The notes under the pieces were generated by a model, which was not told the DNA's origin, did no database searches, and saw only the letters and a program-made list of their open reading frames with translations. The translations under genes were made by a program, and so were the position numbers. Below, one piece after another: positions 1 to 64,000 of a stretch of 64,000 nucleotides of DNA (positions are counted from its first letter, which is position 1; the number at the start of each line of letters is the position of its first letter). This stretch comes from Pseudomonadota bacterium (GTDB lineage: Bacteria; Pseudomonadota; Alphaproteobacteria; MED-G09), in contig JAYYUG010000097.1 in assembly GCA_036344135.1 (NCBI GenBank), forward strand, positions 8,034-72,033, given 5' to 3'.

Positions 1-1096
1 TAGTTGTTGCTCTTTCAACCCATTCCATATTCGAGGTATAGAGACCGGCTTGCCATTGCAAATTGCTGTCAGTAGTAGATGTTAAGCGAATTTCTTGAGT
101 AGTAGTTTCAAATGTTTCATCTTGTCGAGCGTCAAGCCACAATTCTGGTTGAAGGTCAACATCTGTTAATCGTTTAGCTTCTGTGTCTGTATAAGAAGTA
201 ATTGAAGTTACATCATATCCATCTAATTCCCAAACAAGTTCAAGATGAGCACCAAATGTTTCCTTATCATTATTAGATTTTGTGTCGATATCATTGATAA
301 AAGGATATTCAAAATTAGGCGGAGTTCCTCTCTCCATAGCCCAGTTATTATTAGGCCCATCATATTGATTAGATCTTATAGATGCATAAAGTGACAAATT
401 ATCAGATATAGGTCCAGCGACAGAAAGTCGACCTCCACTTTCTTCATATCCAGCAACACTTTCATCATCTTTAGTTGGATTGTACATAAATCCGTCATCT
501 TCTCTTGTAAATGCAAAGAGACGTGCTGCCCAACCATCGCCAAATGGAACATTAATTGAACCCTCAACATCTCTTGAGCTTTGTTCACCTACCATTATTT
601 TTACATTACCGCTTACAGCATCTGGAGATGGTCTAGTGCTAATAAACTTAATTGCACCACCAATATTGCTTCCACCATATAAAACGCCTTGTGGACCCTT
701 TAATATCTCTATCCTATCCAGATCACCAAACCTGGAAGAGGCATCACCAAAAAGCTGGACATCATCAAGATAAAAACCTACACCCTGAGTAAGACTAAAC
801 GCACCCATACCTCTCATAGTAACATTCGGCCAGCCATCCGTTCTTGTGTTTAGATTGAAATTAGGAACTGTCATGCCAATCTTATCAAGAGTTTTCATAT
901 TATGTTGGGATATAGTTTCACCTGATATTGCAACAACGGTTTCCGGAATATCTAAAAGACTTTCTTCCCTTTTTCTTGCAGTAACAACAATTTCTTCGAT
1001 TGTTACTATAGATGATCCTTCTGTCACATCAGTTTGTGCGTGTGACTCAATATTGACTAATGACAACAGCACAAACACAATAATTAATATTTTCAT
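1..1096 (-). CDS. TonB-dependent receptor, partial: N-terminal signal peptide, plug and start of barrel; C-terminal part runs off the left window edge
   Basis: Minus-strand ATG at 1096 preceded by GGGAGGG RBS; translation MKILIIVFVLLSLVNIESHAQTDVTEGSSIVTIEEIVVTARKREESLLDIPETVVAISGE is a classic TonB-box/plug N-terminus; not in ORF track because it lacks a stop within the window. Confidence 0.75.
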   Translation of the reverse strand, partial: MKILIIVFVLLSLVNIESHAQTDVTEGSSIVTIEEIVVTARKREESLLDIPETVVAISGETISQHNMKTLDKIGMTVPNFNLNTRTDGWPNVTMRGMGAFSLTQGVGFYLDDVQLFGDASSRFGDLDRIEILKGPQGVLYGGSNIGGAIKFISTRPSPDAVSGNVKIMVGEQSSRDVEGSINVPFGDGWAARLFAFTREDDGFMYNPTKDDESVAGYEESGGRLSVAGPISDNLSLYASIRSNQYDGPNNNWAMERGTPPNFEYPFINDIDTKSNNDKETFGAHLELVWELDGYDVTSITSYTDTEAKRLTDVDLQPELWLDARQDETFETTTQEIRLTSTTDSNLQWQAGLYTSNMEWVERATT

Positions 1097-1200
1097 TAAA
1101 ATACCCTCCCAGACTATTATTTGTAATTATTATAGATCAATTATTATTTACATTCCTTAAAATTCTAATATTTATTGTGTATAATTCTTGAAAAGCAACT

Positions 1201-1566
1201 TTACATTGCAGCAAAAACCAGCTTGTTCCCGTCCAAATCTCTAAAATAGCCTCCGTAAAAACCATTTCCACGATCCCCCGGAGGTCCTTCGTCTGTGCCT
1301 CCTAATTCTATGGCTTTTGCATATAAAAAATCAACTTGATCAGGTGTCTTAGCGCTAATTGCGACCATTCCTCCATTTCCGATAGTGGCATCTTTTTTGT
1401 CATACGGTTCAGCAATTGCCAGCATTGGTTGGCCGGGGCCGGTACCCCAACCAATAAGCCTCTCGTTTTCAAAAGCTCTTTTCGCTCCAAGCTCACCTAA
1501 TAAGGCATCATAAAATTCGGCAGCACGTTCTTTATTATTTGTACCAATGGTAACATAACTTATCAT
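1201..1566 (-). CDS. VOC (glyoxalase/bleomycin-resistance/dioxygenase) family protein
   Basis: 121 aa; MISYVTIGTNNKERAAEFY...LDGNKLVF pattern typical of single-domain VOC fold proteins. Confidence 0.8.
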   Translation of the reverse strand: MISYVTIGTNNKERAAEFYDALLGELGAKRAFENERLIGWGTGPGQPMLAIAEPYDKKDATIGNGGMVAISAKTPDQVDFLYAKAIELGGTDEGPPGDRGNGFYGGYFRDLDGNKLVFAAM

Positions 1567-1645
1567 TAGAAATCTCCTGAGTTAAAACTTAAATTTCTTT
1601 TATAAATAATTATCCAAATAATTGAAATAACAGATTCTTTTTGTA

Positions 1646-2716
1646 TTAATCTATATAGAGATCAAATATTTGTTTTAATGGAATTAACTTAAAATTCTGA
1701 TTAACTTTTCTTTCTCCTGAAGTGTAAGGTTCGGTGTCGAGATAATTGACATTAGAATCGTCTTGAACAATAAAAATTCCTTCTTCAAAACGTGTACCTA
1801 AATTTTGAGAAAAAGCCTCTATGCCGTCAGTATTTGAAACAGCATCAATATCATTATTTCTTCCAATGGCAAATCTTCCTAGATATTGATTTGTATCATT
1901 TGCATTATAAACCACAAAATCGCTAGAACCTTGTGAGGAGGCAATTAATAGTTTGTCTTTTCCGCGAGTGGCAAGAGCTAAACCTTCGGAATCCCCATTA
2001 ATGTGGCCACCCTTTTTTATGCTTTGATCAATTTGTGTTACTTCTACATTCTTAGAATTAATTTCTGTTTTATAAATTCCGGTCTCATCATCTTCTTGAG
2101 AAAAATATAAAATACCATCATCATCGTCAGCAACACAACCTTCTGAAATCGAACCGGTTCGTATTTTTCTGACCATTTTTGCTTTAGCGGGAACGAGTGA
2201 AAGAAGTTCGAACTGATAAATAGATTTAGACTTCTCATCGCTTACAAAAATATATGTCTTATTATTTATTTTATTTTTGTACAGACATAAACCATAAATG
2301 CTTGAAAGACGGGTCTTTATTTCGTTTTCTTTGTATCGTATAAGTTCTCCATCCTCAGTAATCAAAAATAATTTTACTGTATTATTATCTCTTTTTGATC
2401 CTGCCATTAAAGATATATTTTTGTCATCGAAAGAGAAACCTGACCGTATATCAATATTATTAATTCTTCCTGCTGGAATGAAATCTAAACGAACGCCATT
2501 TAAAGAGAACGCATGAATCCCAGCTTTTTTATCCGTACCAAACACAACACTTTTTGAAGGTCGGTTTTTGTTAAACCAGAAAGCAGGATCATCAGCAGCA
2601 TCACCCCAAGAGTAAACTGAATCCGTTTCTTCCTCAGGAAGGATAAGCTCAAGACTATAAGCATAAGGACTTAAAACAAAAACGATTATAAATAAGATTA
2701 AAAATTTAATTTTCAA
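1646..2716 (-). CDS. Beta-propeller phytase (3-phytase), secreted
   Basis: Signal peptide; strong matches to Bacillus PhyC motifs: GDAADDPAFW (DDPAIW), TDKKAGIHAFSLNG, NNIDIRSGF, LIASSQGSSDFVVY, QNFKLIPLKQI. Confidence 0.85.
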   Translation of the reverse strand: MKIKFLILFIIVFVLSPYAYSLELILPEEETDSVYSWGDAADDPAFWFNKNRPSKSVVFGTDKKAGIHAFSLNGVRLDFIPAGRINNIDIRSGFSFDDKNISLMAGSKRDNNTVKLFLITEDGELIRYKENEIKTRLSSIYGLCLYKNKINNKTYIFVSDEKSKSIYQFELLSLVPAKAKMVRKIRTGSISEGCVADDDDGILYFSQEDDETGIYKTEINSKNVEVTQIDQSIKKGGHINGDSEGLALATRGKDKLLIASSQGSSDFVVYNANDTNQYLGRFAIGRNNDIDAVSNTDGIEAFSQNLGTRFEEGIFIVQDDSNVNYLDTEPYTSGERKVNQNFKLIPLKQIFDLYID

Positions 2717-2768
2717 TTAATATTACCTCAAAGGAGCTTAATTTATCACCTTATAAACGAAAAAAATA

Positions 2769-4208
2769 TTAGTCTTTTTCAATACCCAAAGTGTCGAGAG
2801 CCTCTTCGTGAGAAGATTTTGAAATATTGTAAAAGAAAATACATGAAATAGATGCTAGACTTAAAAGGGGTGATAAAATTGCTTGAAAATACGCCAAACG
2901 GTAAATAGGCTGTTGCATTTCCAGTACCGTAGGATTCTTTACATCAAATCCTACAATTTCTAAAAGTATACCAACAATCACCACACCTAAACCACTAATT
3001 ATTTTTTGAATAAATCCATTAGCAGATAAGTAAAGTCCCTCATCTCTTCTACCTGTCTTTAGTTGACCATCTTCGACGACATCAAAAACCATTGAAATCA
3101 CTAGTATCCAACCCGCAGTTCTTAAAAAATAACCTACACATAAAAAGAGAATAATTAACCACCATAGAGCATCTGTTCCATTTTCAGGGAATAGCTGAAT
3201 AGGAACATAAGGGTCTAACAATCTTAACCATAACGGCATTGGTTCTATGATAAGATTTAAAAGGAACAGCCCTATTGCAAAGTTTTTTTTGCTTTTTCCT
3301 TTAGCCAAAGGAGCAGCAAAAAATCCAGCCAAAACGACTGGAAGAGCGATAATAATCGGAAATAATTTAATTTCCTCTGGTGTCCATTGCCAAAAATAAA
3401 TACTAAAATATGTATCTAAGCTTGAAAATATTCCAACATTTAGAGCTAAAATAATTCCGCCAATAAAAAGGATTAACCAATTCCTATTGGAAAGAGATTC
3501 AAATATTTCTTTCCAGAATTGAGAAAATTTAAAAGGCTTTGGTTCTGGCTTAACCATATCGGGTATATGTTTGTGTGTTGAGTAAGCTGATATAAAACCA
3601 AATACTATAATTAAAAAACAAGCCAAAAGACCAAATTTTGGGTATGCATCAGGGTTTAAGAAGGCTCGTGGACCTGAAAATGTTTCGGTTTCAACAAGAA
3701 AGTAAGCTAGCATTATATAGCTCATAATTCCTAACCCCATGTTTCCGTAAAGGACTCCATAACCACTTAAAGTGTTTCTCCTTTCATAAGCAGTAATTAA
3801 TTCAGGACCAATAGCTGCTCTTGGTGTTTCATAAAAAGTAAACAATGTCCTTAAAAGGATTGCTGACACTAATAATTTTATAAAAAGAGTAGATTGGGAA
3901 TTGTCAGAAGGAGTTGAATAAAGATAATAAGCACATAAACCGAAAGGTATTATTGATAGATAAACAAAAGGATGTCTTCTACCCCATTTCGAACGAAAAC
4001 GATCTGACCAGGCACCAACCAAAGGGTCTGAAATTGCGTCAAATACTAAAGCGATAGCAAGTGCGTAGGAAGCAAGTAAAGGCTCAAGCCCTAGAATCTG
4101 ATTAAAGTAAACAAGCAGCCATGATCCAAATAAGACATTTTTAACACCGACCGCTCCTGAGCCCAGCGTATAAAGATGTAGGGTGTTATTTGTAACTTTT
4201 TTATTCAT
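2769..4208 (-). CDS. MFS transporter, glycoside-pentoside-hexuronide (GPH):cation symporter family
   Basis: 12 predicted TM segments; GPH signature D-x-(x)-R-x-x-WGRR-x-P (DRFRSKWGRRHPF) after TM2. Confidence 0.8.
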   Translation of the reverse strand: MNKKVTNNTLHLYTLGSGAVGVKNVLFGSWLLVYFNQILGLEPLLASYALAIALVFDAISDPLVGAWSDRFRSKWGRRHPFVYLSIIPFGLCAYYLYSTPSDNSQSTLFIKLLVSAILLRTLFTFYETPRAAIGPELITAYERRNTLSGYGVLYGNMGLGIMSYIMLAYFLVETETFSGPRAFLNPDAYPKFGLLACFLIIVFGFISAYSTHKHIPDMVKPEPKPFKFSQFWKEIFESLSNRNWLILFIGGIILALNVGIFSSLDTYFSIYFWQWTPEEIKLFPIIIALPVVLAGFFAAPLAKGKSKKNFAIGLFLLNLIIEPMPLWLRLLDPYVPIQLFPENGTDALWWLIILFLCVGYFLRTAGWILVISMVFDVVEDGQLKTGRRDEGLYLSANGFIQKIISGLGVVIVGILLEIVGFDVKNPTVLEMQQPIYRLAYFQAILSPLLSLASISCIFFYNISKSSHEEALDTLGIEKD

Positions 4209-4212
4209 TTAT

Positions 4213-5535
4213 TTAATTTTGTTTTTTTAATTGAGCCTGAATTTTTGAGTGCATCTCTTCAGTAATAGGGTATTTCCATATTATGGCTACAGCCAATAAG
4301 AAAAATATAGAAGGCAAGGTAGAAAATAAGAACTTAAGTCCAAATAACTGACTTGAATTGTTGTAAACATCTGGCCCAGTATTGAAACCGATCCAAGCTA
4401 ATGCAGTTAATGCAATCCATGTTCCAACAGAGCCAGTCATTTTCGAAGTGAATGACCATGAAGAGAAGAATAAACCAGATCTATTCTCTCCGCTTTTTAA
4501 TGTATCAAGGTCAATAACGTCTGCTTTCATAGAATTAGGTAACGCAGCAAAACCACCTGCCGAAAATCCTGTTACTACAGTAATTGGTAACATCCACCAG
4601 AAATCTCCTTCTCCTAAAAAAAGATAGAAAGGATGTGCTAAAGCTATCATTGTAAAACTGCCAATGTAAGCTCTGTGTTTCCCTATTTTTTTTGATAACC
4701 AAACCCAAAAAGGCACAGCTGCAAAATTAGTTAGATAGAAGAAAGTAAGCATATAAATAGCCATAGCTTCTGCTTTTAGAACATAGGTAATAAAGAACAG
4801 ATATAGTGGTGTTGTTATGGAAATAGCAATTCCTCCAACCATGAAAGCCAGAATTAATCTTTTAAAAGGAGCATTCTCTAACATTAGTTTAAAACCTTTT
4901 ATGGGCGAAATAGTTGATGGAACATGTTCTTTGGATTCTGGAACATTAGCTACGGTTAAGAAAACACAAATAGGCATAATAATTACCATAGCAATTCCAA
5001 CAATATAGAGAACATTTGCGCTTCCTCCAAAACCAAAAAATAGTAAAGCTATTGCAGGTATTAATTGAGCGCTTAAGCTACCAACTACTCCCAACATGGA
5101 TCGCCAGCCTGTTATTCGTGATCTTTCATTATAATCAGAGGATAATTCGGCGCCCCAAGCATAATAAGGGATTATTAACATTGTTGTCGCTATTGAAAGA
5201 AGCATCATCCATATAAAAAGATGGGTAGCGCCAGACCCTTCTGGTGGTAGAAAGAGCATAAAAATACTTATCATCATTAAAGGGGTCGCGAGTACTATCC
5301 ATGGTCTTCTTCTACCCCATCTCGTATTTGTTCTATCATTTATATAACCAAATATTGGATCAGTGATGACATCAAAAATACGTACAAGTAGGATGATATT
5401 AGCTGCAAGAATTAAGGGAACACCCATCTCGCCGGTATAGAATTTAGGAATAAAAACTAAAATTGGGAACAAAGCAATATTAATAGGCATTTCTGTTAAG
5501 CCGTAATAGAATAAGGTTGATCTTTTAAGTTTCAA
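4213..5535 (-). CDS. MFS transporter, GPH:cation symporter family (tandem paralog)
   Basis: Signature DRTNTRWGRRRPW; multi-TM; 4-bp gap to downstream paralog suggests co-transcription. Confidence 0.8.
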   Translation of the reverse strand: MKLKRSTLFYYGLTEMPINIALFPILVFIPKFYTGEMGVPLILAANIILLVRIFDVITDPIFGYINDRTNTRWGRRRPWIVLATPLMMISIFMLFLPPEGSGATHLFIWMMLLSIATTMLIIPYYAWGAELSSDYNERSRITGWRSMLGVVGSLSAQLIPAIALLFFGFGGSANVLYIVGIAMVIIMPICVFLTVANVPESKEHVPSTISPIKGFKLMLENAPFKRLILAFMVGGIAISITTPLYLFFITYVLKAEAMAIYMLTFFYLTNFAAVPFWVWLSKKIGKHRAYIGSFTMIALAHPFYLFLGEGDFWWMLPITVVTGFSAGGFAALPNSMKADVIDLDTLKSGENRSGLFFSSWSFTSKMTGSVGTWIALTALAWIGFNTGPDVYNNSSQLFGLKFLFSTLPSIFFLLAVAIIWKYPITEEMHSKIQAQLKKQN

Positions 5536-5619
5536 TTTTAGTACTCTCTAGAATACAGACTACATTTTATTTTCTAAATTGGTAGATCAAATACAAATAC
5601 TAATTAATGGAGTTAGAAT

Positions 5620-6654
5620 TTGAATCTAGATAATAAAGAAAAAAATAATAAATGGCTAAATCAAGTTGTGGAACCAATTCTCGAACCTGATTTACCCATA
5701 ATAGATCCCCATCATCATCTTTGGCCAGCACCATGGGGGAGAAGTAAAATACCCGTAGAATCTTATTATCTTTTAGAAGATCTTTGGAATGATACCCAAA
5801 GTGGACACAATATTGTCAAAACAGTTTTTGTTGAATGCGGCCAGGGTTATTATCTAGAAGGTCCAGAATCCTTGAGACCTGTTGGGGAAACTGATTTTGT
5901 TCTTGGTATAGCTAAAGAAGCTCGGCAAGATACTTCGAAAGCTCAAATTGCTGGAATAGTAGGTCATGCTGACCTGATGCTTGGAAAATCAGTAAAGGAA
6001 GTACTCGAAGCACATCGAGAAAAAGGTGGGGGTCTTTTTAAAGGTATTCGTCATGCAGCAGGATGGGATCAAAACGAAGAAATAAGAAACTCTCACTCTA
6101 GACCTATAAGACACATATATCTTGATGATGACTTTCAAAAAGGTATAGAACAATTAGAGAGTTTAGATATGAGTTTCGATGCTTGGCATTATCATCACCA
6201 AATCAAAGAATTAACTCTATTAGCCAAAACATTCCCAAATTTAATTATAATTCATAATCACTTTGGAGGTCCCTTAGGAATTGGTCCATACGAAGGAAAT
6301 AGAGAAAAGATATTTAGTCAGTGGAAGGAGGATATCTTTGAATTATCTGGTTGCAAAAATGTTGTTTCTAAGCTTGGAGGTATGGCGATGCCAATTAACG
6401 GGTGGGATTGGCACAAAACAACTAAACCCGCCACATCAAACGAGTTAGTGCTTGCTCAAAAAGAATATTATTTACATGTGATAGACTCATTTGGATCGGA
6501 AAGATGTCTATTTGAAAGTAATTTTCCAGTAGACAAACAATCGATATCCTATCCGGTTCTTTGGAATGCCTTTAAGAAGCTGACTTCCAATTTTAGTGAG
6601 AAAGACAAAAATCAACTCTTTTATGAAACAGCGGCTAGAGTTTATAAAATATAA
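5620..6654 (+). CDS. Amidohydrolase-2 family metal-dependent hydrolase (TIM barrel)
   Basis: N-terminal IIDPHHHLW metal-binding motif characteristic of PF04909 (LigI/ACMSD-like); only in-frame start is TTG at 5620 with GGAG 8 nt upstream. Confidence 0.75.
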   Translation: MNLDNKEKNNKWLNQVVEPILEPDLPIIDPHHHLWPAPWGRSKIPVESYYLLEDLWNDTQSGHNIVKTVFVECGQGYYLEGPESLRPVGETDFVLGIAKEARQDTSKAQIAGIVGHADLMLGKSVKEVLEAHREKGGGLFKGIRHAAGWDQNEEIRNSHSRPIRHIYLDDDFQKGIEQLESLDMSFDAWHYHHQIKELTLLAKTFPNLIIIHNHFGGPLGIGPYEGNREKIFSQWKEDIFELSGCKNVVSKLGGMAMPINGWDWHKTTKPATSNELVLAQKEYYLHVIDSFGSERCLFESNFPVDKQSISYPVLWNAFKKLTSNFSEKDKNQLFYETAARVYKI

Positions 6655-6664
6655 TAGTTTAAGA

Positions 6665-7759
6665 TTAACCTGCAGACTTTAAAGGAGCCCATGCAAGCAA
6701 TGTTTTGTCATTTGATTTTGAGTTTGGAACAAGCTTACATCCGCCCTCTTCAGCCATAGCCTTATAATCTAACCAAGATACTACCGCTTCAACTGGAGTG
6801 CCTGGTCCAGAATCAAAAACTAATGGGCCGTAAATATTAGCAGTATAGATCAAATCCTCGTCAGTAACCCTTTGCGTTGCATCGTGCCTAGCTCCAGCAG
6901 GCTCATAGAACCATATGCCTGGTCCATAACCTTCAGCAGGTCCTGCGCGAACACCTAAAGCTCCACTCAATACCAAGAAATCACTTGCACCAATATGTGT
7001 ATGCGGAAGGGCAACACCGTTATGTCGAACAATCATTGAAACAAAACCTGTTTCTTCGCTAACACGCAAAAGCTTGAGACCTACATCTGGCATTGTAGGC
7101 ATTGTAAACCATGGTACATCTCTTGTATCAACAAAATGAGGATGAGAAATTTCTGAAGACAAGACCGAGCCTGCGTCCGAATCCACTAATGTAGCTGCAT
7201 TTGATGACGCAATAGCAAGAGGTTCTCCTGGACCATTATAAGTTTGAGATCCTCTCTCCCAACATTCTGATGATGAATTAGGAACAAGCGAAATATTTTT
7301 CTTTTTAGCGAGGCTCATTAAATCAGTTCCTGTTAAAATCGATTTTAAAGAACCATCTTCTTTTAAAAAGGCTACCGCACTATAAAAATTCGCTAATACC
7401 TCTGCTTCTTCATGAGCAGTAATTGAATTCACTTTAGAATTAGCCGAAATGAAACCCCAAGTACCAGGCGCTAAGATACTTTCTTTGTCTTCTTCAGTAT
7501 AGCCAAGTTGGCCTGATAAGACGAGAAGATCCATACCACCTAAATATATTGAGCTCGGAAATGAAGATCCTTTGTCTAATTTAAAAATCATAGAAAACAT
7601 TCCACTTTCAGGACTTACCCTAATTGGCTTAACAGATAGGCCCGGTACATCTTCAATAGGTATCCAAGGTAATTTATTTGTATCAATGGATCCTTCAGCG
7701 CCATTTGGATTGTGATCAGGATTAAATTGTTCCGTGCTTTCACTCATGTTGTCCCCCAT
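6665..7759 (-). CDS. Cupin-fold protein with two cupin-like halves (possible dioxygenase)
   Basis: Two repeated halves each with His-rich metal motifs (e.g. HNGVALPHTHIGASDFLVLSG, NSKVNSITAHEEAEV); no closer assignment possible by eye. Confidence 0.5.
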   Translation of the reverse strand: MGDNMSESTEQFNPDHNPNGAEGSIDTNKLPWIPIEDVPGLSVKPIRVSPESGMFSMIFKLDKGSSFPSSIYLGGMDLLVLSGQLGYTEEDKESILAPGTWGFISANSKVNSITAHEEAEVLANFYSAVAFLKEDGSLKSILTGTDLMSLAKKKNISLVPNSSSECWERGSQTYNGPGEPLAIASSNAATLVDSDAGSVLSSEISHPHFVDTRDVPWFTMPTMPDVGLKLLRVSEETGFVSMIVRHNGVALPHTHIGASDFLVLSGALGVRAGPAEGYGPGIWFYEPAGARHDATQRVTDEDLIYTANIYGPLVFDSGPGTPVEAVVSWLDYKAMAEEGGCKLVPNSKSNDKTLLAWAPLKSAG

Positions 7760-7878
7760 AAATATAATTTTTAAATTATATTAACTATTCCCATGTGTCA
7801 AAGTTAGGTTACTGAAAATTCAGGAAATTTATTGAAATTTTATCTTTATGTTAAGATCAAAATAAATTCAGATTTCTT

Positions 7879-8316
7879 TTAAATTGAGTAATCTTGAAGC
7901 ATTTTTTTTAGTTCGATAGTATGTTGTTCTTCTTGACCTATCATCGTTCTGGCATATTCTTCTAAATAAACAGAGGCGTTTTCTACCAAATCAAGAAGGC
8001 TTTTGTAGAGATTTAAAGCGTGCACTTCGTGTTCTAAACTTTCTTCAAGAATGTCTTTAATAGAATGTTTGTTGCTTTCTTCTATTGGAGTTATTTTTTG
8101 GCTAGGATGACCATCTAATCCAGTAAGAAGCTCTCCGGCCTGTTGAGCATGTAAAAGTGATTCATTTGCCTGACCTTGAAGAAAGGCAACAATTGGAATC
8201 CTATGAGGACCTGTAACCATAAGGGAGGAATGAGTATAACGAACTACACCCGCTAACTCATATTCCATTATAGAATTCAGAATCTCACATATCTGTTTTT
8301 CATCAATTTGCTTCAT
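7879..8316 (-). CDS. Ferritin-like diiron protein (bacterioferritin family)
   Basis: 145 aa; ExxH pairs (ANESLLH, ESLEHEVH) spaced as in bacterioferritin four-helix bundle. Confidence 0.5.
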   Translation of the reverse strand: MKQIDEKQICEILNSIMEYELAGVVRYTHSSLMVTGPHRIPIVAFLQGQANESLLHAQQAGELLTGLDGHPSQKITPIEESNKHSIKDILEESLEHEVHALNLYKSLLDLVENASVYLEEYARTMIGQEEQHTIELKKMLQDYSI

Positions 8317-8425
8317 AAATAAGCTCCAAAAATAGATATAATATTGCCTATTTACATTAAAAAATTTATAAAATCATTTCTTTTCTGTGCTACTGCATAT
8401 CAGTCGCAAAAAAAAATAAGTCTAT

Positions 8426-9589
8426 TTATTTATGGGATACAGGGAGTTTCGATCTTCCCCAAAACAGAAAAGGTCCTACACGTTCGCCATCATCCACTAG
8501 TCTTAAATTTGGAAATCTTCTACGTAAGGCATTAAGAGCAATCCTTGCCTCCATTTTGGCCAACTCTTTTCCAAGACAAACGTGAATTCCTACACTAAAA
8601 GATAAAACCTTTTTGCCATCTCTACTTACATCAAAAACGTTCGGATTGTTAAAAACTTCTGGATCCCGATTCGCCGCACCATAATGCATCATAATTTTAG
8701 TGTTTTTCGGAATTATTGAGCCTTCAATATCAACATCTTTTGATGTGGTTTTAAACAAACCCAGGATTGGTGGATCAAAACGTAAGCTTTCGCTGATCGC
8801 ATCTTCAATATTAATTTTATCTTCAATAAAATCATTCCAAAGATTATCAATAGATAATAATCGCCAAACAAGATTGGAAATTAAAGATGTGGTTGTTTCG
8901 TTTCCTGCAACAAAAATTTGTCTCGTCAATTTAACAGCCTCATCTTTAGACAAATGTTTTGAATCTATTTTTGCATGAGCAATTCTTGATAACAAAGATT
9001 CTTCTTCTTTTTCATTTCTTTTCAGGAGCATCAAATCTAATAAATATTTATCCATACACTGTAATTCTTCCTCAAAGTCATTCGGGTTATCACTGCACAT
9101 CTGTGCTATTGAAGCGTCTGCCCATTTCTTAAATTTATTAATATCGTCGGTCGGAATTCCTAAAATTTCACAAATAATAATGACCGGAAGAGGAAAAGAA
9201 AGATCGTCATGCAAATCCCAGACTTCCTTATTTTCAACTTTATTAAGCAGCTCATCGGCTATATCTTCAAGTCTCGTTTTCAAATTTTTGATCGAACCCA
9301 TAAGAAAGTCCGGCTGAACAATTCTCCTGATATATGTGTGATGAACTCCGTCCGATAAAATCCCGTTCGATTCTACAAAATTAGGACCATTACCAAAACC
9401 TTCAATAAAGGTTTCGGGATCCCTCAGAGCTGAACTGACGTCGTTATGGCGCGAAAGGATGTAGAATGGAGGATTGAAAAGATCGTAATAATAGGTGCGA
9501 TCTCCCCTTAAAAGTTTTTCCGCAGAGATGGATGGATCAGCAAGTTCTTCTGGACTCATTAAATCAATTGTATTATTCGTCTCGCTCAT
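8426..9589 (-). CDS. Cytochrome P450
   Basis: Heme-thiolate loop FSVGIHVCLGKELA (FxxGxHxCxG); AGNETT oxygen-binding helix motif; ExxR (ESLR). Confidence 0.9.
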   Translation of the reverse strand: MSETNNTIDLMSPEELADPSISAEKLLRGDRTYYYDLFNPPFYILSRHNDVSSALRDPETFIEGFGNGPNFVESNGILSDGVHHTYIRRIVQPDFLMGSIKNLKTRLEDIADELLNKVENKEVWDLHDDLSFPLPVIIICEILGIPTDDINKFKKWADASIAQMCSDNPNDFEEELQCMDKYLLDLMLLKRNEKEEESLLSRIAHAKIDSKHLSKDEAVKLTRQIFVAGNETTTSLISNLVWRLLSIDNLWNDFIEDKINIEDAISESLRFDPPILGLFKTTSKDVDIEGSIIPKNTKIMMHYGAANRDPEVFNNPNVFDVSRDGKKVLSFSVGIHVCLGKELAKMEARIALNALRRRFPNLRLVDDGERVGPFLFWGRSKLPVSHK

Positions 9590-9723
9590 ATCGCTAAACC
9601 AGAATTTGATTCATAAAAAAAATATTTTTCGTCACTTGATAGATTCTCCTTTGTGAACTTTAATACAAATGGTTATTCAAGAATTGTCAATCCCTCAAGA
9701 AAAAACTTATATAGGAGAAAAGA

Positions 9724-10143
9724 ATGACTTTTAAAGGGCCGGTTGAAGATAGACTAGCTATACATGAGCTGGTTATGAGTTATGGTGATGCGGTAACTAG
9801 AAAAGACGCAAAAGATTGGGGTAAAACTTGGGCAGAAGACGCAATATGGAGAATTCCACATTTTCCACTCTTAGAAAAAGTTAAGGGACGCGAAGAGATA
9901 GTAAGGCTATGGTCTCAAGTAATGGAAGATTACAAATATATTGTCTTTACGGCAGTTTTGGGATCGCTATCAATTGAAAACGATACCGCTAAAGGGGTTA
10001 CATACACCACCGAAACGGGTATGGATATTAAGGATAATAAATTACGAACACATGGCCAATACGAAGATGAATTTATAAAAAAGGATGGGAATTGGTACTT
10101 CTTAAAGAGAACTTTCTCTATCCTTCATCAGGATCGATTATAA
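9724..10143 (+). CDS. NTF2-like / SnoaL-like (SnoaL_4) protein
   Basis: 139 aa; paralogous (~40% id by eye) to 32562..33035; DRLAIHELVMSY...WAEDAIW motif typical of SnoaL_4. Confidence 0.6.
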   Translation: MTFKGPVEDRLAIHELVMSYGDAVTRKDAKDWGKTWAEDAIWRIPHFPLLEKVKGREEIVRLWSQVMEDYKYIVFTAVLGSLSIENDTAKGVTYTTETGMDIKDNKLRTHGQYEDEFIKKDGNWYFLKRTFSILHQDRL

Positions 10144-10149
10144 AAAAAA

Positions 10150-10188
10150 GACCTTGATTCCAATAAAAGGAAGCAAGGTCAATTTTTT
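10150..10188. terminator. Bidirectional rho-independent terminator between convergent genes
   Basis: Perfect 7-bp stem GACCTTG(10150-10156)/CAAGGTC(10174-10180), preceded by A8 and followed by T6. Confidence 0.5.
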
Positions 10189-10196
10189 CATTCAAT

Positions 10197-12668
10197 TTAT
10201 CTTTGGTAAGACAACTCAAGCATCATAGTTCTTCCGGGTTTCATATAGGAATATCTATCAGCTTGGAAGCCGTAAATACTTCCGGCGTTACCACCTGTAG
10301 ATGGAGTATCTGATGCATAGGTTTGGATATACTCGTCATTAAGATTTTTTCCAATAAGACTGAGCTTCCATCCTTGATCCGGAGAGCTAACACTAACGGC
10401 AGCATCAAAAACATGATATGAACCTTGTATTGCATTGGGTATGGTATCTCTCAATACATAATCATCAGAGAATTTCACATTTCCGTTAAGACCCAATTCC
10501 AGTTCACCCCCAATATCGGTAATATAATTGAAACCAAGGTTGTAACGCAAATCTGGAGACATAGCTTTATCACTTCCATTAAGACTTTGTTCCCATAAAC
10601 CTCCGACTTGTGTCGTACATCCTTCTGAAGGTTTTTGACCGCCATAACAAGGACCGCTAAATTTTACATAGTTGGCATCATTATAACCTAATGCTCCGGT
10701 CAATCTAAGACCTTCCACAGAAGGCGGTAAGTAAGTAAGTTGTATTTCAAATCCTTCAGATTCAGTTTCCTCTGCATTCAAGGTTCTGTAGGCAAAAGTA
10801 GCAGAATTAAAGAAGTTTAATTGAAGATCTTCATACTCGTATTTATAGATATCAAACTCAACATTAAGAGCTCCATCTAAGAGAATAGCTTTAACTCCCG
10901 CTTCTACACCTTTTACCGTTTCAGGATCATAAGTGATGTCAGCAATCGGATCAGCATTTAATGTGCTATCAATAGAACCGTTATCAAATCCAGCTGACTT
11001 CCAGCCTTCTTTGTAAGCAACGAAATAAGTAACGTTTTCAGACGGTTGATAACGAAGAGTTAGCTCAGGAACCAATTCATCAAGTTTTGTTTTCGAAGCT
11101 AATACTCTGCCTTCAACAAATAAGAATCCAAACATTGGATTAACATAAGGTTGAGTAAAATAAGAATCCTTTTCTTCCTCAATATAACGCGCACCGACAG
11201 TTATTTGGGTTGTGTCAGACATATCCCAAATCAATTCACCATAAACAGAAATGGTTTTTCCATCTGTTTCAGATACCTTATCGTAAGCCACAAAACGATT
11301 TGACGGATCAGCTAAAGAATTTTCAGCTCCAGCAAAAATTACCTCTTGAATGAAGTATCTTTCAGTGTTGGCATAATACGCTCCTAATGCCCAGTTGAAG
11401 TTTCCTTCGTTCTTTGAAATAACTTTTGATTCTATAGAAAAATTCTCGAAATCATTACCTTCACCAGCAAAACATCCAACACTTGCTCCACCATCACAAT
11501 CAATTACCCAACCAACATTTTGTTCGTGATGGTTCACAATTGTTTGAATAAAAACTTCATCCAAATCCACATTTAAATGCGCGGTAATAATTTTGGACTC
11601 GTAATTTTCTCCCAAATCTCCACCCAATTGACCTGTAAGTGGTAATGCAGCAGCAGGAGTCGTTGGAATAGGATTAGCGCCGCTTCGTCGGTCTTTATTA
11701 CATTCACCACCGCCCACATTCTCAATCGGCATTAAAAAACCAGGATTGTCTGGATTTGCCGTGTTTACGTGAGGTTTTCCACCTAAAGTGGTGCAATCAT
11801 ACCATTCACTAACACCCATGTTTGCATAAGTATTATCTGCAAAAGAGGCTTTTAATTTAAAAAATACATTTTCAGAAAAATTTCCCGCAAGTGTCAAACG
11901 ACCAGCGCTAAGTTCTGATTGGGGTGAATGGCTGGAAACAGGTCCTCTAGTCTCATGAACTGTTGGGGCAAATCCTTGAGATACATCAACCGTTGTATAG
12001 GTTGTTGGTCCTGCAGTATTTTCTAACCATCCTTTATCCATCTCGGAATTAAACAACGCAAGTCGTATTCCCCAATTATCACTTAGTGGAGAAGAAACCA
12101 TAAATTCTGCAGTGTTTGTCTCATATTCAAACTCATTAGCCACCTTAAATCCCCATTCAAGTTCGTCTCCAGGATCATTAGTTGTAATTACAACCGCGCC
12201 TGATGTAGCATTTTTACCGAAATAAAGCGCTTGGGGACCCTTAAGGATAGCAACTTGGCTTACATCAAATAAACCTTCATTGATAACTCTTCCTTGTGGA
12301 AAGTAAACACCATCAATCATGACAGCTGTTGATTGTTCAATACCTAAACTACCTGGACTGGATGCAATACCACGAATGGCAATCTGAACACCACTACCAC
12401 TGCTCAACCTATTGATCTCAAGAGAAGCGGAGCTATTAGCAATATCGTCCAAAGTTTGGAATCCGTACGTATCCATTTCTTCCTCGCTTATAGCTGTAAT
12501 TGCTACAGGAATATCTCTCACTGATTCATCGCGTGCTCTCGCTGTAACAACAATCTCTTCTATGTATCTTGAAAGATTACTAGATGAAGAATTATCCTGT
12601 GCCTGAGTATAAGAAAAACTAAAAATTAAAGAAAAAACAAAAAATAACGAAGGAACAAATCTCATCAC
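10197..12668 (-). CDS. TonB-dependent receptor (complete)
   Basis: 823 aa; signal peptide; TonB box/plug (EEIVVTARARDESVRDIPVAITAI); long beta-barrel with alternating amphipathic strands. Confidence 0.9.
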   Translation of the reverse strand: MMRFVPSLFFVFSLIFSFSYTQAQDNSSSSNLSRYIEEIVVTARARDESVRDIPVAITAISEEEMDTYGFQTLDDIANSSASLEINRLSSGSGVQIAIRGIASSPGSLGIEQSTAVMIDGVYFPQGRVINEGLFDVSQVAILKGPQALYFGKNATSGAVVITTNDPGDELEWGFKVANEFEYETNTAEFMVSSPLSDNWGIRLALFNSEMDKGWLENTAGPTTYTTVDVSQGFAPTVHETRGPVSSHSPQSELSAGRLTLAGNFSENVFFKLKASFADNTYANMGVSEWYDCTTLGGKPHVNTANPDNPGFLMPIENVGGGECNKDRRSGANPIPTTPAAALPLTGQLGGDLGENYESKIITAHLNVDLDEVFIQTIVNHHEQNVGWVIDCDGGASVGCFAGEGNDFENFSIESKVISKNEGNFNWALGAYYANTERYFIQEVIFAGAENSLADPSNRFVAYDKVSETDGKTISVYGELIWDMSDTTQITVGARYIEEEKDSYFTQPYVNPMFGFLFVEGRVLASKTKLDELVPELTLRYQPSENVTYFVAYKEGWKSAGFDNGSIDSTLNADPIADITYDPETVKGVEAGVKAILLDGALNVEFDIYKYEYEDLQLNFFNSATFAYRTLNAEETESEGFEIQLTYLPPSVEGLRLTGALGYNDANYVKFSGPCYGGQKPSEGCTTQVGGLWEQSLNGSDKAMSPDLRYNLGFNYITDIGGELELGLNGNVKFSDDYVLRDTIPNAIQGSYHVFDAAVSVSSPDQGWKLSLIGKNLNDEYIQTYASDTPSTGGNAGSIYGFQADRYSYMKPGRTMMLELSYQR

Positions 12669-12797
12669 ATTCTCCCAAAAAAAGGTTATCTTTTAGAAGT
12701 TTACTGCTTTAATCTCATTTGTAAATCTTAATTGCATATTTAATTATTTATATACCAAATAATGCAATGCTATTAATATGGGGTTGGAGGGAATTAA

Positions 12798-14144
12798 ATG
12801 AGTGAAAAAAGACTAGAGGAGCGTTCAGCAAGGGTTTCTGGGTCTGCCAATAGGGTATATTCGGAAGATGTTTTAATCACCGGAGATCGTTATACTTCAA
12901 TAGATTTCATGGAAAAAGAGATGGATAAACTGTGGTCAAGAGTTTGGAACATAGGAGGTTGGAGTAATGAAATTCCAAAATCGGGAGACTTTGTTACTCA
13001 CCATATAGGACGTGAATCTATACTAATGGTTCGTCAAACGGATGGTTCTGTTAAAGCGTTTCATAATGTCTGTCCTCATAGAGGAAATCGTCTTGTTCAT
13101 AACGATATTGGTTCAGTCCCGGAATTCACGTGCACTTACCATGGTTGGAAATTTGACCTCGGCGGTACGCTTATCTATGCTCAAGATGAAGAGGACTTTC
13201 CCAAAGGTAACCCATGTGGAAAACTTACTTTATCAGAAATCCCATGCGAAGTGTACGGTGGTTTTATTTGGTACAATATGGATGAAAATTGCTTCCCACT
13301 AAGCGGATTTTTGGGTGAAGTCAAAACCTACTTTGATATGCATGATTTAGAGGGCATGAAACGTATCTACCACAAAGTATGTGAAGTCCCTTTTAACTGG
13401 AAAGCATTAAGGGATAATTTTTGCGAATCCTACCATTTGCCAATGACTCATCCTCAAATCATAGATTACTTTGATGACGATTATAAAAATACTGATTTTG
13501 AACTTTTCGAAACCGGTCATAATTTAATGAAAATGAAAGGTTGCTTACCTTCTCTTCGCGATGCAGGAACATTTGAGATTAATGACAAACTTGAGGCAGA
13601 CCTTCTCAACTGGGGGCTGGATCCTGCTGATTTTGAAGGAAAAGCTCATAACGTTAGAGAAGCTCTTCAAAAACAAAAAAAGAAATTAGGTTCTAAAAGA
13701 GGTTTCAAACATTTTGAGAAAATGCCAGACGCTTGGCTTACAGATGCTTTCCATTTTAATGTTTTCCCGGGCACGTCCATCACCTTCACAGCTGAAGTTG
13801 TCTCTCTTCAGAGGACCGAACCACATCCGACCGATCCAAATAAATCGATTTATGATCATTGGCAAATGGCTTTGAAAGCAGATAATTCCGACAGCCCTGA
13901 AACTAACCCAACGATGTTGGTATCCAGTCCCGAAGAAATGGTTGAATGGGAAGAAGTTGAAAAGACAGTGGTAATATTTGGCGAAGAAACACTTAGTGAG
14001 GTCGCTGATCAAGATTTGGAAAGATCGAGCGGTCAACAACTGGGTTTTCACTCCCGAGGATTCAAGGGTGCTTATTTGTCTGGTCAAGAAAATCGTGTGC
14101 AACAATTTCATAACTTCATTGACCGTTATATAAATAAAATATAA
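12798..14144 (+). CDS. Rieske [2Fe-2S] non-heme iron oxygenase, alpha subunit (alpha-only type)
   Basis: CPHRGNRLVH...CTYHGWKF Rieske motif; catalytic-iron motif ESYHLPMTH; GGAGGG RBS. Confidence 0.9.
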   Translation: MSEKRLEERSARVSGSANRVYSEDVLITGDRYTSIDFMEKEMDKLWSRVWNIGGWSNEIPKSGDFVTHHIGRESILMVRQTDGSVKAFHNVCPHRGNRLVHNDIGSVPEFTCTYHGWKFDLGGTLIYAQDEEDFPKGNPCGKLTLSEIPCEVYGGFIWYNMDENCFPLSGFLGEVKTYFDMHDLEGMKRIYHKVCEVPFNWKALRDNFCESYHLPMTHPQIIDYFDDDYKNTDFELFETGHNLMKMKGCLPSLRDAGTFEINDKLEADLLNWGLDPADFEGKAHNVREALQKQKKKLGSKRGFKHFEKMPDAWLTDAFHFNVFPGTSITFTAEVVSLQRTEPHPTDPNKSIYDHWQMALKADNSDSPETNPTMLVSSPEEMVEWEEVEKTVVIFGEETLSEVADQDLERSSGQQLGFHSRGFKGAYLSGQENRVQQFHNFIDRYINKI

Positions 14145-14247
14145 TTCTCAACCACTAATATAGGATTTTCGAAGCGTGTTTATCCCTATTTCTATTTCCT
14201 TGGATTGCAAATATTAAAGCTTAGTATATCCATATAGATTAAGTATT

Positions 14248-16203
14248 TTAAATTTTTCTCGTTAATTCGACAGCCTCATGAATTGCGCTCATCATCGAGT
14301 TTCGACCACGTACATCACCAATAAGATGAGTGTTTCGATTTGTTTTAGCTAGAGCTTCTGAGAGCTCTCTATTAGGTTGATTGAAACTCACCAAGAATAC
14401 GGTTTTGGCTTCTAGTTTACGTTTTCGTTCTGTAAACAAGACTCCTATTTCTACCTCCTCTTCAGTGATTCCACGTAAATAATGACCGCCAATAAAATCA
14501 AAATCTCCTGACATTAATCGCTCTCTAGCAGCGCCTACTGTGACAGGAGGATATGGAACATTTTGCGCCATTTGTTCCATCCTAGAAACCAGAGTTACGT
14601 GAACGCCTGCATTGAGTAGTACATCAGCTACAGAGATTGATTCAAACGTTCCTGTATCGTCAAATATCACAGCTGGTCCCTCTATTTCTGGCTTTTTACC
14701 AACACCAAATAGACTCCAGGAATTATACACATGAGATAAATCAAACCCTGGTATAGGTTCTGCAGGACTAGATACCTGAAAGCCATCGTCGCGCGGTGTT
14801 GTTCCTGTTGCTATTATGATTTCATCTGGAGAAATTTCTCTGACCTTTTCTTCATCAACCATTGAGTTTAAGTGAACATCTACTGTAAGCTCTTCAATTT
14901 CATCCATTAGATACTGGATAATAGCTCCTAAATCCCCACGATTCGGCGCACTAGCAGCCATTGCCACTTGTCCGCCAAGACGACGAGAGGCTTCGTGTAG
15001 CTCTACTTCATGTCCTCTAATAGCTAATGTTCTTGCGGCTTCCAACCCTGCAAGACCTCCTCCAACTATAAGTATTTTTTTGGAATCAAGCACCTTGTCC
15101 TGAGGATCGAAAGGGATAGATTTTTCTTGTGCGGCAGCGACATTTACTACGCAACTTAATGTGGAACCGTTCATTATACGTCCCACACAACCCATATTAG
15201 AACCTACACAAGGTCGAATCTTACGTTCATTACCCGATCGAGCCTTATTGACTAACTCAGGGTCAGCAATAAGCGCACGAACCATAGAAACCATACTGGC
15301 TTCTCCACTAGCTACAATGGAGCTTGCATGGTCGAGGGTCATTATTCTCCCTGTAACAATTGTAGGTTTTGTGATTCCAGGAGTAACAACTTTATTAGGG
15401 ATCATCTCTACCCCTAGTGGATCATCTGAAGGTGCAATCAATTTGTGAAACCTCCAATATGCACCCATATGAAGAGAAATATAGTCAACTAGAGGATCAA
15501 CTATTTTTGCTATCTCAGCATTGTCTTCCGGTTTAAGTCCACCTGGTACATGGTCTTCATTAGGGATACGAACCCCCACCACAAAGGAACTGTCTTTAAC
15601 TTCTTCTCTTATCGCATTTATAATCTCAAGTAGAAAACGAACCCGATTATTTAATGACCCGCCATATTCATCAGTACGATGATTAGTAGCAGGTGATAAA
15701 AACTCATGAATTAAATACCCGCTGGAAGCATGTATATCTACACCATTCATGCCGCCATCACGACATCGTCGTGCAGCTGAAGCAAATGCTGCGGTAATTT
15801 CACCAATTTGCTCCTTCGTCATTTCTAATGGTATAACTCCTATCATAGGGTTAGGTATTGGGCTAGCTGACCAATTCTCAGGTGCTGCTCCATCAGGAAA
15901 ACTTGCCCCAGCATGATAAATTTGCTGGAACAGCTTCATTCCATAGGGTTTTATAGTAGAAGTCAGTTTTTCGTAAAATGGGATGCATTCATCTGACCAC
16001 AAAGGTAATAGGCCTGGTGCGCTAGGATGTACGCCAGTAGCTTCCAAGGTTGACATACCAACTCCTCCCCGGGCCCTAGCCTCGTGATAAGCAATCAAAT
16101 CATCTCCAAGGGTCAAAGTTGCATGAGGGGTTCTCACAATACGGTTCGGGATTGTAATCCCACCTACCTTTATGGGAACAAAGAGGTTATCATATTGAGC
16201 CAT
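14248..16203 (-). CDS. OYE-like NADH:flavin oxidoreductase fused to FAD/NAD(P)-binding domain (2,4-dienoyl-CoA reductase / TMA-dehydrogenase-like)
   Basis: N-terminal OYE TIM-barrel (HATLTLGDD...QIYHAG); partial Fe-S motif CVGSNMGCVGRIMNGSTLSC; Rossmann GGGLAGLEAARTLAIRGHEV. Confidence 0.85.
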   Translation of the reverse strand: MAQYDNLFVPIKVGGITIPNRIVRTPHATLTLGDDLIAYHEARARGGVGMSTLEATGVHPSAPGLLPLWSDECIPFYEKLTSTIKPYGMKLFQQIYHAGASFPDGAAPENWSASPIPNPMIGVIPLEMTKEQIGEITAAFASAARRCRDGGMNGVDIHASSGYLIHEFLSPATNHRTDEYGGSLNNRVRFLLEIINAIREEVKDSSFVVGVRIPNEDHVPGGLKPEDNAEIAKIVDPLVDYISLHMGAYWRFHKLIAPSDDPLGVEMIPNKVVTPGITKPTIVTGRIMTLDHASSIVASGEASMVSMVRALIADPELVNKARSGNERKIRPCVGSNMGCVGRIMNGSTLSCVVNVAAAQEKSIPFDPQDKVLDSKKILIVGGGLAGLEAARTLAIRGHEVELHEASRRLGGQVAMAASAPNRGDLGAIIQYLMDEIEELTVDVHLNSMVDEEKVREISPDEIIIATGTTPRDDGFQVSSPAEPIPGFDLSHVYNSWSLFGVGKKPEIEGPAVIFDDTGTFESISVADVLLNAGVHVTLVSRMEQMAQNVPYPPVTVGAARERLMSGDFDFIGGHYLRGITEEEVEIGVLFTERKRKLEAKTVFLVSFNQPNRELSEALAKTNRNTHLIGDVRGRNSMMSAIHEAVELTRKI

Positions 16204-16341
16204 TATCCTGCTTTCTAAAAATTAAGGTTACCGCAAGTGTATCATAAAGAATTCTTAGTATGCCTTTCTTTCTTTTGATAATGATTTATTGTAGGTTTAA
16301 TATAACGTGTAAACAACTGAAAATATTGATAGAGGTTAATC

Positions 16342-17697
16342 ATGGGAAAAATGTTTAAAGATCTTGACCCGGACACGATGGTTCGATCGCCAGGTATTAC
16401 TTATCAGGAACTACTTGATACTGATTCACACGATGTTCCTGATGTATTAAGAATCCAATCACCAAAAGATCTTGGGCATTCAGAATTCTCGGTAGAACGT
16501 TACATTTCTAAAGACTGGCATGACAAAGAAGTTGAAAGAATGTGGAAAAAAATCTGGCAATTTGTATGTAGGGAAGAAGATATTGCTGAACCAGGCGACC
16601 ATTATCGTTATGATATTGCTGGAATTTCATTTCTCATTCTTCGTACAGAGACGAATGAGATTAAAGCCTATCCCAATTCATGTCTTCACCGTGGTCGGAT
16701 GCTCAAAGAGTTTGATGGTCACGCTTCCGAATTACGATGCCCTTTCCATGGATTCTGTTGGCACCTTGATGGCTCATTAAAGCATATACCTGCAGATTGG
16801 GATTTCCCTCAGATAGATAAAGAAAATTTTTCTTTACCTGAACTACCAATCGCTATCTGGGGAGGATTTGTGTTTATTAATCCTGACCAGCAATGCGAAC
16901 CATTTGATGATTTCATTAAGGATATGAAGACTCAGTTTGAACGTTGGGAACCAGAAAAGCTATATAAACAAGCGCATGTTGCAAAAATCGTGCCTTGTAA
17001 CTGGAAAATCGCACAAGAGGCTTTCTGCGAGGCCTATCATGTCAGCGGAACCCATCCACAAATTTTACCAAGTTTGGGGTGTGTTAATAGTCAGATCGAT
17101 GTTTGGGATAATTGCGCCCGAGTTATTACACCATCAATGACACCTAGTCCTCTTTTAGATTACGAACTTTCTGAAAAAGATATGATGCGTACCATGATGG
17201 ATCTACCACCGGAAGCCCAGGTTCCAGAATTACCAAAAGACATGAATCCTCGAGAGTTTATGGCGAATAGTAGCAGAGAGGATTTAAGGCCTAACGCAGG
17301 AAGTAAAGTTGATGAATATTGTGATGCTGAAATATTAGATAGCCTCGATTATACCTTGTTTCCAAATTTTCATCCGTGGGGTGCATTTAATAAAATAGTG
17401 TATAGATTTAGGCCCAATGGTAACGATCACCGATCAGCGATTATGGAATGCATTATGCTTTCGCCATTTCAAGGAGAAAGACCGCCTCCAGCTCCCATTC
17501 ATTGGTTGAAAGAAGATGAAAAATGGTCCAGTGCCTTGGGTTTTTTAGGTAAAGTTTTCGATCAAGATACTTTCAATATGCCTAAGGTACAACTTGGACT
17601 AGAATCTACCTACAAGTCAGGAATCACACTATCTGGTTACCAGGAAGGGAAGGTTCGTTGGTTACATCACAAATTGACTGAATGGGTGGGAGAATAA
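16342..17697 (+). CDS. Rieske non-heme iron oxygenase, alpha subunit (paralog 2)
   Basis: CLHRGRML...CPFHGFCWH; catalytic-iron motif EAYHVSGTH; clear paralog of 39763 and 60993 genes. Confidence 0.9.
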   Translation: MGKMFKDLDPDTMVRSPGITYQELLDTDSHDVPDVLRIQSPKDLGHSEFSVERYISKDWHDKEVERMWKKIWQFVCREEDIAEPGDHYRYDIAGISFLILRTETNEIKAYPNSCLHRGRMLKEFDGHASELRCPFHGFCWHLDGSLKHIPADWDFPQIDKENFSLPELPIAIWGGFVFINPDQQCEPFDDFIKDMKTQFERWEPEKLYKQAHVAKIVPCNWKIAQEAFCEAYHVSGTHPQILPSLGCVNSQIDVWDNCARVITPSMTPSPLLDYELSEKDMMRTMMDLPPEAQVPELPKDMNPREFMANSSREDLRPNAGSKVDEYCDAEILDSLDYTLFPNFHPWGAFNKIVYRFRPNGNDHRSAIMECIMLSPFQGERPPPAPIHWLKEDEKWSSALGFLGKVFDQDTFNMPKVQLGLESTYKSGITLSGYQEGKVRWLHHKLTEWVGE

Positions 17698-17939
17698 TGC
17701 CTTCTGTAAAACATCCATTTGACCCAAATATTTTATATGAGCTAGATAAGGATGGCAACATAAGAGTGACCAATGGAGAAAAATTCGGTGTATTTACTAC
17801 TGAAGGTAGGCATATTACAGGAGAAATTCGTGAAGCCGATCCACAATTATGTGTTTGGGTCGGAAACAATCCTGATGTTGAACAACAGCAAGCGAGGGAT
17901 GAACGTTTTACGGAACGTCATGGTTTTAGGAAAAAATAA
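17697..17939 (+). CDS. Small hypothetical protein translationally coupled to Rieske oxygenase (TAATG overlap)
   Basis: 80 aa from ATG 17697 with GGGAGA RBS inside the end of the upstream gene; no recognizable motif, no Cys cluster. Confidence 0.35.
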   Translation: MPSVKHPFDPNILYELDKDGNIRVTNGEKFGVFTTEGRHITGEIREADPQLCVWVGNNPDVEQQQARDERFTERHGFRKK

Positions 17940-17979
17940 ATATCACGACTTCCAAACCTTAAGTTTTATTCTGTCAGTG

Positions 17980-18183
17980 TTATTTAAACCATAAATATGG
18001 TTTATTTCCAGTTATCCTAAAGTAAATTGACATGTTTACCATATGCGTAATCAAAAGAGCTACTGCTATTCCGATTGCCCATATAGGATCGCGGTAATTT
18101 AAATGCGCCCCGATCAAATATAAAGCAATAAGAACCACAATAGTCCATACACCCATTACCAAAAATGCTTTTAAAGAGCTCAT
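17980..18183 (-). CDS. Small two-TM membrane protein (hypothetical)
   Basis: 67 aa, two hydrophobic helices; last gene of minus-strand alkB operon; 3' end overlaps a hairpin (17986-18003). Confidence 0.3.
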   Translation of the reverse strand: MSSLKAFLVMGVWTIVVLIALYLIGAHLNYRDPIWAIGIAVALLITHMVNMSIYFRITGNKPYLWFK

Positions 18184-18185
18184 AT

Positions 18186-18524
18186 TTATGTCCTCCTAAT
18201 TCTCTTTTGCTTAAAATCCAGTTCTACTTTGATGTCGGATTTAAGGACCGATTGACAAGCAAGAATATATCCTTCTTTTAATTGTTCATCAGCCAACACA
18301 TATCCGAAATCTGTAAGTGGTCTAATCTTTCCCTCTAACAATTTGCATCTACATGTCCCGCAACTTCCGACCCGACAATAATGTGGCCATTTAATACCAT
18401 TGTCCAAAGCAGCTGTAAGTAATTTCTCTTCCCGTCTTACTTTCAAAGTTTCATTAGCATTTACAATATTTGCCACAAAATGCTTATCTTTTTTTATAAA
18501 AAAATTAAGCACATTTTCAAACAT
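18186..18524 (-). CDS. [2Fe-2S] ferredoxin (plant/adrenodoxin-like Cys spacing)
   Basis: CRVGSCGTCRC...C (Cx4Cx2C...C) cluster-binding motif. Confidence 0.8.
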   Translation of the reverse strand: MFENVLNFFIKKDKHFVANIVNANETLKVRREEKLLTAALDNGIKWPHYCRVGSCGTCRCKLLEGKIRPLTDFGYVLADEQLKEGYILACQSVLKSDIKVELDFKQKRIRRT

Positions 18525-18553
18525 AAATAATTCTGGCCAGTACTGAGTAAAAC

Positions 18554-18913
18554 TTAAAGTTTAATTACTTCAGGTCTAAGAGACCATAAAATAGCCAATA
18601 TTTCGTCTTTTATACCCTGATCAATATTGTTTTCATCTAAAGCAGCCATCATATCATCAACAACCGCATTGAATTCCTCTTCGGAAATATTCATACTCGT
18701 ATGTGCAGTTATCATGTCTTTACCTGTATACTCTTCAGGCCCTCCAAACCCGTTACACATAAACTCGGTCACTAATCTTATAACTTCATTAGGATCACTA
18801 TTAGCATAACGATTATTAACCGTTGGATTTGAAGTATGATTCTTAAACAATGATGTAGCAATTTCTTTAATTGAATCGGGACCACCAATCCTTTCATAAA
18901 GACTATCAGACAT
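18554..18913 (-). CDS. Truncated hemoglobin (group I trHb, HbN-like)
   Basis: LYERIGG start, GGPEEYTGKDM...H motif matching 2/2 globin signature. Confidence 0.75.
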   Translation of the reverse strand: MSDSLYERIGGPDSIKEIATSLFKNHTSNPTVNNRYANSDPNEVIRLVTEFMCNGFGGPEEYTGKDMITAHTSMNISEEEFNAVVDDMMAALDENNIDQGIKDEILAILWSLRPEVIKL

Positions 18914-18971
18914 AATTTTCTCCTTTTTATAAAGCCTTAGTAAAATAGACTAAAGCTATAATCAATATTTA

Positions 18972-20120
18972 TTAAGCATAACCAACTTGTTTGTTAATCT
19001 TAGTTGCAATTTCACGCTCTGCATCAGTTGCAAAAGTATTATCCCAATGATCAAGCTTTTTCTTAATTAAAGCATGCCATAAAGGTGGCACAAGGGCTAA
19101 AGTAAATCCAGTAAAGTAACCCCACCCAGGATTGGGTCCTCCAACATCATCCAATTCCCAGAAATGTGTTTCTCCACGAACATGGTGATCGCATTGACGA
19201 CCAATTTCTATGAAAAACCAACTCGTAAAAGCCGTATCATTATCCCAAGAATGACGGTGTTCAATGGGTTTGTCCTTTTCTCGTACTAACCCAAAATGCT
19301 CCATATAGTTAAGAGCTTCCAGCTCAAAATTAGATATAGTCCAGACAAAGAACATGCAAGCAACTCCGACTATACCGCCTGCCCACACAAACAGGATTAT
19401 AGTTGGAAGACTTATTAAATAACCTGTAATCCATTTGTTATCTAATGAGAAAAACGATTTCCCTTGTTTCTCAAGTTTTTCTTGTTCCAACTCAAAAGAA
19501 AATTTTGACTGTCCCATATGTGATAACCAAAAATGTTTGTAAAGACTTCTACCCCTAGGAGAAGTGGCAGGATCATTTTCATGGGCAAGTTCTAAATGAT
19601 GGTTATAGACATGTGCGTAACAAAAATGTGCAGCACCGCTCAACCCCATCATCAATCTTGAAATAGGCCAACCTATATCTTTAGTATGAGATAATTCATG
19701 ACCATAAATTATTCCAAGTCCTGCAAATGCACCTGCTGACAAAGAAGCTCCGTACAATTCAAGACCTGTAATGCCTGTTTGAACAGGTAACCAACCCAAC
19801 AACGTAACAGTCCCAAAATCAGCTCCACTCGTATACTGATAAACTCTCCAAGCTAATACTACTTGTAAGATAATGAATATTGGCAGCATCAAATACATTA
19901 CTAGATTTTGTAATTCTTTTATTCCATAAGACTTTCCATTTTTATCAAATCCAGCACCTTTAGTATGGAAGTTGATCACCAGAGTATCTATAGTAATGCC
20001 AACTAAAAATAAAACAGCTCCTGTCCAAACAAAAGGTCCGCCAACAATGAGACCTAATATCGTGACAGACGTCAAAACTGGTACAATAAAGTATCTAATA
20101 TTAATAAAAAATTTTTTCAT
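18972..20120 (-). CDS. alkB: AlkB-family integral-membrane alkane 1-monooxygenase (fatty-acid-desaturase-like diiron hydroxylase)
   Basis: His boxes HELSH, HVYNHH, RQCDHH and the AlkB-specific NYMEHFGL (NYIEHYGL) motif; about 6 TM helices. Confidence 0.8.
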   Translation of the reverse strand: MKKFFINIRYFIVPVLTSVTILGLIVGGPFVWTGAVLFLVGITIDTLVINFHTKGAGFDKNGKSYGIKELQNLVMYLMLPIFIILQVVLAWRVYQYTSGADFGTVTLLGWLPVQTGITGLELYGASLSAGAFAGLGIIYGHELSHTKDIGWPISRLMMGLSGAAHFCYAHVYNHHLELAHENDPATSPRGRSLYKHFWLSHMGQSKFSFELEQEKLEKQGKSFFSLDNKWITGYLISLPTIILFVWAGGIVGVACMFFVWTISNFELEALNYMEHFGLVREKDKPIEHRHSWDNDTAFTSWFFIEIGRQCDHHVRGETHFWELDDVGGPNPGWGYFTGFTLALVPPLWHALIKKKLDHWDNTFATDAEREIATKINKQVGYA

Positions 20121-20412
20121 TTTATCCTCTCTTTAGTGCTTTCAGAAAACCCTTGGGCGCACAATCTGAAAATCAAATACCCTGCTCTTTGGCGAGCAAA
20201 CCATGACCACACTAAACTTTCGTTTAGCTTTTTACATTTTGAGATTTATAAACGGACCGTTTTTTTGCTTCCTGAGCCACATTGTATCACCACCTTCGCA
20301 CGGTATGCAGGTTGGCAGGGGTAATTCCCCCTCTCAAAATGTACTGACATTTAATGACAGAAGTCTATAAAATGCAACTAAAAATTGTATATAATATTAA
20401 AAAAGGGCAAAT

Positions 20413-21150
20413 CTAGGCGCCTTGAGCCGTAGGGCGTACAACTATTTCATTTACGGCTACACCAGGATCCTGCTGCAAAGCATAAATAATAGCTTCTGCA
20501 ATCCTCTCTGCAGGCTGAGCAACAGCTGCGAGATTTCCCTTCATAAGAAACTCCAACATAGATTCATCTTTAATTGAACTTCCTAATTCCGTCTGAAATG
20601 CGCCCGGATAAACGCATGTCACTTGCAATTTACCCGCGCTTTCCATTCTTAGACCTTCAGAAATTGCGCTTACGGCAAACTTGGTGCCAGAATAAACTGC
20701 ACTTCCCGGCATGACTCTTTTTCCCGCTACAGATGAAACATTAATAATCTGACCATCTCCTCTCTCTAACATGTGCGAATAAACAGCATCAATACCATAA
20801 AGGACGCCCTTAATGTTGACATCAATCATAAGATCCCACTCATCGGTTCGACCTTTTTCTAATAAAGACAAAGGCATAACACCAGCATTATTGACAATGG
20901 CATCAATACGACCAAAAGTTGAAATGCCGTGACTTGCTAATTCGTGGATCTCTTGTTTGTTCGTTACATCTGTTGTTTTAAAAATTGCATTTTGATTTCC
21001 AAGACTAGCACACAATTCTTCAAGTCTGTCTTGTCTACGGGCACCCAAAATTACTTTTGCTCCAAGGTCTACACACATTTTGGCGGTTACCATACCAAAA
21101 CCGGAACTGGCACCTGTGATTAATATAACTCTATCTTTAATATCTCTCAT
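20413..21150 (-). CDS. Short-chain dehydrogenase/reductase (SDR)
   Basis: TGASSGFG cofactor motif, YxxxK (YSGTK) catalytic motif. Confidence 0.9.
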   Translation of the reverse strand: MRDIKDRVILITGASSGFGMVTAKMCVDLGAKVILGARRQDRLEELCASLGNQNAIFKTTDVTNKQEIHELASHGISTFGRIDAIVNNAGVMPLSLLEKGRTDEWDLMIDVNIKGVLYGIDAVYSHMLERGDGQIINVSSVAGKRVMPGSAVYSGTKFAVSAISEGLRMESAGKLQVTCVYPGAFQTELGSSIKDESMLEFLMKGNLAAVAQPAERIAEAIIYALQQDPGVAVNEIVVRPTAQGA

Positions 21151-21171
21151 TTCTTACCTCATTAACTTTTT

Positions 21172-21531
21172 TTATATATCGGACTCAAATTCATCAAGAA
21201 TATAAGACCTCATATTTTTTACGTTAGTATCAAAAAGCTTTTCTTCATCCGTATAAATCTCCTTATTAGCCTCCGGCTCACTTAGCTTTTCGCTACAAGA
21301 TTGCATAGTTTCCATATCCGGATACCATATCTCTAAAAAGACATCGAATTCAGGATCGGTTAAATTTCCATCGCGATCCGGTGTGGGGTTGGTAAATCTT
21401 CTAAGATATTTGCTAGCATACCCACTAAGATATTTTTCACCAATCAATCTGTGATGATTTTCATAATATTCCCTGAACTCTTCAACTGTCATTCCTGGCC
21501 TTCGCTTCATTGGCATTACAATCTTAATCAT
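21172..21531 (-). CDS. EthD-domain protein
   Basis: ~119 aa; size and composition (MTVEEFREYYENHH...) consistent with EthD/dimeric alpha-beta barrel family found beside monooxygenases. Confidence 0.55.
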   Translation of the reverse strand: MIKIVMPMKRRPGMTVEEFREYYENHHRLIGEKYLSGYASKYLRRFTNPTPDRDGNLTDPEFDVFLEIWYPDMETMQSCSEKLSEPEANKEIYTDEEKLFDTNVKNMRSYILDEFESDI

Positions 21532-21630
21532 GACTTAGTCCTCTTAAAAATTAATTAATATTCAAATTATAGTATTAATTGTGAGTTTTATACCCTTCAC
21601 TTCAATAATTATTAATGGTAACTGAAAAGA

Positions 21631-21903
21631 ATGGAAAACAAAATTATATCACCTTGTATTTCGGTTTGTGTGCATGATCCATACAATGACTTTTGCTATG
21701 GATGCGGAAGAACACAAGAAGATAAGAAAATATGGATAGAACCTCAAACGACCAACGAATGGAAAGAAAAGAACCTTATTGAAATAATCGATCGCTTAGA
21801 GGAAAAACAAAAAAAATCCTTCGAACTGCAATATCAATACAAACTGAAAAATGGTATCTCACCTATTAAAGAAAAAAAATTAAAATTAGAAAAAGGGTTA
21901 TAA
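21631..21903 (+). CDS. DUF1289-type small Fe-S/cysteine-cluster protein
   Basis: SPCISVCVHDPYNDFCYGCGRTQEDKKIW matches the C-x-x-V-C...C-x-G-C-x-R-T motif of DUF1289. Confidence 0.55.
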   Translation: MENKIISPCISVCVHDPYNDFCYGCGRTQEDKKIWIEPQTTNEWKEKNLIEIIDRLEEKQKKSFELQYQYKLKNGISPIKEKKLKLEKGL

Positions 21904-21907
21904 AAGT

Positions 21908-22306
21908 ATGATGGGTACTGAAGATAAATTTCTCATAACAGAAGTAATGGCAAAATACGCTGCTGCAATAGATGGGAAAGATTTTGAATTGTTCTCGACT
22001 TGTTTTCAACAAAATGTCGAAGTTCTTAGGAATGGAGACAATACTACAGCTATTAAGGGACTTGATGATTGGATATCGTATGTAAAAGAATCTGTTGGCA
22101 AATGTAAATTTACTCATCACTTGCTCAGCATACCATTAATTCAGAAAGATGGTCAGTTAGCAAAAGTTAGAACTAACTTCAAACTCTTCACTCGCTATAT
22201 TGAACCTGAGGGAGAAATTGCGGATTTTTTTGGTTTCTATGAGACAAAAATGATCAAAGAAATAGACCAATGGAAAATAACACAACACAACTTGAATTTT
22301 TTCTAA
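21908..22306 (+). CDS. NTF2-like / SnoaL-like protein
   Basis: 132 aa, AKYAAAIDGKDFELFSTCF pattern typical of SnoaL-like cone fold; 4 nt downstream of DUF1289 gene. Confidence 0.5.
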   Translation: MMGTEDKFLITEVMAKYAAAIDGKDFELFSTCFQQNVEVLRNGDNTTAIKGLDDWISYVKESVGKCKFTHHLLSIPLIQKDGQLAKVRTNFKLFTRYIEPEGEIADFFGFYETKMIKEIDQWKITQHNLNFF

Positions 22307-22322
22307 GGGATTGTAGAATTAT

Positions 22323-24191
22323 ATGATTATACCAATTCAGATTGACCCAGAAAACGGCCTAAAAATCTTCAATACTCGCGCATCCAAAGCAAGTGAAAAA
22401 ATTTCCGGTAAGGGTTATTCGGTAATGCAAGATGATACTCTTACTGATCTTCCCGCAGCACCTAAGGGTGCAGTCTTTAATGCCGAAGAACAGTCAAAAT
22501 ATCGAGAATTTAAGAAAAAAAGAACAGGTTCAGCTAACTATATGGCTATGGATGGAGACTTCAAAAAATATCTTGAAGATCTTTATTCTACAGATCCTAT
22601 TCCCAGAGATTCACTCAAGGATGAATGTGAGATACTTGTTGTTGGCGCGGGCTTAGCTGGACTATTACTCTGGTACAAACTTCAGAAAGCAGGTTTCAAC
22701 GATGTTCGTTTTTGTGAAAAAGGAGGCGATGTAGGTGGAACCTGGTACTGGAACCGTTACCCAGGTGTAGCTTGTGATGTGGAATCATACAGTTACCTGC
22801 CCCTACTCGAAGAAATGGATTACTTTCCAACAATGAAATTTGCTTCTGGATTTGAAATCATGGAATATTGTCAGGGTTTAGCTGAAAAATTCGGTTTCTA
22901 TAAGCGGTGTCTTTTCCACACGACCGTAGAAAAAACTGTCTGGGATGAAACTACATCAAAATGGACTATTTCAACAGATCGTGGAGATGAAATGAAAGCT
23001 CGTTTCGTTGTCCTTGCTAACGGTCTTCTCACTTCTCCTCGACTAGCAAGAATAGAAGGTATGGAGACTTTTAAAGGCGAATCCTTTCATACATCTCGTT
23101 GGAACTATGATGTTGATCTGTCAAATAAGGTTGTAGGTATTATTGGAACAGGTGCTACTGCCGTACAAACAATACCGGAATTAGCAAAAACAGTTAAAGA
23201 ACTTTTCGTTTTTCAACGAACTCCTTCTTCCATAGATGTCCGGGATCAAAGGGAAACTACTCAAGAAGAAGTCCAAACCTGGAAACGGGAACCTGGATGG
23301 GCAAAAGCTAGGCGCGCTAGATTTGCAAAAATTTCGGCTGGTCGTACTGCAATGAAAGCAAACGACGACTATCTATCTGGGAAAAAAGACCACTTTAAAG
23401 AAATAAAGCGCCATGAGGGAGATCTGTCTCCCGAGGAAATGATTGAAAAGCAGCTAGACACAAATTTTCGTATTATGGAGCAAATCCGAGCTAGAGTAGA
23501 TGCCATCATAGAAGATCCGGAAGTGGCCACCTCACTTAAACCATATTATCCCTATGGTTGCAAAAGACCAACTTTTCATGATGAATATCTTCCAACCTTT
23601 AATTTAAAGCACGTAACTTTAGTCGATACAGCACCTTTAGGTGTCACAAAAATCAATAAAGATGGAGTTGTGTATGATGATAAAGAATATCCTTTGGACG
23701 TATTAATTTATGCAACAGGCTTTAGATGGATGGAAGCTGCAACTTTTAATATGGTCATAGGTAAAGACGGAAAATCCTTAAAAGAAAAATGGGCTTTAAA
23801 TGGTACAAAAACTTTCCTTGGAATTCATAGCAACGGTTTTCCAAATCTATTCATTGTTACTGGCCCTCAAGGAGGTGGAGGAAGTTTCAATTTCACAGAT
23901 GCCATTGAAGCCCACGGCGATTATATAATATGGATGTTAGAAACCATGAAAAATCAGAATACAGGAGTTCTTGATGTTAAGAAAAAACATGAGGATGAAT
24001 ATTCTGAACACTGCAGAGACGTTGATACAAGAACCAGTGCCTTTAGAGACTGCATTTCCTATTACAACGATGAAGGAAAAGCTGAACCAGGGAGTTTAGC
24101 CTATTATGGTGGTGGACAATGGCACAAAAGAAGAATTAAAGCTCAGAAAACCCTCAAACCCTATCTTTTTAATACTGTTCCTCGTCAATAA
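22323..24191 (+). CDS. Baeyer-Villiger monooxygenase (type I flavin-containing, NADPH-dependent)
   Basis: FAD GxGxxG (VVGAGLAGL), BVMO fingerprint FKGESFHTSRW, second Rossmann GIIGTGATAVQ. Confidence 0.9.
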   Translation: MIIPIQIDPENGLKIFNTRASKASEKISGKGYSVMQDDTLTDLPAAPKGAVFNAEEQSKYREFKKKRTGSANYMAMDGDFKKYLEDLYSTDPIPRDSLKDECEILVVGAGLAGLLLWYKLQKAGFNDVRFCEKGGDVGGTWYWNRYPGVACDVESYSYLPLLEEMDYFPTMKFASGFEIMEYCQGLAEKFGFYKRCLFHTTVEKTVWDETTSKWTISTDRGDEMKARFVVLANGLLTSPRLARIEGMETFKGESFHTSRWNYDVDLSNKVVGIIGTGATAVQTIPELAKTVKELFVFQRTPSSIDVRDQRETTQEEVQTWKREPGWAKARRARFAKISAGRTAMKANDDYLSGKKDHFKEIKRHEGDLSPEEMIEKQLDTNFRIMEQIRARVDAIIEDPEVATSLKPYYPYGCKRPTFHDEYLPTFNLKHVTLVDTAPLGVTKINKDGVVYDDKEYPLDVLIYATGFRWMEAATFNMVIGKDGKSLKEKWALNGTKTFLGIHSNGFPNLFIVTGPQGGGGSFNFTDAIEAHGDYIIWMLETMKNQNTGVLDVKKKHEDEYSEHCRDVDTRTSAFRDCISYYNDEGKAEPGSLAYYGGGQWHKRRIKAQKTLKPYLFNTVPRQ

Positions 24192-24239
24192 TTATTATTA
24201 AATTAGATAAGGTCCAGAGAAAAAAATTTATTTTCTTTT

Positions 24240-25493
24240 CTACCACAAGTCATATTTTTGAAGTTCAGCCCTTCCAACAACCATATGGTGGACTTCATCT
24301 GGTCCATCAGCAAATCTTAAATGCCTCATGTCAGTATACATATCTGCTAAAGGAGTCCATTGCGATATACCTGCAGCTCCATGCATTTGAATGGCTTGAT
24401 CAACAATTAAACAAGCTTTTTCAGGAACCATTGCCTTCACAGCGCTAATGTAAATTCTTGCTTCTTTATTTCCTAATACATCCATGGCCTTTGCTGCTTG
24501 CAGTACGGATAAACGCATAGCGTTGATTTCTATTCGAGCGCGAGCAATTACTTCTAGATTTTTACCCAATTTGGCTATGGGTTTTCCAAAAGCTTCCCGA
24601 GAACCTGCGCGTTTTACCATTAACTCCAGTGCAGTTTCAGCTTTTCCTATAGTCCTCATACAATGATGGATACGCCCTGGACCTAGACGCACTTGGGATA
24701 TTTCAAATCCTCTTCCCTCTCCCAATAAGATATTGCTTTTAGGTACTCTCACATTATTAAATTTTATATGCATATGACCCTGAGGCGCATGATCGTGTCC
24801 AAACACTTCCATTGCTTCTAACATTTCCACTCCCGGAGTATCTATGGGTACAAGAATTTGTGATTGTTGTTTTGAAGGTGAGGCATCAGGACTGGTTTTA
24901 ACCATCGTGATCATAATCTTACAACGAGGATCTCCTGCGCATGAAATATAGAATTTCTCTCCATTGATAACCCATTCATCACCTTCTAAGACAGCACTTG
25001 TACTAATGTTTTTTGCATCCGAAGAAGCTAGATTAGGCTCGGTCATAGCATATGCTGATCGTATTTCACCATTCAATAAGGGCTTTAACCATTGCTCTTT
25101 CTGTTCTTCTGTACCGACTCTTTGTAAGACTTCCATATTCCCTGTATCAGGAGCACTGCAATTTAAAGTTTCCGAGGCAAGCGGGTATTTCCCTAATTCT
25201 GCAGCAATGTAAGTGTAATCTAAGTTTGTTAACCCATCGCCAATTATCCCATCAGAATCAGGTAAGAAGAAGTTCCATAAACCTATTTCTTTTGCTTTAT
25301 CTTTAGCACCATCTAAGAGTTCAAGTTGACGTGGGTGCCAAGACCATCTGTCCTCTTTCTCCTTGTGAAGAGCAAAAAATTCTTCACTTATAGGCACAAC
25401 ATTTTCTTTAATGTGTTTATTTACCAGGTCCAACAATGGTTTTGCTTTTTCGGACATTGCTAATTGAAAAAGCTCACTGTTTAAAGTTGTCAT
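24240..25493 (-). CDS. Acyl-CoA dehydrogenase
   Basis: 417 aa; ACAD N/M/C domain pattern, YAMTEP, GGxG flavin region, C-terminal helical domain. Confidence 0.85.
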   Translation of the reverse strand: MTTLNSELFQLAMSEKAKPLLDLVNKHIKENVVPISEEFFALHKEKEDRWSWHPRQLELLDGAKDKAKEIGLWNFFLPDSDGIIGDGLTNLDYTYIAAELGKYPLASETLNCSAPDTGNMEVLQRVGTEEQKEQWLKPLLNGEIRSAYAMTEPNLASSDAKNISTSAVLEGDEWVINGEKFYISCAGDPRCKIMITMVKTSPDASPSKQQSQILVPIDTPGVEMLEAMEVFGHDHAPQGHMHIKFNNVRVPKSNILLGEGRGFEISQVRLGPGRIHHCMRTIGKAETALELMVKRAGSREAFGKPIAKLGKNLEVIARARIEINAMRLSVLQAAKAMDVLGNKEARIYISAVKAMVPEKACLIVDQAIQMHGAAGISQWTPLADMYTDMRHLRFADGPDEVHHMVVGRAELQKYDLW

Positions 25494-25542
25494 AATTTAT
25501 TCTCCTTATTTAATTCTCTTTCTTATCTTTGCGTCTAAAAGG

Positions 25543-26157
25543 TTATTGTGGCTCTATAACACCTTTTTTAAAAGCAGGACGGTCCATCAACCTCTGAATA
25601 TAGCCTTTTATATTAGTCATTTCTTCAGAAACACAACCTAAGTTGTTGCTCATAAAACAAGCATGTCCCAACATTGTATCTGCCGCTGTAAAATCTCCAA
25701 CTAGATAGTCCTTACCTTCTAGATTTTCTTCTATAGGTTTAAGAGCATTTGCTAAAAGTCTTTGAGCTTGACCTAATACAGTTTCATCTCTCCTCTCAGG
25801 AGGCAAAAGGATAGTATGCACTACAATAGTATTCATTGGAGGCATAACCATGCCTTCACAATAATGAAACCATTGAAGGTATTTTGGGAAGCGTTCATCG
25901 TCTGCACTAGGTTTTAAACCTCCATTTTTGTGCCTTTCAAGGATGTAATCAATAATTGCTCCTGATTCCCAGATTTGGATATCTCCATCATCCAGAACAG
26001 GAACCCTTCCAAGAGGATGCCTGGCTCTGTGTTCATCCGATTTAAGGTCTTTAGGATGAAAATCCATTCTATTTAATTCATATTCAAGCCCTAGCTCTTC
26101 TAAGAGCCATAGAACCCTTCCAGCTCTGCAATTAGGTGCAAAATGTAATTTCAACAT
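25543..26157 (-). CDS. Glutathione S-transferase
   Basis: N-terminal thioredoxin-like GST domain (RVPVLDDGDIQIWESGAI) plus helical C-domain. Confidence 0.85.
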   Translation of the reverse strand: MLKLHFAPNCRAGRVLWLLEELGLEYELNRMDFHPKDLKSDEHRARHPLGRVPVLDDGDIQIWESGAIIDYILERHKNGGLKPSADDERFPKYLQWFHYCEGMVMPPMNTIVVHTILLPPERRDETVLGQAQRLLANALKPIEENLEGKDYLVGDFTAADTMLGHACFMSNNLGCVSEEMTNIKGYIQRLMDRPAFKKGVIEPQ

Positions 26158-26178
26158 AATTAATCCCCTTCTTTAATT

Positions 26179-28083
26179 TTATTTCTTATCGGATTGATTT
26201 CCCGTTTTACAAGATGGCGGGATATCTAAGGTCGGATTTTTATCAAAAAACCCTACTGGCATTAAATGAAAACCACAATACTCCACAGGCATTACCGGCC
26301 AATCCTCTGGTCTAGGAATATGACTTAACCCAAAAGTATGCCATGTCACAAGATCACATTTTGAAATATCTCTATCATTTTTAGTATAATCTTCTAAACC
26401 TGATTCTCCATCACTCATCACTGTATAACTTCCGGCCGCTCCTAGCTCCTCAGAATTATAAGGAGTAGCCCACAAGTTATGTTTCGCAAAAGCGGCTCTT
26501 TTACTAACGATAGAATCTGGATTGGAAAGAAGTTTAGGTGTCGCTCCTGGTAAAAGTTTATATGCTACTGGAACTCCCAAAGAATTTTTTTTATTAGGAT
26601 TAACCACTTTCCAGACTCGACTTGTTTCAGGAGAGATTTCTCTTTTTGCATCACTTTCTTTTGTTAGATGGGAAGCAACAGAGCTGAATTGCGTCCCATT
26701 TGGATTGTTCTCACTGACGGGAAGCAATTGAATTTCTGTTTCAAATAACTGATTTTCTTTTCCATCCAACTCCCAATCTAATCGAAAACAAAAAAGATGT
26801 TGATGAAGAGGTGCAGCTAAATTGTTCGCAACTTTTGGAGCTTGTGAAGGATTGTACGTCTCCTCAGTTATAGCACTAATTCCCATTATACCGGTCAACT
26901 TAACTTCCATCTGAATTGTTCCATCTAAATACAAATACCAAAATAATCCATAATCGTAATTGCCTACAGTAAATATAGAGCTAATAACGAGTCTTCGGGA
27001 TCTACGTACTTCACTTGCTCCACCCCTATCATCGGAATGCTTCCATTGAATCCCATAATCTTCCTCATGAAGACAAATGGCATTCTCAGTCTTGATTATT
27101 TCTCCATCCCAATTGATTTGATTAATATCAAAGTATTGAATCTCTCCAATACAATCACAACCAAGTGTAAGAGAATTAATAAATCTTCCTAAACCAAACT
27201 CGCTTCCGTCGAAAACATGCTTCCATGAATGCATGGGGTCGGAATCACCATATGGAACAACCATATCAGACAAGGCTGCACGGTATAAAATTGAGCGATC
27301 GTTTAAGGATAACTCATGTAGAACTAGACCATGAACATCGTGAATAGAAATTCTAAATTTCCAACCCTGCCAAGATATATGATAACCGTCCACCTCAAAA
27401 CTTGGTCCATTCGGTTGAGTTATATTTATAGTTTTTAATCCTTCGCGTATCTTAGACTGAGACTCAATATCGTAACGCGCCTGTTCCTTTGGAATTGGCA
27501 CCACCCCATGATCTTCTACATGAACAACTTTACCAAGTGTGACATCTACCCAAGAAATTACTCCCTGAATAGGTTTGGCATAACCATTATCATCTATACT
27601 TTCTTTAAGGAATGAAATGCATTTAAGGGCTCGATGACCAGGTTTTACGGTTTCATGAACAAAACCTCCTGCGGGCCATGGATCAATATGAAGAAGTTCA
27701 AAATTGGTTATACCTCGTTTCTCTAAGGCTTTTTGGTATTCAGGGTTTTGAATTGTTAACCCTATCGCAGTCATCATTTCTTCCATATTATATGGAGCTT
27801 GGCCATTAGCCTTTAATCTTTCATATGAAACAAACTGATTTTTGACGATATCAATTTTAGCACAAAAACCCCCGTCTGGATTTTTATCAGATCCTAATAA
27901 TTTGACCTTTCGTGGAATAGGGTCATTTTCTTTATAATCTCTAACAATAGATTTATCCGGCTCATCAAGAATAGCAGAAATAAATGTTGATCCTTCTTTA
28001 AATCTTTTATCTGACTTTAGTAATTCCACTGCTTTTTCAATTTCATGAGATTCCAAGGGATCTAAGGGATGTTTTAAAGTCAT
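26179..28083 (-). CDS. Copper amine oxidase (TPQ-dependent primary-amine oxidase), no signal peptide
   Basis: TPQ consensus TVGNYDY; His copper ligands in C-terminal domain; 634 aa. Confidence 0.85.
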   Translation of the reverse strand: MTLKHPLDPLESHEIEKAVELLKSDKRFKEGSTFISAILDEPDKSIVRDYKENDPIPRKVKLLGSDKNPDGGFCAKIDIVKNQFVSYERLKANGQAPYNMEEMMTAIGLTIQNPEYQKALEKRGITNFELLHIDPWPAGGFVHETVKPGHRALKCISFLKESIDDNGYAKPIQGVISWVDVTLGKVVHVEDHGVVPIPKEQARYDIESQSKIREGLKTINITQPNGPSFEVDGYHISWQGWKFRISIHDVHGLVLHELSLNDRSILYRAALSDMVVPYGDSDPMHSWKHVFDGSEFGLGRFINSLTLGCDCIGEIQYFDINQINWDGEIIKTENAICLHEEDYGIQWKHSDDRGGASEVRRSRRLVISSIFTVGNYDYGLFWYLYLDGTIQMEVKLTGIMGISAITEETYNPSQAPKVANNLAAPLHQHLFCFRLDWELDGKENQLFETEIQLLPVSENNPNGTQFSSVASHLTKESDAKREISPETSRVWKVVNPNKKNSLGVPVAYKLLPGATPKLLSNPDSIVSKRAAFAKHNLWATPYNSEELGAAGSYTVMSDGESGLEDYTKNDRDISKCDLVTWHTFGLSHIPRPEDWPVMPVEYCGFHLMPVGFFDKNPTLDIPPSCKTGNQSDKK

Positions 28084-28116
28084 ATTTCTTTCTTTTCCTT
28101 CTTAATTAAGAGGTAT

Positions 28117-29322
28117 TTAATCTTCCACAACCTCAAAGGTAACGCCCGCTCCTTCAGGAAGACGTGTTAATAATGCTTCCCCCATTGCAGAAGCTGGGGT
28201 CCAGAAACCCCCTCCAACATTTAAATCATCTTGAGCTAGAGCAAGTGCACTTTCAGCTATCATCTTTGATGTAGAACCATAACCTGGGTCTTTATCTCCC
28301 TTAACGCGAACTTTAATATTTTTGCTGATATCATTAGAATGAATTCCCAATAAGTCGATTTCAAAGAATCCTTTATCCATAGATTCTTTTGAAGGACCTT
28401 CCCCTGGTTTTGGTAGGACACGTTTTAGCAGAGATCGCGTAGGCGAAAAGCTTGCAAGACCAGCAAACGCTCCTGTACCAATTCCAACACCAGTGGCCCC
28501 TAGAAAACCAGTCGCGCCCTTGCCTGAGAGAGTTCCCTCATCATATTGAAAATCACTACCATATGCACTCTTCAAAAGTTCATTAGTGCGACGCACCACT
28601 CTAGTATTGATGGCGGCCATAACAAATGGTCCTACCCAAGAATCAAAGTCTTCATCGAAATAAGCAGCTACACGATCAGGACCGTCTTGACCTATATCTT
28701 TGTCATTCAGCGAGTAAGGATCTGCCATAATCTTGAATATAGAAGGGTCTTCTTTAGCTTTCTCCATCATAGACATCATACTGTCCATAGTACCGCCACT
28801 AAAACCACCAGAAAATCCTTTTACCCGGTATTTTATACGATTTGCTACAACATCATGCCGTTCTTTCATCTGCTTCTGAAGATAAAAGACACCGATGTCT
28901 GAAGGAATACTATCAAAACCACAAGTGTGAACTATTTTTGCCCCACTATTTATAGCTTCTAATTGATGCTTCGATATCATCTCTCGCATCCAATGAACTT
29001 CTCCTGTTAAGTCGCAATAATGCGTCCCATGACGAACACAAGCAGCCACTAACTCGGAACCATAACGAGCATAAGGGCCTACTGTTGTAAGAATGACTCG
29101 TCCCTGCTGTACCAGTTGATTTAAGGATTCAGTGTCATGGCTTTCAGCTTCCAATACTGGAATATTTCTACCTTCAAGAACTTGTTCCAATTTATTAATA
29201 TTTCGACCGGCAACTGCCCAACGAAGGTTGCTATTTGCTTGTCGTTCCGACATATAATCGACAACCAACTGACCTGTAAAACCACTAGCACCCCAAACAA
29301 TGATATCATAAGGCCTTTCCAT
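28117..29322 (-). CDS. Saccharopine dehydrogenase-like NAD(P)-binding oxidoreductase (SCCPDH family)
   Basis: DIIVWGASGFTGQLVVDY N-terminal Rossmann matching Sacchrp_dh_NADB. Confidence 0.8.
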   Translation of the reverse strand: MERPYDIIVWGASGFTGQLVVDYMSERQANSNLRWAVAGRNINKLEQVLEGRNIPVLEAESHDTESLNQLVQQGRVILTTVGPYARYGSELVAACVRHGTHYCDLTGEVHWMREMISKHQLEAINSGAKIVHTCGFDSIPSDIGVFYLQKQMKERHDVVANRIKYRVKGFSGGFSGGTMDSMMSMMEKAKEDPSIFKIMADPYSLNDKDIGQDGPDRVAAYFDEDFDSWVGPFVMAAINTRVVRRTNELLKSAYGSDFQYDEGTLSGKGATGFLGATGVGIGTGAFAGLASFSPTRSLLKRVLPKPGEGPSKESMDKGFFEIDLLGIHSNDISKNIKVRVKGDKDPGYGSTSKMIAESALALAQDDLNVGGGFWTPASAMGEALLTRLPEGAGVTFEVVED

Positions 29323-29342
29323 GTTAAACTTTCTCCTTTGAA

Positions 29343-29771
29343 TTAAGTATTTGCTTCATATGTATCCCCAGATTCCCACTGAACATCGATTGGGCCAGAA
29401 GAAATGAGAATAAATTCGCATCCATCTGGACCAGACTCTTCAGGGCCATAAGTGTGATTTGCTCTAACCCAGCGTACATCACCTCTTTCGTACCATCCCG
29501 TTCCATCATTGAAAGTCATGGAACCGCGCATAATAACATAAATTGTATCGTCAGCATGGGCATGACGATCAGCTTTCGTGTTTGGTGGGAATTTGTTTGG
29601 AACTACCCAAGGTCCTCTTTCCCAGTTCTCTCCCATAAATTTTACCTTAACAACGTCGCTCATATGATCAAAAAAATCAGGTGAGGTTTCAGGATCAACA
29701 AAAGTTGTCCATTCGCCATCATCTAAATTAGCTTTACCACGCCAATCATTGTGTTTAGCAATAGTTTCCAT
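29343..29771 (-). CDS. Cupin-domain protein
   Basis: 142 aa, small beta-barrel with HAHADDTIYVIMRG His cluster. Confidence 0.45.
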   Translation of the reverse strand: METIAKHNDWRGKANLDDGEWTTFVDPETSPDFFDHMSDVVKVKFMGENWERGPWVVPNKFPPNTKADRHAHADDTIYVIMRGSMTFNDGTGWYERGDVRWVRANHTYGPEESGPDGCEFILISSGPIDVQWESGDTYEANT

Positions 29772-29788
29772 TTCTCCCTCCTTAACAT

Positions 29789-30928
29789 TTATTTATTAGG
29801 ATTAATAAGATATTTTTCTCCAGTCGCTTGTTTTGAGTAAACATTAATATTTTCAGGTAGTAAAACCTCCGCAAGCGATATTTCCTTTGTGTAGTGGCTA
29901 GCAAAAGTTGTTTTTATTTCATCAATGACTCTCTGTTTTAATTTATTAAATCTCTCTGGCCCTATTTTCGTTATAAATGGTGTAAGAAGCCATCCTCCCA
30001 GACCCCACGAAAACCCAAAAGATCGTGTTAAAGTTGTAGGAGATCTATCGAGGCCACCATAGATATAGACTTGTTTAAAGGTGTCCGATCCATAACGATT
30101 GTAATCTGAGGAAGTTTTGGATGCTGCAACTTCCATTGCCGTAAGTATTTGTCCTGAAAGCTTTCCTCCACCTGTTGCATCAAAACCTATAGTTGCTCCA
30201 GTTTCAACTAGAGCTTCTATTAAATCTTCCATAAAGGTATCGCTGCTAGAATTACAAACATTTTTTGCTCCAATAGCTTTCAATTTTTCAACATGTTCAT
30301 CTTTTCGAACTATATTCACCAGAGATACATCTTCGCTTAAACAAATTTTAATTAGCATCTGGCCTAAATTTGAACCAGCAGCGGTATGTACTAGGGCAGA
30401 ATGATTCTCCATTCTCATAGTTTCGACCATTGCTAAAGATGTCAGAGGATTTACGAAACAAGACGCGCTTTCTGAGGGTGAAGTCCCTTCGTTCATTACA
30501 AAACAGGAGGATGCTTTCACACATCGGTATTGCGAATACATTGAGCCTCCTGCAACACCGACCGTTTTCCCTACCAAGTCCTTGAAGTCTTTTCCTCCAG
30601 AAGCAACTACTATTCCTCCGCCTTCATTGCCTACAGGAAGAGATTGACCTATTCGAGCCGTAACCACTCTTAGAAAGTTCTCTTGGATATCCATCTTCAC
30701 TTGTGCATTCTCCCCTTCACCTGTAACGGTCATGGTAGAAACTTCTGCGGGCCCAATCAACAAACCTAAATCCGAGGGATTAATAGGAGAAGCCTCAATC
30801 TTAATAAGAACTTCATCTTCTTTAGGTTCGGGAATTTTAGTTTTTTCAATATATATTCTTAGTTTTCCTTCTTTTGTTACTTCTGATCTGATTTGCTTAG
30901 AACTCTCTTCACTCATATCTCTCTCCAA
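29789..30928 (-). CDS. MDR-superfamily zinc-type/quinone oxidoreductase
   Basis: GroES-like N-domain (EVLIKIEASPINPSD) and Rossmann (TVGVAGGS) organisation. Confidence 0.7.
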   Translation of the reverse strand: MERDMSEESSKQIRSEVTKEGKLRIYIEKTKIPEPKEDEVLIKIEASPINPSDLGLLIGPAEVSTMTVTGEGENAQVKMDIQENFLRVVTARIGQSLPVGNEGGGIVVASGGKDFKDLVGKTVGVAGGSMYSQYRCVKASSCFVMNEGTSPSESASCFVNPLTSLAMVETMRMENHSALVHTAAGSNLGQMLIKICLSEDVSLVNIVRKDEHVEKLKAIGAKNVCNSSSDTFMEDLIEALVETGATIGFDATGGGKLSGQILTAMEVAASKTSSDYNRYGSDTFKQVYIYGGLDRSPTTLTRSFGFSWGLGGWLLTPFITKIGPERFNKLKQRVIDEIKTTFASHYTKEISLAEVLLPENINVYSKQATGEKYLINPNK

Positions 30929-30994
30929 AAAAATTTACGCTCAGATTTTCTACAAGAATTAGAAATTGATGCTTGTAAATGATTCTTTTTTAAA

Positions 30995-31357
30995 TTAATC
31001 CGAACTAGCTCCATCTACTGTGCCTATTATATTTTCAGCTGGCAAACTAATATTTTCTATACAGGCAATATTTACACTAATTTGGTTGGGGTCTTTTCTT
31101 CTCTTGTGGTGGGTATAAATACCACAAACTTTACAAAAAAAGTGTTCGGCAATATTTTTGTTCCATTTGTAGGAACTCAGAAACTCCTCGCCTTCAAGAA
31201 GAGAAAAGTCATGTTTGTCTACAAATTTCATAATTATTGATTTCTTCATGCATAAAGAACAATTACATCTATATAGTTCATCCATTACATTTTTAGCTTT
31301 GATTTGAAAGCTTACCTTTTCACAATGACATGACCCTTTGTATAAATTCATTTTCAA
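30995..31357 (-). CDS. Gfa-like protein (glutathione-dependent formaldehyde-activating / CENP-V fold)
   Basis: Zn-Cys motifs GSCHCEKV, CNCSLC, CKVCG. Confidence 0.8.
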   Translation of the reverse strand: MKMNLYKGSCHCEKVSFQIKAKNVMDELYRCNCSLCMKKSIIMKFVDKHDFSLLEGEEFLSSYKWNKNIAEHFFCKVCGIYTHHKRRKDPNQISVNIACIENISLPAENIIGTVDGASSD

Positions 31358-31464
31358 ATCTCAATAACTCACTTTAATCTTCATGAACAAAATAAATATA
31401 CTGATTAATATTTTCTTTTGCCCAACAAAAGAAGCATAAGCTTTAATTCTTCTCATAGATTTTC

Positions 31465-32529
31465 CTAAGATTCTGATTTTATAAATTTTATTAGGATTTC
31501 AGACAACTCTTTTGCTTTAGTCCATTGATAAAAATGACCTCCACCAATATGGGGTGCACTTTTTGCATTCGGTACCATCGCCAGTACATCTCGTTCAATT
31601 CCATTGGTAACTGGGTCATCTCCAGCAAAAACACTTAAAAAAGGTTTCTCAAAGTTATTAAAAAATTCTCTTGCTTTCTTTTGGGCTTCTAAAGAAGAGT
31701 CTGGGATAATTGGCACATGGCTTGGCATAGCCCTAGGCCCCATTTTATAACTTGAATCAGGAAATGGAGCTTCGTAAACCTTAACTAATTCTGAGCTGCA
31801 TGGAGAAAATCTTTCCAAACCAATTCTTTGAAAAAAATATTGAATAGCTGTGCTTATTTTTGATCTTTTTTCCATCATTTGAGAGCTCAAAAAGCCAATT
31901 GGAAGGTCAACAGTATCCCAGCAAAATTTCTGCCAAAACATAAATTTTAAAGCAGGAGAGCTACTATCGTCCATTTTTCTTAGCTCTTTAGCCATTGATA
32001 TTGGGGTTAGTTTTAAGTCGCTATTTCTAAATTCTATTACTCTTTCAATAACCTCATCGGAAACATCAGGATTATAGGGTAAACCTGTATTTCCTATTGA
32101 GACCTTAGTAAACTTATCTGGGTGTTCAGCTATAACTCTTAAACCTATTAATCCTCCCCAATCTTGCCCGAAAAAAGATAAATCCGAAAAATTATTTTTA
32201 GTGAGCCACTGACTCATCCAATCAACTTGGCGTTGATAACTATAATCTTTTCTAGATGCTGGTTTGTCAGATTTACCATAACCTGGAAGATCAGGTGCAA
32301 TCACTCTAATTCCCGCTGAATTAAAGTATGGAATCATCCTCGCGTACAAATAACTCCATACAGGTTGTCCGTGCATACATAAAATTGATGGACCGTCTTT
32401 CGGTCCCTCATCTATATGATGAATTCTAAGATCGCTGCCATCATGTGTCTTGATAACTGTATAAATGGGTTCAAAAGGATAATCTTTTATTTTTGAAAAA
32501 CATTTATCGGGTGTCCTTAGTATATCCAT
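31465..32529 (-). CDS. Alpha/beta hydrolase with Asp nucleophile (haloalkane dehalogenase / epoxide hydrolase-like)
   Basis: HGQPVWSYLY...APDLPGYGKSDKP and nucleophile elbow GQDWGG (D-W-G). Confidence 0.7.
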   Translation of the reverse strand: MDILRTPDKCFSKIKDYPFEPIYTVIKTHDGSDLRIHHIDEGPKDGPSILCMHGQPVWSYLYARMIPYFNSAGIRVIAPDLPGYGKSDKPASRKDYSYQRQVDWMSQWLTKNNFSDLSFFGQDWGGLIGLRVIAEHPDKFTKVSIGNTGLPYNPDVSDEVIERVIEFRNSDLKLTPISMAKELRKMDDSSSPALKFMFWQKFCWDTVDLPIGFLSSQMMEKRSKISTAIQYFFQRIGLERFSPCSSELVKVYEAPFPDSSYKMGPRAMPSHVPIIPDSSLEAQKKAREFFNNFEKPFLSVFAGDDPVTNGIERDVLAMVPNAKSAPHIGGGHFYQWTKAKELSEILIKFIKSES

Positions 32530-32561
32530 ACGATTTATCTATTTTTGCATTAGACAGAAAA

Positions 32562-33035
32562 TTATTCACCATGTAGTGGAGTGAAAACCCTTCTGGAAAA
32601 CTTCCATTCTCCACCTTCTTTAATACATTCATCATCATACTGCCCGCAAGGGTGTATCTCTGTTCCATCAGGCAAGACGGCTGTCTCAATTGTGTAGCTT
32701 CTCATAGTAGCCTTATCGCCATTGATTTCTATGTGTGCGGGTTGCGCCATCATGTGCACAAAAGGATAACCTTTCATTGCTTCCACCCAGATATTTACGA
32801 TATTTTCTTTTCCTTCATTTCTGATTTCCAAATGCGGAATTTCCCAGAAAGATTCTTCTGCCCATGAACTTCCCCATCTTTCAGCGTCTCTCTGATTAAC
32901 ACCGTCACAATACCTATCAAGTAATTCCCGGATTGCTAACCTATCAGCAACTTGGTCTAAATCTGTCATTTTCGTTTGTCCTCCGTATATAATGCGATGC
33001 CTTACAATTATGAAGTAAATCTTTAACTGAAACAA
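32562..33035 (-). CDS. NTF2-like / SnoaL_4 protein (paralog of 9724..10143)
   Basis: DRLAIRELLDRY...WAEESFWEIPH; likely true start is internal ATG (MTDLDQ, near 32969) with GGAGGA RBS; the ORF-track start is a TTG. Confidence 0.6.
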   Translation of the reverse strand: MFQLKIYFIIVRHRIIYGGQTKMTDLDQVADRLAIRELLDRYCDGVNQRDAERWGSSWAEESFWEIPHLEIRNEGKENIVNIWVEAMKGYPFVHMMAQPAHIEINGDKATMRSYTIETAVLPDGTEIHPCGQYDDECIKEGGEWKFSRRVFTPLHGE

Positions 33036-33094
33036 GAAAGAAAGATGTTATTGGTGTTTAGCTCACAAATTTTCTAAACAATCATTATTATATA

Positions 33095-34015
33095 TTATCC
33101 ACTCGTGGCTTTTTTGAGGACTGCTAAGTATGAACCTTCAACACACATTTGTTCTAAATATCCATTCTTTACTAGTATGTCATGCACCTTAGGTAAGTTG
33201 TACCAAGGACAACTAGTAAATAGATGGTGCTCTAAATGGTAATTTACATTATGGGGAACCATAAAGAATTTTATTAATCTCGAAGCTTTTGTCGTCCTGG
33301 TATTATCAAGATCAGATAGACCAGGCGTTACAGCATGTTCCGCAATATTTCTTATACGTATTATCAGGCTGTAATATGTGAAAGAGGGTAACCACCAAAG
33401 TAAGAAAAACAAAGACCAGTGAAATAATGTGCTTATAATAGCCAAAATAATAAGATTAGTTATTGTGAAACCTGATATTTTTTTCCATATCTTTTCTCGT
33501 TTCGTTCCATTTTCATCACCTTTTGAGGAAAAAATTGAAATTAATGATCCTCTATAACGCCTTAAACCAGTGATTCCCAACAAGTCTCTAACAACTTTAC
33601 GAAAAAAACTGGTTTTCTTAATGGGAAATGGATCACTCAAAACCTTGTCTGGATCTTTTGATGTTTCTGTAAAACGATGATGCTTTAGGTGATAAGGTCG
33701 ATATTGCCTATTATCTTGAAATAATGGGAATGAACAAAACCATTGTGTTATGAAATCATTTATTTTGGGATTTTTAAATAAGAGATTGTGTGCACCCTCA
33801 TGAGCTAAAACTGCTAAAGCAAACTGCCTACATCCAATAATAATAATGGCCAAAATAAAAGTCAAAAAAGAAGGGAAATAAGAAAACAATGAAATAGCCG
33901 CAAAAATCTGCACCCAATTGGATAGAATTGAAAAAATGTTTATCCAATCTTTCTTTTCTTTTATTGTTCTCAGTTGTTCTGCAGTAACTAACTCGGAAGG
34001 ATTGACGCTATCCAT
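33095..34015 (-). CDS. Fatty-acid desaturase family membrane protein
   Basis: His boxes HEGAHNLLF, HLKHHRF, HNVNYHLEHHLF; multi-TM. Confidence 0.75.
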   Translation of the reverse strand: MDSVNPSELVTAEQLRTIKEKKDWINIFSILSNWVQIFAAISLFSYFPSFLTFILAIIIIGCRQFALAVLAHEGAHNLLFKNPKINDFITQWFCSFPLFQDNRQYRPYHLKHHRFTETSKDPDKVLSDPFPIKKTSFFRKVVRDLLGITGLRRYRGSLISIFSSKGDENGTKREKIWKKISGFTITNLIILAIISTLFHWSLFFLLWWLPSFTYYSLIIRIRNIAEHAVTPGLSDLDNTRTTKASRLIKFFMVPHNVNYHLEHHLFTSCPWYNLPKVHDILVKNGYLEQMCVEGSYLAVLKKATSG

Positions 34016-34027
34016 TCTAACTCCTGT

Positions 34028-34468
34028 TTAAATCCATCTTCTTACTTCCTTTATATACGAAAGATATTCTTCTCCAAAAGTCTCTTTCAATAATTCTTCT
34101 TCTTTCATCACAAATTTATTACGAATCAAAAGAAAAAATCCGCTAATTACTGCTATGTTATAGAAATTATTTAAGATTACACCTAACCCTACTAAAAAGA
34201 TTGTCATTCCGGTGTACATTGGGTTTCTAGAAAATCTAAAAATCCCTTTTTTTACTAAGAAAGATGATTCAGTAAGTGGAATTATACTTGTTTTAGCCTT
34301 TATAAATTGATTTGCTGCAATTACATTACATGTTAGCCCACTAACTATTAATACCCACCCCGTTGACATAAGAAAGATATTCTTCGGATTACTGGAAGAA
34401 AATACGTACCATATAGCTAGCATTACAATGACGCTAATCAATAAAAAATGCGGTGGATATAACTTCAA
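34028..34468 (-). CDS. ICMT/PEMT-family membrane methyltransferase
   Basis: RNPMYTG ... EEELLKETFGEEYLSYIKEVRRWI C-terminal SAM-binding signature of isoprenylcysteine carboxyl / phospholipid methyltransferases. Confidence 0.65.
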   Translation of the reverse strand: MKLYPPHFLLISVIVMLAIWYVFSSSNPKNIFLMSTGWVLIVSGLTCNVIAANQFIKAKTSIIPLTESSFLVKKGIFRFSRNPMYTGMTIFLVGLGVILNNFYNIAVISGFFLLIRNKFVMKEEELLKETFGEEYLSYIKEVRRWI

Positions 34469-34595
34469 TTTTTTTCCTATAATATAAATCTATTAAATGA
34501 TAATTGATTATTTTAAAATAAAAAATGCAAGAATGTGTAAAAAATCTTAAAATGTTTTTAGAATCGTTCCGATATGCTAAGGGATAAGAAAATAA

Positions 34596-35342
34596 ATGAA
34601 ATTTTTTTTTAAATTCTCTGTTGTAATATTATCTTTTGTTGTTTCTTTCTCATCTTACTCTTGGTCAAAATCACCAGAATCTATCATTGATGAGGTTGAA
34701 AAGCTTTATCAAGGTAATTCAAGTAGAGTAAAGATAACAATGAAGATTGTTACAGAAGATTATGAAAGATCCCTTTCTTTACAAGGCATAACTGTCGGTG
34801 ATGATCTTGCGAATTTTCGAATTCTAACACCAAAGAAAGATCGGGGTGTAGCAACTTTGATGAGATTTAAAGAAATGTGGAATTTTCTTCCAAAAATTGA
34901 TCGCGTTATTAAAGTCCCACCTTCCATGATGATGAGTTCGTGGATGGGAAGTGATTTCACAAATGATGACCTTGTAAAACAAACTCATCTTTCAGAAGAG
35001 TATGATCTTACGTTATCTGAGAAAGAAGATAGTTACATAATAACTTTAATTCCTAGGGTTTCGACAGTTACTGTTTGGGGGAAAATTCAATATCATATAT
35101 TGAAAGAGCCTTTAATACCGACAAAGCAAATATTTTATGATGAAAAAGGAGTCGCTATTCGTCAGTTGGATTTTATTGATCCTAAAATTTTTGATGGGAA
35201 ACTATTACCCTCTAAACTTGTTATGGTTCCACTAAATAAAGAAGGTCATAAAACTATCATAATCTATGATTCAATTTCTTTTGATCCCGATGATATTTCT
35301 GAAGACATGTTTACCCTCAGATATCTTAAAAGGAGATTTTAG
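34596..35342 (+). CDS. Periplasmic LolA-like (outer-membrane lipoprotein-sorting-like fold) protein, secreted
   Basis: Signal peptide; ~250-aa beta-rich protein immediately upstream of an FtsX/ABC module; assignment tentative. Confidence 0.5.
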   Translation: MKFFFKFSVVILSFVVSFSSYSWSKSPESIIDEVEKLYQGNSSRVKITMKIVTEDYERSLSLQGITVGDDLANFRILTPKKDRGVATLMRFKEMWNFLPKIDRVIKVPPSMMMSSWMGSDFTNDDLVKQTHLSEEYDLTLSEKEDSYIITLIPRVSTVTVWGKIQYHILKEPLIPTKQIFYDEKGVAIRQLDFIDPKIFDGKLLPSKLVMVPLNKEGHKTIIIYDSISFDPDDISEDMFTLRYLKRRF

Positions 35343-36562
35343 TGCTTGTAATACGCATGGCTTTTAGGAATCTTTTTCGTCAATACAGAAGAACAATACT
35401 TACCGGATTATCAATTGGCGGAGGATATATTGTCTTTGTCTTATCTGTTTCACTTGTCGAAGGAAGTTACGGTAATGTCATTGATATATTTACAAAAGAT
35501 AGTGTAGGGCATATTCAGATACATCAGAAAAGTTATCGAGAAAAGCCTAAGACATATTTGACAATAAAAAACCGTCAAGAAGTAGAAGAATTATTTCTTA
35601 AAGAATCTAAAATTATAAGTTTTACACCTAGGGTTCTTTCAATGGCGTTAGCGTATGGAAAAGATAAGTCTACTCCTGTAAAGGTTCTTGGAATTGATCC
35701 AAATCTTGAATCAGATGTAACTAGAATTAAAGAGAAAATTTTTAGTGGAGATTATTTTGACAACATTCCCAATGCTGATGGTTACTACAAAGCCATGATT
35801 GGCTCTTCTATTGCTAAGTCATTAAAAATTAATATTGGCGATGAACTAATTTTAATTGGCCAAGGAGCAGAAGGGTCAATTGCTAATGATATTTTTATCG
35901 TAAGTTCAATTGTTGGAAATGAAGATTCTTTTGATAGAATGACCGTTTACCTACCTTTAATTGCAGCACAAAGTTTTTTATCTTTATCCGATGAGGTTCA
36001 TCAATATGCTCTCTTAGTAAATACTCCGAAGAGAAATGTAGAGATTGCGGATGAATTACAAGAAACTCTTTCCAATTTAGAGGTTGCGCCCTGGCAAAGA
36101 ATTGAAACTACTTTTTATCAAACGATGCAGGCAGATAAGAAAGGAAATAATTATGTTCTTGTATTAATTGTGTTCCTTGTTTTTGTGGGGGTGTTAAATA
36201 CTATTTTAATGTCAGTGCTTGAAAGAACAAAGGAATTTGGCGTAATTCGGGCAATAGGCTGTAGACCTTCAAAATTAATACTTCTCATAAATCTTGAAAC
36301 CATGTTTCTTACTTTCTTAAGTATTTCCCTTTCTCTCGTTATAGTTATTCCTATGATCTACTGGTTTGCTAACACTGGGTTTTTACTTTCAGAACCTATT
36401 GATATGGGTGGTGTAATGTTTCAGCATATGAGGGGAGAATTTTCATTATATGTATTTTTAAAACCTTTGATAATTATCTTTATAACTTCAATGTTAGTAA
36501 GCCTTCCTCCAGGTTTTCGTGCTGCTAGAATGACACCTAAGAATGCAATGGATATTAATTAA
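35342..36562 (+). CDS. ABC transporter permease, FtsX/MacB/LolC-like (4 TM with large periplasmic loop)
   Basis: N-terminal TM after MAFRNLFRQYRRT, large periplasmic domain, three C-terminal TMs; GTG start overlapping upstream stop with AGGAGA RBS. Confidence 0.8.
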   Translation: MLVIRMAFRNLFRQYRRTILTGLSIGGGYIVFVLSVSLVEGSYGNVIDIFTKDSVGHIQIHQKSYREKPKTYLTIKNRQEVEELFLKESKIISFTPRVLSMALAYGKDKSTPVKVLGIDPNLESDVTRIKEKIFSGDYFDNIPNADGYYKAMIGSSIAKSLKINIGDELILIGQGAEGSIANDIFIVSSIVGNEDSFDRMTVYLPLIAAQSFLSLSDEVHQYALLVNTPKRNVEIADELQETLSNLEVAPWQRIETTFYQTMQADKKGNNYVLVLIVFLVFVGVLNTILMSVLERTKEFGVIRAIGCRPSKLILLINLETMFLTFLSISLSLVIVIPMIYWFANTGFLLSEPIDMGGVMFQHMRGEFSLYVFLKPLIIIFITSMLVSLPPGFRAARMTPKNAMDIN

Positions 36563-37783
36563 ATGTTAATGATTAGACAGGCTTGGAGAAATATATTTAG
36601 GAATATCCGTAGAACGGTATTGACCTGTACTTTAATTGCAAGTTCATTAGTCATTATAATTTTAGTTGATACTTTAATCAATTCAATGACCGGGTTAATG
36701 GTTAAAGGAATTACTGAAACTATAGAAGGTGAAGCCCAAATTTATCATTCGGGCTTTAGAGATCAATATGATCCAGAATTATATATAAGCGATCCCAAAT
36801 CCATTATTTCAAAATTAGATTCTGATGATGAGATAAAGACATATGCATCAAGAGTAATAGTCCCATCAATGATCGGCTCTAGCTACAACTCAGATGGAGT
36901 TGTACTCTATGGAGTTGATGCAGAAAAAGAATCAAACACCAGCAGATTGCAATCAGCAATTATTGAAGGCGATTATTTAAGTGGCTCTGATAGGGAGTTA
37001 TTACTTGGACGACTTATTGCTGAAAAATTAGAAGTAGGTATTGGAGATAGAATTGTCATAACATCTTCAGAAATAAATACTAATCAAATGATTCAAGAGT
37101 TATTTAGAGTATCAGGAATTGTCCAATTTGGTCCAAAAGAGTTAGATGAAGGTTTTGCTTTTATAAATCTTTCTACCGCACAAAGAATGTTTAATATTGG
37201 AGAAGGGGTTCATCAAATAGCTATAAGATTTAATAATCCGGAATTAGCCAATTCGCCAGATTTAGACATTTATAAAACCTTACCGTCAGATACTTTAGAG
37301 GCAAAAGGTTGGTTAGCTTTACAGCCTGGATTGGGGGCTATGCTTGAAATGACTGGCTTATCAACGCTTATAATGGGCACAATTCTTTTTATACTTGCTT
37401 CTTTAGGTGTTGTTAATTCGATATTTATGTCAATTTATGAACGAACTTATGAACTTGCGGTAAGCAAGGCAATTGGCACGCGTCCATCAGGAATTGCATC
37501 TTTGGTTTTACTTGAAGGGTTATTTCTTGCTTTAATAAGTTGTTTTTTTGGTATCATAATAACTTTTATTTTAGGGATTTTTCTTCAAGAAAGTGGATTG
37601 TCTTTAGGGGTAATGGAATTTTCAGGAGTTGCCTTTCCAGATAACATACCTGTTAAACTAACATTAGACCAATATGTTAATTTCCCTTTTTATGTTGTTT
37701 TATTAACTTTAGTAGCTGCAACTTACCCAGCAATTTTTGCCGCCCGCATTGTACCAGCGCAAGCTGTTCAAAAGGCTTTATAG
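36563..37783 (+). CDS. ABC transporter permease, FtsX/LolE-like (paralog)
   Basis: Same architecture as upstream permease; start 1 nt after its stop. Confidence 0.8.
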   Translation: MLMIRQAWRNIFRNIRRTVLTCTLIASSLVIIILVDTLINSMTGLMVKGITETIEGEAQIYHSGFRDQYDPELYISDPKSIISKLDSDDEIKTYASRVIVPSMIGSSYNSDGVVLYGVDAEKESNTSRLQSAIIEGDYLSGSDRELLLGRLIAEKLEVGIGDRIVITSSEINTNQMIQELFRVSGIVQFGPKELDEGFAFINLSTAQRMFNIGEGVHQIAIRFNNPELANSPDLDIYKTLPSDTLEAKGWLALQPGLGAMLEMTGLSTLIMGTILFILASLGVVNSIFMSIYERTYELAVSKAIGTRPSGIASLVLLEGLFLALISCFFGIIITFILGIFLQESGLSLGVMEFSGVAFPDNIPVKLTLDQYVNFPFYVVLLTLVAATYPAIFAARIVPAQAVQKAL

Positions 37784-37795
37784 GAGAAAGTACGT

Positions 37796-38497
37796 ATGTC
37801 TAGGGTTATTGAAATTGAAAATCTTACGCGCAAATATGGTAAGGGCATAGGAGAAGTTGTGGCAATAAATGAAATCTCCCTGAATATTGAGTACGGCGAA
37901 TTTACAGCAATTATTGGTCCTTCAGGTTCTGGTAAATCAACTTTACTTAATTTAATAGGGGGTTTGGATAAGTCCGATTCTGGTTGTGTCCTTCTGGCTG
38001 GAAAGGATATAGCAAAAATGTCTGGCTCGCAGATGTCAGATTTCAGAAGAGATCGTATTGGGTTTATTTTTCAGGCTTATAACCTGATTCCCGTTCTCTC
38101 AGCAGCAGAAAATATTGAATACATAATGCTTTTACAAGGTATTTCTTCGGTTAAACGTAAGGAACGAGTCCAAGAAATGCTATCTCTCGTTGGTTTGGAA
38201 GGATTAGGACATAGAAGACCATCCGAATTATCTGGGGGTCAACAGCAAAGAGTCGCTGTTGCCAGAGCAATGGCCTCCGAACCCGAAATTATCCTCGCTG
38301 ACGAACCTACTGCGAATTTGGACTCTAAAAATGGAATGGCCTTACTGGATATGATGAGACAACTAAACGAGGATCAAGGCGTAACCTTTATTTTTTCCAC
38401 ACATGATGAGATGATTATGAAACGGGCTCGCAGATTAATCCACCTTCGTGATGGTTTGGTTGCACTTGATGAAAGAAATAGTAATGCCACGCCTTAG
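37796..38497 (+). CDS. ABC transporter ATP-binding protein (LolD/MacB-type)
   Basis: Walker A GPSGSGKST, signature LSGGQQQRVAVARA, Walker B ILADEPT. Confidence 0.9.
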   Translation: MSRVIEIENLTRKYGKGIGEVVAINEISLNIEYGEFTAIIGPSGSGKSTLLNLIGGLDKSDSGCVLLAGKDIAKMSGSQMSDFRRDRIGFIFQAYNLIPVLSAAENIEYIMLLQGISSVKRKERVQEMLSLVGLEGLGHRRPSELSGGQQQRVAVARAMASEPEIILADEPTANLDSKNGMALLDMMRQLNEDQGVTFIFSTHDEMIMKRARRLIHLRDGLVALDERNSNATP

Positions 38498-39677
38498 CTT
38501 GGTATTGATAATGCTAATTTTATCATCAGAGGCTTATTGTGCTGAACTTTCTGGTTATTTAAAAACTTATGCAGTTATACAAAAAGAAAAAGACCTTGAT
38601 GTTATTGAGGTTCCCAAAATGGATCTCTTGCAGACAACGTTACGCCTAAAAATTGAATCTAAGGGTGAAAGATCAGCATGGGAAATTCACTATGAACTCA
38701 ATACAATAAATAGTTCCAGACGATTATCCTCGTACGTCTTACCGGGGTCATCTGATGAAATACTACCTGTAGAGAGAACTTATCGATACAATGACTTAAA
38801 TCGTGAAATTTCGAAAGATGATCAGTATTCTCTTCAACAGAATCTGGATCGCTTAAACATTCAGTTTCAACTCGACTCTGGAGACCTCACTTTGGGTCGT
38901 CAAGCTATATCCTTAGGAACTTCACGATTTGTAAATCCAATGGATGTATTTTTACCTTTTGATCTACGAGCATTGAACACAGAGTATAGGCCCGGTATTG
39001 ATGCCATACGATTTCAAAAGCCATTGGGAAATCTTGGAGAATTGGATGTTGGATGGGTTTTTGGAAGAGACGGAGAAAAGAAAAATTCGGCTGCTTACGC
39101 TAAGCTTTCCAGGCGTTTTCGTGGTCAGGATTTTCAAATTACCTTTGTGAATACCGATTCACTCTTACTGGTGGGCGCTGGAATCCAAGGGGCAGTTGGT
39201 AATAGTGGGTACTGGCTAGAGATTGCTAATATCTCGGGTGATGATGACTATACGAGGATTTCCATTGGTCTTGATCACGCTTTTACAGACAATATTTATT
39301 TTATGACTGAGTATCATTACAATGGTATCGGAACAACTTCACCAGAAAAATACTTTGAACAATACGAACGGGATGCCTACCAAGAACATGGGGTTTTCCT
39401 TCTAGGTGAACAATATCTCGCCAGCAGTTTGAGTGTACAAATCTCACCAGTAACTATCGCAGGTCTACAAATGCTTTATAATCTTGACGATCGTTCGGCG
39501 TTTACAGCATTAAGTATTGAACGTCATCTGACCGATGACCTGTATCTAGATCTTGGATATTACAGGTTTTTTGGTGATAAAAAATTAGTATTCTCTGAAA
39601 AAAATGGGATTGTCCCAACGTCGGAATATGGTTTAAATCCTGATATGGCATATATAAGTCTTAGATATTATTTTTAA
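38484..39677 (+). CDS. Outer-membrane beta-barrel protein (hypothetical), secreted
   Basis: ATG at 38484 overlaps the ATPase stop; signal peptide MPRLSLVLIMLILSSEAYCAE; alternating amphipathic strands; C-terminal ...RYYF aromatic terminus typical of OMP. Confidence 0.5.
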   Translation: MPRLSLVLIMLILSSEAYCAELSGYLKTYAVIQKEKDLDVIEVPKMDLLQTTLRLKIESKGERSAWEIHYELNTINSSRRLSSYVLPGSSDEILPVERTYRYNDLNREISKDDQYSLQQNLDRLNIQFQLDSGDLTLGRQAISLGTSRFVNPMDVFLPFDLRALNTEYRPGIDAIRFQKPLGNLGELDVGWVFGRDGEKKNSAAYAKLSRRFRGQDFQITFVNTDSLLLVGAGIQGAVGNSGYWLEIANISGDDDYTRISIGLDHAFTDNIYFMTEYHYNGIGTTSPEKYFEQYERDAYQEHGVFLLGEQYLASSLSVQISPVTIAGLQMLYNLDDRSAFTALSIERHLTDDLYLDLGYYRFFGDKKLVFSEKNGIVPTSEYGLNPDMAYISLRYYF

Positions 39678-39762
39678 TATTTATAAAGGAAAGTATTTAC
39701 TAAAGTTTAATTTTGTCTTTAAATCTGATACAAACTCTAAATACTTAAAGTTAGGAAGAAGA

Positions 39763-41175
39763 ATGAGCGAGAGAATTAAAGAAAAAGAAGAAAATTTAGA
39801 ACCGGGAGAGGCCCGATCTCCATTTACAAGTTACACTGAATATTTAGAAGAAGACTCAAAAAAATTACCAGATTTTATGATGGACGAAAACTATGAGTTT
39901 CTTGGTTCTGAAGATATTTCAATGGAAAGATATACTTCCAAAGAATTCTTCAAAAAAGAAGCGGAATGCATGTGGACTAGAGTCTGGCAATTTGCTTGTA
40001 GAGTGGAAGATATTCCTGAGGTAGGTGATAGCCTAGTTTATGATATTCTTGATTACTCATTCCTAATAGTAAGATCTGAAGAAAATAAGATTCAAGCTTT
40101 TTACAACTCTTGCCTTCATAGAGGAAGAAAATTAAAAACAGAAAGAGGTATTAGTAAAGATATCGAATGCCCATTCCACGGATATTGTTGGAATCTTGAT
40201 GGTACATTGAAACACACACCTGCTGCATGGGATTTTCCTCATGTCAAAGCAGATAAGTGGAGCCTTCCAGAAGTAAGAGTTGAACTTTGGCAGGGTTTTG
40301 TTTTTATTAATATGGATGATAATGCGGTTTCTCTCGAAGAATATTTAGCCCCATTACCCGAACATCATGAAAGATGGAATTTAGCAGATTGTAAAAAAGT
40401 TATTCATGTTTCTAAAGTAGTCCCAGGAAATTGGAAAACGGTTCAAGAGGCTTTTATGGAAGCCTTTCATGCTACAAAAATTCATCCTGAGATACTTCCT
40501 TTCCAAGCTGATGAAAACGCAAGATATGATATTTATGGTGATCATATGAATAGAAACTTAGCTCTTGTTGGTAAGCCCGGACCCCATTGTTGGCCAGTTA
40601 CTGAACAAGAAATACTAGATACAATCTCTTATGGTTCTGGGAGGGTTTTTGATGAAAATAAGACTATAGTTCCAGAAGGAGAAGAAGCAAGAAAAGTAGC
40701 AGCAGAAGCTGCTAGAAAAGCTTATAATGAGGCTGATGGACATGATTACTCAGATAAATCCGACGCGGAAATGCTCGATGCTTTAGTCTATAATGTTTTT
40801 CCAAATTTTTCACCTTGGGGTGGATTTCCTAGAAATCTTATTTATAGGTTTAGACCAAATGGTACTAGAGAAGATTCAGCTATTATGGAAGCTTTCTTTC
40901 TTCAAAGGAATCATAAAGACCCTGAAAAACAAGAACCTTACGAACCTATTCCTATTCACTACCTTAGTGAAGATGAAAACTGGGATGACGCTGAAGAGTT
41001 AGTAGGTATCGGTTTCATATTTGATCAGGATATGTCAAATATACCGGAAGTTGAAAAAGGAATGAGAGCCTCAAAAAAAGGTGCAGTGACTTATGCAAAC
41101 TATCAAGAAAGCCGTATCCGTCATTACCATCAGACAATAGATAAATATATTTCTAAAGGACCTTTTAAACCTTAA
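39763..41175 (+). CDS. Rieske non-heme iron oxygenase, alpha subunit (paralog 3)
   Basis: CLHRGRKL...CPFHGYCWN; catalytic-iron motif EAFHATKIH. Confidence 0.9.
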   Translation: MSERIKEKEENLEPGEARSPFTSYTEYLEEDSKKLPDFMMDENYEFLGSEDISMERYTSKEFFKKEAECMWTRVWQFACRVEDIPEVGDSLVYDILDYSFLIVRSEENKIQAFYNSCLHRGRKLKTERGISKDIECPFHGYCWNLDGTLKHTPAAWDFPHVKADKWSLPEVRVELWQGFVFINMDDNAVSLEEYLAPLPEHHERWNLADCKKVIHVSKVVPGNWKTVQEAFMEAFHATKIHPEILPFQADENARYDIYGDHMNRNLALVGKPGPHCWPVTEQEILDTISYGSGRVFDENKTIVPEGEEARKVAAEAARKAYNEADGHDYSDKSDAEMLDALVYNVFPNFSPWGGFPRNLIYRFRPNGTREDSAIMEAFFLQRNHKDPEKQEPYEPIPIHYLSEDENWDDAEELVGIGFIFDQDMSNIPEVEKGMRASKKGAVTYANYQESRIRHYHQTIDKYISKGPFKP

Positions 41176-41190
41176 TTAAGAAAATAAGTT

Positions 41191-41955
41191 CTAATGATTC
41201 CACCAAGCTAAGTCAGAGAAAGATCTCATGTCTATTTCATGAGTCCAGCTTGATCTGTGTTGTTGTGATAAATGGTAATATGTTTCAGCAATCTTCTCAG
41301 GCAAGAGTAATCCGTCATGCTCCATACCTTTTGTTTCTCTTAATTGTTTATACATTTTAGGTCCTAACATTTTCCCTAAAGTATCTGGAGCATCGACTGC
41401 TCCATCAATAACAATATGGGCAACATGAATTCCCTTGGAAGAAAATTCTGCACTTAATGATTGGCATAACATTCTCCTGCCTCCCATAGCAGATGCATGA
41501 GAATGTTGGTTTTTGTTTCCTCTGACGGCTGCAGTAGCAGAAGTCACTAAAATGGTTCCTTTGCCTCTTTCTTCCATCATAGGGCATAAAACCTTTGCTG
41601 CTCTAAAAAGACCAAAACTCGCTATTCTCCAACCCCATTCAAATTCCTTATGAGTAGTTTCATTCAGAAGTTTCATGCCAGTTTGAGCGCCTAAATTGTA
41701 TACCAAAACTTCTATTGGGCCTATATCGGCCTCTATTGAGGTTATAATATTCTCAATTACATCATCTTCAATTGCGTTAACTAAATATCCTGTTGCCGTA
41801 CCGCCTTCACTCTCTATAGTTTCAACCAATCTATCCAAACCTTCTTGGTCCGTCCTTCGGCATAGACAAGAATGATATCCCTCTTTAGCAAATTTTATTG
41901 CAACGGTACCTCCAATGCCGGCACCTGCCCCAAGAACTAGACACACTGGTTTCAT
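41191..41955 (-). CDS. SDR-family oxidoreductase
   Basis: GAGAGIGG Rossmann motif; 254 aa. Confidence 0.8.
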   Translation of the reverse strand: MKPVCLVLGAGAGIGGTVAIKFAKEGYHSCLCRRTDQEGLDRLVETIESEGGTATGYLVNAIEDDVIENIITSIEADIGPIEVLVYNLGAQTGMKLLNETTHKEFEWGWRIASFGLFRAAKVLCPMMEERGKGTILVTSATAAVRGNKNQHSHASAMGGRRMLCQSLSAEFSSKGIHVAHIVIDGAVDAPDTLGKMLGPKMYKQLRETKGMEHDGLLLPEKIAETYYHLSQQHRSSWTHEIDMRSFSDLAWWNH

Positions 41956-42050
41956 ATTTTATTTACTCCTTCTAAATAGTTACATATTGTAAAAGTCTTT
42001 ACTAGCAAGAGTTTTAAAGTCATGCTTTTATTTGATAGATAGAGGTAATT

Positions 42051-43043
42051 ATGCAAAAGAGAAAATTCAAACCTTTTGGAGAGGTGAGCTCACTGACTTT
42101 AGGGGGTGGAGGGTTAGGTCAAGTTTGGGGGAAAACAACTCGGGAAGAAGCTATCCTAACTGTTCACATGGCTCTTGAAGCGGGAATTAACCACTACGAT
42201 GTTGCTCCTATGTATGGAAAAGGAGAAGCAGAAAGAGTTATAGGGCAAGCTTTTGAAGGTAAGAAGCTTGATGAAATATTTATTACTACAAAATGTTGGC
42301 TTGGTACTTTACCTGAAGAAGGTGTTTATGAACGTTTAAGTATATCTTTGAAAAGAAGCCTTGAGACTATGAATATTGAAAAGGTAAACCTTTTTCTTTT
42401 GCATTCTCAATTGATAGAAGATGATTATGAACTTTCCAAATTTAAAGAGATGAGGGATAGCAATACTACTTCATTAAGTTGTTATTTCAATGCTGTCATT
42501 CCTGCTTTCGAAAAATTAAAGCAAGAAGGAAGAATTGATCACTGGGGCATAGGAGGACTGGGTCAAAATGAAGCCTTATTGCAAGCTATAAATTTTGAAA
42601 CTCCACCTGAGGTAATTCAATGCGCAGTAAATCCTCTGAATTCAGCGGGAGCAATAAGTTTCATCGATGATAATTTCGATCCAAAAATAATCTTAACTGA
42701 AAGTCAAAACAAAAATATCCCTATCTTAGCTATTAGAGCTGTACAAGCAGGTGCTTTAACTACGAATATGGATAGGAATCCCGATCCCTCAGGATTTGAT
42801 AAAAAGGACTTCGATGACTATGAGCGTGCTGCCTCGTTTAGAAATTTAGCAAAAGAAATGGGGCAGTCCCCTGCCAGTTTAGCGCATAGATACACATTAA
42901 GCATTCCCAAAGTAAGTTCTGTTATCCTAGGAGTTAAAAATAGATCTGAATTGGATGAATGTATAAACGCTGAAAGAAAAGGCAAGCTAACATCGGAAGA
43001 GATTGAGACCATAGAGAATCTTTTCCAGGATAAAAAAAGTTAA
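42051..43043 (+). CDS. Aldo/keto reductase
   Basis: AKR (alpha/beta)8 barrel pattern (GINHYDVAPMYG, catalytic tetrad region). Confidence 0.85.
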   Translation: MQKRKFKPFGEVSSLTLGGGGLGQVWGKTTREEAILTVHMALEAGINHYDVAPMYGKGEAERVIGQAFEGKKLDEIFITTKCWLGTLPEEGVYERLSISLKRSLETMNIEKVNLFLLHSQLIEDDYELSKFKEMRDSNTTSLSCYFNAVIPAFEKLKQEGRIDHWGIGGLGQNEALLQAINFETPPEVIQCAVNPLNSAGAISFIDDNFDPKIILTESQNKNIPILAIRAVQAGALTTNMDRNPDPSGFDKKDFDDYERAASFRNLAKEMGQSPASLAHRYTLSIPKVSSVILGVKNRSELDECINAERKGKLTSEEIETIENLFQDKKS

Positions 43044-43052
43044 ATAATTTAT

Positions 43053-44027
43053 ATGAAAGTTTTTTCATTTTTTTTCATAATTTTAACATTTAATGTCTCC
43101 ATTTTTGCCGAGGAAGGATTCACAAATTCTGATGGAAAATCAAACAATAAGTCCCTTAGCGAAATAATCAGATGGAGTTCTGAAAGAAACAGACCCGATC
43201 CTGAATATCTTGAAGTTTTCAATATTAACAATCCCTATATTTTTAAAACTGATAAGCCTTATGCATTCTGGATAGGGCACGCCAGTTTCCTAGTTTTTAA
43301 TGGAGATATAACAATATTATTTGATCCCATCTTCTCAGATAGAGCCTCTCCATTTAAATTGTTTGGACCAAAGAGGTTAATCAAGCCAGCTATTGAAATT
43401 TCGAATTTACCTAATATTGATTTGGTGGTGATTAGTCACAATCATTATGATCATTTAGATATTCAAAGTTTGAAAGATCTTCAAAATAGATTCCCTGATA
43501 TTGCAATTCTTATACCAAAGGGAGATGGTAAACTACTGAAAAAATATAATATAAAAAAAGCTAAAGAGTTTCTTTGGTGGGATAATTATAAAATAAAAGA
43601 CAGCACTATTACCTTTACGCCTTCACAGCATTGGTCAGCAAGAGGGCTGACTGATAGAAACAAGAGCTTATGGGGTAGTTGGTATGTAAGTTATATGGGA
43701 AAGAACATTTTTCATGCCGGGGATACGGGTTATTCTAGCGACTTTAAAGAAATTAGGAAAAGGCTAGGAAAAGTAGATTTTGCAATGATACCCATCGGAG
43801 CATATTCACCAAATTGGTTTATGAATTATTCTCATGTAACTCCTGAACAGGCCGTAGAAATAGCAATTGATTTAAATGCTAAAGAAAGTGTCGCTATGCA
43901 CTGGGGTACATTCATCTTATCAGACGAACCCGTACTAGAGCCCCAAGAAAGGCTTAAGATAGCAGCAAAGAACAAAGAAATAAATTTCTATACAACTTCT
44001 CCAGGAACTTTATTAAGAATAAATTGA
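43053..44027 (+). CDS. MBL-fold metallo-hydrolase (NAPE-PLD-like), secreted
   Basis: Signal peptide; VISHNHYDHLD (HxHxDH) motif. Confidence 0.8.
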   Translation: MKVFSFFFIILTFNVSIFAEEGFTNSDGKSNNKSLSEIIRWSSERNRPDPEYLEVFNINNPYIFKTDKPYAFWIGHASFLVFNGDITILFDPIFSDRASPFKLFGPKRLIKPAIEISNLPNIDLVVISHNHYDHLDIQSLKDLQNRFPDIAILIPKGDGKLLKKYNIKKAKEFLWWDNYKIKDSTITFTPSQHWSARGLTDRNKSLWGSWYVSYMGKNIFHAGDTGYSSDFKEIRKRLGKVDFAMIPIGAYSPNWFMNYSHVTPEQAVEIAIDLNAKESVAMHWGTFILSDEPVLEPQERLKIAAKNKEINFYTTSPGTLLRIN

Positions 44028-45341
44028 TTAGCAATCAGTAATTGATATTTTTTCTTTATTGCTAACAAGACGGATGTCATTATGAGAGACGAGAGTATTT
44101 AATTCTTTTTCGTCTATTTCAAGCAGCAATTTTATAATACCTACCTCATTTGTTGTCTCTTCTACAACCTTGTCTAATGAATAAAGTTTAGACCTAATTT
44201 TTCCTTGATTAGGCTCTAACTCTATCCATTGTCTCATAATATTTTTTTGTCTATGGAAGTGGATTGAACTTACAAGTTCATTTATTCCTTGATTTCTTAA
44301 AGCTGATATCCAAACTTCATAACTAGACTTCTTCACTAAATTACTATTTAAATTTGGCTCAATCTTATCGCATTTATTGTAAACTTTGATTTGAGGTATG
44401 CTAGATAAACCCAACTCTTCGAGAATTTTTAAGACTTGTTCAGATTTAAAAAGAAAGTCGGTATCAGAGATATCTATAACATGGATTAATACATCTGCTG
44501 CTTTCAATTCATCTAATGTGGCTTTGAATGATTCAATTAGTTGTGTAGGTAAATCTGAGATAAACCCCACGGTATCAGAGAAAAGAATATCTTCTAGACC
44601 TAAAATGGAATTTTTCCTGGTAATTGAATCTAGGGTGGCAAAAAGCTTATCATCAGCATATAGCTGACTTTGAGTTAATAAATTAAAGAGGGTAGTCTTT
44701 CCTGCATTGGTATAACCAATTAGAGCTACTAAGGTTTGACTGCTTTTCTTTCTTGAATATCGGTTAACCTTCCTTTGTTTGTGAGTTTTATCTAGTCTTT
44801 TCTTTATACTCTTAATCCTATGATTTAGGAGTCTCCTGTCGGTCTCTAATTGAGTTTCCCCTGGACCCCTTAAGCCTATCCCACCTTTTTGCCTTTCCAA
44901 ATGACTCCATCCTCTAACAAGTCGAGTTGAAAGATGGGATAATTGAGCTAGCTCAACTTGCAATTTTCCGACATGGCTAGAGGCTCGAACAGAAAATATA
45001 TCTAAGATTAATCCAGTTCTATCTAAAACTCTCTTCTGGAAGATATTTTCTAAGTTCCTTTCCTGAGAGGGAGATAAGTCGTGATTAAAAATTACCAGGT
45101 CTGAGTGTGTTTCTTCTGCAAGAATCTTAATTCTTTCCACCCTTCCTTTACTTATAAATAATCCTGAAATTGGTTTAGTTTGCTTAAAAATCTTTTCGTA
45201 AGATATTTTGGCGCCCGAGGAAAGAACCAACCCTTTAAATTCTGCAAAAGCATCCAAAGAAGAAAATTCTTCTCTTTTTTTGGGAAAATCAACCTGTATA
45301 ATTATAGCTCTTTGATCAAAAGATTCTTTTATTTCTAACAT
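44028..45341 (-). CDS. hflX: GTPase HflX
   Basis: HflX N-domain, G1 GYTNAGKTTLFN, G3 DTVGF, G4 NKCD; 437 aa. Confidence 0.9.
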   Translation of the reverse strand: MLEIKESFDQRAIIIQVDFPKKREEFSSLDAFAEFKGLVLSSGAKISYEKIFKQTKPISGLFISKGRVERIKILAEETHSDLVIFNHDLSPSQERNLENIFQKRVLDRTGLILDIFSVRASSHVGKLQVELAQLSHLSTRLVRGWSHLERQKGGIGLRGPGETQLETDRRLLNHRIKSIKKRLDKTHKQRKVNRYSRKKSSQTLVALIGYTNAGKTTLFNLLTQSQLYADDKLFATLDSITRKNSILGLEDILFSDTVGFISDLPTQLIESFKATLDELKAADVLIHVIDISDTDFLFKSEQVLKILEELGLSSIPQIKVYNKCDKIEPNLNSNLVKKSSYEVWISALRNQGINELVSSIHFHRQKNIMRQWIELEPNQGKIRSKLYSLDKVVEETTNEVGIIKLLLEIDEKELNTLVSHNDIRLVSNKEKISITDC

Positions 45342-45399
45342 ATCTTTTGTCTCAAAATATTATCTTTCTAGAGGTTTTGATATCACAGACTGCTTTCAT

Positions 45400-46341
45400 T
45401 TATTCCCAAACAATAACCATTCTTCCTCTTGTTCCACCTGCATCAAGACTCTTATGTGCTTCAGAGGCATTTTCCGGTGTTACAGTATCAGCAACTCTTA
45501 ATGTAATTAAACCGTCTTCAACTTGTTGGCGAATTTTATCTAGCCTTTCAAAATCACAATCGTAAACTCTAACCCATGTCGTTGAAAATTTGATATCTCT
45601 TTGTGGATCCCCTTTAAATCCCCTTATAGAGGTAAAAGATCCACCATCTTTTACGGCCCCAATAGCTAACTCATTTAGCAAAGCTCCATCAGCTAATCCA
45701 TCTACTCCATCAGGATAGATTCCTCTAATTTTTTCAGAAAAATTATCTCCTCTTGGAATAATGTGATCAACTCCAAGATCATTTAGTAACTTTTTATCGC
45801 TTTCGTTTGAATCAACTATTACAATTAGACCATCTGCCTTGGCAAGCTGTATTGCATAACCTCCATAAGCCCCAGGCCCACCAGTGACAGCTAATACTTG
45901 TCCTGATTTTAAGTTTAATAAATCTAGAGATAAGCGGGCAGTCAAACTATTCATAGGAAGTGTACAGGATTCAATATGTGAGGCATTTATAGGAGATCTT
46001 ACAACGGCATATTGATCAAGTATTATTTGCTCTCGATAAGCACCATAATCTCCTTTTGGGATTACCATACCCATAACCCGATCACCAACTTTTATATCAG
46101 TTTTTATTCCATCACCAACTTGATCAACGATACCAGCAATATCCATCCCTGGCACACAAGGCAGGGAAAAATCTTTTTGGAATTGTGCAATTAATCCACT
46201 TCTTGAAACAATATCTGTAGGATTTACTGCTGATGCATAATTTCGAATTCGTACCTCACCTGAGCCAGGATAAACTTCTGGAACTTCCATAATCTCGAGA
46301 ACCTCAGGCCCTCCAAAATTTTTAAATCCTACCGCTTTCAT
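45400..46341 (-). CDS. MDR-family NADPH:quinone oxidoreductase
   Basis: GroES-like N-domain, Rossmann GGPGAYGGYAIQLAK. Confidence 0.85.
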   Translation of the reverse strand: MKAVGFKNFGGPEVLEIMEVPEVYPGSGEVRIRNYASAVNPTDIVSRSGLIAQFQKDFSLPCVPGMDIAGIVDQVGDGIKTDIKVGDRVMGMVIPKGDYGAYREQIILDQYAVVRSPINASHIESCTLPMNSLTARLSLDLLNLKSGQVLAVTGGPGAYGGYAIQLAKADGLIVIVDSNESDKKLLNDLGVDHIIPRGDNFSEKIRGIYPDGVDGLADGALLNELAIGAVKDGGSFTSIRGFKGDPQRDIKFSTTWVRVYDCDFERLDKIRQQVEDGLITLRVADTVTPENASEAHKSLDAGGTRGRMVIVWE

Positions 46342-46406
46342 TTTTACCTCTCTCTTTTACTGGATAATATTAAAATCTATCATTTTTTGTTGCCCTCACT
46401 CAATAG

Positions 46407-46778
46407 TTAGTCTACAAGACTTCCTTCAAACGCTTTGACTTCCTGAGGAAAAGAGCCTGAAAATTTATAAAAATTAAATAATCTCTCTCCTTTAGCATTT
46501 TTTATAGATATAAGTCCTTCACCACCTTTATCTCCTTTATCAGTACTCACTTCAACTTTACAAATATCATTCCAGTTAACATGGATATGGGTGTCGTCGT
46601 CAATATCTAGTCTATCTTCATCAGTCATCTCATTAATAAAAAATTTTCCACTCATATCAGCACTATAGCTTCCTAACTTTTCACTTTGGAATAATAATTC
46701 TCCGCACTCAAACAATGTCTCAAAAAACGCTCTTTGTTTATTACTGATTATTTTGTTCATTTTTCTATACCTAGTCAA
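46407..46778 (-). CDS. Hypothetical protein
   Basis: 123-aa ORF without recognizable motifs. Confidence 0.35.
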   Translation of the reverse strand: MTRYRKMNKIISNKQRAFFETLFECGELLFQSEKLGSYSADMSGKFFINEMTDEDRLDIDDDTHIHVNWNDICKVEVSTDKGDKGGEGLISIKNAKGERLFNFYKFSGSFPQEVKAFEGSLVD

Positions 46779-46838
46779 ATAAATCCCTAAACCAGGGAAT
46801 AATTGGAAATAATATCTCAGTAAACTAAGGTATTACAG

Positions 46839-46891
46839 CTAATTCTATTATTGTGCCATCTGGATCATAAAAGGCCACTATACCACTGGAA
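46839..46891. repeat. 53-bp perfect direct repeat, copy A (intergenic; encodes an orphan VOC C-terminal fragment ..SSGIVAFYDPDGTIIEL.. on minus strand)
   Basis: CTAATTCTATTATTGTGCCATCTGGATCATAAAAGGCCACTATACCACTGGAA identical to 48152..48204; flanks show decaying similarity. Confidence 0.85.
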
Positions 46892-46950
46892 TAATTTGAT
46901 GCATGATGATTATAAGAAATATTGGCCAAATTAATTAGATAGGAGAAATT

Positions 46951-48054
46951 ATGAGTGAATTGCAGACCTTAAAAAGAGATTTAACTAAGACCCGTATTGT
47001 TGATGGAGGCAGTGATCGAGTTAATTTAGATGAGGGAGAGATTGCAGTAAAAATTGAGCGCTTTGCCTTTACTGCAAACAATATAACTTATGGCGTTGCC
47101 GGCGATACGATGGGATATTGGCAATTTTTTCCATCATCAGATGATCCAACAGAGGAATGGGGGTGTATCCCTATGTGGGGGTTTGCTGAAATCAGTCATT
47201 CAAATAGTGAAAATTTAGAGGTTGGAGAAAAGATTTTTGGGTATTTTCCCCCAGCTAGTTTGTTAACCCTAAAACCAACAAAAGTTACTAATCAAAGTTT
47301 TAGTGATGGTAGGAATCATCGTAGGGAGCTTCCCCCAGTTTATAACAACTATGTGAGGCTTTCTGGTGAAGAAAATTATGACAACAAGATGGATAATATT
47401 AGGGCCCTTTTGTTCCCGCTTCACATAACATCATTTTGTTTATGCGACACTCTTCAAAATGAGTCGTATTTGGGGGCATCCCAAGTAATTATTATTAGCG
47501 CTTCAAGCAAAACAGCAATTGGTCTAGCTCAAGGTCTAGCAGATGAAGATCAAGCACCAAAAATTATTGGTCTTACCTCTTCAAATAATATTAATTTTGT
47601 TGAGAGCTTAGGTTGTTACGATGAGGTAATATCATATGATCAACTTGATATAGTTAATTCTAATAACCCAAGCGTAATGGTTGATATGGCCGGTAACAGA
47701 GAAATCTTGGGAACTCTTCATGAGTTTTTGGGAGATAATATGCTGAAGTGTTTTACCGTGGGAATGACCCACTGGGATAATAAAACGACAGCAGAAGATG
47801 CTCTAGGTCAATTGATGATTCGAGATCGGACTGAATTCTTTTTTGCTCCATCTCATATCCAAAAAAGAATTAGTGACTGGGGCTCAGAAAGCTATAACAA
47901 AAAAACCGCATCTTTTATGGCTTCTCGGGCAACTCAAAGTCAGGATTGGATGCAGGTAAAAGAAATCTCTGGCCTAGAGGATTTTTTAGGCACTTACAAT
48001 GAAGTTGTTGCGGGAAATATCAATCCTAATGAGGGAATAATTGTTGTTCTTTGA
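46951..48054 (+). CDS. Hypothetical protein with MDR/Rossmann-like features (possibly DUF2855-type)
   Basis: 367 aa; degenerate nucleotide-binding stretch IIISASSKTAIGLAQGLA; lies between the two 53-bp repeats. Confidence 0.45.
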   Translation: MSELQTLKRDLTKTRIVDGGSDRVNLDEGEIAVKIERFAFTANNITYGVAGDTMGYWQFFPSSDDPTEEWGCIPMWGFAEISHSNSENLEVGEKIFGYFPPASLLTLKPTKVTNQSFSDGRNHRRELPPVYNNYVRLSGEENYDNKMDNIRALLFPLHITSFCLCDTLQNESYLGASQVIIISASSKTAIGLAQGLADEDQAPKIIGLTSSNNINFVESLGCYDEVISYDQLDIVNSNNPSVMVDMAGNREILGTLHEFLGDNMLKCFTVGMTHWDNKTTAEDALGQLMIRDRTEFFFAPSHIQKRISDWGSESYNKKTASFMASRATQSQDWMQVKEISGLEDFLGTYNEVVAGNINPNEGIIVVL

Positions 48055-48083
48055 TCAATGAAAGTCTCCTATATGCACAATAT

Positions 48084-49463
48084 TCAATCAAATAAGTCTT
48101 TGAACCAGATGATAACTGGGAATAATATTCTTGCATAGAAAGGCATTTCAACTAATTCTATTATTGTGCCATCTGGATCATAAAAGGCCACTATACCACT
48201 GGAAGAATTTGGTCCATCACAACAAGGTGTTATATCTGAAATGAATTCAACACCTTGGGTTTTAAGAATTTCCACATCCTCTTCTAAATTACTAGTTGCT
48301 AAAGCGATCCTATGAATACCTAGATGATTAATAGGTATAGGATATGGTTTGTCTAAATCAAAAGGTCTTATCCACTGAACCAACTCCAATTTTGATTTGT
48401 CTTCATTGTGACTAAATAAACCTCCCTTTAATTCAATTTCTTTTTCAAACCCTAAAGCTTTAGAGACCTCAAGAGAATATTTATTAGGCTTTTCATGCAA
48501 TAGCTCGTAACCAAACATTTTATACCAAGATCTAGACCTTTCAAAATCACTCACATTAATTGTAACTTCTCCGAGGCTTTCAATGAAAGTAGTTTTAGTT
48601 TCTTGAAGTTTTCCTGATTTTTCTACTAACTTATAAAAAGTACCATCTGGATCTTTAAAAAAAACAAACTTTATACCTGTGGGATCAGTTACTGGGGTTG
48701 AAATAAAACTAATTCCATTTTCTCTCATATACTCATAGTCATGATCTAATTTACTCGTATACATAGTAGCACTAACCATACCAAGATGATTCAATCGCCT
48801 GTATGGAACATCTGCATTTCGAGGTATTTTAAATTCGATCAAATCTATAACACCGCCTTTAAAATTATTAATCCCTAGAAGTTCCCCGTAAAGAAGATAA
48901 CCCCCTGCTTCACCCCCTTGAGAACCATCGTAAGAGGTTGGATTCTTAATGCCCATAGCTCTTGCCATATCAAGAGTATTTGTTTCAGGAAAACCACTTA
49001 ATGATTCAAAACCTAAGATGCTATAAAAAGCCTTTGAAATATCAAAATCCTTAACATTTGTATTAAAATGAACACGAGATATTACATTCAAATTTATATC
49101 CGCTTTTTGCTTAATTCTTATAGAAATTTTTCCATCAGCAAGATTTTCAAAGTAAGTAGCTAAATCATTATTTTTAGAAAGCTTAATATCTTCTTTAAAA
49201 CATTTTTTTGATAAGTTTGTAACGTTTTGAAAAACTTGAATACCATTTAATTCTATTATCAGTTTTGTTTTTGAATCTGGAATACAAATATATAAATGAG
49301 CAGGACCACTTACTCCAAAGAAACTTACCTTATTCTGCTTATCATCATTAGGAAGGTGATGGGATAGATATCTAGTAAAATCTATCTCAACAGCATAAGA
49401 AATTTCAGAATATGAAATTAGATAAAAAACTACAAAAAAAATTTTAATAAGTTTTAGTATCAT
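48084..49463 (-). CDS. Secreted protein with N-terminal unknown domain and two tandem VOC/glyoxalase domains
   Basis: Signal peptide; two VOC modules (HLGMVSAT...FKDPDGTFYKLVE and HLGIHRIALAT...FYDPDGTIIELVE); its 3' end carries repeat copy B. Confidence 0.7.
   Translation of the reverse strand: MILKLIKIFFVVFYLISYSEISYAVEIDFTRYLSHHLPNDDKQNKVSFFGVSGPAHLYICIPDSKTKLIIELNGIQVFQNVTNLSKKCFKEDIKLSKNNDLATYFENLADGKISIRIKQKADINLNVISRVHFNTNVKDFDISKAFYSILGFESLSGFPETNTLDMARAMGIKNPTSYDGSQGGEAGGYLLYGELLGINNFKGGVIDLIEFKIPRNADVPYRRLNHLGMVSATMYTSKLDHDYEYMRENGISFISTPVTDPTGIKFVFFKDPDGTFYKLVEKSGKLQETKTTFIESLGEVTINVSDFERSRSWYKMFGYELLHEKPNKYSLEVSKALGFEKEIELKGGLFSHNEDKSKLELVQWIRPFDLDKPYPIPINHLGIHRIALATSNLEEDVEILKTQGVEFISDITPCCDGPNSSSGIVAFYDPDGTIIELVEMPFYARILFPVIIWFKDLFD
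48152..48204. repeat. 53-bp perfect direct repeat, copy B (within 3' coding end of the tandem-VOC gene)
   Basis: Identical to 46839..46891. Confidence 0.85.
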
Positions 49464-49669
49464 AATGATTCATTTTGATAACTTGTACTAGAGCAATCCA
49501 TCACCTATCTACATGAGTAAGAAAATTGGTGCTTTGATTTTTCTAATAAGTCTTTGCATTGCGATAAATTAATATTGACAAATGACAAAGAATTAAATGC
49601 CAAAAAAATGCACTGAAATGTATTGGAAAAATACATAAGATTCAATCTTAAAGGTAATTTATCGGCTTA

Positions 49670-50368
49670 CTACCAGGGGTGAATTTCTCCATTCCATTTA
49701 TAAAAGTTACCCGAATCTTCTTTTGACAAACCTGCTATCACTTTGCGAATCCCAGAAGCACTTTCTTCGGAAGTAATTTCTGCCTGGGGACCGCCCATAT
49801 CGGTCTGTACCCAGCCTGGATGCATGATTGAGACTGTTATTGGTTCTGCCGCCCAATCAAGTGATAGTATTTTCCCGACCTTTCCCACAGCAGCTTTTGT
49901 TGTAGAGTAAATATACATACCCCCCATTGGCCAAGTTGATGCCCCCAACTGACTAGAAAGGATCATTAAATTACCATTACCTGAAGCAACCAAGTTTTGT
50001 TTGAAGGCTCTAGCAACAAGGAGTGGTCCAATAGTATTGGTATCAAAATTTCTATGCCATTCCTCTATGTCAATATTATCAATTGACTGCTGATTCACAG
50101 GATCTCCTCCTACTGCTCCCGCAACAATTATAATGGTATCAATTGCATCATCTCCTATACGACCAGCAGCAGCTTCGATAGAAGAAGGATTAGCTACGTC
50201 TAATTGCTCAATTGTAATATTATCTGAGCCAGATGCCAATTCATCAAGCAGTGATGCTGCGTCAGTGTCCCGAGCACAGGCAATAACATTATTACCCTCA
50301 TCAGCATATTGTTTGGTGAGCTCTAAACCTATTCCTCGTGTTGCACCTACAATCATAACATTAGACAT
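49670..50368 (-). CDS. SDR-family oxidoreductase
   Basis: VGATRGIG cofactor motif. Confidence 0.85.
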   Translation of the reverse strand: MSNVMIVGATRGIGLELTKQYADEGNNVIACARDTDAASLLDELASGSDNITIEQLDVANPSSIEAAAGRIGDDAIDTIIIVAGAVGGDPVNQQSIDNIDIEEWHRNFDTNTIGPLLVARAFKQNLVASGNGNLMILSSQLGASTWPMGGMYIYSTTKAAVGKVGKILSLDWAAEPITVSIMHPGWVQTDMGGPQAEITSEESASGIRKVIAGLSKEDSGNFYKWNGEIHPW

Positions 50369-50524
50369 ATTTTATCTCCCTTCCTAAGTGAAATGTTTTC
50401 AGTTATTTGTTCTCTTGAGGATGTATAAATAACTCGCGTTTTGCAAGCTAAAAGTTTTGAAAATATTTGAATCAGCGCCCACTGCGTTATAGCACAAAAA
50501 GTATAAAATATAATGAATCTATAA

Positions 50525-51319
50525 TTACTGTTCTAATTTTTTGAGAATATTTTGAATTAAATTGATCATTTCTACGCTCCCAAAATCCTCTCCCTTTTCA
50601 AAGTCACCTTCCTTTTGTGCCATTGTATTGGTTAGGTTGGCAAAACAGATAACCTCTTTATCATTTGCTTTTGCGAATGCATATAGTGCTGATGCCTCCA
50701 TTTCTACGCATGTTACATTATTCTTCTTCATAGCATTTATTGCAGATTGTGTTTCTCTATAAGGTGCATCTGTTGTCCAGCTTTTTACCTCCAACCAGAG
50801 ACTGTTATTATTTTTTAATTTATTAAGTAATTTTTGACATAGTTCTGATGGTTCGCCTTTCGGTAAGTAGTGATAACTTGTTCCCTCATCTCTAATTGCT
50901 TGAGTAATCAAAGCAAATCGTTTATCTGGTTTTGACTCCGTGATTATACCAGCAGAAGTGATGCTAATTAAAAGTTCACAACCCGAAACAAAGAGTTGTT
51001 CTGCTATTAACACAGCATACGAAGCTCCTACCGCTCTCGGAATTATCCCTACTGTTAATCCACTAATTTCAAATGTATACAAATATGAGTGGTAGCATGC
51101 CCAATATTTACTTTTTACTGTTTCGTTTTTGTTATTTAGATGATCCAGCAAATTGCCGTCGGGATCCAGAATGCAAATACTGGGTACTTCTCCAAGAGGG
51201 ACTCCATTCTGTCTTCTTGACTCTCGCAAAAGATTTGTAGGTTGAAATACCGAAGGTTCAGCATAGCTCTTATGTCTAAGAATATCCGTTGTAATAAGTT
51301 CTTTATCTGGATTTTCCAA
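50525..51319 (-). CDS. Nucleoside phosphorylase (PNP/UDP family 1)
   Basis: VEMEASALYAFAK resembles the VEMEAAA motif of MTA/PNP-family phosphorylases. Confidence 0.55.
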   Translation of the reverse strand: MENPDKELITTDILRHKSYAEPSVFQPTNLLRESRRQNGVPLGEVPSICILDPDGNLLDHLNNKNETVKSKYWACYHSYLYTFEISGLTVGIIPRAVGASYAVLIAEQLFVSGCELLISITSAGIITESKPDKRFALITQAIRDEGTSYHYLPKGEPSELCQKLLNKLKNNNSLWLEVKSWTTDAPYRETQSAINAMKKNNVTCVEMEASALYAFAKANDKEVICFANLTNTMAQKEGDFEKGEDFGSVEMINLIQNILKKLEQ

Positions 51320-51341
51320 AATATTGCTCCAAATATCTCAA

Positions 51342-52460
51342 TTAATAAAGCACTACTGAACGAATGCTTTCTCCAGCATGCATGAGGTCGAAAGCCTTAT
51401 TGATATCTTCTAATGGCATTGTGTGAGTAATCAAATCATCAATATTTATTTTCTTATCCATATACCAATCAACAATCTTAGGCACATCAGTTCTTCCTCT
51501 TGCGCCACCAAAAGCAGTTCCATTCCAGGAACGCCCAGTAACTAACTGGAAAGGACGAGTAGAAATTTCCTGACCTGCCCCCGCAACTCCAATGATATAG
51601 GATTCACCCCAGCCTTTGTGGCAACACTCAAGAGCTTGGCGCATGACATTAACATTGCCAATACATTCAAAACTATAATCAACGCCGCCAGTCATTTGGA
51701 TAATATAGTCGACAACATTGTCTACTTTTTTGGGATTAATAAAATCTGTCATGCCAAAGTTTTTGCCTATTGCTTCACGTTTGGAATTAATATCAATACC
51801 AATAATTTTGTTGGCACCTGCCAGTTTAGCGCCCTGAATAACATTAAGACCAATACCTCCAAGACCAAACACTGCTACAGAAGAACCAATTTCAACTTTG
51901 GCCTGAAACAGAACAGCCCCCACGCCTGTGGTAACACCACATCCGATATAGCAGATTTTATCAAATGGAGCATCTTTGCGGACTTTGGCTAAAGAGATTT
52001 CAGGTAAAACACTATAGTTAGAAAAAGTGGAACAGCCCATGTAGTGCAGCAAAGGCTTACCATTAAGGGAAAATCGGCTTGTCCCATCAGGCATCACACC
52101 CTGACCTTGGGTAACTCTAACGGCCTGACAAAGATTAGTTTTGGGATTTAGGCAGTAATCACATTCCCGACATTCAGCTGTATAAAGAGGGATAACGTGG
52201 TCACCTGCTTTGAGGCCTTTAACGCCCGAGCCAACTTCAACAACAATTCCTGCTCCTTCATGCCCAAGAATAGCAGGAAATGCACCTTCAGGATCTTCTC
52301 CACTTAGAGTAAAAGAATCTGTATGACAAACGCCTGTTGCTTTTAATTCTACCAAAACTTCACCATTTTTAGGACCGTCTAAATCAACTTCACAGATTTC
52401 TAATGGTTTACCTGCATCAAAGGCTACGGCGGCACGTGTTTTCATTTTCTTTTCCTCCAC
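51342..52460 (-). CDS. frmA: Class III alcohol dehydrogenase / S-(hydroxymethyl)glutathione dehydrogenase
   Basis: 372 aa; [14 protein letters not shown], structural Zn Cys cluster [15 protein letters not shown]; near-canonical class III ADH sequence. Confidence 0.9.
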
Positions 52461-52630
52461 TCAATAACACCTTTAAGTAAGGAGTTTTGATATTTGGTTT
52501 GTTATAATTTTATTTAAAAATACAACACTAAAAAATAGTAGGATTATTTTAGTATTTAGTGTTTACGTTTGAAATCAAAAAATAAAAAAATTCTAGTTAA
52601 AGAATATTTCAATTTTAGAACTGAAAATCT

Positions 52631-53575
52631 TTATTTAGATGTTTTAATAAAAGAAAAATTAAAGTCTTGATCTCTTTTAAGAACAATATCCGCAAAACTT
52701 GGCATCTCTTCCAAAATATAACGCGTTAATCTTTCATAGTGCATGACAAACCTCCAAACCTCTTCTTTTGTCATAATCTTTTTCTTTAATTCTGGATCAG
52801 CGAGAGTTTTAGCAAGAGTTTTCTCTTGTATCCACCTACTTTCGTATACATGCTCCATACTTGGGACCTTAATCATTAATAGAATATCGAATCTATTAAA
52901 CAATACCTGGTAGTTTCCACTTAATTCTTTATTGCTCCATTTTGACCAAAAACCTTCTGGGTCTTCCTCCTCCTCCAATTTATTCATTGGTGGTTTCCAA
53001 TTTTCTGTTGAGATTGGTTTAGACCCAACGCACCAGCCATCAAAAAAAATAAAATCAGGTCTCCCCTTATATTTAGCCCAGGTATCCTTTGGTGTATGTC
53101 GATCCAAAGGTTTTGAAAAAGCTGGAATAGATGTCAAAGTAGAAGAATCCGCGTTACATAAGGAATCCAGTGTATCCAAACCTAGTTGTATATCGTGGGT
53201 ACCAGGAACTCCCCTTACTTGGCAAAGTGGGTGGATATTTTTAGCATCCTCCTCTCTTTCTTCTGGTGTTTTGTATATATCATCCAAAGAAAACCCTATT
53301 GTTTTTTTATCAAAACCTAGTTGAAGAACTAATTGTACAAATTCAGATAATGTGGTCTTTCCGGAACCTTGTCCTCCTGTAAAACCTATAAAATGAGGGC
53401 CTTTCTTTCGTTCTAGGGAATTAAAATAAACCGCTAAGGGAATTACAATTTCTTTTAAGAAATACCTTGAGAAATTATCAATTTTTAAGCTGTTTGAAAG
53501 TTTTATGAGAGCTGACTCTGTTTTCTCGAGAATTTCACTACAAACAGGGCTATTTGGATCTGGAAAAGACATCAT
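52631..53575 (-). CDS. P-loop kinase of the plant/cyanobacterial D-glycerate 3-kinase (GLYK/Tda10) type
   Basis: P-loop GGQGSGKTT; SLDDIYKT, VRGVPGTHDI, FFDGWCVGSKP align with GLYK motifs SIDDFYLT, LRGNAGSHDL, LFEGWMLGFKP. Confidence 0.65.
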   Translation of the reverse strand: MMSFPDPNSPVCSEILEKTESALIKLSNSLKIDNFSRYFLKEIVIPLAVYFNSLERKKGPHFIGFTGGQGSGKTTLSEFVQLVLQLGFDKKTIGFSLDDIYKTPEEREEDAKNIHPLCQVRGVPGTHDIQLGLDTLDSLCNADSSTLTSIPAFSKPLDRHTPKDTWAKYKGRPDFIFFDGWCVGSKPISTENWKPPMNKLEEEEDPEGFWSKWSNKELSGNYQVLFNRFDILLMIKVPSMEHVYESRWIQEKTLAKTLADPELKKKIMTKEEVWRFVMHYERLTRYILEEMPSFADIVLKRDQDFNFSFIKTSK

Positions 53576-53590
53576 TACTCCTACTAATGA

Positions 53591-53764
53591 TTATTTCTCA
53601 GCGGCAATCCCTTTCTTCAAGGAACCTAATGCAATTACTGCTAACACAGTTAACAATAACCAAACTGATTTGCTAGGAACAACTAAGACACTAGAAATTA
53701 TTGCTGCTGCCCAAAGAATTGCTTGTGTAGTGATAATGTTCTTCAAAATAATTTTCCTTATCAT
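53591..53764 (-). CDS. Possible small two-TM membrane peptide (57 aa), not in ORF track
   Basis: ATG 53764 to TAA 53591; MIRKIILKNIITTQAILWAAAIISSVLVVPSKSVWLLLTVLAVIALGSLKKGIAAEK; no obvious RBS. Confidence 0.25.
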   Translation of the reverse strand: MIRKIILKNIITTQAILWAAAIISSVLVVPSKSVWLLLTVLAVIALGSLKKGIAAEK

Positions 53765-53986
53765 TAATTATATTTTATTCTAACGAAGCAGTACATATAA
53801 TAAATAGATTGTGCTAAGTAAAGATCAATTTTGATTGTCTAAAAGATAAGAAGAAATATAATACATCAAGAGGAAGTATTTATTTATCTTCTTTTATAAA
53901 TAGTTAATTTATCTTGATTTTGACATAATTATTTTTTATAGAAACTGAAGTATGAATATTTTATTTCTACAGAAGGAGTAAATTAA

Positions 53987-54385
53987 ATGAAGTTAGAAAA
54001 GTTTAAAAACTTTCGATTTAAAGCCCTTTTAGCTGTACTTATATTTTCTTTTTCTTCTGTGAGCTCTTGGGCAGCAATCGTTGATATAGGATATGTTGGC
54101 GAAGATGAAACTGAAATCGAAATAACAAGAGGGTATTCCAAACAACCTACTTTCCCGAGAAAAGCAATCAGACTCGGAAAAGAGGGATATGTAGTGGTCG
54201 AATTTGATATAGACACTGATGGTGCTGTTCTGGACCCCTATGTGGTCGTCGCAGTTCCCCAAGGAGTTTTTGAAAGAGCTGCAATTAAGGCTGTTAGAAA
54301 ATGGGTTTATGAAGCTCCTACTTACAATGGTCAATCAGTTAAAGCCAATAACGTCCAAGTTAAATTAACTTTTTCACTGAATTAA
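53987..54385 (+). CDS. Periplasmic TonB C-terminal-domain protein
   Basis: Signal peptide; PTFPRKAIRLGKEGYVVVEFDIDTDGAV...AAIKAVRKWVYEAP matches TonB_C fold signature. Confidence 0.6.
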   Translation: MKLEKFKNFRFKALLAVLIFSFSSVSSWAAIVDIGYVGEDETEIEITRGYSKQPTFPRKAIRLGKEGYVVVEFDIDTDGAVLDPYVVVAVPQGVFERAAIKAVRKWVYEAPTYNGQSVKANNVQVKLTFSLN

Positions 54386-54426
54386 CTTATGAGATTGTTT
54401 GAATTTACAAACAATCTAAGTTTAGC

Positions 54427-57423
54427 TTGATGTCTATTAGGGCTCAGCTACTCTTATTTGTAGTTATAGGTTACTTATTAATTGCCGTTGTCTTTTTCTT
54501 ATCCACTCAAACTAGAGATTCGATTCAGCAAGATGCTGCTGGTGAGTCCTTGGTTGTTCTTTATGAATCCGCCTGGTATCAGACATACAACAACACCTAT
54601 GATTTAATGGGTCGTTGGTTACCTGGTTACGGCGAAAAAGGAAATATATGGGATCCCGATGACGAAACATTTATAGATGAGGTAGATGCACAGGGAAAAT
54701 ATTTAAACCCAATATTCAATACGATAGAAAACAGATCATTGGGAGATCTTCAGTATCTAATTGAGTTTATCTTCGAAGAAGAGTTAGACGAAGGTGACTT
54801 GAGTTTTGTTATGGCTTATTTTCCCACTGGCGAAAGATTTTACTGTGGAAGCGCCTTAGATTTGCTTGGTATAGATCCTTGTAGCCCAAAAGCGAGACTA
54901 GGGTTTTTCTCATATCTCGACTCCTACATAAAAGATATTTCACAAAGACCTAAACAATCTACTCTCAAGATTCTTGATTCAGAAAACAAGCAGACAACAA
55001 CTCTTAATCAAACTTATTCTTTTCCAATAAAGGTGAACAAAAAAACAATTGCTTTGATAGTTCTAGGGGTTGATGTACGAAAGGCAATTGAGGTTTTTGA
55101 AGATGAGTTTGAAGTAAGAACCGGTATAAAAACTCCTGAGGGTTTAATTTCCTTAGAGGAAGATTATTCATCCGACGATTTGAATATCGAAGCAAGATAC
55201 GGTATAGAAAATTACTCAGAGTTGGTTGCAAAGGCTAACCTTCTTATGGAATCGAAAGGAAGTAGATACAGCGACAAAGATTTTTCTCTTGGTACCTCAA
55301 TTACTCTGTTACCTTTAAGTTCATATCTTTCCTCTGACAAGGCAGAATTATTTATTTTTAAAGATGAGAAGATCTCAATGGCTAGATCTTCTGAGGTTCT
55401 TACGAGAAGCTATATTATTGTAACTTTAATGCTTTTGCTTATTGTCTCTTTAACCTCATTCGTCACTTACCGGACATTCGGAGGTATAACAAGAGCAATT
55501 AAAGTTTTAGAAGGTCTTACAAAAGGTGATCATACTCAACAAATGCCAAAAAGATCAGGTCTGATGGCTTCTGAAAATGATGAAGTAGGTCAACTATCAA
55601 CTGCTCTTCATAGCTATAGAGGTCATTTATTGGAGATGGAGGATATTAGAAAAGAACAAGCCCAAAGAAGAAAAGAAAGAGACAGAGTTATTATTGAGAA
55701 GATGTCTTTTCTAGCTGATCAACTAGAGGGAGACGCACAAAAACTTATTCTTGAGGATGTCGAAAAAATGACAGAACTGGCAAAGAAGGGTGATGATGTG
55801 GACTCCGAAGAGGCATCAGTCGAATTAATGTCTCTAGCATTCTCTCGAATGTCTGATGAAGTAAATGCTTTGATCGCAGCAAGAACAACTGAGATGGAAT
55901 CTTCCAGAGATGAAGCAAGGGACGCTAATGAAGAAAAGACAAGATTTTTCGCAAACATGAGTCATGAACTTAGGACTCCGCTTAACGCTATTTTAGGATA
56001 CGGAGAGATGCTTGCAGAAGATTGTGAAGACCTGGGTTATGATGATCTTTTGCCTGACTTAAAGAAAATTACTTCTGCAGGTAGTCACCTTCTCTCATTA
56101 ATCAACAATATTCTGGATATTTCAAAGATTGAAGCAGGAAGGATGGAGCTCTATTTAACCAGTTTTGAAATAGAATCCATGGTGGAGACAATTAAAGATG
56201 TTACCGGACCTTTAGCCTCTGCTAATGATAATGGTTTTAAAGTCAATTTACAGGACGTTTTAGGATCCATGACTCAAGATGAAACAAAGATTAGACAATG
56301 CTTGACCAACTTCTTGAGTAATGCATTTAAATTCACTTTAAGTGGAACGGTAACTCTTGATGTAGATACTTTCATGCAAGACGAATTAGAAATGATCAGG
56401 TTCGCGGTAACGGATACGGGCGAAGGAATGACAGAAGAAGGTCTCAGTAAAGTATTTAGGGAATATGAGCAAGCTGAAAGATCAACATCTGCTAAACACG
56501 GTGGTACTGGTCTAGGTCTACCTATCACAAAGAAACTCGCAGAAATGATGGGAGGAGATGTAATGGTTACCAGTGAGCTTGGAGCGGGGTCAGTTTTTAC
56601 CCTTTATGTTCCAAGAGTATGTCCACAAGAACACGATGAAGTAGAGGACGCTAATGCAATAAGCAAACTCTCTGATAAGGAGAAAGTAGTTGTCTTAATT
56701 GATGATGATGTCCCAATTCATGATATTATTAGAAGGACTCTATCAAAGATTGGTCTCACTCTTATCGGTGCAACTGATGGTGAAAAAGGCTTACAAATAG
56801 TCAGAGAAATGAAACCCAAGCTTCTTTTATTAGATGTCTTGATGCCTGGTAGGGATGGATGGTCTATCCTTAAAGAGTGCAAGTCTGATCCTGAACTAAG
56901 AGATATGCCAGTAGTTATGGTCAGCCAGCTATCACAGGACGTTCTTTCAGAATCATTAGGTGCGGATGATTATCTTACAAAACCTATCGATAGAGATTTG
57001 TTTCTAGAAACTGTCCAACGACTAATTAAAGATTCTCCGAATGGCGAAAATAAAGTTCTTGTTATTGACGATGATGCTGATGTCAGAGAATTACTTTCTA
57101 GGATGCTTAAGGATGCAGGATGGATTTCAGTAACAGCAAGAGATGGTAAAGAGGGTCTGGAAAAAGTAAAAGACACACCTTCGTTAATAGTTCTTGACCT
57201 TGAGATGCCGCGAATGGATGGATTTGAATTCTTAGATGCCTATATGAAGAACTATAACGAGTTAAACCGTGCACCTATACTGGTTTACTCTGGAAAAGAT
57301 CTTTCCGAAGTTCAAAAAGATATTTTGAATAAGAATGTCGCCGGTATGGTTAGAAAAGATGAGGTTTCAATGGATGAACTCTCAAAAATTGTGAAAAATA
57401 TTTATCAAGAATCTATCTCCTAG
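54427..57423 (+). CDS. Hybrid sensor histidine kinase (periplasmic sensor-TM-HisKA-HATPase_c-REC-REC)
   Basis: Two TM segments flanking a ~300-aa periplasmic domain; H-box FFANMSHELRTPLNAILGY; N/G boxes; two receiver domains (VLIDDD...LLDVLMPGRDG and VLVIDDD...LDLEMPRMDG). Confidence 0.9.
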   Translation: MMSIRAQLLLFVVIGYLLIAVVFFLSTQTRDSIQQDAAGESLVVLYESAWYQTYNNTYDLMGRWLPGYGEKGNIWDPDDETFIDEVDAQGKYLNPIFNTIENRSLGDLQYLIEFIFEEELDEGDLSFVMAYFPTGERFYCGSALDLLGIDPCSPKARLGFFSYLDSYIKDISQRPKQSTLKILDSENKQTTTLNQTYSFPIKVNKKTIALIVLGVDVRKAIEVFEDEFEVRTGIKTPEGLISLEEDYSSDDLNIEARYGIENYSELVAKANLLMESKGSRYSDKDFSLGTSITLLPLSSYLSSDKAELFIFKDEKISMARSSEVLTRSYIIVTLMLLLIVSLTSFVTYRTFGGITRAIKVLEGLTKGDHTQQMPKRSGLMASENDEVGQLSTALHSYRGHLLEMEDIRKEQAQRRKERDRVIIEKMSFLADQLEGDAQKLILEDVEKMTELAKKGDDVDSEEASVELMSLAFSRMSDEVNALIAARTTEMESSRDEARDANEEKTRFFANMSHELRTPLNAILGYGEMLAEDCEDLGYDDLLPDLKKITSAGSHLLSLINNILDISKIEAGRMELYLTSFEIESMVETIKDVTGPLASANDNGFKVNLQDVLGSMTQDETKIRQCLTNFLSNAFKFTLSGTVTLDVDTFMQDELEMIRFAVTDTGEGMTEEGLSKVFREYEQAERSTSAKHGGTGLGLPITKKLAEMMGGDVMVTSELGAGSVFTLYVPRVCPQEHDEVEDANAISKLSDKEKVVVLIDDDVPIHDIIRRTLSKIGLTLIGATDGEKGLQIVREMKPKLLLLDVLMPGRDGWSILKECKSDPELRDMPVVMVSQLSQDVLSESLGADDYLTKPIDRDLFLETVQRLIKDSPNGENKVLVIDDDADVRELLSRMLKDAGWISVTARDGKEGLEKVKDTPSLIVLDLEMPRMDGFEFLDAYMKNYNELNRAPILVYSGKDLSEVQKDILNKNVAGMVRKDEVSMDELSKIVKNIYQESIS

Positions 57424-57782
57424 CTTATTAAGCTTTCGATTTTTTCGAGAAGTCTTTTAAAATCTATAGGTTTTGTATCAAAATCATCTGCTCCGCACGC
57501 CAAAGCCTTTACTCTATCGGACTCTAAAGCGTGTGCTGTCAAAGCTATAATTGGTATCTCTTTAATTTCATCATCTGCCTTTGCAGTTGTTGTGGCCTCC
57601 CAACCGTCCATGACCGGTAATCCCATATCCATTAGCACTAGATCAGGTTTCTCAGATTTCATCATCTCAATTCCTTCTTTTCCGTCAAGGGCAAGGAAAA
57701 CCTCATAATTTCTTCTTTGAAGCCTTCTTGATAACATATCTCTATTCATTTCGTTGTCCTCAACATATAATATCTTTGCCAT
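57420..57782 (-). CDS. Single-domain response regulator (CheY-like REC)
   Basis: ILYVEDNEMNRDML...DLVLMDMGLPVMDG...ALTA...K. Confidence 0.9.
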   Translation of the reverse strand: MAKILYVEDNEMNRDMLSRRLQRRNYEVFLALDGKEGIEMMKSEKPDLVLMDMGLPVMDGWEATTTAKADDEIKEIPIIALTAHALESDRVKALACGADDFDTKPIDFKRLLEKIESLIS

Positions 57783-57795
57783 CTTATTTCCTTTT

Positions 57796-59265
57796 TTAAT
57801 TATTCAAAATAAACTTATCTCTTCCTGTCTTTTTCGCTTCATAAAGCCTCTTGTCTGCCTTATTAACTACATCAGAGATATTTCCAGATTCAGATGTTAA
57901 CGCTATTCCTCCACTCGCAGTGATAGTAATTGATTGACCTTCGTAATCAACTTTAACAGCATGAATACTAGATCTCAATTTATCGCAAAATTCAGAAATA
58001 TTTTTACCATCCTCATTAAAGATTACCGCTAAAAACTCTTCACCGCCGATTCTACCAACAATGTTAGGTTCAGAAATAAAGCTGTCTAAGGTATTAGCTA
58101 GAGCCTTCAAAACCTCATCACCTCCAGAATGACCATAAGTATCATTGACTGTCTTAAAGAAATCTATGTCAATCATAATAACTGTAAAATCTTTACGCTT
58201 TCCATCTTGTAGTTCTGAATATGCGTCTTCAAGAGTTTCGAAAATAACTCTTCTATTATGAATCCCTGTTAGTTGATCGGTGGTGGCTTGGATATGAAGC
58301 GTATTAACAAGCTCCTTTTCCCTTTCTCGAAAGAACTTTCTTTCCAAGGAAGATATAACTTTGGCTAATAATATAGTACCGTTAAGAGGTTTGGGAAGAT
58401 AATCTTGAGCTCCCAATTGTATGCATTTAGCAATTCCATCTACATCATTAAATGCAGAAACCATAATTATTGGGAGATTTTCGCTTCTGTTGTCCTTTCT
58501 AAATCTCTTAAGTAACTCCAATCCATTAATGTCGGGCAGTATTACATCTAGAAGAATTAGATCAGGTAGTTTTTTATTAACCTCCTCAATAGCACTATTT
58601 CCATCATAAGCTATTCTGCAATTCAAGCCCTGCAATTCAAGCCTTCTTTTAAGAACCTCACAATTAGTAACATTATCATCAACTATTAAAATATCTGCAC
58701 CCTGCAAGCTTTCATCTAAGTCGAGAGAAAAATCTATATCACCCAGAGATTTAAACAAAGATTCAGCAGTTTCTAATTGTGAAGAACCTTCATCATTTGT
58801 TTTTGAAGGCTCTCCTCGGATATAATCAACAAAAGTCTCTATGGCTTTCTCAGTCTCTCTGGAAAGATTTATTATCTTGTGGAAATCCAATAAGGCCTCC
58901 TTCGACAAATCGTCCTCTAAATCTTCTATTAGAATTTCGCTATAACCAATAATGGCATTTAGAGGGGTTCTTAGATTATGCCTTAACTCTGAATACTCCT
59001 CCGGTTTTCTTTCTTCTGTGGTAGCATTTGACCCGGTATTTTCTTCGAAAGCTTCCTCATATTGTTCAATAAGTTTAATACAACCTGATTTAATCTGATC
59101 TATCTCATCCCCAGCAGCAATATTGGCCTCGTTGATACTTTTTTCAATCATCTCTAGATAATCAGAGATTGCACCTACAGGAGTAGTGAATTCTTGTTTA
59201 ATCTGAGCTAAAATAATATCTCTAGCCCCTTTGGGAGCTTTATTTCCTGTGACCTTACTCATCAT
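57796..59265 (-). CDS. HisKA-like (x2, no ATPase) - REC - GGDEF diguanylate cyclase
   Basis: N-terminal H-box-like segments (QEFTTPVGAISDY lacking His; ELRHNLRTPLNAIIGY with His); REC ILIVDDN...LLDVILPDINGLE; GGDEF with GGEEF active site and RxxD I-site-like region. Confidence 0.85.
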   Translation of the reverse strand: MMSKVTGNKAPKGARDIILAQIKQEFTTPVGAISDYLEMIEKSINEANIAAGDEIDQIKSGCIKLIEQYEEAFEENTGSNATTEERKPEEYSELRHNLRTPLNAIIGYSEILIEDLEDDLSKEALLDFHKIINLSRETEKAIETFVDYIRGEPSKTNDEGSSQLETAESLFKSLGDIDFSLDLDESLQGADILIVDDNVTNCEVLKRRLELQGLNCRIAYDGNSAIEEVNKKLPDLILLDVILPDINGLELLKRFRKDNRSENLPIIMVSAFNDVDGIAKCIQLGAQDYLPKPLNGTILLAKVISSLERKFFREREKELVNTLHIQATTDQLTGIHNRRVIFETLEDAYSELQDGKRKDFTVIMIDIDFFKTVNDTYGHSGGDEVLKALANTLDSFISEPNIVGRIGGEEFLAVIFNEDGKNISEFCDKLRSSIHAVKVDYEGQSITITASGGIALTSESGNISDVVNKADKRLYEAKKTGRDKFILNN

Positions 59266-60349
59266 GATTTCCGATTAAAGTATCCAAAAACTCAGGTTTA
59301 TGCATAAGAAAACCCTGACCTATTTTGCATCCAATCTTTACCATGGAGGCTTTCTGTTCCTCTGTCTCTATGCCTTCTCCTATCATTTCTAATGAAAGGG
59401 AGTTGCAAACTTCAACTACAAATTTAATAAGTTGTGCTGTTGATTTATCATCTAATCCATTAGTAAAATGTTTATCCAGTTTAATGACGTCTAAGGGAAG
59501 ATCTTTGACATATTTAAGTGATGCATAACCAGCGCCAAAGTCGTCTAACGCAATTTTTATTCCTTTTTCTTTAAGTACATTTAGATATTTACTTGCCTTC
59601 ATAGTATCACTTAATTCAGCAGTCTCAGTTACTTCAAGTCCAAATTCTCCGGGTTCAAATTCAAAACTATCAGCAAAATCTGCAAATATTTTGCTGAACT
59701 CTGGGTGCATAATCGTATGAGCAGAAACATTTAAATATACAGTTGCGTTTTTCAGACCAATTTTATTTTTAACAGGAAATATTTCTGAAAGTTTCTTCAA
59801 AGATGATTTAACAACAAGAGAAAATAGACTTTCTCCTTCAATTTGAGGAATTATTATGTCATTAGGGATAATTTTACCCTCATCATCTCTTAACCTCAAC
59901 AGAGCCTCAACACCTGTCACTTCTCCCGTTTCTAGATTAAACTGCTTTTGATAAGCTAAATCAATACGGTCATACTCTACACAGGATATTGTTTGTTTGA
60001 GGGCTTCCAATCCAAGACGTGATTCACACAAAACCTCTATAAGTAGGAAATTATCAGAATCCTCTGAGGGGATTAGGTGAATTCTAGTTGTTATATAAAA
60101 TTCGATTTTTCGAAGACATATTTCAATAGAAGTGGAATAGGTGTTAGCTATTAAATCTTTGGAAGATTGAGAGTCTTCATCTATTTTAATATTTTTTATT
60201 GTTAGGTCAGATGTGTTTCCTGTACGAAATATGTACTCAGACGCCAGATTTATCCACTTAATGGTTCCATCTGTTTCACAGATAATGTAAGGGCTCGGAT
60301 GATGCATTAGAGATTTGAATAAATAATCTAGGTGATTTGAAGAATCCAT
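59255..60349 (-). CDS. EAL-domain c-di-GMP phosphodiesterase with N-terminal sensory domain
   Basis: EALLR, DDFGAGYAS, KLDKHF, GEGIETEEQ catalytic motifs. Confidence 0.85.
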   Translation of the reverse strand: MDSSNHLDYLFKSLMHHPSPYIICETDGTIKWINLASEYIFRTGNTSDLTIKNIKIDEDSQSSKDLIANTYSTSIEICLRKIEFYITTRIHLIPSEDSDNFLLIEVLCESRLGLEALKQTISCVEYDRIDLAYQKQFNLETGEVTGVEALLRLRDDEGKIIPNDIIIPQIEGESLFSLVVKSSLKKLSEIFPVKNKIGLKNATVYLNVSAHTIMHPEFSKIFADFADSFEFEPGEFGLEVTETAELSDTMKASKYLNVLKEKGIKIALDDFGAGYASLKYVKDLPLDVIKLDKHFTNGLDDKSTAQLIKFVVEVCNSLSLEMIGEGIETEEQKASMVKIGCKIGQGFLMHKPEFLDTLIGNHDE

Positions 60350-60359
60350 TTCCGAGCCT

Positions 60360-60815
60360 TTAAATTTTATTTCTTTGTTCTTCTACAAGCTTAACAAAAT
60401 TCTTGGGAAACGTTGGAGACACCCAATCCCAAATTTCGAGGTTCTTTTTATCTCTTAAGAGGGTTCTAAATGATGATAACATTGCTATCCATTCTTCCTC
60501 ATCTAGCATACCAATAACATATTGATAATGTTGGTTCTGTCTTGCTCTTAAAATGGCTGTAAAGTGGGTTAGGTATATTGAGTTCTCTTCTTCATCAAGT
60601 TCTTCACCTTTTCTCAGTTTTACTTTGATCTTTACGATATCTTTATTAAGTCCAGCTAATGTTAGTTTTTGGTGACTATCAGCCATATTTTGCCGAGCAT
60701 TAGCTCTCGCAACTCTATTTTGCTCCTTCAGCTCTGTAACAAGGAAATAGACCGTTACAAGAACAGTAAAAGGACCGACAGTCTGGAGAATTATTACTAT
60801 TGTCTCAAAACCCAT
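60360..60815 (-). CDS. Hypothetical membrane-anchored protein
   Basis: 151 aa; single N-terminal TM helix, charged coiled region. Confidence 0.4.
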   Translation of the reverse strand: MGFETIVIILQTVGPFTVLVTVYFLVTELKEQNRVARANARQNMADSHQKLTLAGLNKDIVKIKVKLRKGEELDEEENSIYLTHFTAILRARQNQHYQYVIGMLDEEEWIAMLSSFRTLLRDKKNLEIWDWVSPTFPKNFVKLVEEQRNKI

Positions 60816-60992
60816 AAGCAGACTCCTTACTCATAATTTTAATCATAATTTTCCTTATAGCTAATTATATTTTATTCCAACTCAATAGTACATATGAGAA
60901 AAAGCGTATGATTAGCAAATATTTTACAAAATAAAGTGTTGTTGTTAATATCGATGGTGCTGTTGTCAAGATGGCTGGGGGAATCTAAAACC

Positions 60993-62417
60993 ATGAAAGT
61001 GATCAAAGCAAAAGATATGAATTATAAAGCCAACGGTGATGGTCCCACCTTGCAAAAAGTTTTTGATGGTGACAGCATCCAACCACCAGCAGCCTTTCGA
61101 GAAGACCCCAGTATGGAACTGGGTACAGCTGACATCTCTATCGATCGTTACACTTCCCAAGAATGGCATCAAGCCGAAGTAAAGAATGTCTGGCAAAAGG
61201 TTTGGCAGGTTGCCTGCCGATTAGAGGAAATCCCCGAGATAGGCGACTACGTTGTCTACGACATTGTAGACGACAGCTTAATCATTACCCGTACGAGTGA
61301 AAACGAAGTACATGCCTATTTTAATGCCTGTCTGCATCGTGGGAATGCTCTATGTATGGAAAATGGCCATGCCGAGAAATTCCGCTGTCCTTTCCATGGT
61401 TTTACTTATTCTTTGCAAGGCAAACTTGAATCTATCCCCAGTGACTGGGATTTTCAGCATGTCGACAAGAATGAATATTCCTTGCCCGAGGCCAAGGTCG
61501 GTTTTTGGGGTGGTTTTGTCTTTGTTAATCTCGACCCGAATTGTGGGTCTCTGGAAGATTATCTGGAGATCATCCCTAAGCATCTTGATGGATTTGATTT
61601 TGATAAAAAGTATAAGGCTATCCATTTATCTAAGGTGATGCCGTGCAATTGGAAGGTCTGCCAAGAGGCCTTTATTGAAGGCTATCATGTCGCCGAAACC
61701 CATTATGAACATACAGCTGATGGTGGTATCGACCCAGATGGTATTGGCTCCTTCATGGATGATGTAATGATGCAATATGATGTCTGGCCTGAAAGCAAGC
61801 ACGTGACCCGCATGATCCTGGCAAGCGGTGTCGCCAGCCAACATGTCGCTAAGCACGACCGGTCCGAACAACACATTATCGATATGATGTTACACTATCT
61901 GCCTGAAGACCAACGCCCGCAGTTGAAAGAAGGTGAAAAGGCCCGCCCTGCCCTTGCTGAACATAGCCGAAAAACACTTGGTGCCTTGTATGGCGTTGAT
62001 CTATCGCAACACAGTGACACAGATGTTCTAGACCAGGTGGAATACACACTTTTTCCAAACTTTACCTTTTGGCCAACCCTGTTTGCACCGTTGCTGTATC
62101 GTTTCAGGCCCCACGGCCATAATGTCGATGAAAGCATCATGGAAGTGTACATGCTTTATCCTATCCCCGAAGATGGACGAGACTATAAAACAAGTGAAGA
62201 AGTACGGCTGGCACCCGGTGAAACGTGGTCTTCACGCTCCGAACTTGGTAATTACGGCCCTATTCTCGACGAAGACACTCCCAATATGATCCGCATGACC
62301 AAAGGGCTGAAGACATCGCGTAAGCCGGGAATCACTCTCGCCAACTACCAGGAAAACCGCTTGCGCCAGTTTCATGGAGTTTTGGATGATTATGTTGGCG
62401 GGAAATACAAGAAATGA
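60993..62417 (+). CDS. Rieske non-heme iron oxygenase, alpha subunit (paralog 4, in GC-rich island)
   Basis: CLHRGNAL...CPFHGFTYS; catalytic-iron motif EGYHVAETH; ATG 60993 with GGGGAA RBS preferred over upstream GTG 60936; GC ~50% vs ~37% background. Confidence 0.85.
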   Translation: MKVIKAKDMNYKANGDGPTLQKVFDGDSIQPPAAFREDPSMELGTADISIDRYTSQEWHQAEVKNVWQKVWQVACRLEEIPEIGDYVVYDIVDDSLIITRTSENEVHAYFNACLHRGNALCMENGHAEKFRCPFHGFTYSLQGKLESIPSDWDFQHVDKNEYSLPEAKVGFWGGFVFVNLDPNCGSLEDYLEIIPKHLDGFDFDKKYKAIHLSKVMPCNWKVCQEAFIEGYHVAETHYEHTADGGIDPDGIGSFMDDVMMQYDVWPESKHVTRMILASGVASQHVAKHDRSEQHIIDMMLHYLPEDQRPQLKEGEKARPALAEHSRKTLGALYGVDLSQHSDTDVLDQVEYTLFPNFTFWPTLFAPLLYRFRPHGHNVDESIMEVYMLYPIPEDGRDYKTSEEVRLAPGETWSSRSELGNYGPILDEDTPNMIRMTKGLKTSRKPGITLANYQENRLRQFHGVLDDYVGGKYKK

Positions 62418-63295
62418 ACCCCGGTATAACTGCCAAGGTCAGTAGTAGAGTCGGACTGGACCTAACAATTAACCCTCTTTCCGAAGGCGTTGCATATGCA
62501 ACCTCAGACGTTTGGACTCTTGGAGGATGGAAAATTCAATTCGTCCACATTGGCCCTGGTCAACGCTTGGAACTTAACCAGGCTGATGGCACCATCTATA
62601 TAAAGATTATTCTGGGTGACCTGATAAACCTTGAACAAGAGCGATTTGCACCCCCCAAACAGGCTAGAGATACGCTGGTGACAACAGACTTTGTAGATGC
62701 CGGTGTTGCGGGTGCTCTTGTAACTGTCATCATAGAAACAAGTATAGTTGCCGACAATATCCACTCCATGGATGAAGTCACTTTCAAAGGACCTTTCAGC
62801 GAAGAGTTTAAGTGGGTCCAATTTGACCAGAGTCATATCGGCAAGAGCATTCCTTATTTTAAGGGTCTTGATGCCTATCTATTGCCTGGCTTCCACCTGC
62901 TCGATACCAAGGGTGATGAAATAATCTATGTGCACTTTTGGTCGGCTGGTAAAGGTGTCGACATGTCACCCCACGACCATTCATTGGCCCCCACCAAGAA
63001 CGCCCCTGCATTCACTGAAACCCACTGGGTCTTTAACAACGGTACGGGAAAGGGAGGTATGTATGATTGCGACCCCACCGACCGGAGAAAGCGAACCTAT
63101 ATAATCATGCAACGGGGGCAAGACCATGGCCCATTCTGGGTAATTAACGAAGACACGGGCATGCCCAGATTACGGGAAAATGGCGCCATAGAATTTGGTT
63201 TCCATGGTTGGCAGGCGGGTAACGATAATGAGCCCCAGCAAGCCTATGACCTGGTAGGCGCTTTCGAAATGAACCAAGCGCACTCAAAAGTTTAA
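62414..63295 (+). CDS. Uncharacterized 293-aa protein translationally coupled (ATGA overlap) to Rieske oxygenase; possibly metal-binding beta-barrel
   Basis: No P-loop, Rossmann or Fe-S motif; His-rich HFWSAGKGVDMSPHDHS segment; same elevated GC as upstream gene. Confidence 0.55.
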   Translation: MNPGITAKVSSRVGLDLTINPLSEGVAYATSDVWTLGGWKIQFVHIGPGQRLELNQADGTIYIKIILGDLINLEQERFAPPKQARDTLVTTDFVDAGVAGALVTVIIETSIVADNIHSMDEVTFKGPFSEEFKWVQFDQSHIGKSIPYFKGLDAYLLPGFHLLDTKGDEIIYVHFWSAGKGVDMSPHDHSLAPTKNAPAFTETHWVFNNGTGKGGMYDCDPTDRRKRTYIIMQRGQDHGPFWVINEDTGMPRLRENGAIEFGFHGWQAGNDNEPQQAYDLVGAFEMNQAHSKV

Positions 63296-63340
63296 GACGT
63301 CTTTTCTTGCACAGTCCAACTAATTTTACCTGTTAAAGCC

Positions 63341-64000
63341 CTATTTGATTGTGTTAATAAGATCTACATAACCTTTAACAAGGTTGTTTGATCTTGGTCC
63401 GCCTAATATGTCTTCTTCCATCTTATATGGCGTATAACAAAATGAGGTGCGAGAATCCATATCAGCTATAGACAGCGACCCTCCCCATCCAGACCAAAAA
63501 ACAACATTTCTATTTCCAAAGTACCCGTGCCATATGTCTGAACTATCATCCTGAAGTGAGAAACCCAAGCCCCATACCACAGATGGACCCAACGCAAGAT
63601 CTTCTCCTCTTATTTGTTCATTTAAAGCCATTTTTACAATCTCATCAGATAATAAATTTTTATCGTGAGATACTCCTCCATTTGCCATCAGAGCCATACA
63701 TTTAGCCATGGATCTTGCGTTCCCGTGACCGTTACCAGCTGGAATTTCAGCTTTTCTCCATTCTTCAGTTAAAGCATCTGAAGGTTGTATCATTCCATTA
63801 ACAAATGTTTTTTCTGCAATAGAGCCGGGCCTAAGCTCCAGCATATCTGTTGGATTTGGATTATCTGGCATATGGATTTCTGCAACTCTATTAAAATGAG
63901 ATTTATCAAGTCCGATATGAAAATCAGCTTGCAAAGGATCTGCAATATTTTCTTTAAAAAAGGCTCCCAAACTCTGTCCGGATATTCTTCTTACAACCTC
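63341..64000 (-). CDS. Serine hydrolase of the beta-lactamase/esterase family, C-terminal part (N-terminus beyond right window edge)
   Basis: Reading frame continues past 63970 (ORF-track M there is a TTG); C-terminal FWSGWGGS-type motif as in PF00144 proteins. Confidence 0.5.
   Translation of the reverse strand, partial: EVVRRISGQSLGAFFKENIADPLQADFHIGLDKSHFNRVAEIHMPDNPNPTDMLELRPGSIAEKTFVNGMIQPSDALTEEWRKAEIPAGNGHGNARSMAKCMALMANGGVSHDKNLLSDEIVKMALNEQIRGEDLALGPSVVWGLGFSLQDDSSDIWHGYFGNRNVVFWSGWGGSLSIADMDSRTSFCYTPYKMEEDILGGPRSNNLVKGYVDLINTIK

What the first reader, a model, noticed from the sequence alone, without database searches (positions are those of the whole stretch)
53987..60815. Compact phosphorelay and c-di-GMP module: TonB_C protein, hybrid HK, single-domain REC, DGC and PDE
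Six genes form a self-contained signalling island. They are a secreted TonB-C-terminal-domain protein, a hybrid HK with a ~300-aa periplasmic sensor of unknown type and two receiver domains, and, convergent to it, a CheY-like REC, the HisKA-REC-GGDEF protein, an EAL phosphodiesterase (8-bp overlap with the cyclase gene) and a membrane-anchored hypothetical. The HK stop overlaps the REC gene end (57420-57423). A TonB_C-only periplasmic protein next to a sensor kinase suggests sensing linked to outer-membrane transport status. The window is rich in TonB-dependent receptors.
Basis: partly seen in the sequence, partly recalled or inferred. Interest (0 to 1): 0.55.

Follow-up and report, generated by a model that had tools for sequence, protein, structure and literature searches.

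The report
TonB-domain partner, Cache kinase, c-di-GMP relay

Summary
The six genes are real, lie at the stated coordinates and are conserved as a set across about 55 SAR86 species genomes.

1. The kinase's "unknown" periplasmic sensor is a very divergent double-Cache fold. It belongs to a rare family, with 207 cluster representatives among 1.84 billion proteins.

2. A stand-alone, signal-peptide-bearing TonB_C gene lies directly upstream of this sensor in every testable hybrid-kinase locus (54; one needed manual inspection). The same holds in all 17 testable SiaA-like PP2C loci and all 3 loci where the sensor is fused to a class III cyclase. Sensor identity falls as low as 25–34%. The TonB_C protein is therefore a dedicated partner of the sensor. 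It is neither an energy transducer nor a gene fragment.

3. The cyclase N-terminus is a tandem of a degenerate DHp hairpin (Gln24) and an intact one (His96, no ATPase domain). It is modelled as a single-chain four-helix bundle. No HPt domain is present, so this bundle is the likely second histidine of a His-Asp-His-Asp relay.

Not supported or not tested:
- The claim that the window is rich in TonB-dependent receptors is not supported; there is one.
- The link to outer-membrane transport status remains untested.

Verdict: a new variant of known kinds, of moderate to high interest.

The parts
53835..53862 (+). Promoter-like site (TTGTCT-16-TATAAT) upstream of the TonB_C gene
   Evidence: It is one of the two best matches (10 of 12) in the region. 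The total number of matches is not above the shuffled expectation, so this is only suggestive.
53987..54385 (+). Secreted stand-alone TonB C-terminal-domain protein, 132 aa. It has a signal peptide (aa 1-29), a conserved N-terminal extension (aa 30-52) and a TonB_C domain (aa 53-131).
   Evidence: Pfam TonB_C has E=6.9e-19. The best solved relatives are Vibrio TonB2 (2k9k, E=8e-14) and E. coli TonB from the BtuB complex (2gsk), and QPTFP aligns with QPQYP. Small residues at the -3 and -1 positions after the hydrophobic segment recur in orthologues. All 120 listed relatives are 108-147 aa. The gene is directly upstream of the sensor in 53 of 54, 17 of 17 and 3 of 3 loci.
54392..54417 (+). Intergenic hairpin (10-bp perfect stem) between the TonB_C and kinase genes
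   Evidence: Folding gives dG -12.3 kcal/mol and z -2.84. A comparable hairpin occurs in only 4 of 50 related loci, so it is lineage-specific and probably not essential.
54430..57423 (+). Hybrid sensor histidine kinase. The ORF runs from TTG 54427; the likely start is ATG 54430.
   Evidence: Homologues begin MSIR.
54508..55401 (+). Periplasmic divergent double-Cache sensor domain (aa ~28-325) with an invariant Cys140/Cys152 pair, flanked by TM1 and TM2
55477..55926 (+). HAMP-like segment and long signalling helix (aa ~351-500), conserved across all three output types up to the point where the outputs diverge
   Evidence: Alignments. A weak HAMP hit appears in a paralogue. The junction segment is shared with the PP2C and cyclase types.
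55936..56616 (+). Kinase core: HisKA (His513, H-box SHELRTPLN) and HATPase_c
56689..57015 (+). Receiver domain 1 of the kinase, with canonical acceptor Asp, Ser, Tyr and Lys-Pro
57049..57399 (+). Receiver domain 2 of the kinase. The acceptor Asp is present, but the aromatic switch residue and Lys-Pro are missing, which makes it look like an intermediary receiver.
   Evidence: The criteria come from PMC9981736.
57420..57782 (-). Single-domain receiver protein (120 aa), last gene of the convergent operon
   Evidence: Pfam Response_reg has E=3.3e-27. It is conserved in 52 of 54 loci.
57796..59265 (-). Four-helix-bundle / REC / GGDEF protein (489 aa)
59035..59232 (-). Degenerate DHp hairpin (aa 12-77) with the pseudo-H-box KQEFTTPVGAISDY, where Gln24 stands in place of His
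   Evidence: It aligns in register with both true H-boxes, and the motif is kept in 51 of 54 orthologues. Gln24, Phe26, Pro29 and Ile33 are invariant, including in homologues of 25% identity. The model has helices 12-46 and 54-77 at pLDDT around 90.
58816..59004 (-). Intact DHp hairpin (aa 88-150) with His96 (LRHNLRTPLN) and no ATPase domain after it
58357..58692 (-). Receiver domain of the cyclase protein
   Evidence: Pfam E=7.2e-28. The closest solved relative is PleD.
57817..58287 (-). GGDEF diguanylate cyclase domain. The GGEEF active site is intact, and there is no RxxD inhibitory site.
   Evidence: Pfam E=2.8e-39. Motifs were checked.
59255..60349 (-). EAL phosphodiesterase (EAL domain aa 125-352, 59294-59977) with an unassigned, PAS-like N-terminal 120 aa
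   Evidence: Pfam EAL has E=1.8e-47. The EALxR, DDFG and EGIE motifs are present. The N-terminus has no Pfam hit even at E<=1.
60360..60815 (-). Membrane-anchored 151-aa protein of unknown function, first gene of the convergent operon. Its TM helix is nearly invariant and His48 is invariant.
   Evidence: It is present in 44 of 46 loci and genuinely absent from L032 and L042.
60921..60948 (-). Promoter-like site (TTAACA-16-TAAAAT) upstream of the 151-aa gene
   Evidence: It is the other best match (10 of 12), and is only suggestive.

Best explanation
This is a two-operon c-di-GMP control module of SAR86.

**Operon 1** encodes two proteins.
- A small Sec-secreted protein consists of little more than a TonB C-terminal domain.
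- A hybrid histidine kinase has a periplasmic part that is a divergent double-Cache domain.
- The TonB-domain protein acts in the periplasm as a dedicated binding partner (co-sensor or modulator) of the Cache domain. LuxP does this for LuxQ, and DbfQ does it for DbfS. The partner sets the balance between kinase and phosphatase activity.

**Proposed relay.**
1. The kinase autophosphorylates on His513 and passes the phosphoryl group to a receiver Asp. The receiver is its own C-terminal receiver domain, the 120-aa stand-alone receiver, or both.
2. The phosphoryl group moves to His96 of a single-chain four-helix bundle at the N-terminus of the cyclase protein. That bundle is made of one degenerate and one intact DHp hairpin and has no ATPase domain.
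3. It then moves to the cyclase's own receiver Asp, which switches on the GGDEF domain.

The co-transcribed EAL phosphodiesterase degrades c-di-GMP.

**Shown:** the gene set, the domains and motifs, the conservation, and the strict pairing of the TonB_C gene with the sensor across three output types.

**Inferred:** physical binding of the TonB_C protein to the sensor, the path of the phosphoryl group, and the nature of the signal.
For: **Pairing of the TonB_C gene with the sensor**
- The TonB_C gene is co-directional and 9-58 nt upstream in kinase loci, and 50-66 nt upstream in PP2C loci.
- It is 3 and 41 nt upstream in the cyclase-fusion loci.
- It is present in 53 of 54 kinase loci, 17 of 17 PP2C loci and 3 of 3 cyclase-fusion loci, although sensor identity is only 25-34% between types.
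- The sensor family is rare, and full-length members carry three different outputs.

**The TonB_C protein is a binding module, not an energy transducer**
- It is 132 aa with a signal-peptide-like N-terminus that contains no His.
- There is no proline-rich spacer.
- The domain core is canonical, with QPTFP aligning to QPQYP of E. coli TonB.

**The sensor is a double-Cache fold**.

**The relay**
- No HPt family hit was found in any of the six proteins.
- The cyclase protein has HisKA without HATPase_c.
- The H-box LRHNLRTPLN is kept in 53 of 54 orthologues. Asn replaces the acidic residue at +1, which fits loss of autokinase chemistry while the His is retained.
- Helix 1 is 17/23 identical to the kinase's DHp, so both can dock the same receiver.
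- The tandem pseudo-DHp plus DHp arrangement is conserved even at 25% identity.
- Receiver 2 of the kinase lacks the allosteric aromatic residue, like intermediary receivers (PMC9981736).
- GGEEF and the EAL catalytic motifs are intact.

**Precedent for small secreted partners encoded beside kinases:** DbfQ-DbfS (PMC12714742).
Against: - No physical interaction was tested.
- An AlphaFold monomer run will tend to pack two hairpins together even if the real protein forms a dimeric eight-helix assembly.
- The His+4 Thr (HNLRT) is also compatible with a phosphatase-only role.
- An HPt protein may exist elsewhere in the genome, which could not be scanned.
- In L078 a second sensor paralogue has no TonB_C gene of its own.
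Confidence: 0.55

Rival explanations
1. This is transporter-occupancy sensing, the strong form of the first reader's idea. The secreted TonB_C protein binds the TonB boxes that ligand-loaded TonB-dependent receptors expose in the periplasm. It partitions between those boxes and the Cache sensor. Second-messenger output then reports how many outer-membrane receptors are loaded with substrate.
For: - The domain is a close homologue of genuine TonB C-terminal domains, including the one crystallised on the BtuB TonB box. It keeps the QPxYP segment.
- SAR86 has a disproportionate number of TonB-dependent receptors (PMC3358033; PMC11582366).
- In L080 a receptor fragment lies directly upstream of the TonB_C gene.
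Against: - Receptor genes are not consistently adjacent. There is one in the 64-kb window, 41 kb away, and in L003 the nearest lies about 6 kb upstream.
- No binding data or co-fold could be obtained.
- TonB_C-like folds are also used for other protein-protein contacts.
Confidence: 0.2
2. This is a plain branched two-component system with no multi-step relay. The kinase phosphorylates the 120-aa receiver and the cyclase's receiver directly from His513. The kinase's own receivers act as phosphate sinks. The cyclase's N-terminal helical bundle serves only as a dimerisation or scaffold element, or as a dedicated phosphatase for its receiver.
For: - The shared helix-1 specificity residues (17/23) mean the kinase DHp could itself dock the cyclase's receiver.
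- GGDEF enzymes need dimerisation.
- The HxxxT phosphatase signature is retained in HNLRT.
Against: - A pure scaffold would not need an invariant His and a complete H-box across 53 of 54 orthologues and in homologues of 25% identity.
- Hybrid kinases normally require a second His carrier, and none other is encoded in the module.
Confidence: 0.25
3. The TonB_C gene encodes a minimal but genuine TonB-type energy transducer for nearby receptors. It is merely co-regulated with the sensor rather than acting on it.
For: - Annotation pipelines name these proteins 'energy transducer TonB'.
- The Pfam and NCBIfam TonB C-terminal models match.
Against: - All NCBIfam full-length TonB equivalog scores are far below cut-off, for example 59.5 against 265.
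- The protein is 132 aa with no proline-rich spacer.
- Its N-terminal hydrophobic segment has no His and is followed by small -3/-1 residues typical of signal peptidase sites.
- No ExbB or ExbD gene is seen among the called genes of the related loci examined.
- The gene follows the sensor, not receptors, in 73 of 74 cases.
Confidence: 0.04

Closest known systems
LuxP-LuxQ (Vibrio autoinducer-2 sensing) and TorT-TorS
   Same: - A periplasmic protein encoded next to a hybrid histidine kinase binds its periplasmic sensor domain. In LuxQ that domain is a tandem PAS/Cache-like fold.
- The partner sets kinase against phosphatase activity.
- A hybrid kinase feeds a multi-step phosphorelay.
   Different: - Here the partner is a TonB C-terminal domain, not a periplasmic solute-binding protein.
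- The second His carrier is DHp-derived and fused to the final regulator, not a separate HPt protein such as LuxU.
- The output is c-di-GMP synthesis rather than a transcription factor.
- Binding is inferred here, not shown.
DbfQ-DbfS of Vibrio cholerae (PMC12714742)
   Same: - A single-domain protein of about 130 aa, secreted by Sec, is encoded directly beside a sensor kinase.
- DbfQ binds the sensor domain and controls a pathway that ends in c-di-GMP and biofilm changes.
- The gene pairing is conserved across taxa.
   Different: - DbfQ is a PepSY domain, whereas this protein is a TonB_C domain.
- DbfS is a classical kinase with an OmpR-type regulator, not a hybrid kinase with a relay to a cyclase.
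Spo0F-Spo0B-Spo0A (Bacillus) and CckA-ChpT-CtrA (Caulobacter) phosphorelays
   Same: - These are His-Asp-His-Asp relays in which the second His sits on a DHp-type helical bundle that cannot bind ATP.
- A single-domain receiver (Spo0F) or the hybrid kinase's own receiver (CckA) shuttles the phosphoryl group.
   Different: - Spo0B and ChpT are homodimers with a degenerate ATPase-like domain and are separate proteins.
- Here the bundle appears to be a single chain, made of a duplicated hairpin with only one His.
- It has no ATPase remnant and is fused to the terminal REC-GGDEF regulator.
- Phosphotransfer was not tested.
PleD / WspR-type REC-GGDEF response regulators
   Same: - A receiver domain controls a GGDEF cyclase.
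- PleD is the best solved match to the REC part and the best NCBIfam match.
   Different: - There is an extra N-terminal four-helix phosphotransfer-like module.
- There is one receiver, not PleD's two.
- There is no RxxD inhibitory site.
- The NCBIfam PleD score of 235 is below the cut-off of 474.
SiaABCD partner-switch system of Pseudomonas aeruginosa (PMC7647112, PMC8457831)
   Same: - Sister loci (L003 and others) combine the same TonB_C/sensor cassette with a SiaA-like PP2C domain, SiaC and a SiaB-family kinase.
- That shows the sensor module is interchangeable between kinase and phosphatase outputs that govern cyclic-nucleotide synthesis.
   Different: - The window locus has no PP2C, SiaB or SiaC.
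- The sensor region does not match the SiaA model, which matches only the PP2C part.
- In the sister loci the output enzyme is a class III cyclase, not the GGDEF protein SiaD.
TonB and FecA-FecR cell-surface signalling
   Same: - The TonB C-terminal domain fold is shared.
- Both involve the idea that events at TonB-dependent receptors are relayed to the cytoplasm.
   Different: - There is no membrane anchor, spacer or ExbBD coupling.
- No receptor with an N-terminal signalling domain, no anti-sigma factor and no ECF sigma factor is present in the module.

Membership tests
TonB energy transducer | C-terminal TonB_C domain | tested here: met
   Pfam PF03544 scores 68.5 bits against a cut-off of 24.6. 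The PDB TonB2 and TonB C-terminal domains match at E 8e-14 to 6e-9.
TonB energy transducer | Uncleaved N-terminal membrane anchor with the conserved His that couples to ExbB/ExbD | tested here: not met
   The N-terminal hydrophobic segment (aa 13-29) has no His. It is followed by small -3/-1 residues (SWA|A), a pattern that recurs in orthologues. Cleavage itself was not measured.
TonB energy transducer | Long proline-rich periplasm-spanning spacer and a full-length match to TonB equivalog models | tested here: not met
   The mature protein is about 103 aa, with a 23-aa extension that is not Pro-rich. The best NCBIfam TonB equivalog scores 59.5 bits against a cut-off of 265.
dCache_1 / double-Cache extracellular sensor domains | Fold: a long N-terminal helix followed by membrane-distal and membrane-proximal PAS-like modules between two TM helices | tested here: met
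   The top Foldseek hits are dCache ligand-binding domains at probability 1.0.
dCache_1 / double-Cache extracellular sensor domains | Match to the curated sequence model | tested here: not met
   There is no Pfam hit in aa 1-500 at E<=0.01 and no NCBIfam hit. Identity to solved dCache domains is 10-14%.
Hybrid histidine kinase | HisKA with an H-box His, HATPase_c, and a fused receiver with an acceptor Asp | tested here: met
   for the domains, for His513 in SHELRTPLN, and for the acceptor Asp in both receivers.
HPt (PF01627) phosphotransfer domain | Match to the HPt model in any of the six proteins | tested here: not met
   There was no HPt hit at E<=0.01 for any of the six proteins. There was also none at E<=1 for the cyclase N-terminus or the 151-aa protein. 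The rest of the genome could not be scanned.
Spo0B/ChpT-type (DHp-derived) histidine phosphotransferase | DHp helical hairpin carrying a conserved His, with no functional ATP-binding domain | tested here: met
   HisKA has E=1.6e-10 and no HATPase_c follows; the next domain is REC at aa 192. His96 is conserved in 53 of 54 orthologues.
Spo0B/ChpT-type (DHp-derived) histidine phosphotransferase | Homodimeric four-helix bundle with two His sites | tested here: inconclusive
   Sequence and model indicate a single-chain bundle made of a pseudo-hairpin (Gln24) and a true hairpin (His96). The oligomeric state cannot be decided from a monomer model.
Spo0B/ChpT-type (DHp-derived) histidine phosphotransferase | Reversible Asp-His-Asp phosphotransfer | not testable with these tools
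   This needs in vitro phosphotransfer profiling.
GGDEF diguanylate cyclase | GG[DE]EF active-site motif | tested here: met
   GGEEF lies at aa 407. Pfam GGDEF has E=2.8e-39.
GGDEF diguanylate cyclase | RxxD allosteric inhibitory site five residues upstream. This feature is common but not defining. | tested here: not met
   The sequence at that position is SEPN.
EAL c-di-GMP phosphodiesterase | Catalytic motifs (EALxR, DDFG, EGIE and others) | tested here: met
   EAL at aa 148, DDFG at 269 and EGIE at 325. Pfam EAL has E=1.8e-47.
SiaABCD system | SiaA PP2C phosphatase, SiaB kinase, SiaC phosphoprotein and SiaD GGDEF cyclase | tested here: not met
   The window locus has none of SiaA, SiaB or SiaC. 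Sister loci have PP2C, SiaC and a SiaB-family kinase, but with a class III cyclase.

The most novel reading that the evidence does not exclude
The secreted TonB_C protein is a soluble reader of TonB boxes. It binds the TonB box that a substrate-loaded TonB-dependent receptor releases into the periplasm. By dividing its time between receptors and the Cache sensor, it tells the cell how much outer-membrane cargo is waiting. That information is converted into c-di-GMP in SAR86, or into cyclic mononucleotides in the sister lineages. This would be a general, receptor-independent form of cell-surface signalling. It would be built from a TonB domain freed from energy transduction, and coupled to a relay that uses a single-chain DHp bundle as its His carrier.
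Probability: 0.2. Interest if true: 0.85.

Novelty: new variant of a known kind. Interest (0 to 1): 0.6.

Why it matters
[quoted passage not shown] It has a streamlined genome and relies heavily on TonB-dependent receptors. The two SAR86 genome papers consulted do not mention two-component or c-di-GMP signalling at all. A module kept in essentially every testable species genome is likely to be one of its main environmental decision circuits.

**Two general points follow.**
1. A TonB C-terminal domain can be detached from energy transduction and reused as a dedicated periplasmic partner of a Cache sensor. The same two-gene input cassette is wired to three different outputs: hybrid kinase, PP2C partner switch and class III cyclase. 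That adds a new class to the short list of accessory proteins known to act on sensor kinases. It also gives a concrete, testable route by which outer-membrane nutrient capture could be reported to the cytoplasm.
2. The cyclase's N-terminus suggests that a homodimeric DHp domain can evolve by duplication into a single-chain, one-histidine bundle that does the job of an HPt domain.

**Annotation.** Pipelines currently name the small protein 'energy transducer TonB', which is misleading.

Tried and rejected
1. **Exact-sequence look-up of the kinase.** No record was found, probably because the start codon is called differently.
2. **AlphaFold co-fold.** I submitted the TonB_C protein and the sensor ectodomain as a linker fusion, with a paired alignment from 22 species.
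3. **AlphaFold of the 151-aa membrane protein.** Its fold therefore remains unknown.
4. **Match to the Pseudomonas SiaA sensor.** Rejected, because the NCBIfam SiaA model matches only the PP2C part of the sister proteins.
6. **PDB profile search with the cyclase N-terminal alignment.** It was swamped by receiver domains and was uninformative for the bundle.
7. **Intergenic hairpin (54392-54417) as a regulatory element.** Rejected as a general feature, since it is present in only 4 of 50 loci.
8. **The 79-aa ORF in front of the second sensor paralogue in L078 as a cryptic TonB_C.** Rejected, because it has no Pfam hit and no tblastn match.
9. **ShkA-like c-di-GMP feedback through a pseudo-receiver.** I considered this because the HisKA-HATPase-REC-REC architecture is the same. 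It was not pursued, because both receivers here keep the acceptor Asp.
10. **Literature searches.** I looked for a TonB_C-only protein linked to a kinase, SiaA or Cache sensor, and for tandem or single-chain DHp modules. Nothing was found.
11. **Mirror-tree or covariation analysis of the TonB_C protein against the sensor.** Considered and not run. All genes are inherited together in the same genomes, and the roughly 66 unique pairs are too few and too similar to separate interaction from shared phylogeny.

Full report
**Observation**

Their domain content is as described.
- 53987-54385 (+): a 132-aa protein with a TonB_C domain (68.5 bits against a cut-off of 24.6).
- 54427-57423 (+): a 998-aa protein with HisKA, HATPase_c and two receiver domains. 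It has no family hit in its first 500 residues.
- 57420-57782 (-): a 120-aa single receiver.
- 57796-59265 (-): a 489-aa protein with HisKA, receiver and GGDEF domains but no HATPase_c.
- 59255-60349 (-): a 364-aa EAL protein.
- 60360-60815 (-): a 151-aa protein with one N-terminal hydrophobic helix and no family hit.

The convergent kinase and receiver genes overlap by 4 nt. The EAL and cyclase genes overlap by 11 nt counting the stop codon, or 8 nt without it. Homologues of the kinase begin MSIR, so its real start is probably the ATG at 54430. The catalytic motifs are intact: GGEEF in the cyclase, and EALxR, DDFG and EGIE in the phosphodiesterase. The cyclase lacks the RxxD inhibitory site. 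Base composition of the module is the same as that of the window.

**Source and conservation**

The closest relatives of the sensor region are metagenomic and single-cell sequences labelled SAR86 cluster. A scan of one genome per species returned 72 loci. I searched each locus with the window's proteins and counted only loci whose contig reached far enough.

| Gene | Present / testable | Comment |
|---|---|---|
| TonB_C (directly upstream of kinase) | 53 / 54 | The miss, L002, has a frameshift-split sensor gene and does carry the TonB_C gene |
| Single receiver | 52 / 54 | Both misses are threshold or truncation artefacts |
| Cyclase | 50 / 50 | |
| EAL | 48 / 48 | |
| 151-aa protein | 44 / 46 | Really absent from L032 and L042 |

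Sensor identity across these loci ranges from 53 to 98%. Flanking genes differ between lineages.

The two strongest promoter-like matches in the region lie in the two expected upstream gaps. That fits two convergent operons: TonB_C-kinase, and 151aa-EAL-cyclase-receiver. The scan as a whole is not enriched over shuffles.

**The sensor**

A profile search of 1.84 billion cluster representatives found only 207 hits at E<=1e-3, most of them fragments. The full-length members carry three different cytoplasmic outputs after a shared HAMP and signalling-helix segment:
- a hybrid kinase core with two receivers;
- a PP2C (SpoIIE) phosphatase;
- a class III nucleotidyl cyclase.

**The TonB_C protein is tied to the sensor, not to the output**

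- In 17 of 17 testable PP2C-type loci a 126-aa TonB_C gene lies 50-66 nt upstream of the sensor gene. These loci come from the K189A clade and other Pseudomonadales MAGs, and their sensors are 32-34% identical to the window's. SiaC, a SiaB-family kinase and a convergent class III cyclase lie downstream.
- In the three loci where the sensor is fused directly to a cyclase, a TonB_C gene of 141-144 aa ends 3 or 41 nt before it.
- The only sensor gene without its own TonB_C gene is a second paralogue in L078. It sits about 1 kb downstream of a complete cassette.

Adjacency kept across three output types, at 25-34% sensor identity, is strong comparative evidence that the two proteins work together.

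The protein is not a gene fragment. All 120 listed relatives (of 317 hits) are stand-alone proteins of 108-147 aa.

It is also not an energy transducer.
- Full-length TonB models score far below their cut-offs.
- There is no proline-rich spacer.
- The N-terminal hydrophobic segment has no histidine and is followed by small -3/-1 residues in all lineages inspected, as expected for a cleaved signal peptide. Cleavage is an inference.

The domain core is a close relative of genuine TonB C-terminal domains. These include Vibrio TonB2 (2k9k, E=8e-14) and the E. coli domain crystallised on the BtuB TonB box (2gsk). QPTFP aligns with QPQYP. The mature protein also has a subfamily-specific N-terminal extension with a conserved Gly and an alternating, strand-like segment.

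**The phosphorelay**

No HPt domain is detectable in any of the six proteins, yet the kinase is a hybrid. The cyclase protein carries a HisKA domain with no ATPase domain. Several features bear on its role.
- Its H-box, LRHNLRTPLN, is kept in 53 of 54 orthologues. Asn replaces the acidic residue next to the His. By established knowledge of HisKA kinases, that acidic residue serves autophosphorylation. The Thr at +4, which is linked to phosphatase activity, is kept.
- From the His onward, 17 of 23 helix-1 residues are identical to the kinase's own DHp. That is the region which determines receiver docking, so both histidine modules should recognise the same receiver.
- Upstream of this hairpin lies a second, degenerate copy. 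KQEFTTPVGAISDY aligns in register with both true H-boxes, with Gln24 in place of His. It is conserved in 51 of 54 orthologues and in homologues of only 25% identity.
- AlphaFold models residues 12-150 as four long helices, mostly at pLDDT above 90, with pTM 0.69.
- Foldseek found only non-significant generic bundles.

I read this as a DHp domain that has been duplicated into a single-chain bundle with one phosphorylatable histidine. Functionally it is the counterpart of an HPt domain or of Spo0B/ChpT, and it is fused to the terminal REC-GGDEF regulator.

All four receivers in the module keep the acceptor Asp. The kinase's C-terminal receiver lacks the aromatic switch residue and the Lys-Pro motif. 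That is the pattern described for intermediary receivers (PMC9981736).

**Most likely mechanism**

1. The secreted TonB-domain protein binds the Cache ectodomain and modulates the kinase.
2. His513 phosphorylates a receiver Asp, either the kinase's own receiver 2 or the 120-aa receiver (the Spo0F analogue).
3. The phosphoryl group moves to His96 of the cyclase's bundle, and then to the cyclase's receiver.
4. The GGDEF domain is activated, and the EAL enzyme opposes it.

The gene content, motifs, conservation and pairing are shown. The binding, the path of the phosphoryl group and the signal are inferred. I put about 0.75 on the partnership, about 0.5 on His96 acting as a phosphoryl carrier, and about 0.2 on the signal being TonB-box exposure by loaded receptors.

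**Rivals**

- A plain branched two-component system, in which the bundle is only a scaffold or a phosphatase, is compatible with the shared docking residues and with the HxxxT motif. It does not explain why a complete H-box with an invariant His is kept.
- A genuine mini-TonB is contradicted by the missing anchor features and spacer, and by the gene following the sensor rather than receptors.
- The occupancy-sensing idea is attractive because SAR86 genomes are unusually rich in TonB-dependent receptors (PMC3358033, PMC11582366). However, this window has only one such receptor, 41 kb away, and receptor genes are adjacent in only one related locus (L080).

**Comparison with known systems**

| System | What is shared | What differs |
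|---|---|---|
| LuxP-LuxQ, TorT-TorS, DbfQ-DbfS | Periplasmic partner encoded beside a kinase | DbfQ is a PepSY protein, and LuxP and TorT are solute-binding proteins; none is a TonB domain |
| Spo0F-Spo0B-Spo0A, CckA-ChpT-CtrA | Relay logic | The His carrier here is single-chain, lacks any ATPase remnant and is fused to the output regulator |
| SiaABCD | Sister loci carry PP2C, SiaC and a SiaB-family kinase | Different sensor, and a class III cyclase output |

Searches of the held literature found no description of a TonB_C-only protein paired with a kinase, SiaA or Cache sensor. They found no tandem or single-chain DHp modules, and no c-di-GMP signalling in SAR86.

**Verdict**

The c-di-GMP enzymes themselves are ordinary. 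The input cassette (TonB-domain partner plus divergent Cache sensor, reused with three outputs) and the single-chain DHp-derived histidine module are new variants of known kinds.

Open points:
- the ligand or signal;
- the role of the highly conserved 151-aa membrane protein, with its invariant TM helix and His48;
- the function of the kinase's first receiver;
- the unassigned N-terminus of the EAL protein.

Noticed in passing
L003:9564-14363 (also L004, L005, L061-L076): In the K189A clade and other Pseudomonadales MAGs the same TonB_C/sensor cassette is fused to a SiaA-like PP2C domain. SiaC, a SiaB-family kinase and a convergent class III nucleotidyl cyclase follow it. This is a SiaABCD-like partner switch whose output appears to be a cyclic mononucleotide rather than c-di-GMP. 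The cyclase N-terminus weakly matches the SiaD stalk (E=0.001).
   Followed up: partly
L078:811-8550; L080:3-6023: The sensor is fused directly to a class III cyclase, with a TonB_C gene 3-41 nt upstream. L078 also carries a second SiaA-like sensor paralogue, with SiaC, SiaB and a cyclase, that lacks its own TonB_C gene. L080 has a TonB-dependent receptor fragment directly upstream, and HD-domain and cNMP-binding genes downstream.
   Followed up: partly
window:60360-60815: The 151-aa membrane protein is unusually constrained. Its TM helix (ILQTVGPFTVLVTVYFLVTEL) is almost invariant across 47 orthologues, and His48 in ADSHQK is invariant. It matches no family, and it is the only module gene that is sometimes absent (L032, L042).
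   Followed up: partly
window:54844-54882 (kinase aa 140-152): An invariant cysteine pair (Cys140, Cys152) lies in the membrane-distal Cache module in all three output types. It may be a structural disulfide or a redox-sensitive element near the presumed ligand pocket.
   Followed up: no
window:54392-54417: A perfect 10-bp hairpin lies between the TonB_C stop and the kinase start (dG -12.3 kcal/mol, z -2.8). A comparable hairpin occurs in only 4 of 50 related loci.
   Followed up: yes
window:12798-14144, 16342-17697, 39763-41175, 60936-62417: The 64-kb window holds four Rieske ring-hydroxylating oxygenase alpha-subunit genes. It also has a copper amine oxidase (26179-28083), a flavin monooxygenase, an old-yellow-enzyme-type reductase and two MFS_2 transporters. 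There is only one TonB-dependent receptor (10197-12668).
   Followed up: partly
L006, L016, L046, L032, L042: Contigs with kinase sensors 57-97% identical to the window's are labelled Rhodobiaceae, Dehalococcoidia, Crocinitomicaceae or SAR92 in their MAG or SAG records. These are probably binning or labelling errors, and the contigs are probably SAR86.
   Followed up: no
window:59978-60349 (EAL protein aa 1-124): The N-terminal 120 residues of the EAL protein look PAS-like by eye (PSPYIICETDGTIKWINLASEYIF). They match no Pfam model even at E<=1.
   Followed up: partly
P0031 (metagenome protein): The sensor N-terminus is joined to a HlyD-family C-terminus in a 559-aa predicted protein on a 2.4-kb contig. 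This is probably a chimeric assembly rather than a real fusion.
   Followed up: partly

Follow-up and report, generated by a model that had tools for sequence, protein, structure and literature searches.

A two-gene oxygenase–bicupin islet of probable higher-GC origin in an AT-rich marine genome

Introduction

A segment of about 2.3 kb within the analysed DNA (a window of 64,000 nt with a GC content of 36.9%) was very probably acquired horizontally, as a cassette, from a higher-GC bacterium, and was then fixed and eroded toward the composition of its host. The segment consists of two genes, which encode the alpha subunit of a Rieske non-haem-iron oxygenase and a stand-alone bicupin of the AUDH (aldos-2-ulose dehydratase/isomerase) type (Table 1). 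The host is most likely a gammaproteobacterium of the SAR86 clade. This placement comes from the names given to related MAGs, with two independent labels on orthologues of 70–80% identity, and it was preferred to a PS1/Parvibaculales alphaproteobacterium and to Rhodobiaceae, one of several names attached to other bins of the population. In the surface ocean, few uncultured heterotrophs are as abundant as SAR86 bacteria, whose small genomes are thought to split dissolved organic matter among ecotypes.

The initial annotation had proposed that a two-gene catabolic module was acquired horizontally by an AT-rich, streamlined genome. Acquisition of the pair is upheld by its composition, by its relatives and by its absence at this locus in low-GC relatives, all of which agree. 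The label "catabolic" is suggested by the gene context of the module, and "streamlined" by the SAR86 labels on related genomes. The phenomenon is textbook horizontal gene transfer, and it changes no concept. The islet would represent a well-documented gain of an oxygenase module by a streamlined lineage from a higher-GC bacterium, fixed and slowly recoded. It may also serve as a marker setting one subclade apart from its relatives and as a natural standard against which amelioration in marine genomes rich in AT could be calibrated, and it involves a specific enzyme pair whose bicupin belongs to a tiny, almost unstudied family.

Table 1. Features of the islet and its surroundings, with positions numbered along the window.
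Feature	Positions	Strand	Evidence or remarks
Compositional island	61031..63285	.	Maximum-likelihood change points; GC 0.478 inside vs 0.355 outside
Rieske non-haem-iron oxygenase alpha subunit, 474 aa, MEE3295606.1	60993..62417	+	Pfam Rieske and Ring_hydroxyl_A, motifs, tree
Stand-alone AUDH-type bicupin, 293 aa, MEE3295607.1	62414..63295	+	PF18637 E = 5.5e-28, PDB 4A7K, model
Left edge, AT-rich host-like intergenic region	60816..60992	.	Conserved in L009
Promoter-like site TTTACA-17-TAATAT with TG	60923-60951	+	In left intergenic region
78-bp direct repeat, copy 1	60845-60922	.	In left intergenic region
78-bp direct repeat, copy 2	53748..53825	.	77% identical to copy 1
Right edge, intergenic spacer, 45 bp	63296..63340	.	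Cupin and beta-lactamase-family genes converge
Native left neighbour, lineage-specific 151-aa protein	60360..60815	-	No Pfam family; GC3 0.289
Native right neighbour, beta-lactamase-family (class C-like) serine hydrolase	63341..64000	-	387 aa in full, gene cut by window end; GC3 0.271
2Fe-2S ferredoxin gene	18186-18524		42 kb from operon

Extent and Composition of the Island

Windows of 1 kb between 61.0 and 63.5 kb have a GC content of 46–47.5%, compared to 43% for the runner-up elsewhere, and this rise is unique in the window. The change points (2-lnL ranges 60951–61086 on the left and 63255–63610 on the right) match the ends of the two-gene operon at 60993–63295. A sharp GC-rich island of two genes, bounded by the operon ends and set in a background of about 37% GC, had been noticed from the letters, and this description holds (47.8% for the island). 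The elevation is real, but the value of about 50% given with it was a slight overestimate: the island lies at 47–48%, and repeated counts over its 60-nt lines range from 33 to 62% with a mean of 47.7%.

The Rieske gene has a GC of 0.466 and a GC3 of 0.474 (z = 5.6), and the cupin gene has a GC of 0.482 and a GC3 of 0.490 (z = 6.1), while the GC3 of the 56 other ORFs of the window is 0.273±0.035 with a maximum of 0.361. GC1 is also raised, with z about 1.6. GC2 is normal in both genes, which means that the GC excess does not come from amino-acid content. Among the flanking genes, GC is 0.336 in the EAL gene, 0.353 in the gene for the 151-aa protein and 0.387 in the beta-lactamase-family gene. 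The tetranucleotide distance of the island gives z = 8.7 and, after GC normalisation, z = 3.0, a distance that tops all 235 background windows. Sliding-window GC, GC3 and tetranucleotides, which the initial annotation had named as checks, thus all deviate strongly.

Codon usage of the pair is equally foreign. Its RSCU correlates with that of the host at −0.01 and 0.13 (z = −11 and −9), compared to 0.83±0.07 for background genes. The enrichment in CTG, GGC and CCC reported earlier is borne out by RSCU values of 1.78 vs 0.32, 1.14 vs 0.50 and 1.66 vs 0.51 for island and host, respectively. More broadly, CTG, GCC, ACC, ATC, CCC and CGC are raised and CCG, CTC, GAG, CAG and GGG are low, a pattern that differs from that of a 58% GC relative (L005) in its low CCG and CTC and its high GGT, GAA and CAA. 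Composition, codon usage and oligonucleotide signature are therefore all atypical, as in horizontally acquired DNA. Moreover, the window contains three native Rieske paralogues with a GC3 of 0.22–0.33, of which the closest is 38% identical, has the same length and correlates with host RSCU at r = 0.94. These paralogues of host-like composition indicate that the protein family does not dictate GC.

Phylogeny and Distribution

In a simple NJ tree, calculated without bootstrap support, the window's Rieske protein pairs with a host-population sequence; this pair is joined successively by L010 (GC 0.56) and P0002, and the resulting group is sister to one composed of L005 (GC 0.58), P0004 and P0003. 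The native paralogues fall far outside, and the topology of this tree conflicts with the organismal lineage. The closest non-host relatives of both proteins reside in genomes of 55–58% GC, to whose composition the genes conform, in line with the expectation that best matches would lie in higher-GC taxa than those of the neighbouring genes. The nearest Rieske proteins are 83–84% identical (P0002 84%) and the nearest cupin 65%; among non-host relatives with DNA, the nearest are L050-52 for the cupin (GC 0.55, 64%) and L010 for the Rieske protein (83%). A metagenome scan with the cupin partner of P0002 recovered only related 55% GC contigs and contigs of the host population, and a set of 5.8 billion proteins contained no Rieske clusters between 84% and 96% identity.

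Relatives of the cupin were found at 34 loci among 185,579 species genomes. The sole low-GC locus among them is the window's sister L009, in which the flank has a GC of 0.369 and the pair 0.476/0.494. In all 32 other scorable loci, from genomes of 44–69% GC, cupin GC equals flank GC. These include distant homologues in mid-GC Pseudomonadales at 48–52% GC (L028, L030-35).

Low-GC relatives (L043-L049; GC 0.35–0.39), in which the protein corresponding to the 151-aa neighbour is 83%, 80% or 74% identical, retain the flanking genes from TonB_C through the 151-aa gene, and within ±10 kb of this locus they have neither a Rieske nor a cupin homologue. The gap in protein identity between 84% and 96% suggests that the absence from relatives may extend beyond the locus. 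It had been suggested that related genomes might carry the locus without its insert. The pair is indeed absent there, but a scarless empty site is not what they present: the position is occupied by an unrelated block of ~10 kb (NosD-like, MFP, ABC, FtsX×3, RraA, amidohydrolase), which is in turn missing from the window and L009. The pair is thus absent at a synteny breakpoint, and given the unrelated block, insertion and rearrangement are inseparable.

Junctions and Neighbourhood

The gene for the 151-aa protein is the last in a conserved block, TonB_C-hybrid HK-RR-GGDEF-EAL-151aa. Between it and the operon, the intergenic region contains the promoter-like site and one copy of the 78-bp direct repeat. 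The two copies of this repeat bracket a 7-kb signalling block, which is absent from contig L053, and not the island. On the other side, no terminator-like site is seen in the spacer that separates the cupin gene from the serine hydrolase gene.

Traces of mobility are lacking in the window. It contains no tRNA genes, no mobility-related Pfam families were found among its scanned ORFs ≥100 aa, and the repeats spanning the island are all short and attributable to chance. With integrase or transposase, tRNA gene and bracketing repeats all absent, the segment is not a canonical mobile genomic island, and it is better described as a small acquired islet.

Fixation and Amelioration

The same junctions occur in the independent assemblies L001-L004, L009, L053 and L054 and in the consecutive accessions METZ01_LOCUS44477-44481, and the pair is found at one site in three diverged host lineages. 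Island dS is 0.30/0.37, compared to 0.13–0.25 in the flanks. Both genes are under purifying selection, with a dN/dS of 0.07 for the Rieske gene and 0.11 for the cupin gene. The acquisition had been called recent, which needs qualifying and is true only in a relative sense: the pair was in place before at least three host sublineages diverged, occupies one fixed site and is partly ameliorated.

Substitutions were polarised with the window, L009 and L053, the last of these as a third lineage; L054 is uninformative in that role, since its identity to L009 is about 99.9%. In the island, 71 GC→AT changes were counted against 25 AT→GC (p = 3e-6), for an implied equilibrium GC of 0.24. Substitutions therefore run toward host composition, and the island is still ameliorating. 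In the flanks there were 19 GC→AT and 14 AT→GC changes (p = 0.49), and the contrast between island and flanks, limited by the small number of flank changes, is only marginal (Fisher p = 0.08). The GC3 of the window copy (0.47–0.49) is lower than that of L009 (0.51–0.52).

Alternative Explanations

The pair could in principle be native, its GC-rich synonymous sites being the product of selection, for example on mRNA structure or on the translation of strongly expressed genes. In AT-rich bacteria, C-ending codons are often preferred where expression is high, and it is mainly such codons that are enriched in the islet; ribosomal and other strongly expressed genes, which could serve as a control, are absent from the window. 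However, the islet is losing GC, the opposite of what selection upholding GC would produce, and its synonymous divergence lies above that of the flanks, not below. Raised GC1, the placement of the Rieske protein inside a high-GC clade and at a great distance from the three compositionally normal native paralogues, and the missing pair at the locus in low-GC relatives likewise make a native origin highly unlikely. Far less credible still is an assembly or binning chimera, in which a higher-GC fragment was misjoined into a SAR86-like contig. It is true that MAG contigs can be chimeric, that the same population is labelled Rhodobiaceae, Gammaproteobacteria, Dehalococcoidia or Rickettsiales in different bins, and that contig L053 has a different left-hand join. 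Both junctions nevertheless recur across projects and assemblers, namely in L001-L004 (ENA, Logan), L009 (Tara MAG), L054 (UINC01) and the NCBI MAG, and flank and island proteins occur together on a contig of 293.8 kb. Furthermore, the islet has co-diverged with its flanks between sublineages, and its GC3 of 0.48 fits no sampled donor (0.61–0.72), so that a misjoin has a negligible probability.

A real but recent transfer from a mid-GC donor (~47–50%), with negligible amelioration, is the remaining alternative. It would account for a codon pattern that departs from the one in L005, distant cupin homologues are present in the mid-GC Pseudomonadales, and the donor is unsampled, the nearest sequences being those at 83–84% (Rieske) and 65% (cupin) identity. 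Against this, all relatives with available DNA above 60% identity for the cupin or 70% for the Rieske protein are in genomes of 55–58% GC. Residence in the host has been long enough for a dS of 0.30–0.37 to accumulate among sublineages, the 2.8:1 excess of GC→AT changes implies some amelioration, and the GC3 of the window copy has already fallen below that of L009. A mid-GC donor is accordingly regarded as improbable, and acquisition from a higher-GC bacterium followed by amelioration is preferred.

The Encoded Proteins

The Rieske gene starts with the ATG at 60993, as in MEE3295606.1 and in all homologues, and not with the GTG at 60936 implied by the initial annotation. Its product scores 56.7 bits against PF00355 (cut-off 20.3) and 62.5 bits against PF00848 (cut-off 24.9). 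The Rieske motif C113-L-H115...C132-P-F-H135 and the iron motif H232-x4-H237 are invariant in 28 homologues, so that the protein has both the [2Fe-2S] domain and the catalytic domain with its iron site that are expected of an alpha subunit. D426 and D428 are invariant candidates for the carboxylate iron ligand, and the AlphaFold model (pLDDT 88.7) has the generic fold of Rieske oxygenases. With known alpha subunits, such as those of biphenyl and naphthalene dioxygenases, CntA, Stc2 and GbcA, it shares both domains above cut-off, the CxH...CxxH and H-x4-H motifs and the overall fold. However, identity to solved Rieske structures is only 15–20%, with TM ≤ 0.61, and in contrast to the known systems the gene has no adjacent beta-subunit or reductase gene and has a bicupin as its partner.

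A narrower assignment is not warranted. The best-scoring named equivalog, GbcA (NCBIfam NF058607), reaches 123 bits, far short of its cut-off of 670, and covers residues 52–240 only, and the protein is far below every NCBIfam equivalog cut-off. CntA, phenylpropionate dioxygenase and any other specific substrate assignment were also rejected, since aromatic dioxygenases and quaternary-amine monooxygenases are about equally distant at 15–20% identity each. Genes for a reductase, a ferredoxin or a beta subunit are all lacking in the operon, and the 2Fe-2S ferredoxin gene of the window lies well outside it.

The cupin start codon overlaps the Rieske stop codon in the sequence ATGA, and this overlap is kept in L009, L005 and the P0002 context. 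The partner of the Rieske protein had been listed as unknown; the Rieske assignment stands, and the partner can now be named as a bicupin of family PF18637 (AUDH_Cupin), to which it is matched over nearly the full length of the profile (positions 29–308 of 308; 98.7 bits vs a cut-off of 25). By sequence, it matches residues 465–731 of PDB 4A7K (E = 3e-17). In Foldseek, its model (pLDDT 91.7) has 4A7Z as the best match (TM 0.82, E = 5e-24, 25% identity), compared to TM ≤ 0.32 for other bicupins. Invariant residues are H187, H189, E202, H204, H238 and H264; the motifs G-x5-H187-x-H189 and E202-x-H204, invariant in 16 homologues, align with HNH...EIH of AUDH and form a predicted metal site.

The bicupin domain of AUDH from Phanerochaete chrysosporium (PDB 4A7K/4A7Y/4A7Z) superposes on the whole 293-aa protein. 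The fungal enzyme is a chain of ~900 aa with several domains, whereas the window protein is the bicupin alone, bacterial and translationally coupled to an oxygenase. As it corresponds to residues 465–731 only of the 900-aa chain, it is not AUDH proper, the bifunctional fungal enzyme whose substrates are 1,5-anhydro-D-fructose or glucosone. Besides its bicupin, AUDH reportedly (Claesson et al. 2012) has a beta-propeller at the N-terminus and a lectin-like domain at the C-terminus. The PF18637-type family comprises 171 representatives among 1.84 billion proteins. AUDH itself is one of only three characterised dehydratases of the cupin superfamily (PMC4795551).

Proposed Origin and Function

An ancestor of the AT-rich (~37% GC) marine population would have taken up the DNA from a presumed proteobacterial donor of roughly 55% GC, and the incoming DNA would have comprised just the two translationally coupled genes. 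The entry point would have been a site at which gene order differs among relatives. Since integrase, tRNA gene and island-bracketing repeats are missing, integration probably took place by illegitimate recombination or by recombination through flank homology. The cassette would then have been fixed and kept by purifying selection, while AT-biased mutation in the host eroded its GC-rich third positions, so that GC3 would have fallen from about 0.61–0.69, as in donor-like relatives, to 0.47–0.51 in the islet.

Ameliorating, compositionally atypical clusters of acquired genes are a concept of Lawrence and Ochman. The islet resembles such clusters in its step of GC and GC3 at gene boundaries, foreign codons, conflicting phylogeny, patchy presence and a bias toward host composition that affects third positions most. 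In contrast to typical acquired clusters, it consists of two genes in 2.3 kb, without integrase, tRNA gene, insertion sequence or bracketing repeats, and it is not strain-specific, being fixed in sublineages that have diverged within an uncultured marine population.

Homology and gene context suggest what the pair may do. The Rieske alpha subunit would hydroxylate an organic substrate, presumably with electrons from a host ferredoxin and reductase, and the co-translated, metal-dependent bicupin would then dehydrate or isomerise the oxygenated product. In this way, the pair would add one oxidative step to an oxygenase-rich region of the genome. Literature searches (SAR86 with Rieske, AUDH with cupin, SAR86 with HGT) returned neither a Rieske–bicupin pair nor the islet. 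It may be speculated, tentatively and with some doubt, that the combination is an undescribed, self-contained two-step module (oxygenation, then metal-dependent dehydration or isomerisation) that moves as a bare cassette between marine bacteria, and that its capture opened a specific dissolved organic compound, perhaps alicyclic or anhydro-sugar-like, to one SAR86-like subclade and not to its relatives. In other lineages, the neighbours of the cupin gene encode oxygenases and beta-oxidation enzymes.

Base composition of the islet

The window has an overall GC content of 36.9%. Its maximum lies at 61.0–63.5 kb, where 1-kb windows reach 46–47.5% GC compared to 43% for the next best anywhere. Two-boundary likelihood segmentation places change points at 61031 and 63285 (2-lnL ranges 60951–61086 and 63255–63610), with a GC of 0.478 inside and 0.355 outside. 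These change points match a two-gene operon at 60993–63295, which bears out the initial annotation that the island ends where the operon does. That annotation was also right that GC is raised here, but its value of about 50% was slightly too high, as repeated counts over 60-nt lines give 33–62% with a mean of 47.7%.

The GC excess is located at third codon positions, and GC2 is normal in both islet genes. GC3 is 0.474 in the Rieske gene and 0.490 in the cupin gene (z = 5.6 and 6.1), compared to 0.273±0.035 (maximum 0.361) in the 56 other ORFs of the window. The tetranucleotide distance of the islet lies 8.7 SD over 235 background windows and still exceeds their maximum when normalised for GC, so that the islet deviates in sliding GC, GC3 and tetranucleotides alike. 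The reported enrichment of three codons holds for each, with island versus host RSCU of 1.78 versus 0.32 for CTG, 1.14 versus 0.50 for GGC, and 1.66 versus 0.51 for CCC. RSCU in the islet genes shows no correlation with the host (r = -0.01 and 0.13), compared to 0.83±0.07 in native genes.

Oxygenase-related features of the window
Feature	Coordinates	Length	Domains
Islet Rieske oxygenase alpha subunit	60993-62417	474 aa	Rieske + Ring_hydroxyl_A
Islet AUDH-type bicupin	62414-63295	293 aa	PF18637 (AUDH_Cupin), E = 5.5e-28
Native Rieske alpha subunit	12798-14144		
Native Rieske alpha subunit	16342-17697		
Native Rieske alpha subunit	39763-41175		
2Fe-2S ferredoxin	18186-18524		
P450 and flavin monooxygenase genes	8426-9589, 22323-24191		

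Horizontal origin

Horizontal acquisition, as first proposed, is upheld by composition, Rieske phylogeny, cupin distribution, absence of the pair within ±10 kb in relatives, and GC-losing substitutions. The evidence supports a horizontally acquired cassette undergoing amelioration, a well-understood phenomenon with cargo from known protein families. The nearest native Rieske paralogue (38% identical, same length) has a GC3 of 0.223 and an RSCU correlation of 0.94 with the host; therefore, the family does not impose high GC. The islet Rieske is placed by an NJ tree as a tip within a clade, with the native paralogues far outside it. All clade members with known DNA come from 55–58% GC genomes (L010, L005, and the L050-type context of P0002), and the best matches outside the host population are in higher-GC taxa.

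Searching 185,579 species genomes turns up 34 loci that encode cupin relatives. Only one is low in GC and discordant, that of L009, the window's sister (91%/96% identity). In 32 of 32 other scorable loci, in genomes of 44–69% GC, cupin GC equals flank GC.

Low-GC relatives (0.35–0.39) carry genes 83%, 80% and 74% identical to the 151-aa gene left of the islet, and retain TonB_C-hybrid kinase-RR-GGDEF-EAL-151aa as a block. Within ±10 kb, these loci have neither a Rieske nor a cupin homologue. The expected locus without the insert is therefore found as regards absence of the pair, but it is not a clean empty site, since a different ~10-kb block takes the islet's place. The protein collection has no Rieske clusters between 84% and 96% identity to the islet's, and this gap argues that these abundant relatives probably lack an orthologue altogether.

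The TonB_C-through-151aa block (53987–60815) is the sole syntenic part of the region across the SAR86-like relatives (L043–L049), and both its flanks differ between genera. In relatives, the 151-aa gene adjoins a cluster of NosD-like beta-helix, MFP, ABC and three FtsX genes. A distantly similar LolA-like/FtsX/FtsX/ABC cluster occurs at 34596–38497 in the window, its ABC protein 47% identical to the relatives'.

Age and amelioration

Across independent assemblies (L001–L004, L009, L053, L054 and METZ01 accessions), neither the site nor the junctions of the islet change, which excludes a chimera. The host sublineages are 5–8% apart at the nucleotide level, and the shared site places the acquisition before their split. 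Both genes are kept by selection, as dN/dS is 0.07 and 0.11. The transfer is consequently "recent", as initially described, only on the amelioration timescale, and is otherwise older than the sublineages.

Amelioration was tested in three host sublineages (the window, L053 and L009) using only changes of reliable polarity. The island shows 71 GC→AT versus 25 AT→GC substitutions (p = 3e-6), implying an equilibrium GC of 0.24, near host GC3. The flanks show 19 versus 14 (p = 0.49). With so few flank changes to count, comparing island and flanks directly gives only a marginal difference (p = 0.08). At synonymous sites, the islet genes (0.30 and 0.37) have diverged about twice as far as the flanks (0.13–0.25). 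GC3 is about 0.61–0.69 in the closest sampled relatives, 0.47–0.51 in the islet and 0.27 in the host. If the donor resembled those relatives, the islet has come roughly halfway down to host GC3; a mid-GC donor, with less amelioration since, would also yield an intermediate value, and we consider it improbable.

Insertion site

The islet site is a synteny breakpoint. On the left, the islet is bounded by 177 bp of AT-rich, host-like intergenic DNA that includes a promoter-like site, and on the right by a 45-bp spacer followed by a convergent beta-lactamase-family gene; therefore, the foreign DNA is essentially the two reading frames. Repeats bracketing the islet, tRNA genes, integrases and transposases were all absent in repeat and tRNA searches and Pfam scans of the window, and the integration mechanism is one we can only infer.

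The window has just three internal repeats. One of them, a 78-bp direct repeat, has copies at 53748–53825 and 60845–60922 (77% identical, core 30/33). The second copy lies in the islet's left intergenic region and the first 7 kb off, so that they bracket the signalling block. On the minus strand, both are just upstream of gene starts, where the repeat could act as a common promoter or 5′ leader. In L053, from the same population, 53803 is joined directly to 60833, with the block missing and a single hybrid copy (L053 8380–8500). Either the deletion is a genuine polymorphism or the assembler jumped from one repeat copy to the other. The repeat and this join point to a recombination-prone neighbourhood.

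A 130-bp direct repeat (46775–46904 and 48088–48217, 82% identical) flanks a DUF2855 gene (46951–48054). The copy at 46.8 kb is a degenerate duplication, interrupted by a stop, of the final ~43 codons of a glyoxalase-family gene (48084–49463), and resembles a scar left by an old insertion at the 3′ end of the gene. Here L053 has ~650 bp of extra sequence.

Likely function of the pair

In the islet Rieske protein, C113-x-H115...C132-x2-H135 and H232-x4-H237 are intact motifs, and they do not vary among homologues. The protein has only distant kin among characterised enzymes. Of the NCBIfam equivalogs, GbcA comes closest, with 123 bits where the cut-off is 670, and solved structures share 15–20% identity (TM ≤ 0.61), with aromatic dioxygenases and quaternary-amine monooxygenases matching about equally.

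The partner, initially called unknown, matches an established Pfam family and aligns with residues 465–731 of fungal aldos-2-ulose dehydratase (AUDH; 4A7K, E = 3e-17). Its confident model (pLDDT 91.7) superposes on 4A7Z with a TM of 0.82, compared to ≤ 0.32 for all other bicupins. Residues H187, H189, E202, H204, H238 and H264 are invariant. The family is tiny, as among 1.84 billion proteins 171 representatives reach E ≤ 1e-3 and 27 reach E ≤ 1e-30.

The cupin start overlaps the Rieske end by ATGA. Conservation of this overlap and of gene order in L009, L005 (71%/57% identity) and the P0002 contig (84%/65%) suggests that the products act jointly. The cupin's neighbours in other lineages are oxygenases (a luciferase-like monooxygenase, P450, a different Rieske enzyme) and beta-oxidation genes (acyl-CoA dehydrogenase, enoyl-CoA hydratase, thiolase). 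AUDH is one of few known cupin dehydratases (PMC4795551). The most economical model would have two steps, in which the Rieske enzyme oxygenates a substrate with electrons from host ferredoxin and reductase, and the bicupin then dehydrates or isomerises the product in a metal-dependent manner. This uncharacterised pairing is the part most worth follow-up.

The coupling is not obligatory: in L050–L052, the cupin directly follows a TetR gene, without the 474-aa Rieske gene (L050/L051 9357–10888). The genes around the cupin in these contigs are those of the P0002 contig, and the pair is unstable within the donor-like clade. In L010 (3–1963), the Rieske is 83% and the cupin 51% identical to the window's, compared to 84% and 65% in the P0002 contig. 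The two genes may therefore have partly separate histories.

Host and neighbouring oxygenases

Identical proteins occur on a 75.7-kb contig of an NCBI MAG (MEE3295604-07, "Pseudomonadota bacterium") and in many Tara, JGI and ENA assemblies. Near-identical proteins from the same population are spread over public bins named Pseudomonadota, Rhodobiaceae, Gammaproteobacteria, Dehalococcoidia and Rickettsiales, which signals binning errors or outdated taxonomy for the lineage. Two independent MAGs with orthologues of the lineage-specific 151-aa gene and of the EAL gene (70–80% identity) bear the label "SAR86 cluster bacterium", and one such relative is on a 1.5-Mb contig. The host is therefore treated, with moderate confidence, as a SAR86-clade gammaproteobacterium. 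Steroid-catabolic genes have been reported in SAR86 genomes (PMC4810484).

Oxidative enzymes abound in the window. Besides the Rieske genes and the ferredoxin, it encodes desaturases, a P450, an amine oxidase, a flavin monooxygenase and also a TonB-dependent receptor. Four Rieske alpha subunits, three of them compositionally native, together with the P450, flavin monooxygenase and ferredoxin, form a striking local concentration of oxygenases within 64 kb. A SAM-I/IV riboswitch (20251–20347, minus strand) scores 51 bits, which exceeds the gathering score. It precedes a gene cluster on the minus strand (18186–20120) for a fatty-acid-desaturase-like protein, a bacterial globin and the 2Fe-2S ferredoxin, which is unusual cargo for a SAM riboswitch.

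Follow-up and report, generated by a model that had tools for sequence, protein, structure and literature searches.

Why should the gene for a Rieske oxygenase run directly into a gene whose product resembles neither a reductase nor a ferredoxin? This is the situation near the 3' end of the window, by which we mean the whole 64-kb stretch of DNA analysed here, where the original prediction had placed an unknown 293-aa protein, coupled to the oxygenase and perhaps a novel component of it, or an isomerase or hydrolase acting on its product. Below we ask what the protein is, how faithfully it accompanies the oxygenase, and which of these roles the evidence favours.

Two genes joined by a start/stop overlap

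The oxygenase gene spans 60993..62417 on the forward strand and carries both PF00355 (Rieske [2Fe-2S]) and PF00848 (Ring_hydroxyl_A), with the iron motif EGYHVAETH in the catalytic domain. Sequence comparison makes the ATG at 60993, rather than the GTG at 60936, its most likely start; the product then has 474 aa, like that of the 96%-identical gene on another contig (L001). Its best PDB matches are alpha subunits of ring-hydroxylating enzymes, covering the N-terminal half only, and the broad family to which it belongs comprises 1218 relatives at E<=1e-30. The ORF that follows, at 62414..63295 (+), begins with ATG and encodes 293 aa, as predicted. Its start codon (62414-62416) overlaps the TGA stop codon of the oxygenase gene (62415-62417), so that both genes share the 4-nt ATGA at 62414..62417 (+), which can be read directly from the sequence (AAGAAATGAAC).

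The AT-rich spacer 5' of the oxygenase gene contains a sigma-70-like promoter candidate (TTTACA-17-TAATAT with a TG, 60923..60951, + strand), albeit a weak one, since such sites are no more numerous than expected from shuffled sequence. On the forward strand between the two genes a consensus scan found no promoter-like or terminator-like site. We infer that the genes are co-transcribed, and they are probably translationally coupled as well.

Directly upstream lies a dense signalling block (54427-60349), syntenic in L001, that encodes a hybrid histidine kinase (998 aa, with receiver domains), a response regulator of 120 aa, and one protein each of the HisKA-REC-GGDEF and EAL types; it is followed by a gene on the reverse strand (60360-60815) for a 151-aa protein with no Pfam match. 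Downstream, a convergent gene of the serine beta-lactamase/esterase family (63341-63970, reverse strand) is cut by the window end. The corresponding part of L001 (8930-13093) holds a beta-lactamase/esterase-family gene, then SnoaL_4, metallo-beta-lactamase-fold, SnoaL and enoyl-CoA hydratase genes. By comparison with that contig, a catabolic context appears to continue past the end of the window.

The second gene encodes a relative of the AUDH double cupin

The protein can no longer be called unknown: it is a clear member of Pfam family PF18637 (AUDH_Cupin) with a homologue of solved structure, 4a7k. The match exceeds the gathering threshold (98.7 bits, the cutoff being 25; E 5.5e-28) and covers nearly the full length of the profile (positions 29-308 of 308); in the NCBIfam scan no family model matched. 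An AlphaFold2 model computed from an alignment of 16 homologues is all-beta (pLDDT 91.7, pTM 0.91), and the Foldseek search that had been suggested for such a model ranks AUDH (EC 4.2.1.110, Phanerochaete chrysosporium, PDB 4a7k/4a7y/4a7z) first, with TMq 0.82 and E 5e-24, all other bicupins scoring TM<0.3. The modelled protein is a bicupin that superposes on the bicupin middle domain of AUDH, its closest relative.

AUDH itself measures ~900 aa, its middle domain being preceded by an N-terminal seven-bladed beta-propeller, which holds the Zn dehydratase site, and followed by a C-terminal lectin-like domain. Neither of these is found in the window protein, whose alignment to 4a7k_A spans only residues 465-731 of the 900-residue chain and whose ORF stops 7 residues past the cupin domain. 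Because the propeller and lectin domains are missing, the protein is not an AUDH enzyme; given the family match and the Foldseek ranking, we regard it as a free-standing copy of the AUDH bicupin. Sequence and model together suggest that it is cytoplasmic (a signal peptide is absent) and that it has retained the predicted His/Glu metal site. It further differs from AUDH in being bacterial and in a loop between HxH and E that is 6 residues longer.

The putative site lies in the C-terminal cupin barrel and consists of H187, H189, E202, H204, H238 and H264, the codons of which fall within 62972..63205 (+). Its assignment follows from conservation and from the alignment to 4a7k_A, where the corresponding residues are H630, H632, E639, H641, H684 and H709. 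Together with W266, D279 and E285, these six are invariant in 19 bacterial homologues, and the same nine residues hold almost without exception in 52 family members, among them fungal AUDH-like proteins of 600-900 aa that contain the propeller. The idea that a His-rich stretch betrayed a metal-binding beta-barrel was well founded: the stretch (HFWSAGKGVDMSPHDHS, residues 174-190) contains the first cupin metal motif, H187-x-H189. With 18 homologues, 42 invariant columns in the bacterial alignment and a confident structural model, the ORF is a real gene.

Those 18 homologues (E<=1e-3) came from a word-seeded search of 5.8 billion proteins; all belong to PF18637 and none is named. When 1.84 billion cluster representatives were searched exhaustively with a profile, only 171 matched at E<=1e-3, 27 of them at E<=1e-30; PF18637 is thus very small. 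The identical protein is present in NCBI as MEE3295607.1, a 'hypothetical protein' from a Pseudomonadota MAG, and in mesopelagic data from Tara Oceans; 'hypothetical protein' is also the only annotation that bacterial PF18637 members carry. To our knowledge, the sole studied member of the family is a fungal secondary-metabolism enzyme, AUDH. The literature we searched on AUDH_Cupin, PF18637 and Rieske plus cupin clusters yielded no study of any bacterial member, and no paper on the stand-alone bacterial architecture or its clade-specific coupling to a Rieske gene; the riboflavin-catabolism cupin LumY surfaced there as an unrelated mention.

Electron supply and the case for an oxygenase component

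An overlap of start and stop codons favours equimolar synthesis, and one might imagine that the cupin is a physical part of the oxygenase, whether as a subunit with a structural, effector or gating role or as a replacement for an electron-transfer partner. Its strict pairing with members of a single Rieske clade and their co-divergence (see below) would fit such a role. The protein itself does not. As had been noted from the sequence, reductase and ferredoxin motifs are lacking and cysteines are scarce: there is a single one, C219, in 293 aa, where a Rieske reductase or ferredoxin would have four Cys, or two Cys and two His, and/or domains that bind flavin and NAD(P)H. Pfam and NCBIfam scans gave no Fer2, Rieske, FAD_binding or NAD_binding match at E<=1. 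With one Cys and no redox-cofactor domains the cupin would be unable to transfer electrons, and we rejected it as a reductase replacement on these grounds. Nor is it a Rieske beta subunit, as it has no match to PF00866 and is modelled as an all-beta bicupin rather than an NTF2-like cone. What it does have is a catalytic-looking metal site, shared with a true enzyme.

The suspicion that the oxygenase requires a stand-in for its reductase is further weakened by its paralogs. The window contains four alpha-only Rieske genes, with mutual identities of 25-40%: the one at 60993-62417 and three others at 12798-14144, 16342-17697 and 39763-41175, all on the forward strand. None of the four is adjoined by a gene for a beta subunit or a reductase. 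A stand-alone plant-type 2Fe-2S ferredoxin (Fer2, E 4e-17) is encoded at 18186-18524 (-), and a relative of the cupin-linked Rieske in another genome has a Fer2 gene directly after it. Since receiving electrons in trans is normal for this Rieske family, the lack of an adjacent reductase does not suggest that the cupin takes its place. Rather, the four paralogs suggest that the genome holds many orphan Rieske oxygenases served by one common electron-transfer chain, for which the Fer2 ferredoxin and an OYE-type fusion protein are candidate donors. The latter, encoded near the ferredoxin at 14248-16203 (-), joins OYE to a pyridine-nucleotide-disulphide oxidoreductase and resembles 2,4-dienoyl-CoA reductase; the ferredoxin gene adjoins a gene of the fatty-acid-desaturase family (18972-20120, -).

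The cupin is linked to one subclade of Rieske oxygenases

We defined the two-gene module operationally as a Rieske alpha gene with a cupin gene immediately 3' of it, the two overlapping or at most 8 nt apart, recurring in independent contexts and showing co-divergence. Seven loci fit this definition, and their flanks are of at least three different kinds; the cupin lies directly 3' of the Rieske gene in the window itself, L001 (91% cupin identity to the window protein), the P0002 contig (65%), L005/L006 (60%), L009 (58%), L010 (57%) and L011 (54%). The ATGA overlap is kept in L001, L009 and L010 and is replaced by a 2-nt gap in L005 and an 8-nt gap in L011; the Rieske partners at the paired loci are 473-475 aa long. 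Every close cupin homologue with a readable context sits after a Rieske gene of one monophyletic subclade, the cupin-linked Rieskes forming a single clade in a neighbour-joining tree. Across the seven paired loci, pairwise identities of Rieske and cupin are tightly correlated (r=0.94, 21 pairs), with the cupin diverging faster than its partner.

What surrounds the pair is far more variable. The signalling and beta-lactamase-family genes of the window are replaced by flanks that include TetR and a luciferase-like/ADC/PNPOx cluster on the P0002 contig, and by flanks that include acyl-CoA ligase, CoA-transferase, P450 and acyl-CoA dehydrogenase genes at L005-L011. Because the flanking genes vary between loci, neither pathway nor substrate can be read from context.

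Outside this clade the two genes go separate ways. Sister-clade Rieskes that are 67-70% identical (P0023, P0024 and P0033) are without a cupin and are followed by a P450 gene, nothing or an MFS gene; the P0040 and P0046 Rieskes likewise lack a cupin. Conversely, cupins at <=53% identity to the window protein do not form the module. The 53%-identical cupin of L012 is preceded by a paralogous Rieske and then TetR, with no Rieske adjacent to it, and cupins at 44-47% identity, again without an adjacent Rieske, occur in the arrangements SDR-SnoaL-TetR-cupin, ECH-ECH-x-cupin-DsbA-like and PNPOx-like-cupin-LysR. (We had considered the PNPOx-like genes that recur near cupins as one family but dropped this idea, as they have no detectable mutual similarity.) The neighbourhood analysis proposed at the outset thus gave a divided answer: the closest cupins with readable context all follow one Rieske subclade, whereas more distant ones stand without an adjacent Rieske. 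Membership of a known family does not undo the predicted linkage, which is conserved in the closest clade; the notion of a novel oxygenase component fares worse. Cupins at 44-53% identity manage without an adjacent Rieske and sister Rieskes manage without a cupin, so that, with the absence of any means of electron transfer and the catalytic-looking metal site also weighing against it, we consider a physical role in the oxygenase highly improbable.

The distant homologues, sitting without an adjacent Rieske in TetR/SDR/SnoaL/ECH catabolic contexts, argue instead that the cupin is an independent enzyme. The distribution suggests that one lineage recruited this autonomous enzyme to a Rieske gene and that the pair stayed together afterwards. 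That the two genes adjoin and co-diverge tells us that they are inherited together; it does not tell us in which order the enzymes act or whether they bind each other.

One comparison looks like a snapshot of the pairing being gained or lost. The P0002 contig and L012 (5904-8897) are syntenic, both presenting a luciferase-like monooxygenase, ADC, a PNPOx-like gene, a Rieske paralog, TetR and the cupin. The sole difference is the dedicated Rieske gene that lies between TetR and cupin on the P0002 contig.

Anomalous base composition suggests horizontal acquisition

In the window, both genes of the module stand out by composition: GC is 0.466 (GC3 0.475) for the Rieske gene and 0.482 (GC3 0.49) for the cupin gene, compared with GC 0.34-0.39 and GC3 0.24-0.34 in neighbouring genes and 0.369 over the entire window, whose three other Rieske genes have native values (GC3 0.22-0.33). 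In all other lineages sampled, module GC equals that of the host (0.57-0.66). A module that exceeds its low-GC surroundings here and matches its host elsewhere fits import from a higher-GC donor, and composition therefore suggests that a low-GC marine bacterium recently acquired the two-gene unit horizontally, probably from a gammaproteobacterial donor. Around the module we found no flanking repeats or mobile-element scars, only short repeats at chance level.

The taxonomic label of the lineage represented by L001 and the window looks uncertain. L001 (CAJWUE010000005.1, module at 6580-8882, ~38-40% GC) is labelled 'uncultured Rhodobiaceae bacterium', and the identical cupin is filed in NCBI under both Pseudomonadota and Gammaproteobacteria MAGs.

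What might the cupin do?

The reading we favour, and to which we assign a probability of about 50%, is that the cupin is a non-redox, metal-dependent follow-up enzyme in a two-gene catabolic module with a dedicated, horizontally acquired Rieske clade. Behind it stand the homology and fold of the cupin, its conserved metal residues, the recurrent gene pairing with co-divergence, and the anomalous GC; for the identity of the metal, the type of reaction and the order of steps we reason by analogy. In outline, the Rieske enzyme, reduced by a shared ferredoxin/reductase encoded elsewhere, would oxygenate its substrate. The divalent metal of the cupin (Zn2+ in AUDH) would then serve as Lewis acid towards an oxygen of the Rieske product, carbonyl or enol, and the cupin would perform a non-redox step, either an isomerisation (keto-enol or double-bond shift) or a dehydration.

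This putative chemistry derives from the sole characterised relative, AUDH, the cupin domain of which reportedly coordinates a Zn2+ needed for catalysis, ascopyrone M occupying the second coordination sphere, and is said to have been proposed, from the structure, as an isomerase site. The earlier suggestion that the protein works as an isomerase or hydrolase on what the oxygenase makes agrees with this relative. Keto-enol or double-bond isomerisation at a His/Glu site is also carried out by other metal-dependent cupins, namely BacB (bacilysin), AerE (aeruginosin) and the phosphomannose, phosphoglucose and lyxose isomerases. BacB/AerE-type and cupin sugar isomerases appear among the weak structural matches of our model.

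Would the cupin have to be a non-redox enzyme? In other cupins the HxH...E...H set also takes up Fe, Mn or Ni, which makes oxygen-dependent chemistry possible, and the cupin might be a dioxygenase that uses Fe(II) or Mn(II) to cleave the hydroxylated Rieske product or to oxidise it further. There is a precedent in salicylate 5-hydroxylase and gentisate 1,2-dioxygenase, which share the same gene logic: a Rieske enzyme whose product is handled next by a bicupin metalloenzyme. However, unlike the gentisate or Cupin_2 dioxygenases, the window cupin falls outside those families, showing neither Cupin_2/GDO-type membership nor close structural similarity to gentisate, 1-hydroxy-2-naphthoate or quercetin dioxygenases. 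The Rieske partner differs as well, being alpha-only and without a beta subunit or adjacent electron-transfer genes, unlike the salicylate 5-hydroxylase type. By analogy with that precedent a dioxygenase is conceivable, but we think it unlikely.

A different objection is that the cupin may have no business with the Rieske product at all. It could act on a keto- or anhydro-sugar like AUDH, independently of the oxygenase, its adjacency reflecting shared regulation or joint transfer. AUDH belongs to sugar metabolism, its substrates being 1,5-anhydrofructose and glucosone, whereas the window cupin pairs with a Rieske oxygenase; yet stand-alone cupins do occur without an adjacent Rieske. Moreover, in two proteins (P0148, 1583 aa, and P0149, 1201 aa) AUDH_Cupin is fused N-terminally to a type I phosphomannose isomerase, P0148 adding a transaldolase. 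These fusions, which count against our favoured reading in that they suggest sugar chemistry rather than the usual substrates of Rieske enzymes, may give a Rosetta-stone clue for part of PF18637 or else may be merged gene models. Against an independent sugar enzyme speak the bacterial loci, none of which has sugar-metabolism genes beside it: the neighbours are CoA ligase, acyl-CoA dehydrogenase, P450, SDR, SnoaL and TetR instead. The tight overlap, the clade-specific pairing and the co-divergence likewise argue for a shared pathway. We therefore hold this scenario to be quite improbable; like the component model, and unlike the dioxygenase, it is disfavoured when sequence, linkage and electron-supply evidence are considered.

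A bolder extension of the follow-up enzyme is that bicupin and Rieske constitute an oxygenase-isomerase/dehydratase system of a new kind, two enzymes that may be physically associated, in which an AUDH-type Zn site captures an unstable oxygenated intermediate, for instance a cis-diol, a hemiacetal or an alpha-hydroxy-ketone, and rearranges it. We offer this as speculation, with the odds well against it. If it were true, the pair would be a mobile cassette with which marine bacteria attack a class of dissolved organic compounds, and bacterial PF18637 proteins would have their first assigned function. The gain to be expected from the module is more modest, a refined enzyme annotation that overturns no concept. 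Even so, a free-standing bacterial cupin clade that is locked to one Rieske clade and moves with it as a pair offers a testable entry to the function of PF18637, and knowing what the module does would help to find substrates for the many uncharacterised Rieske oxygenases of alpha-only type in marine heterotrophs.
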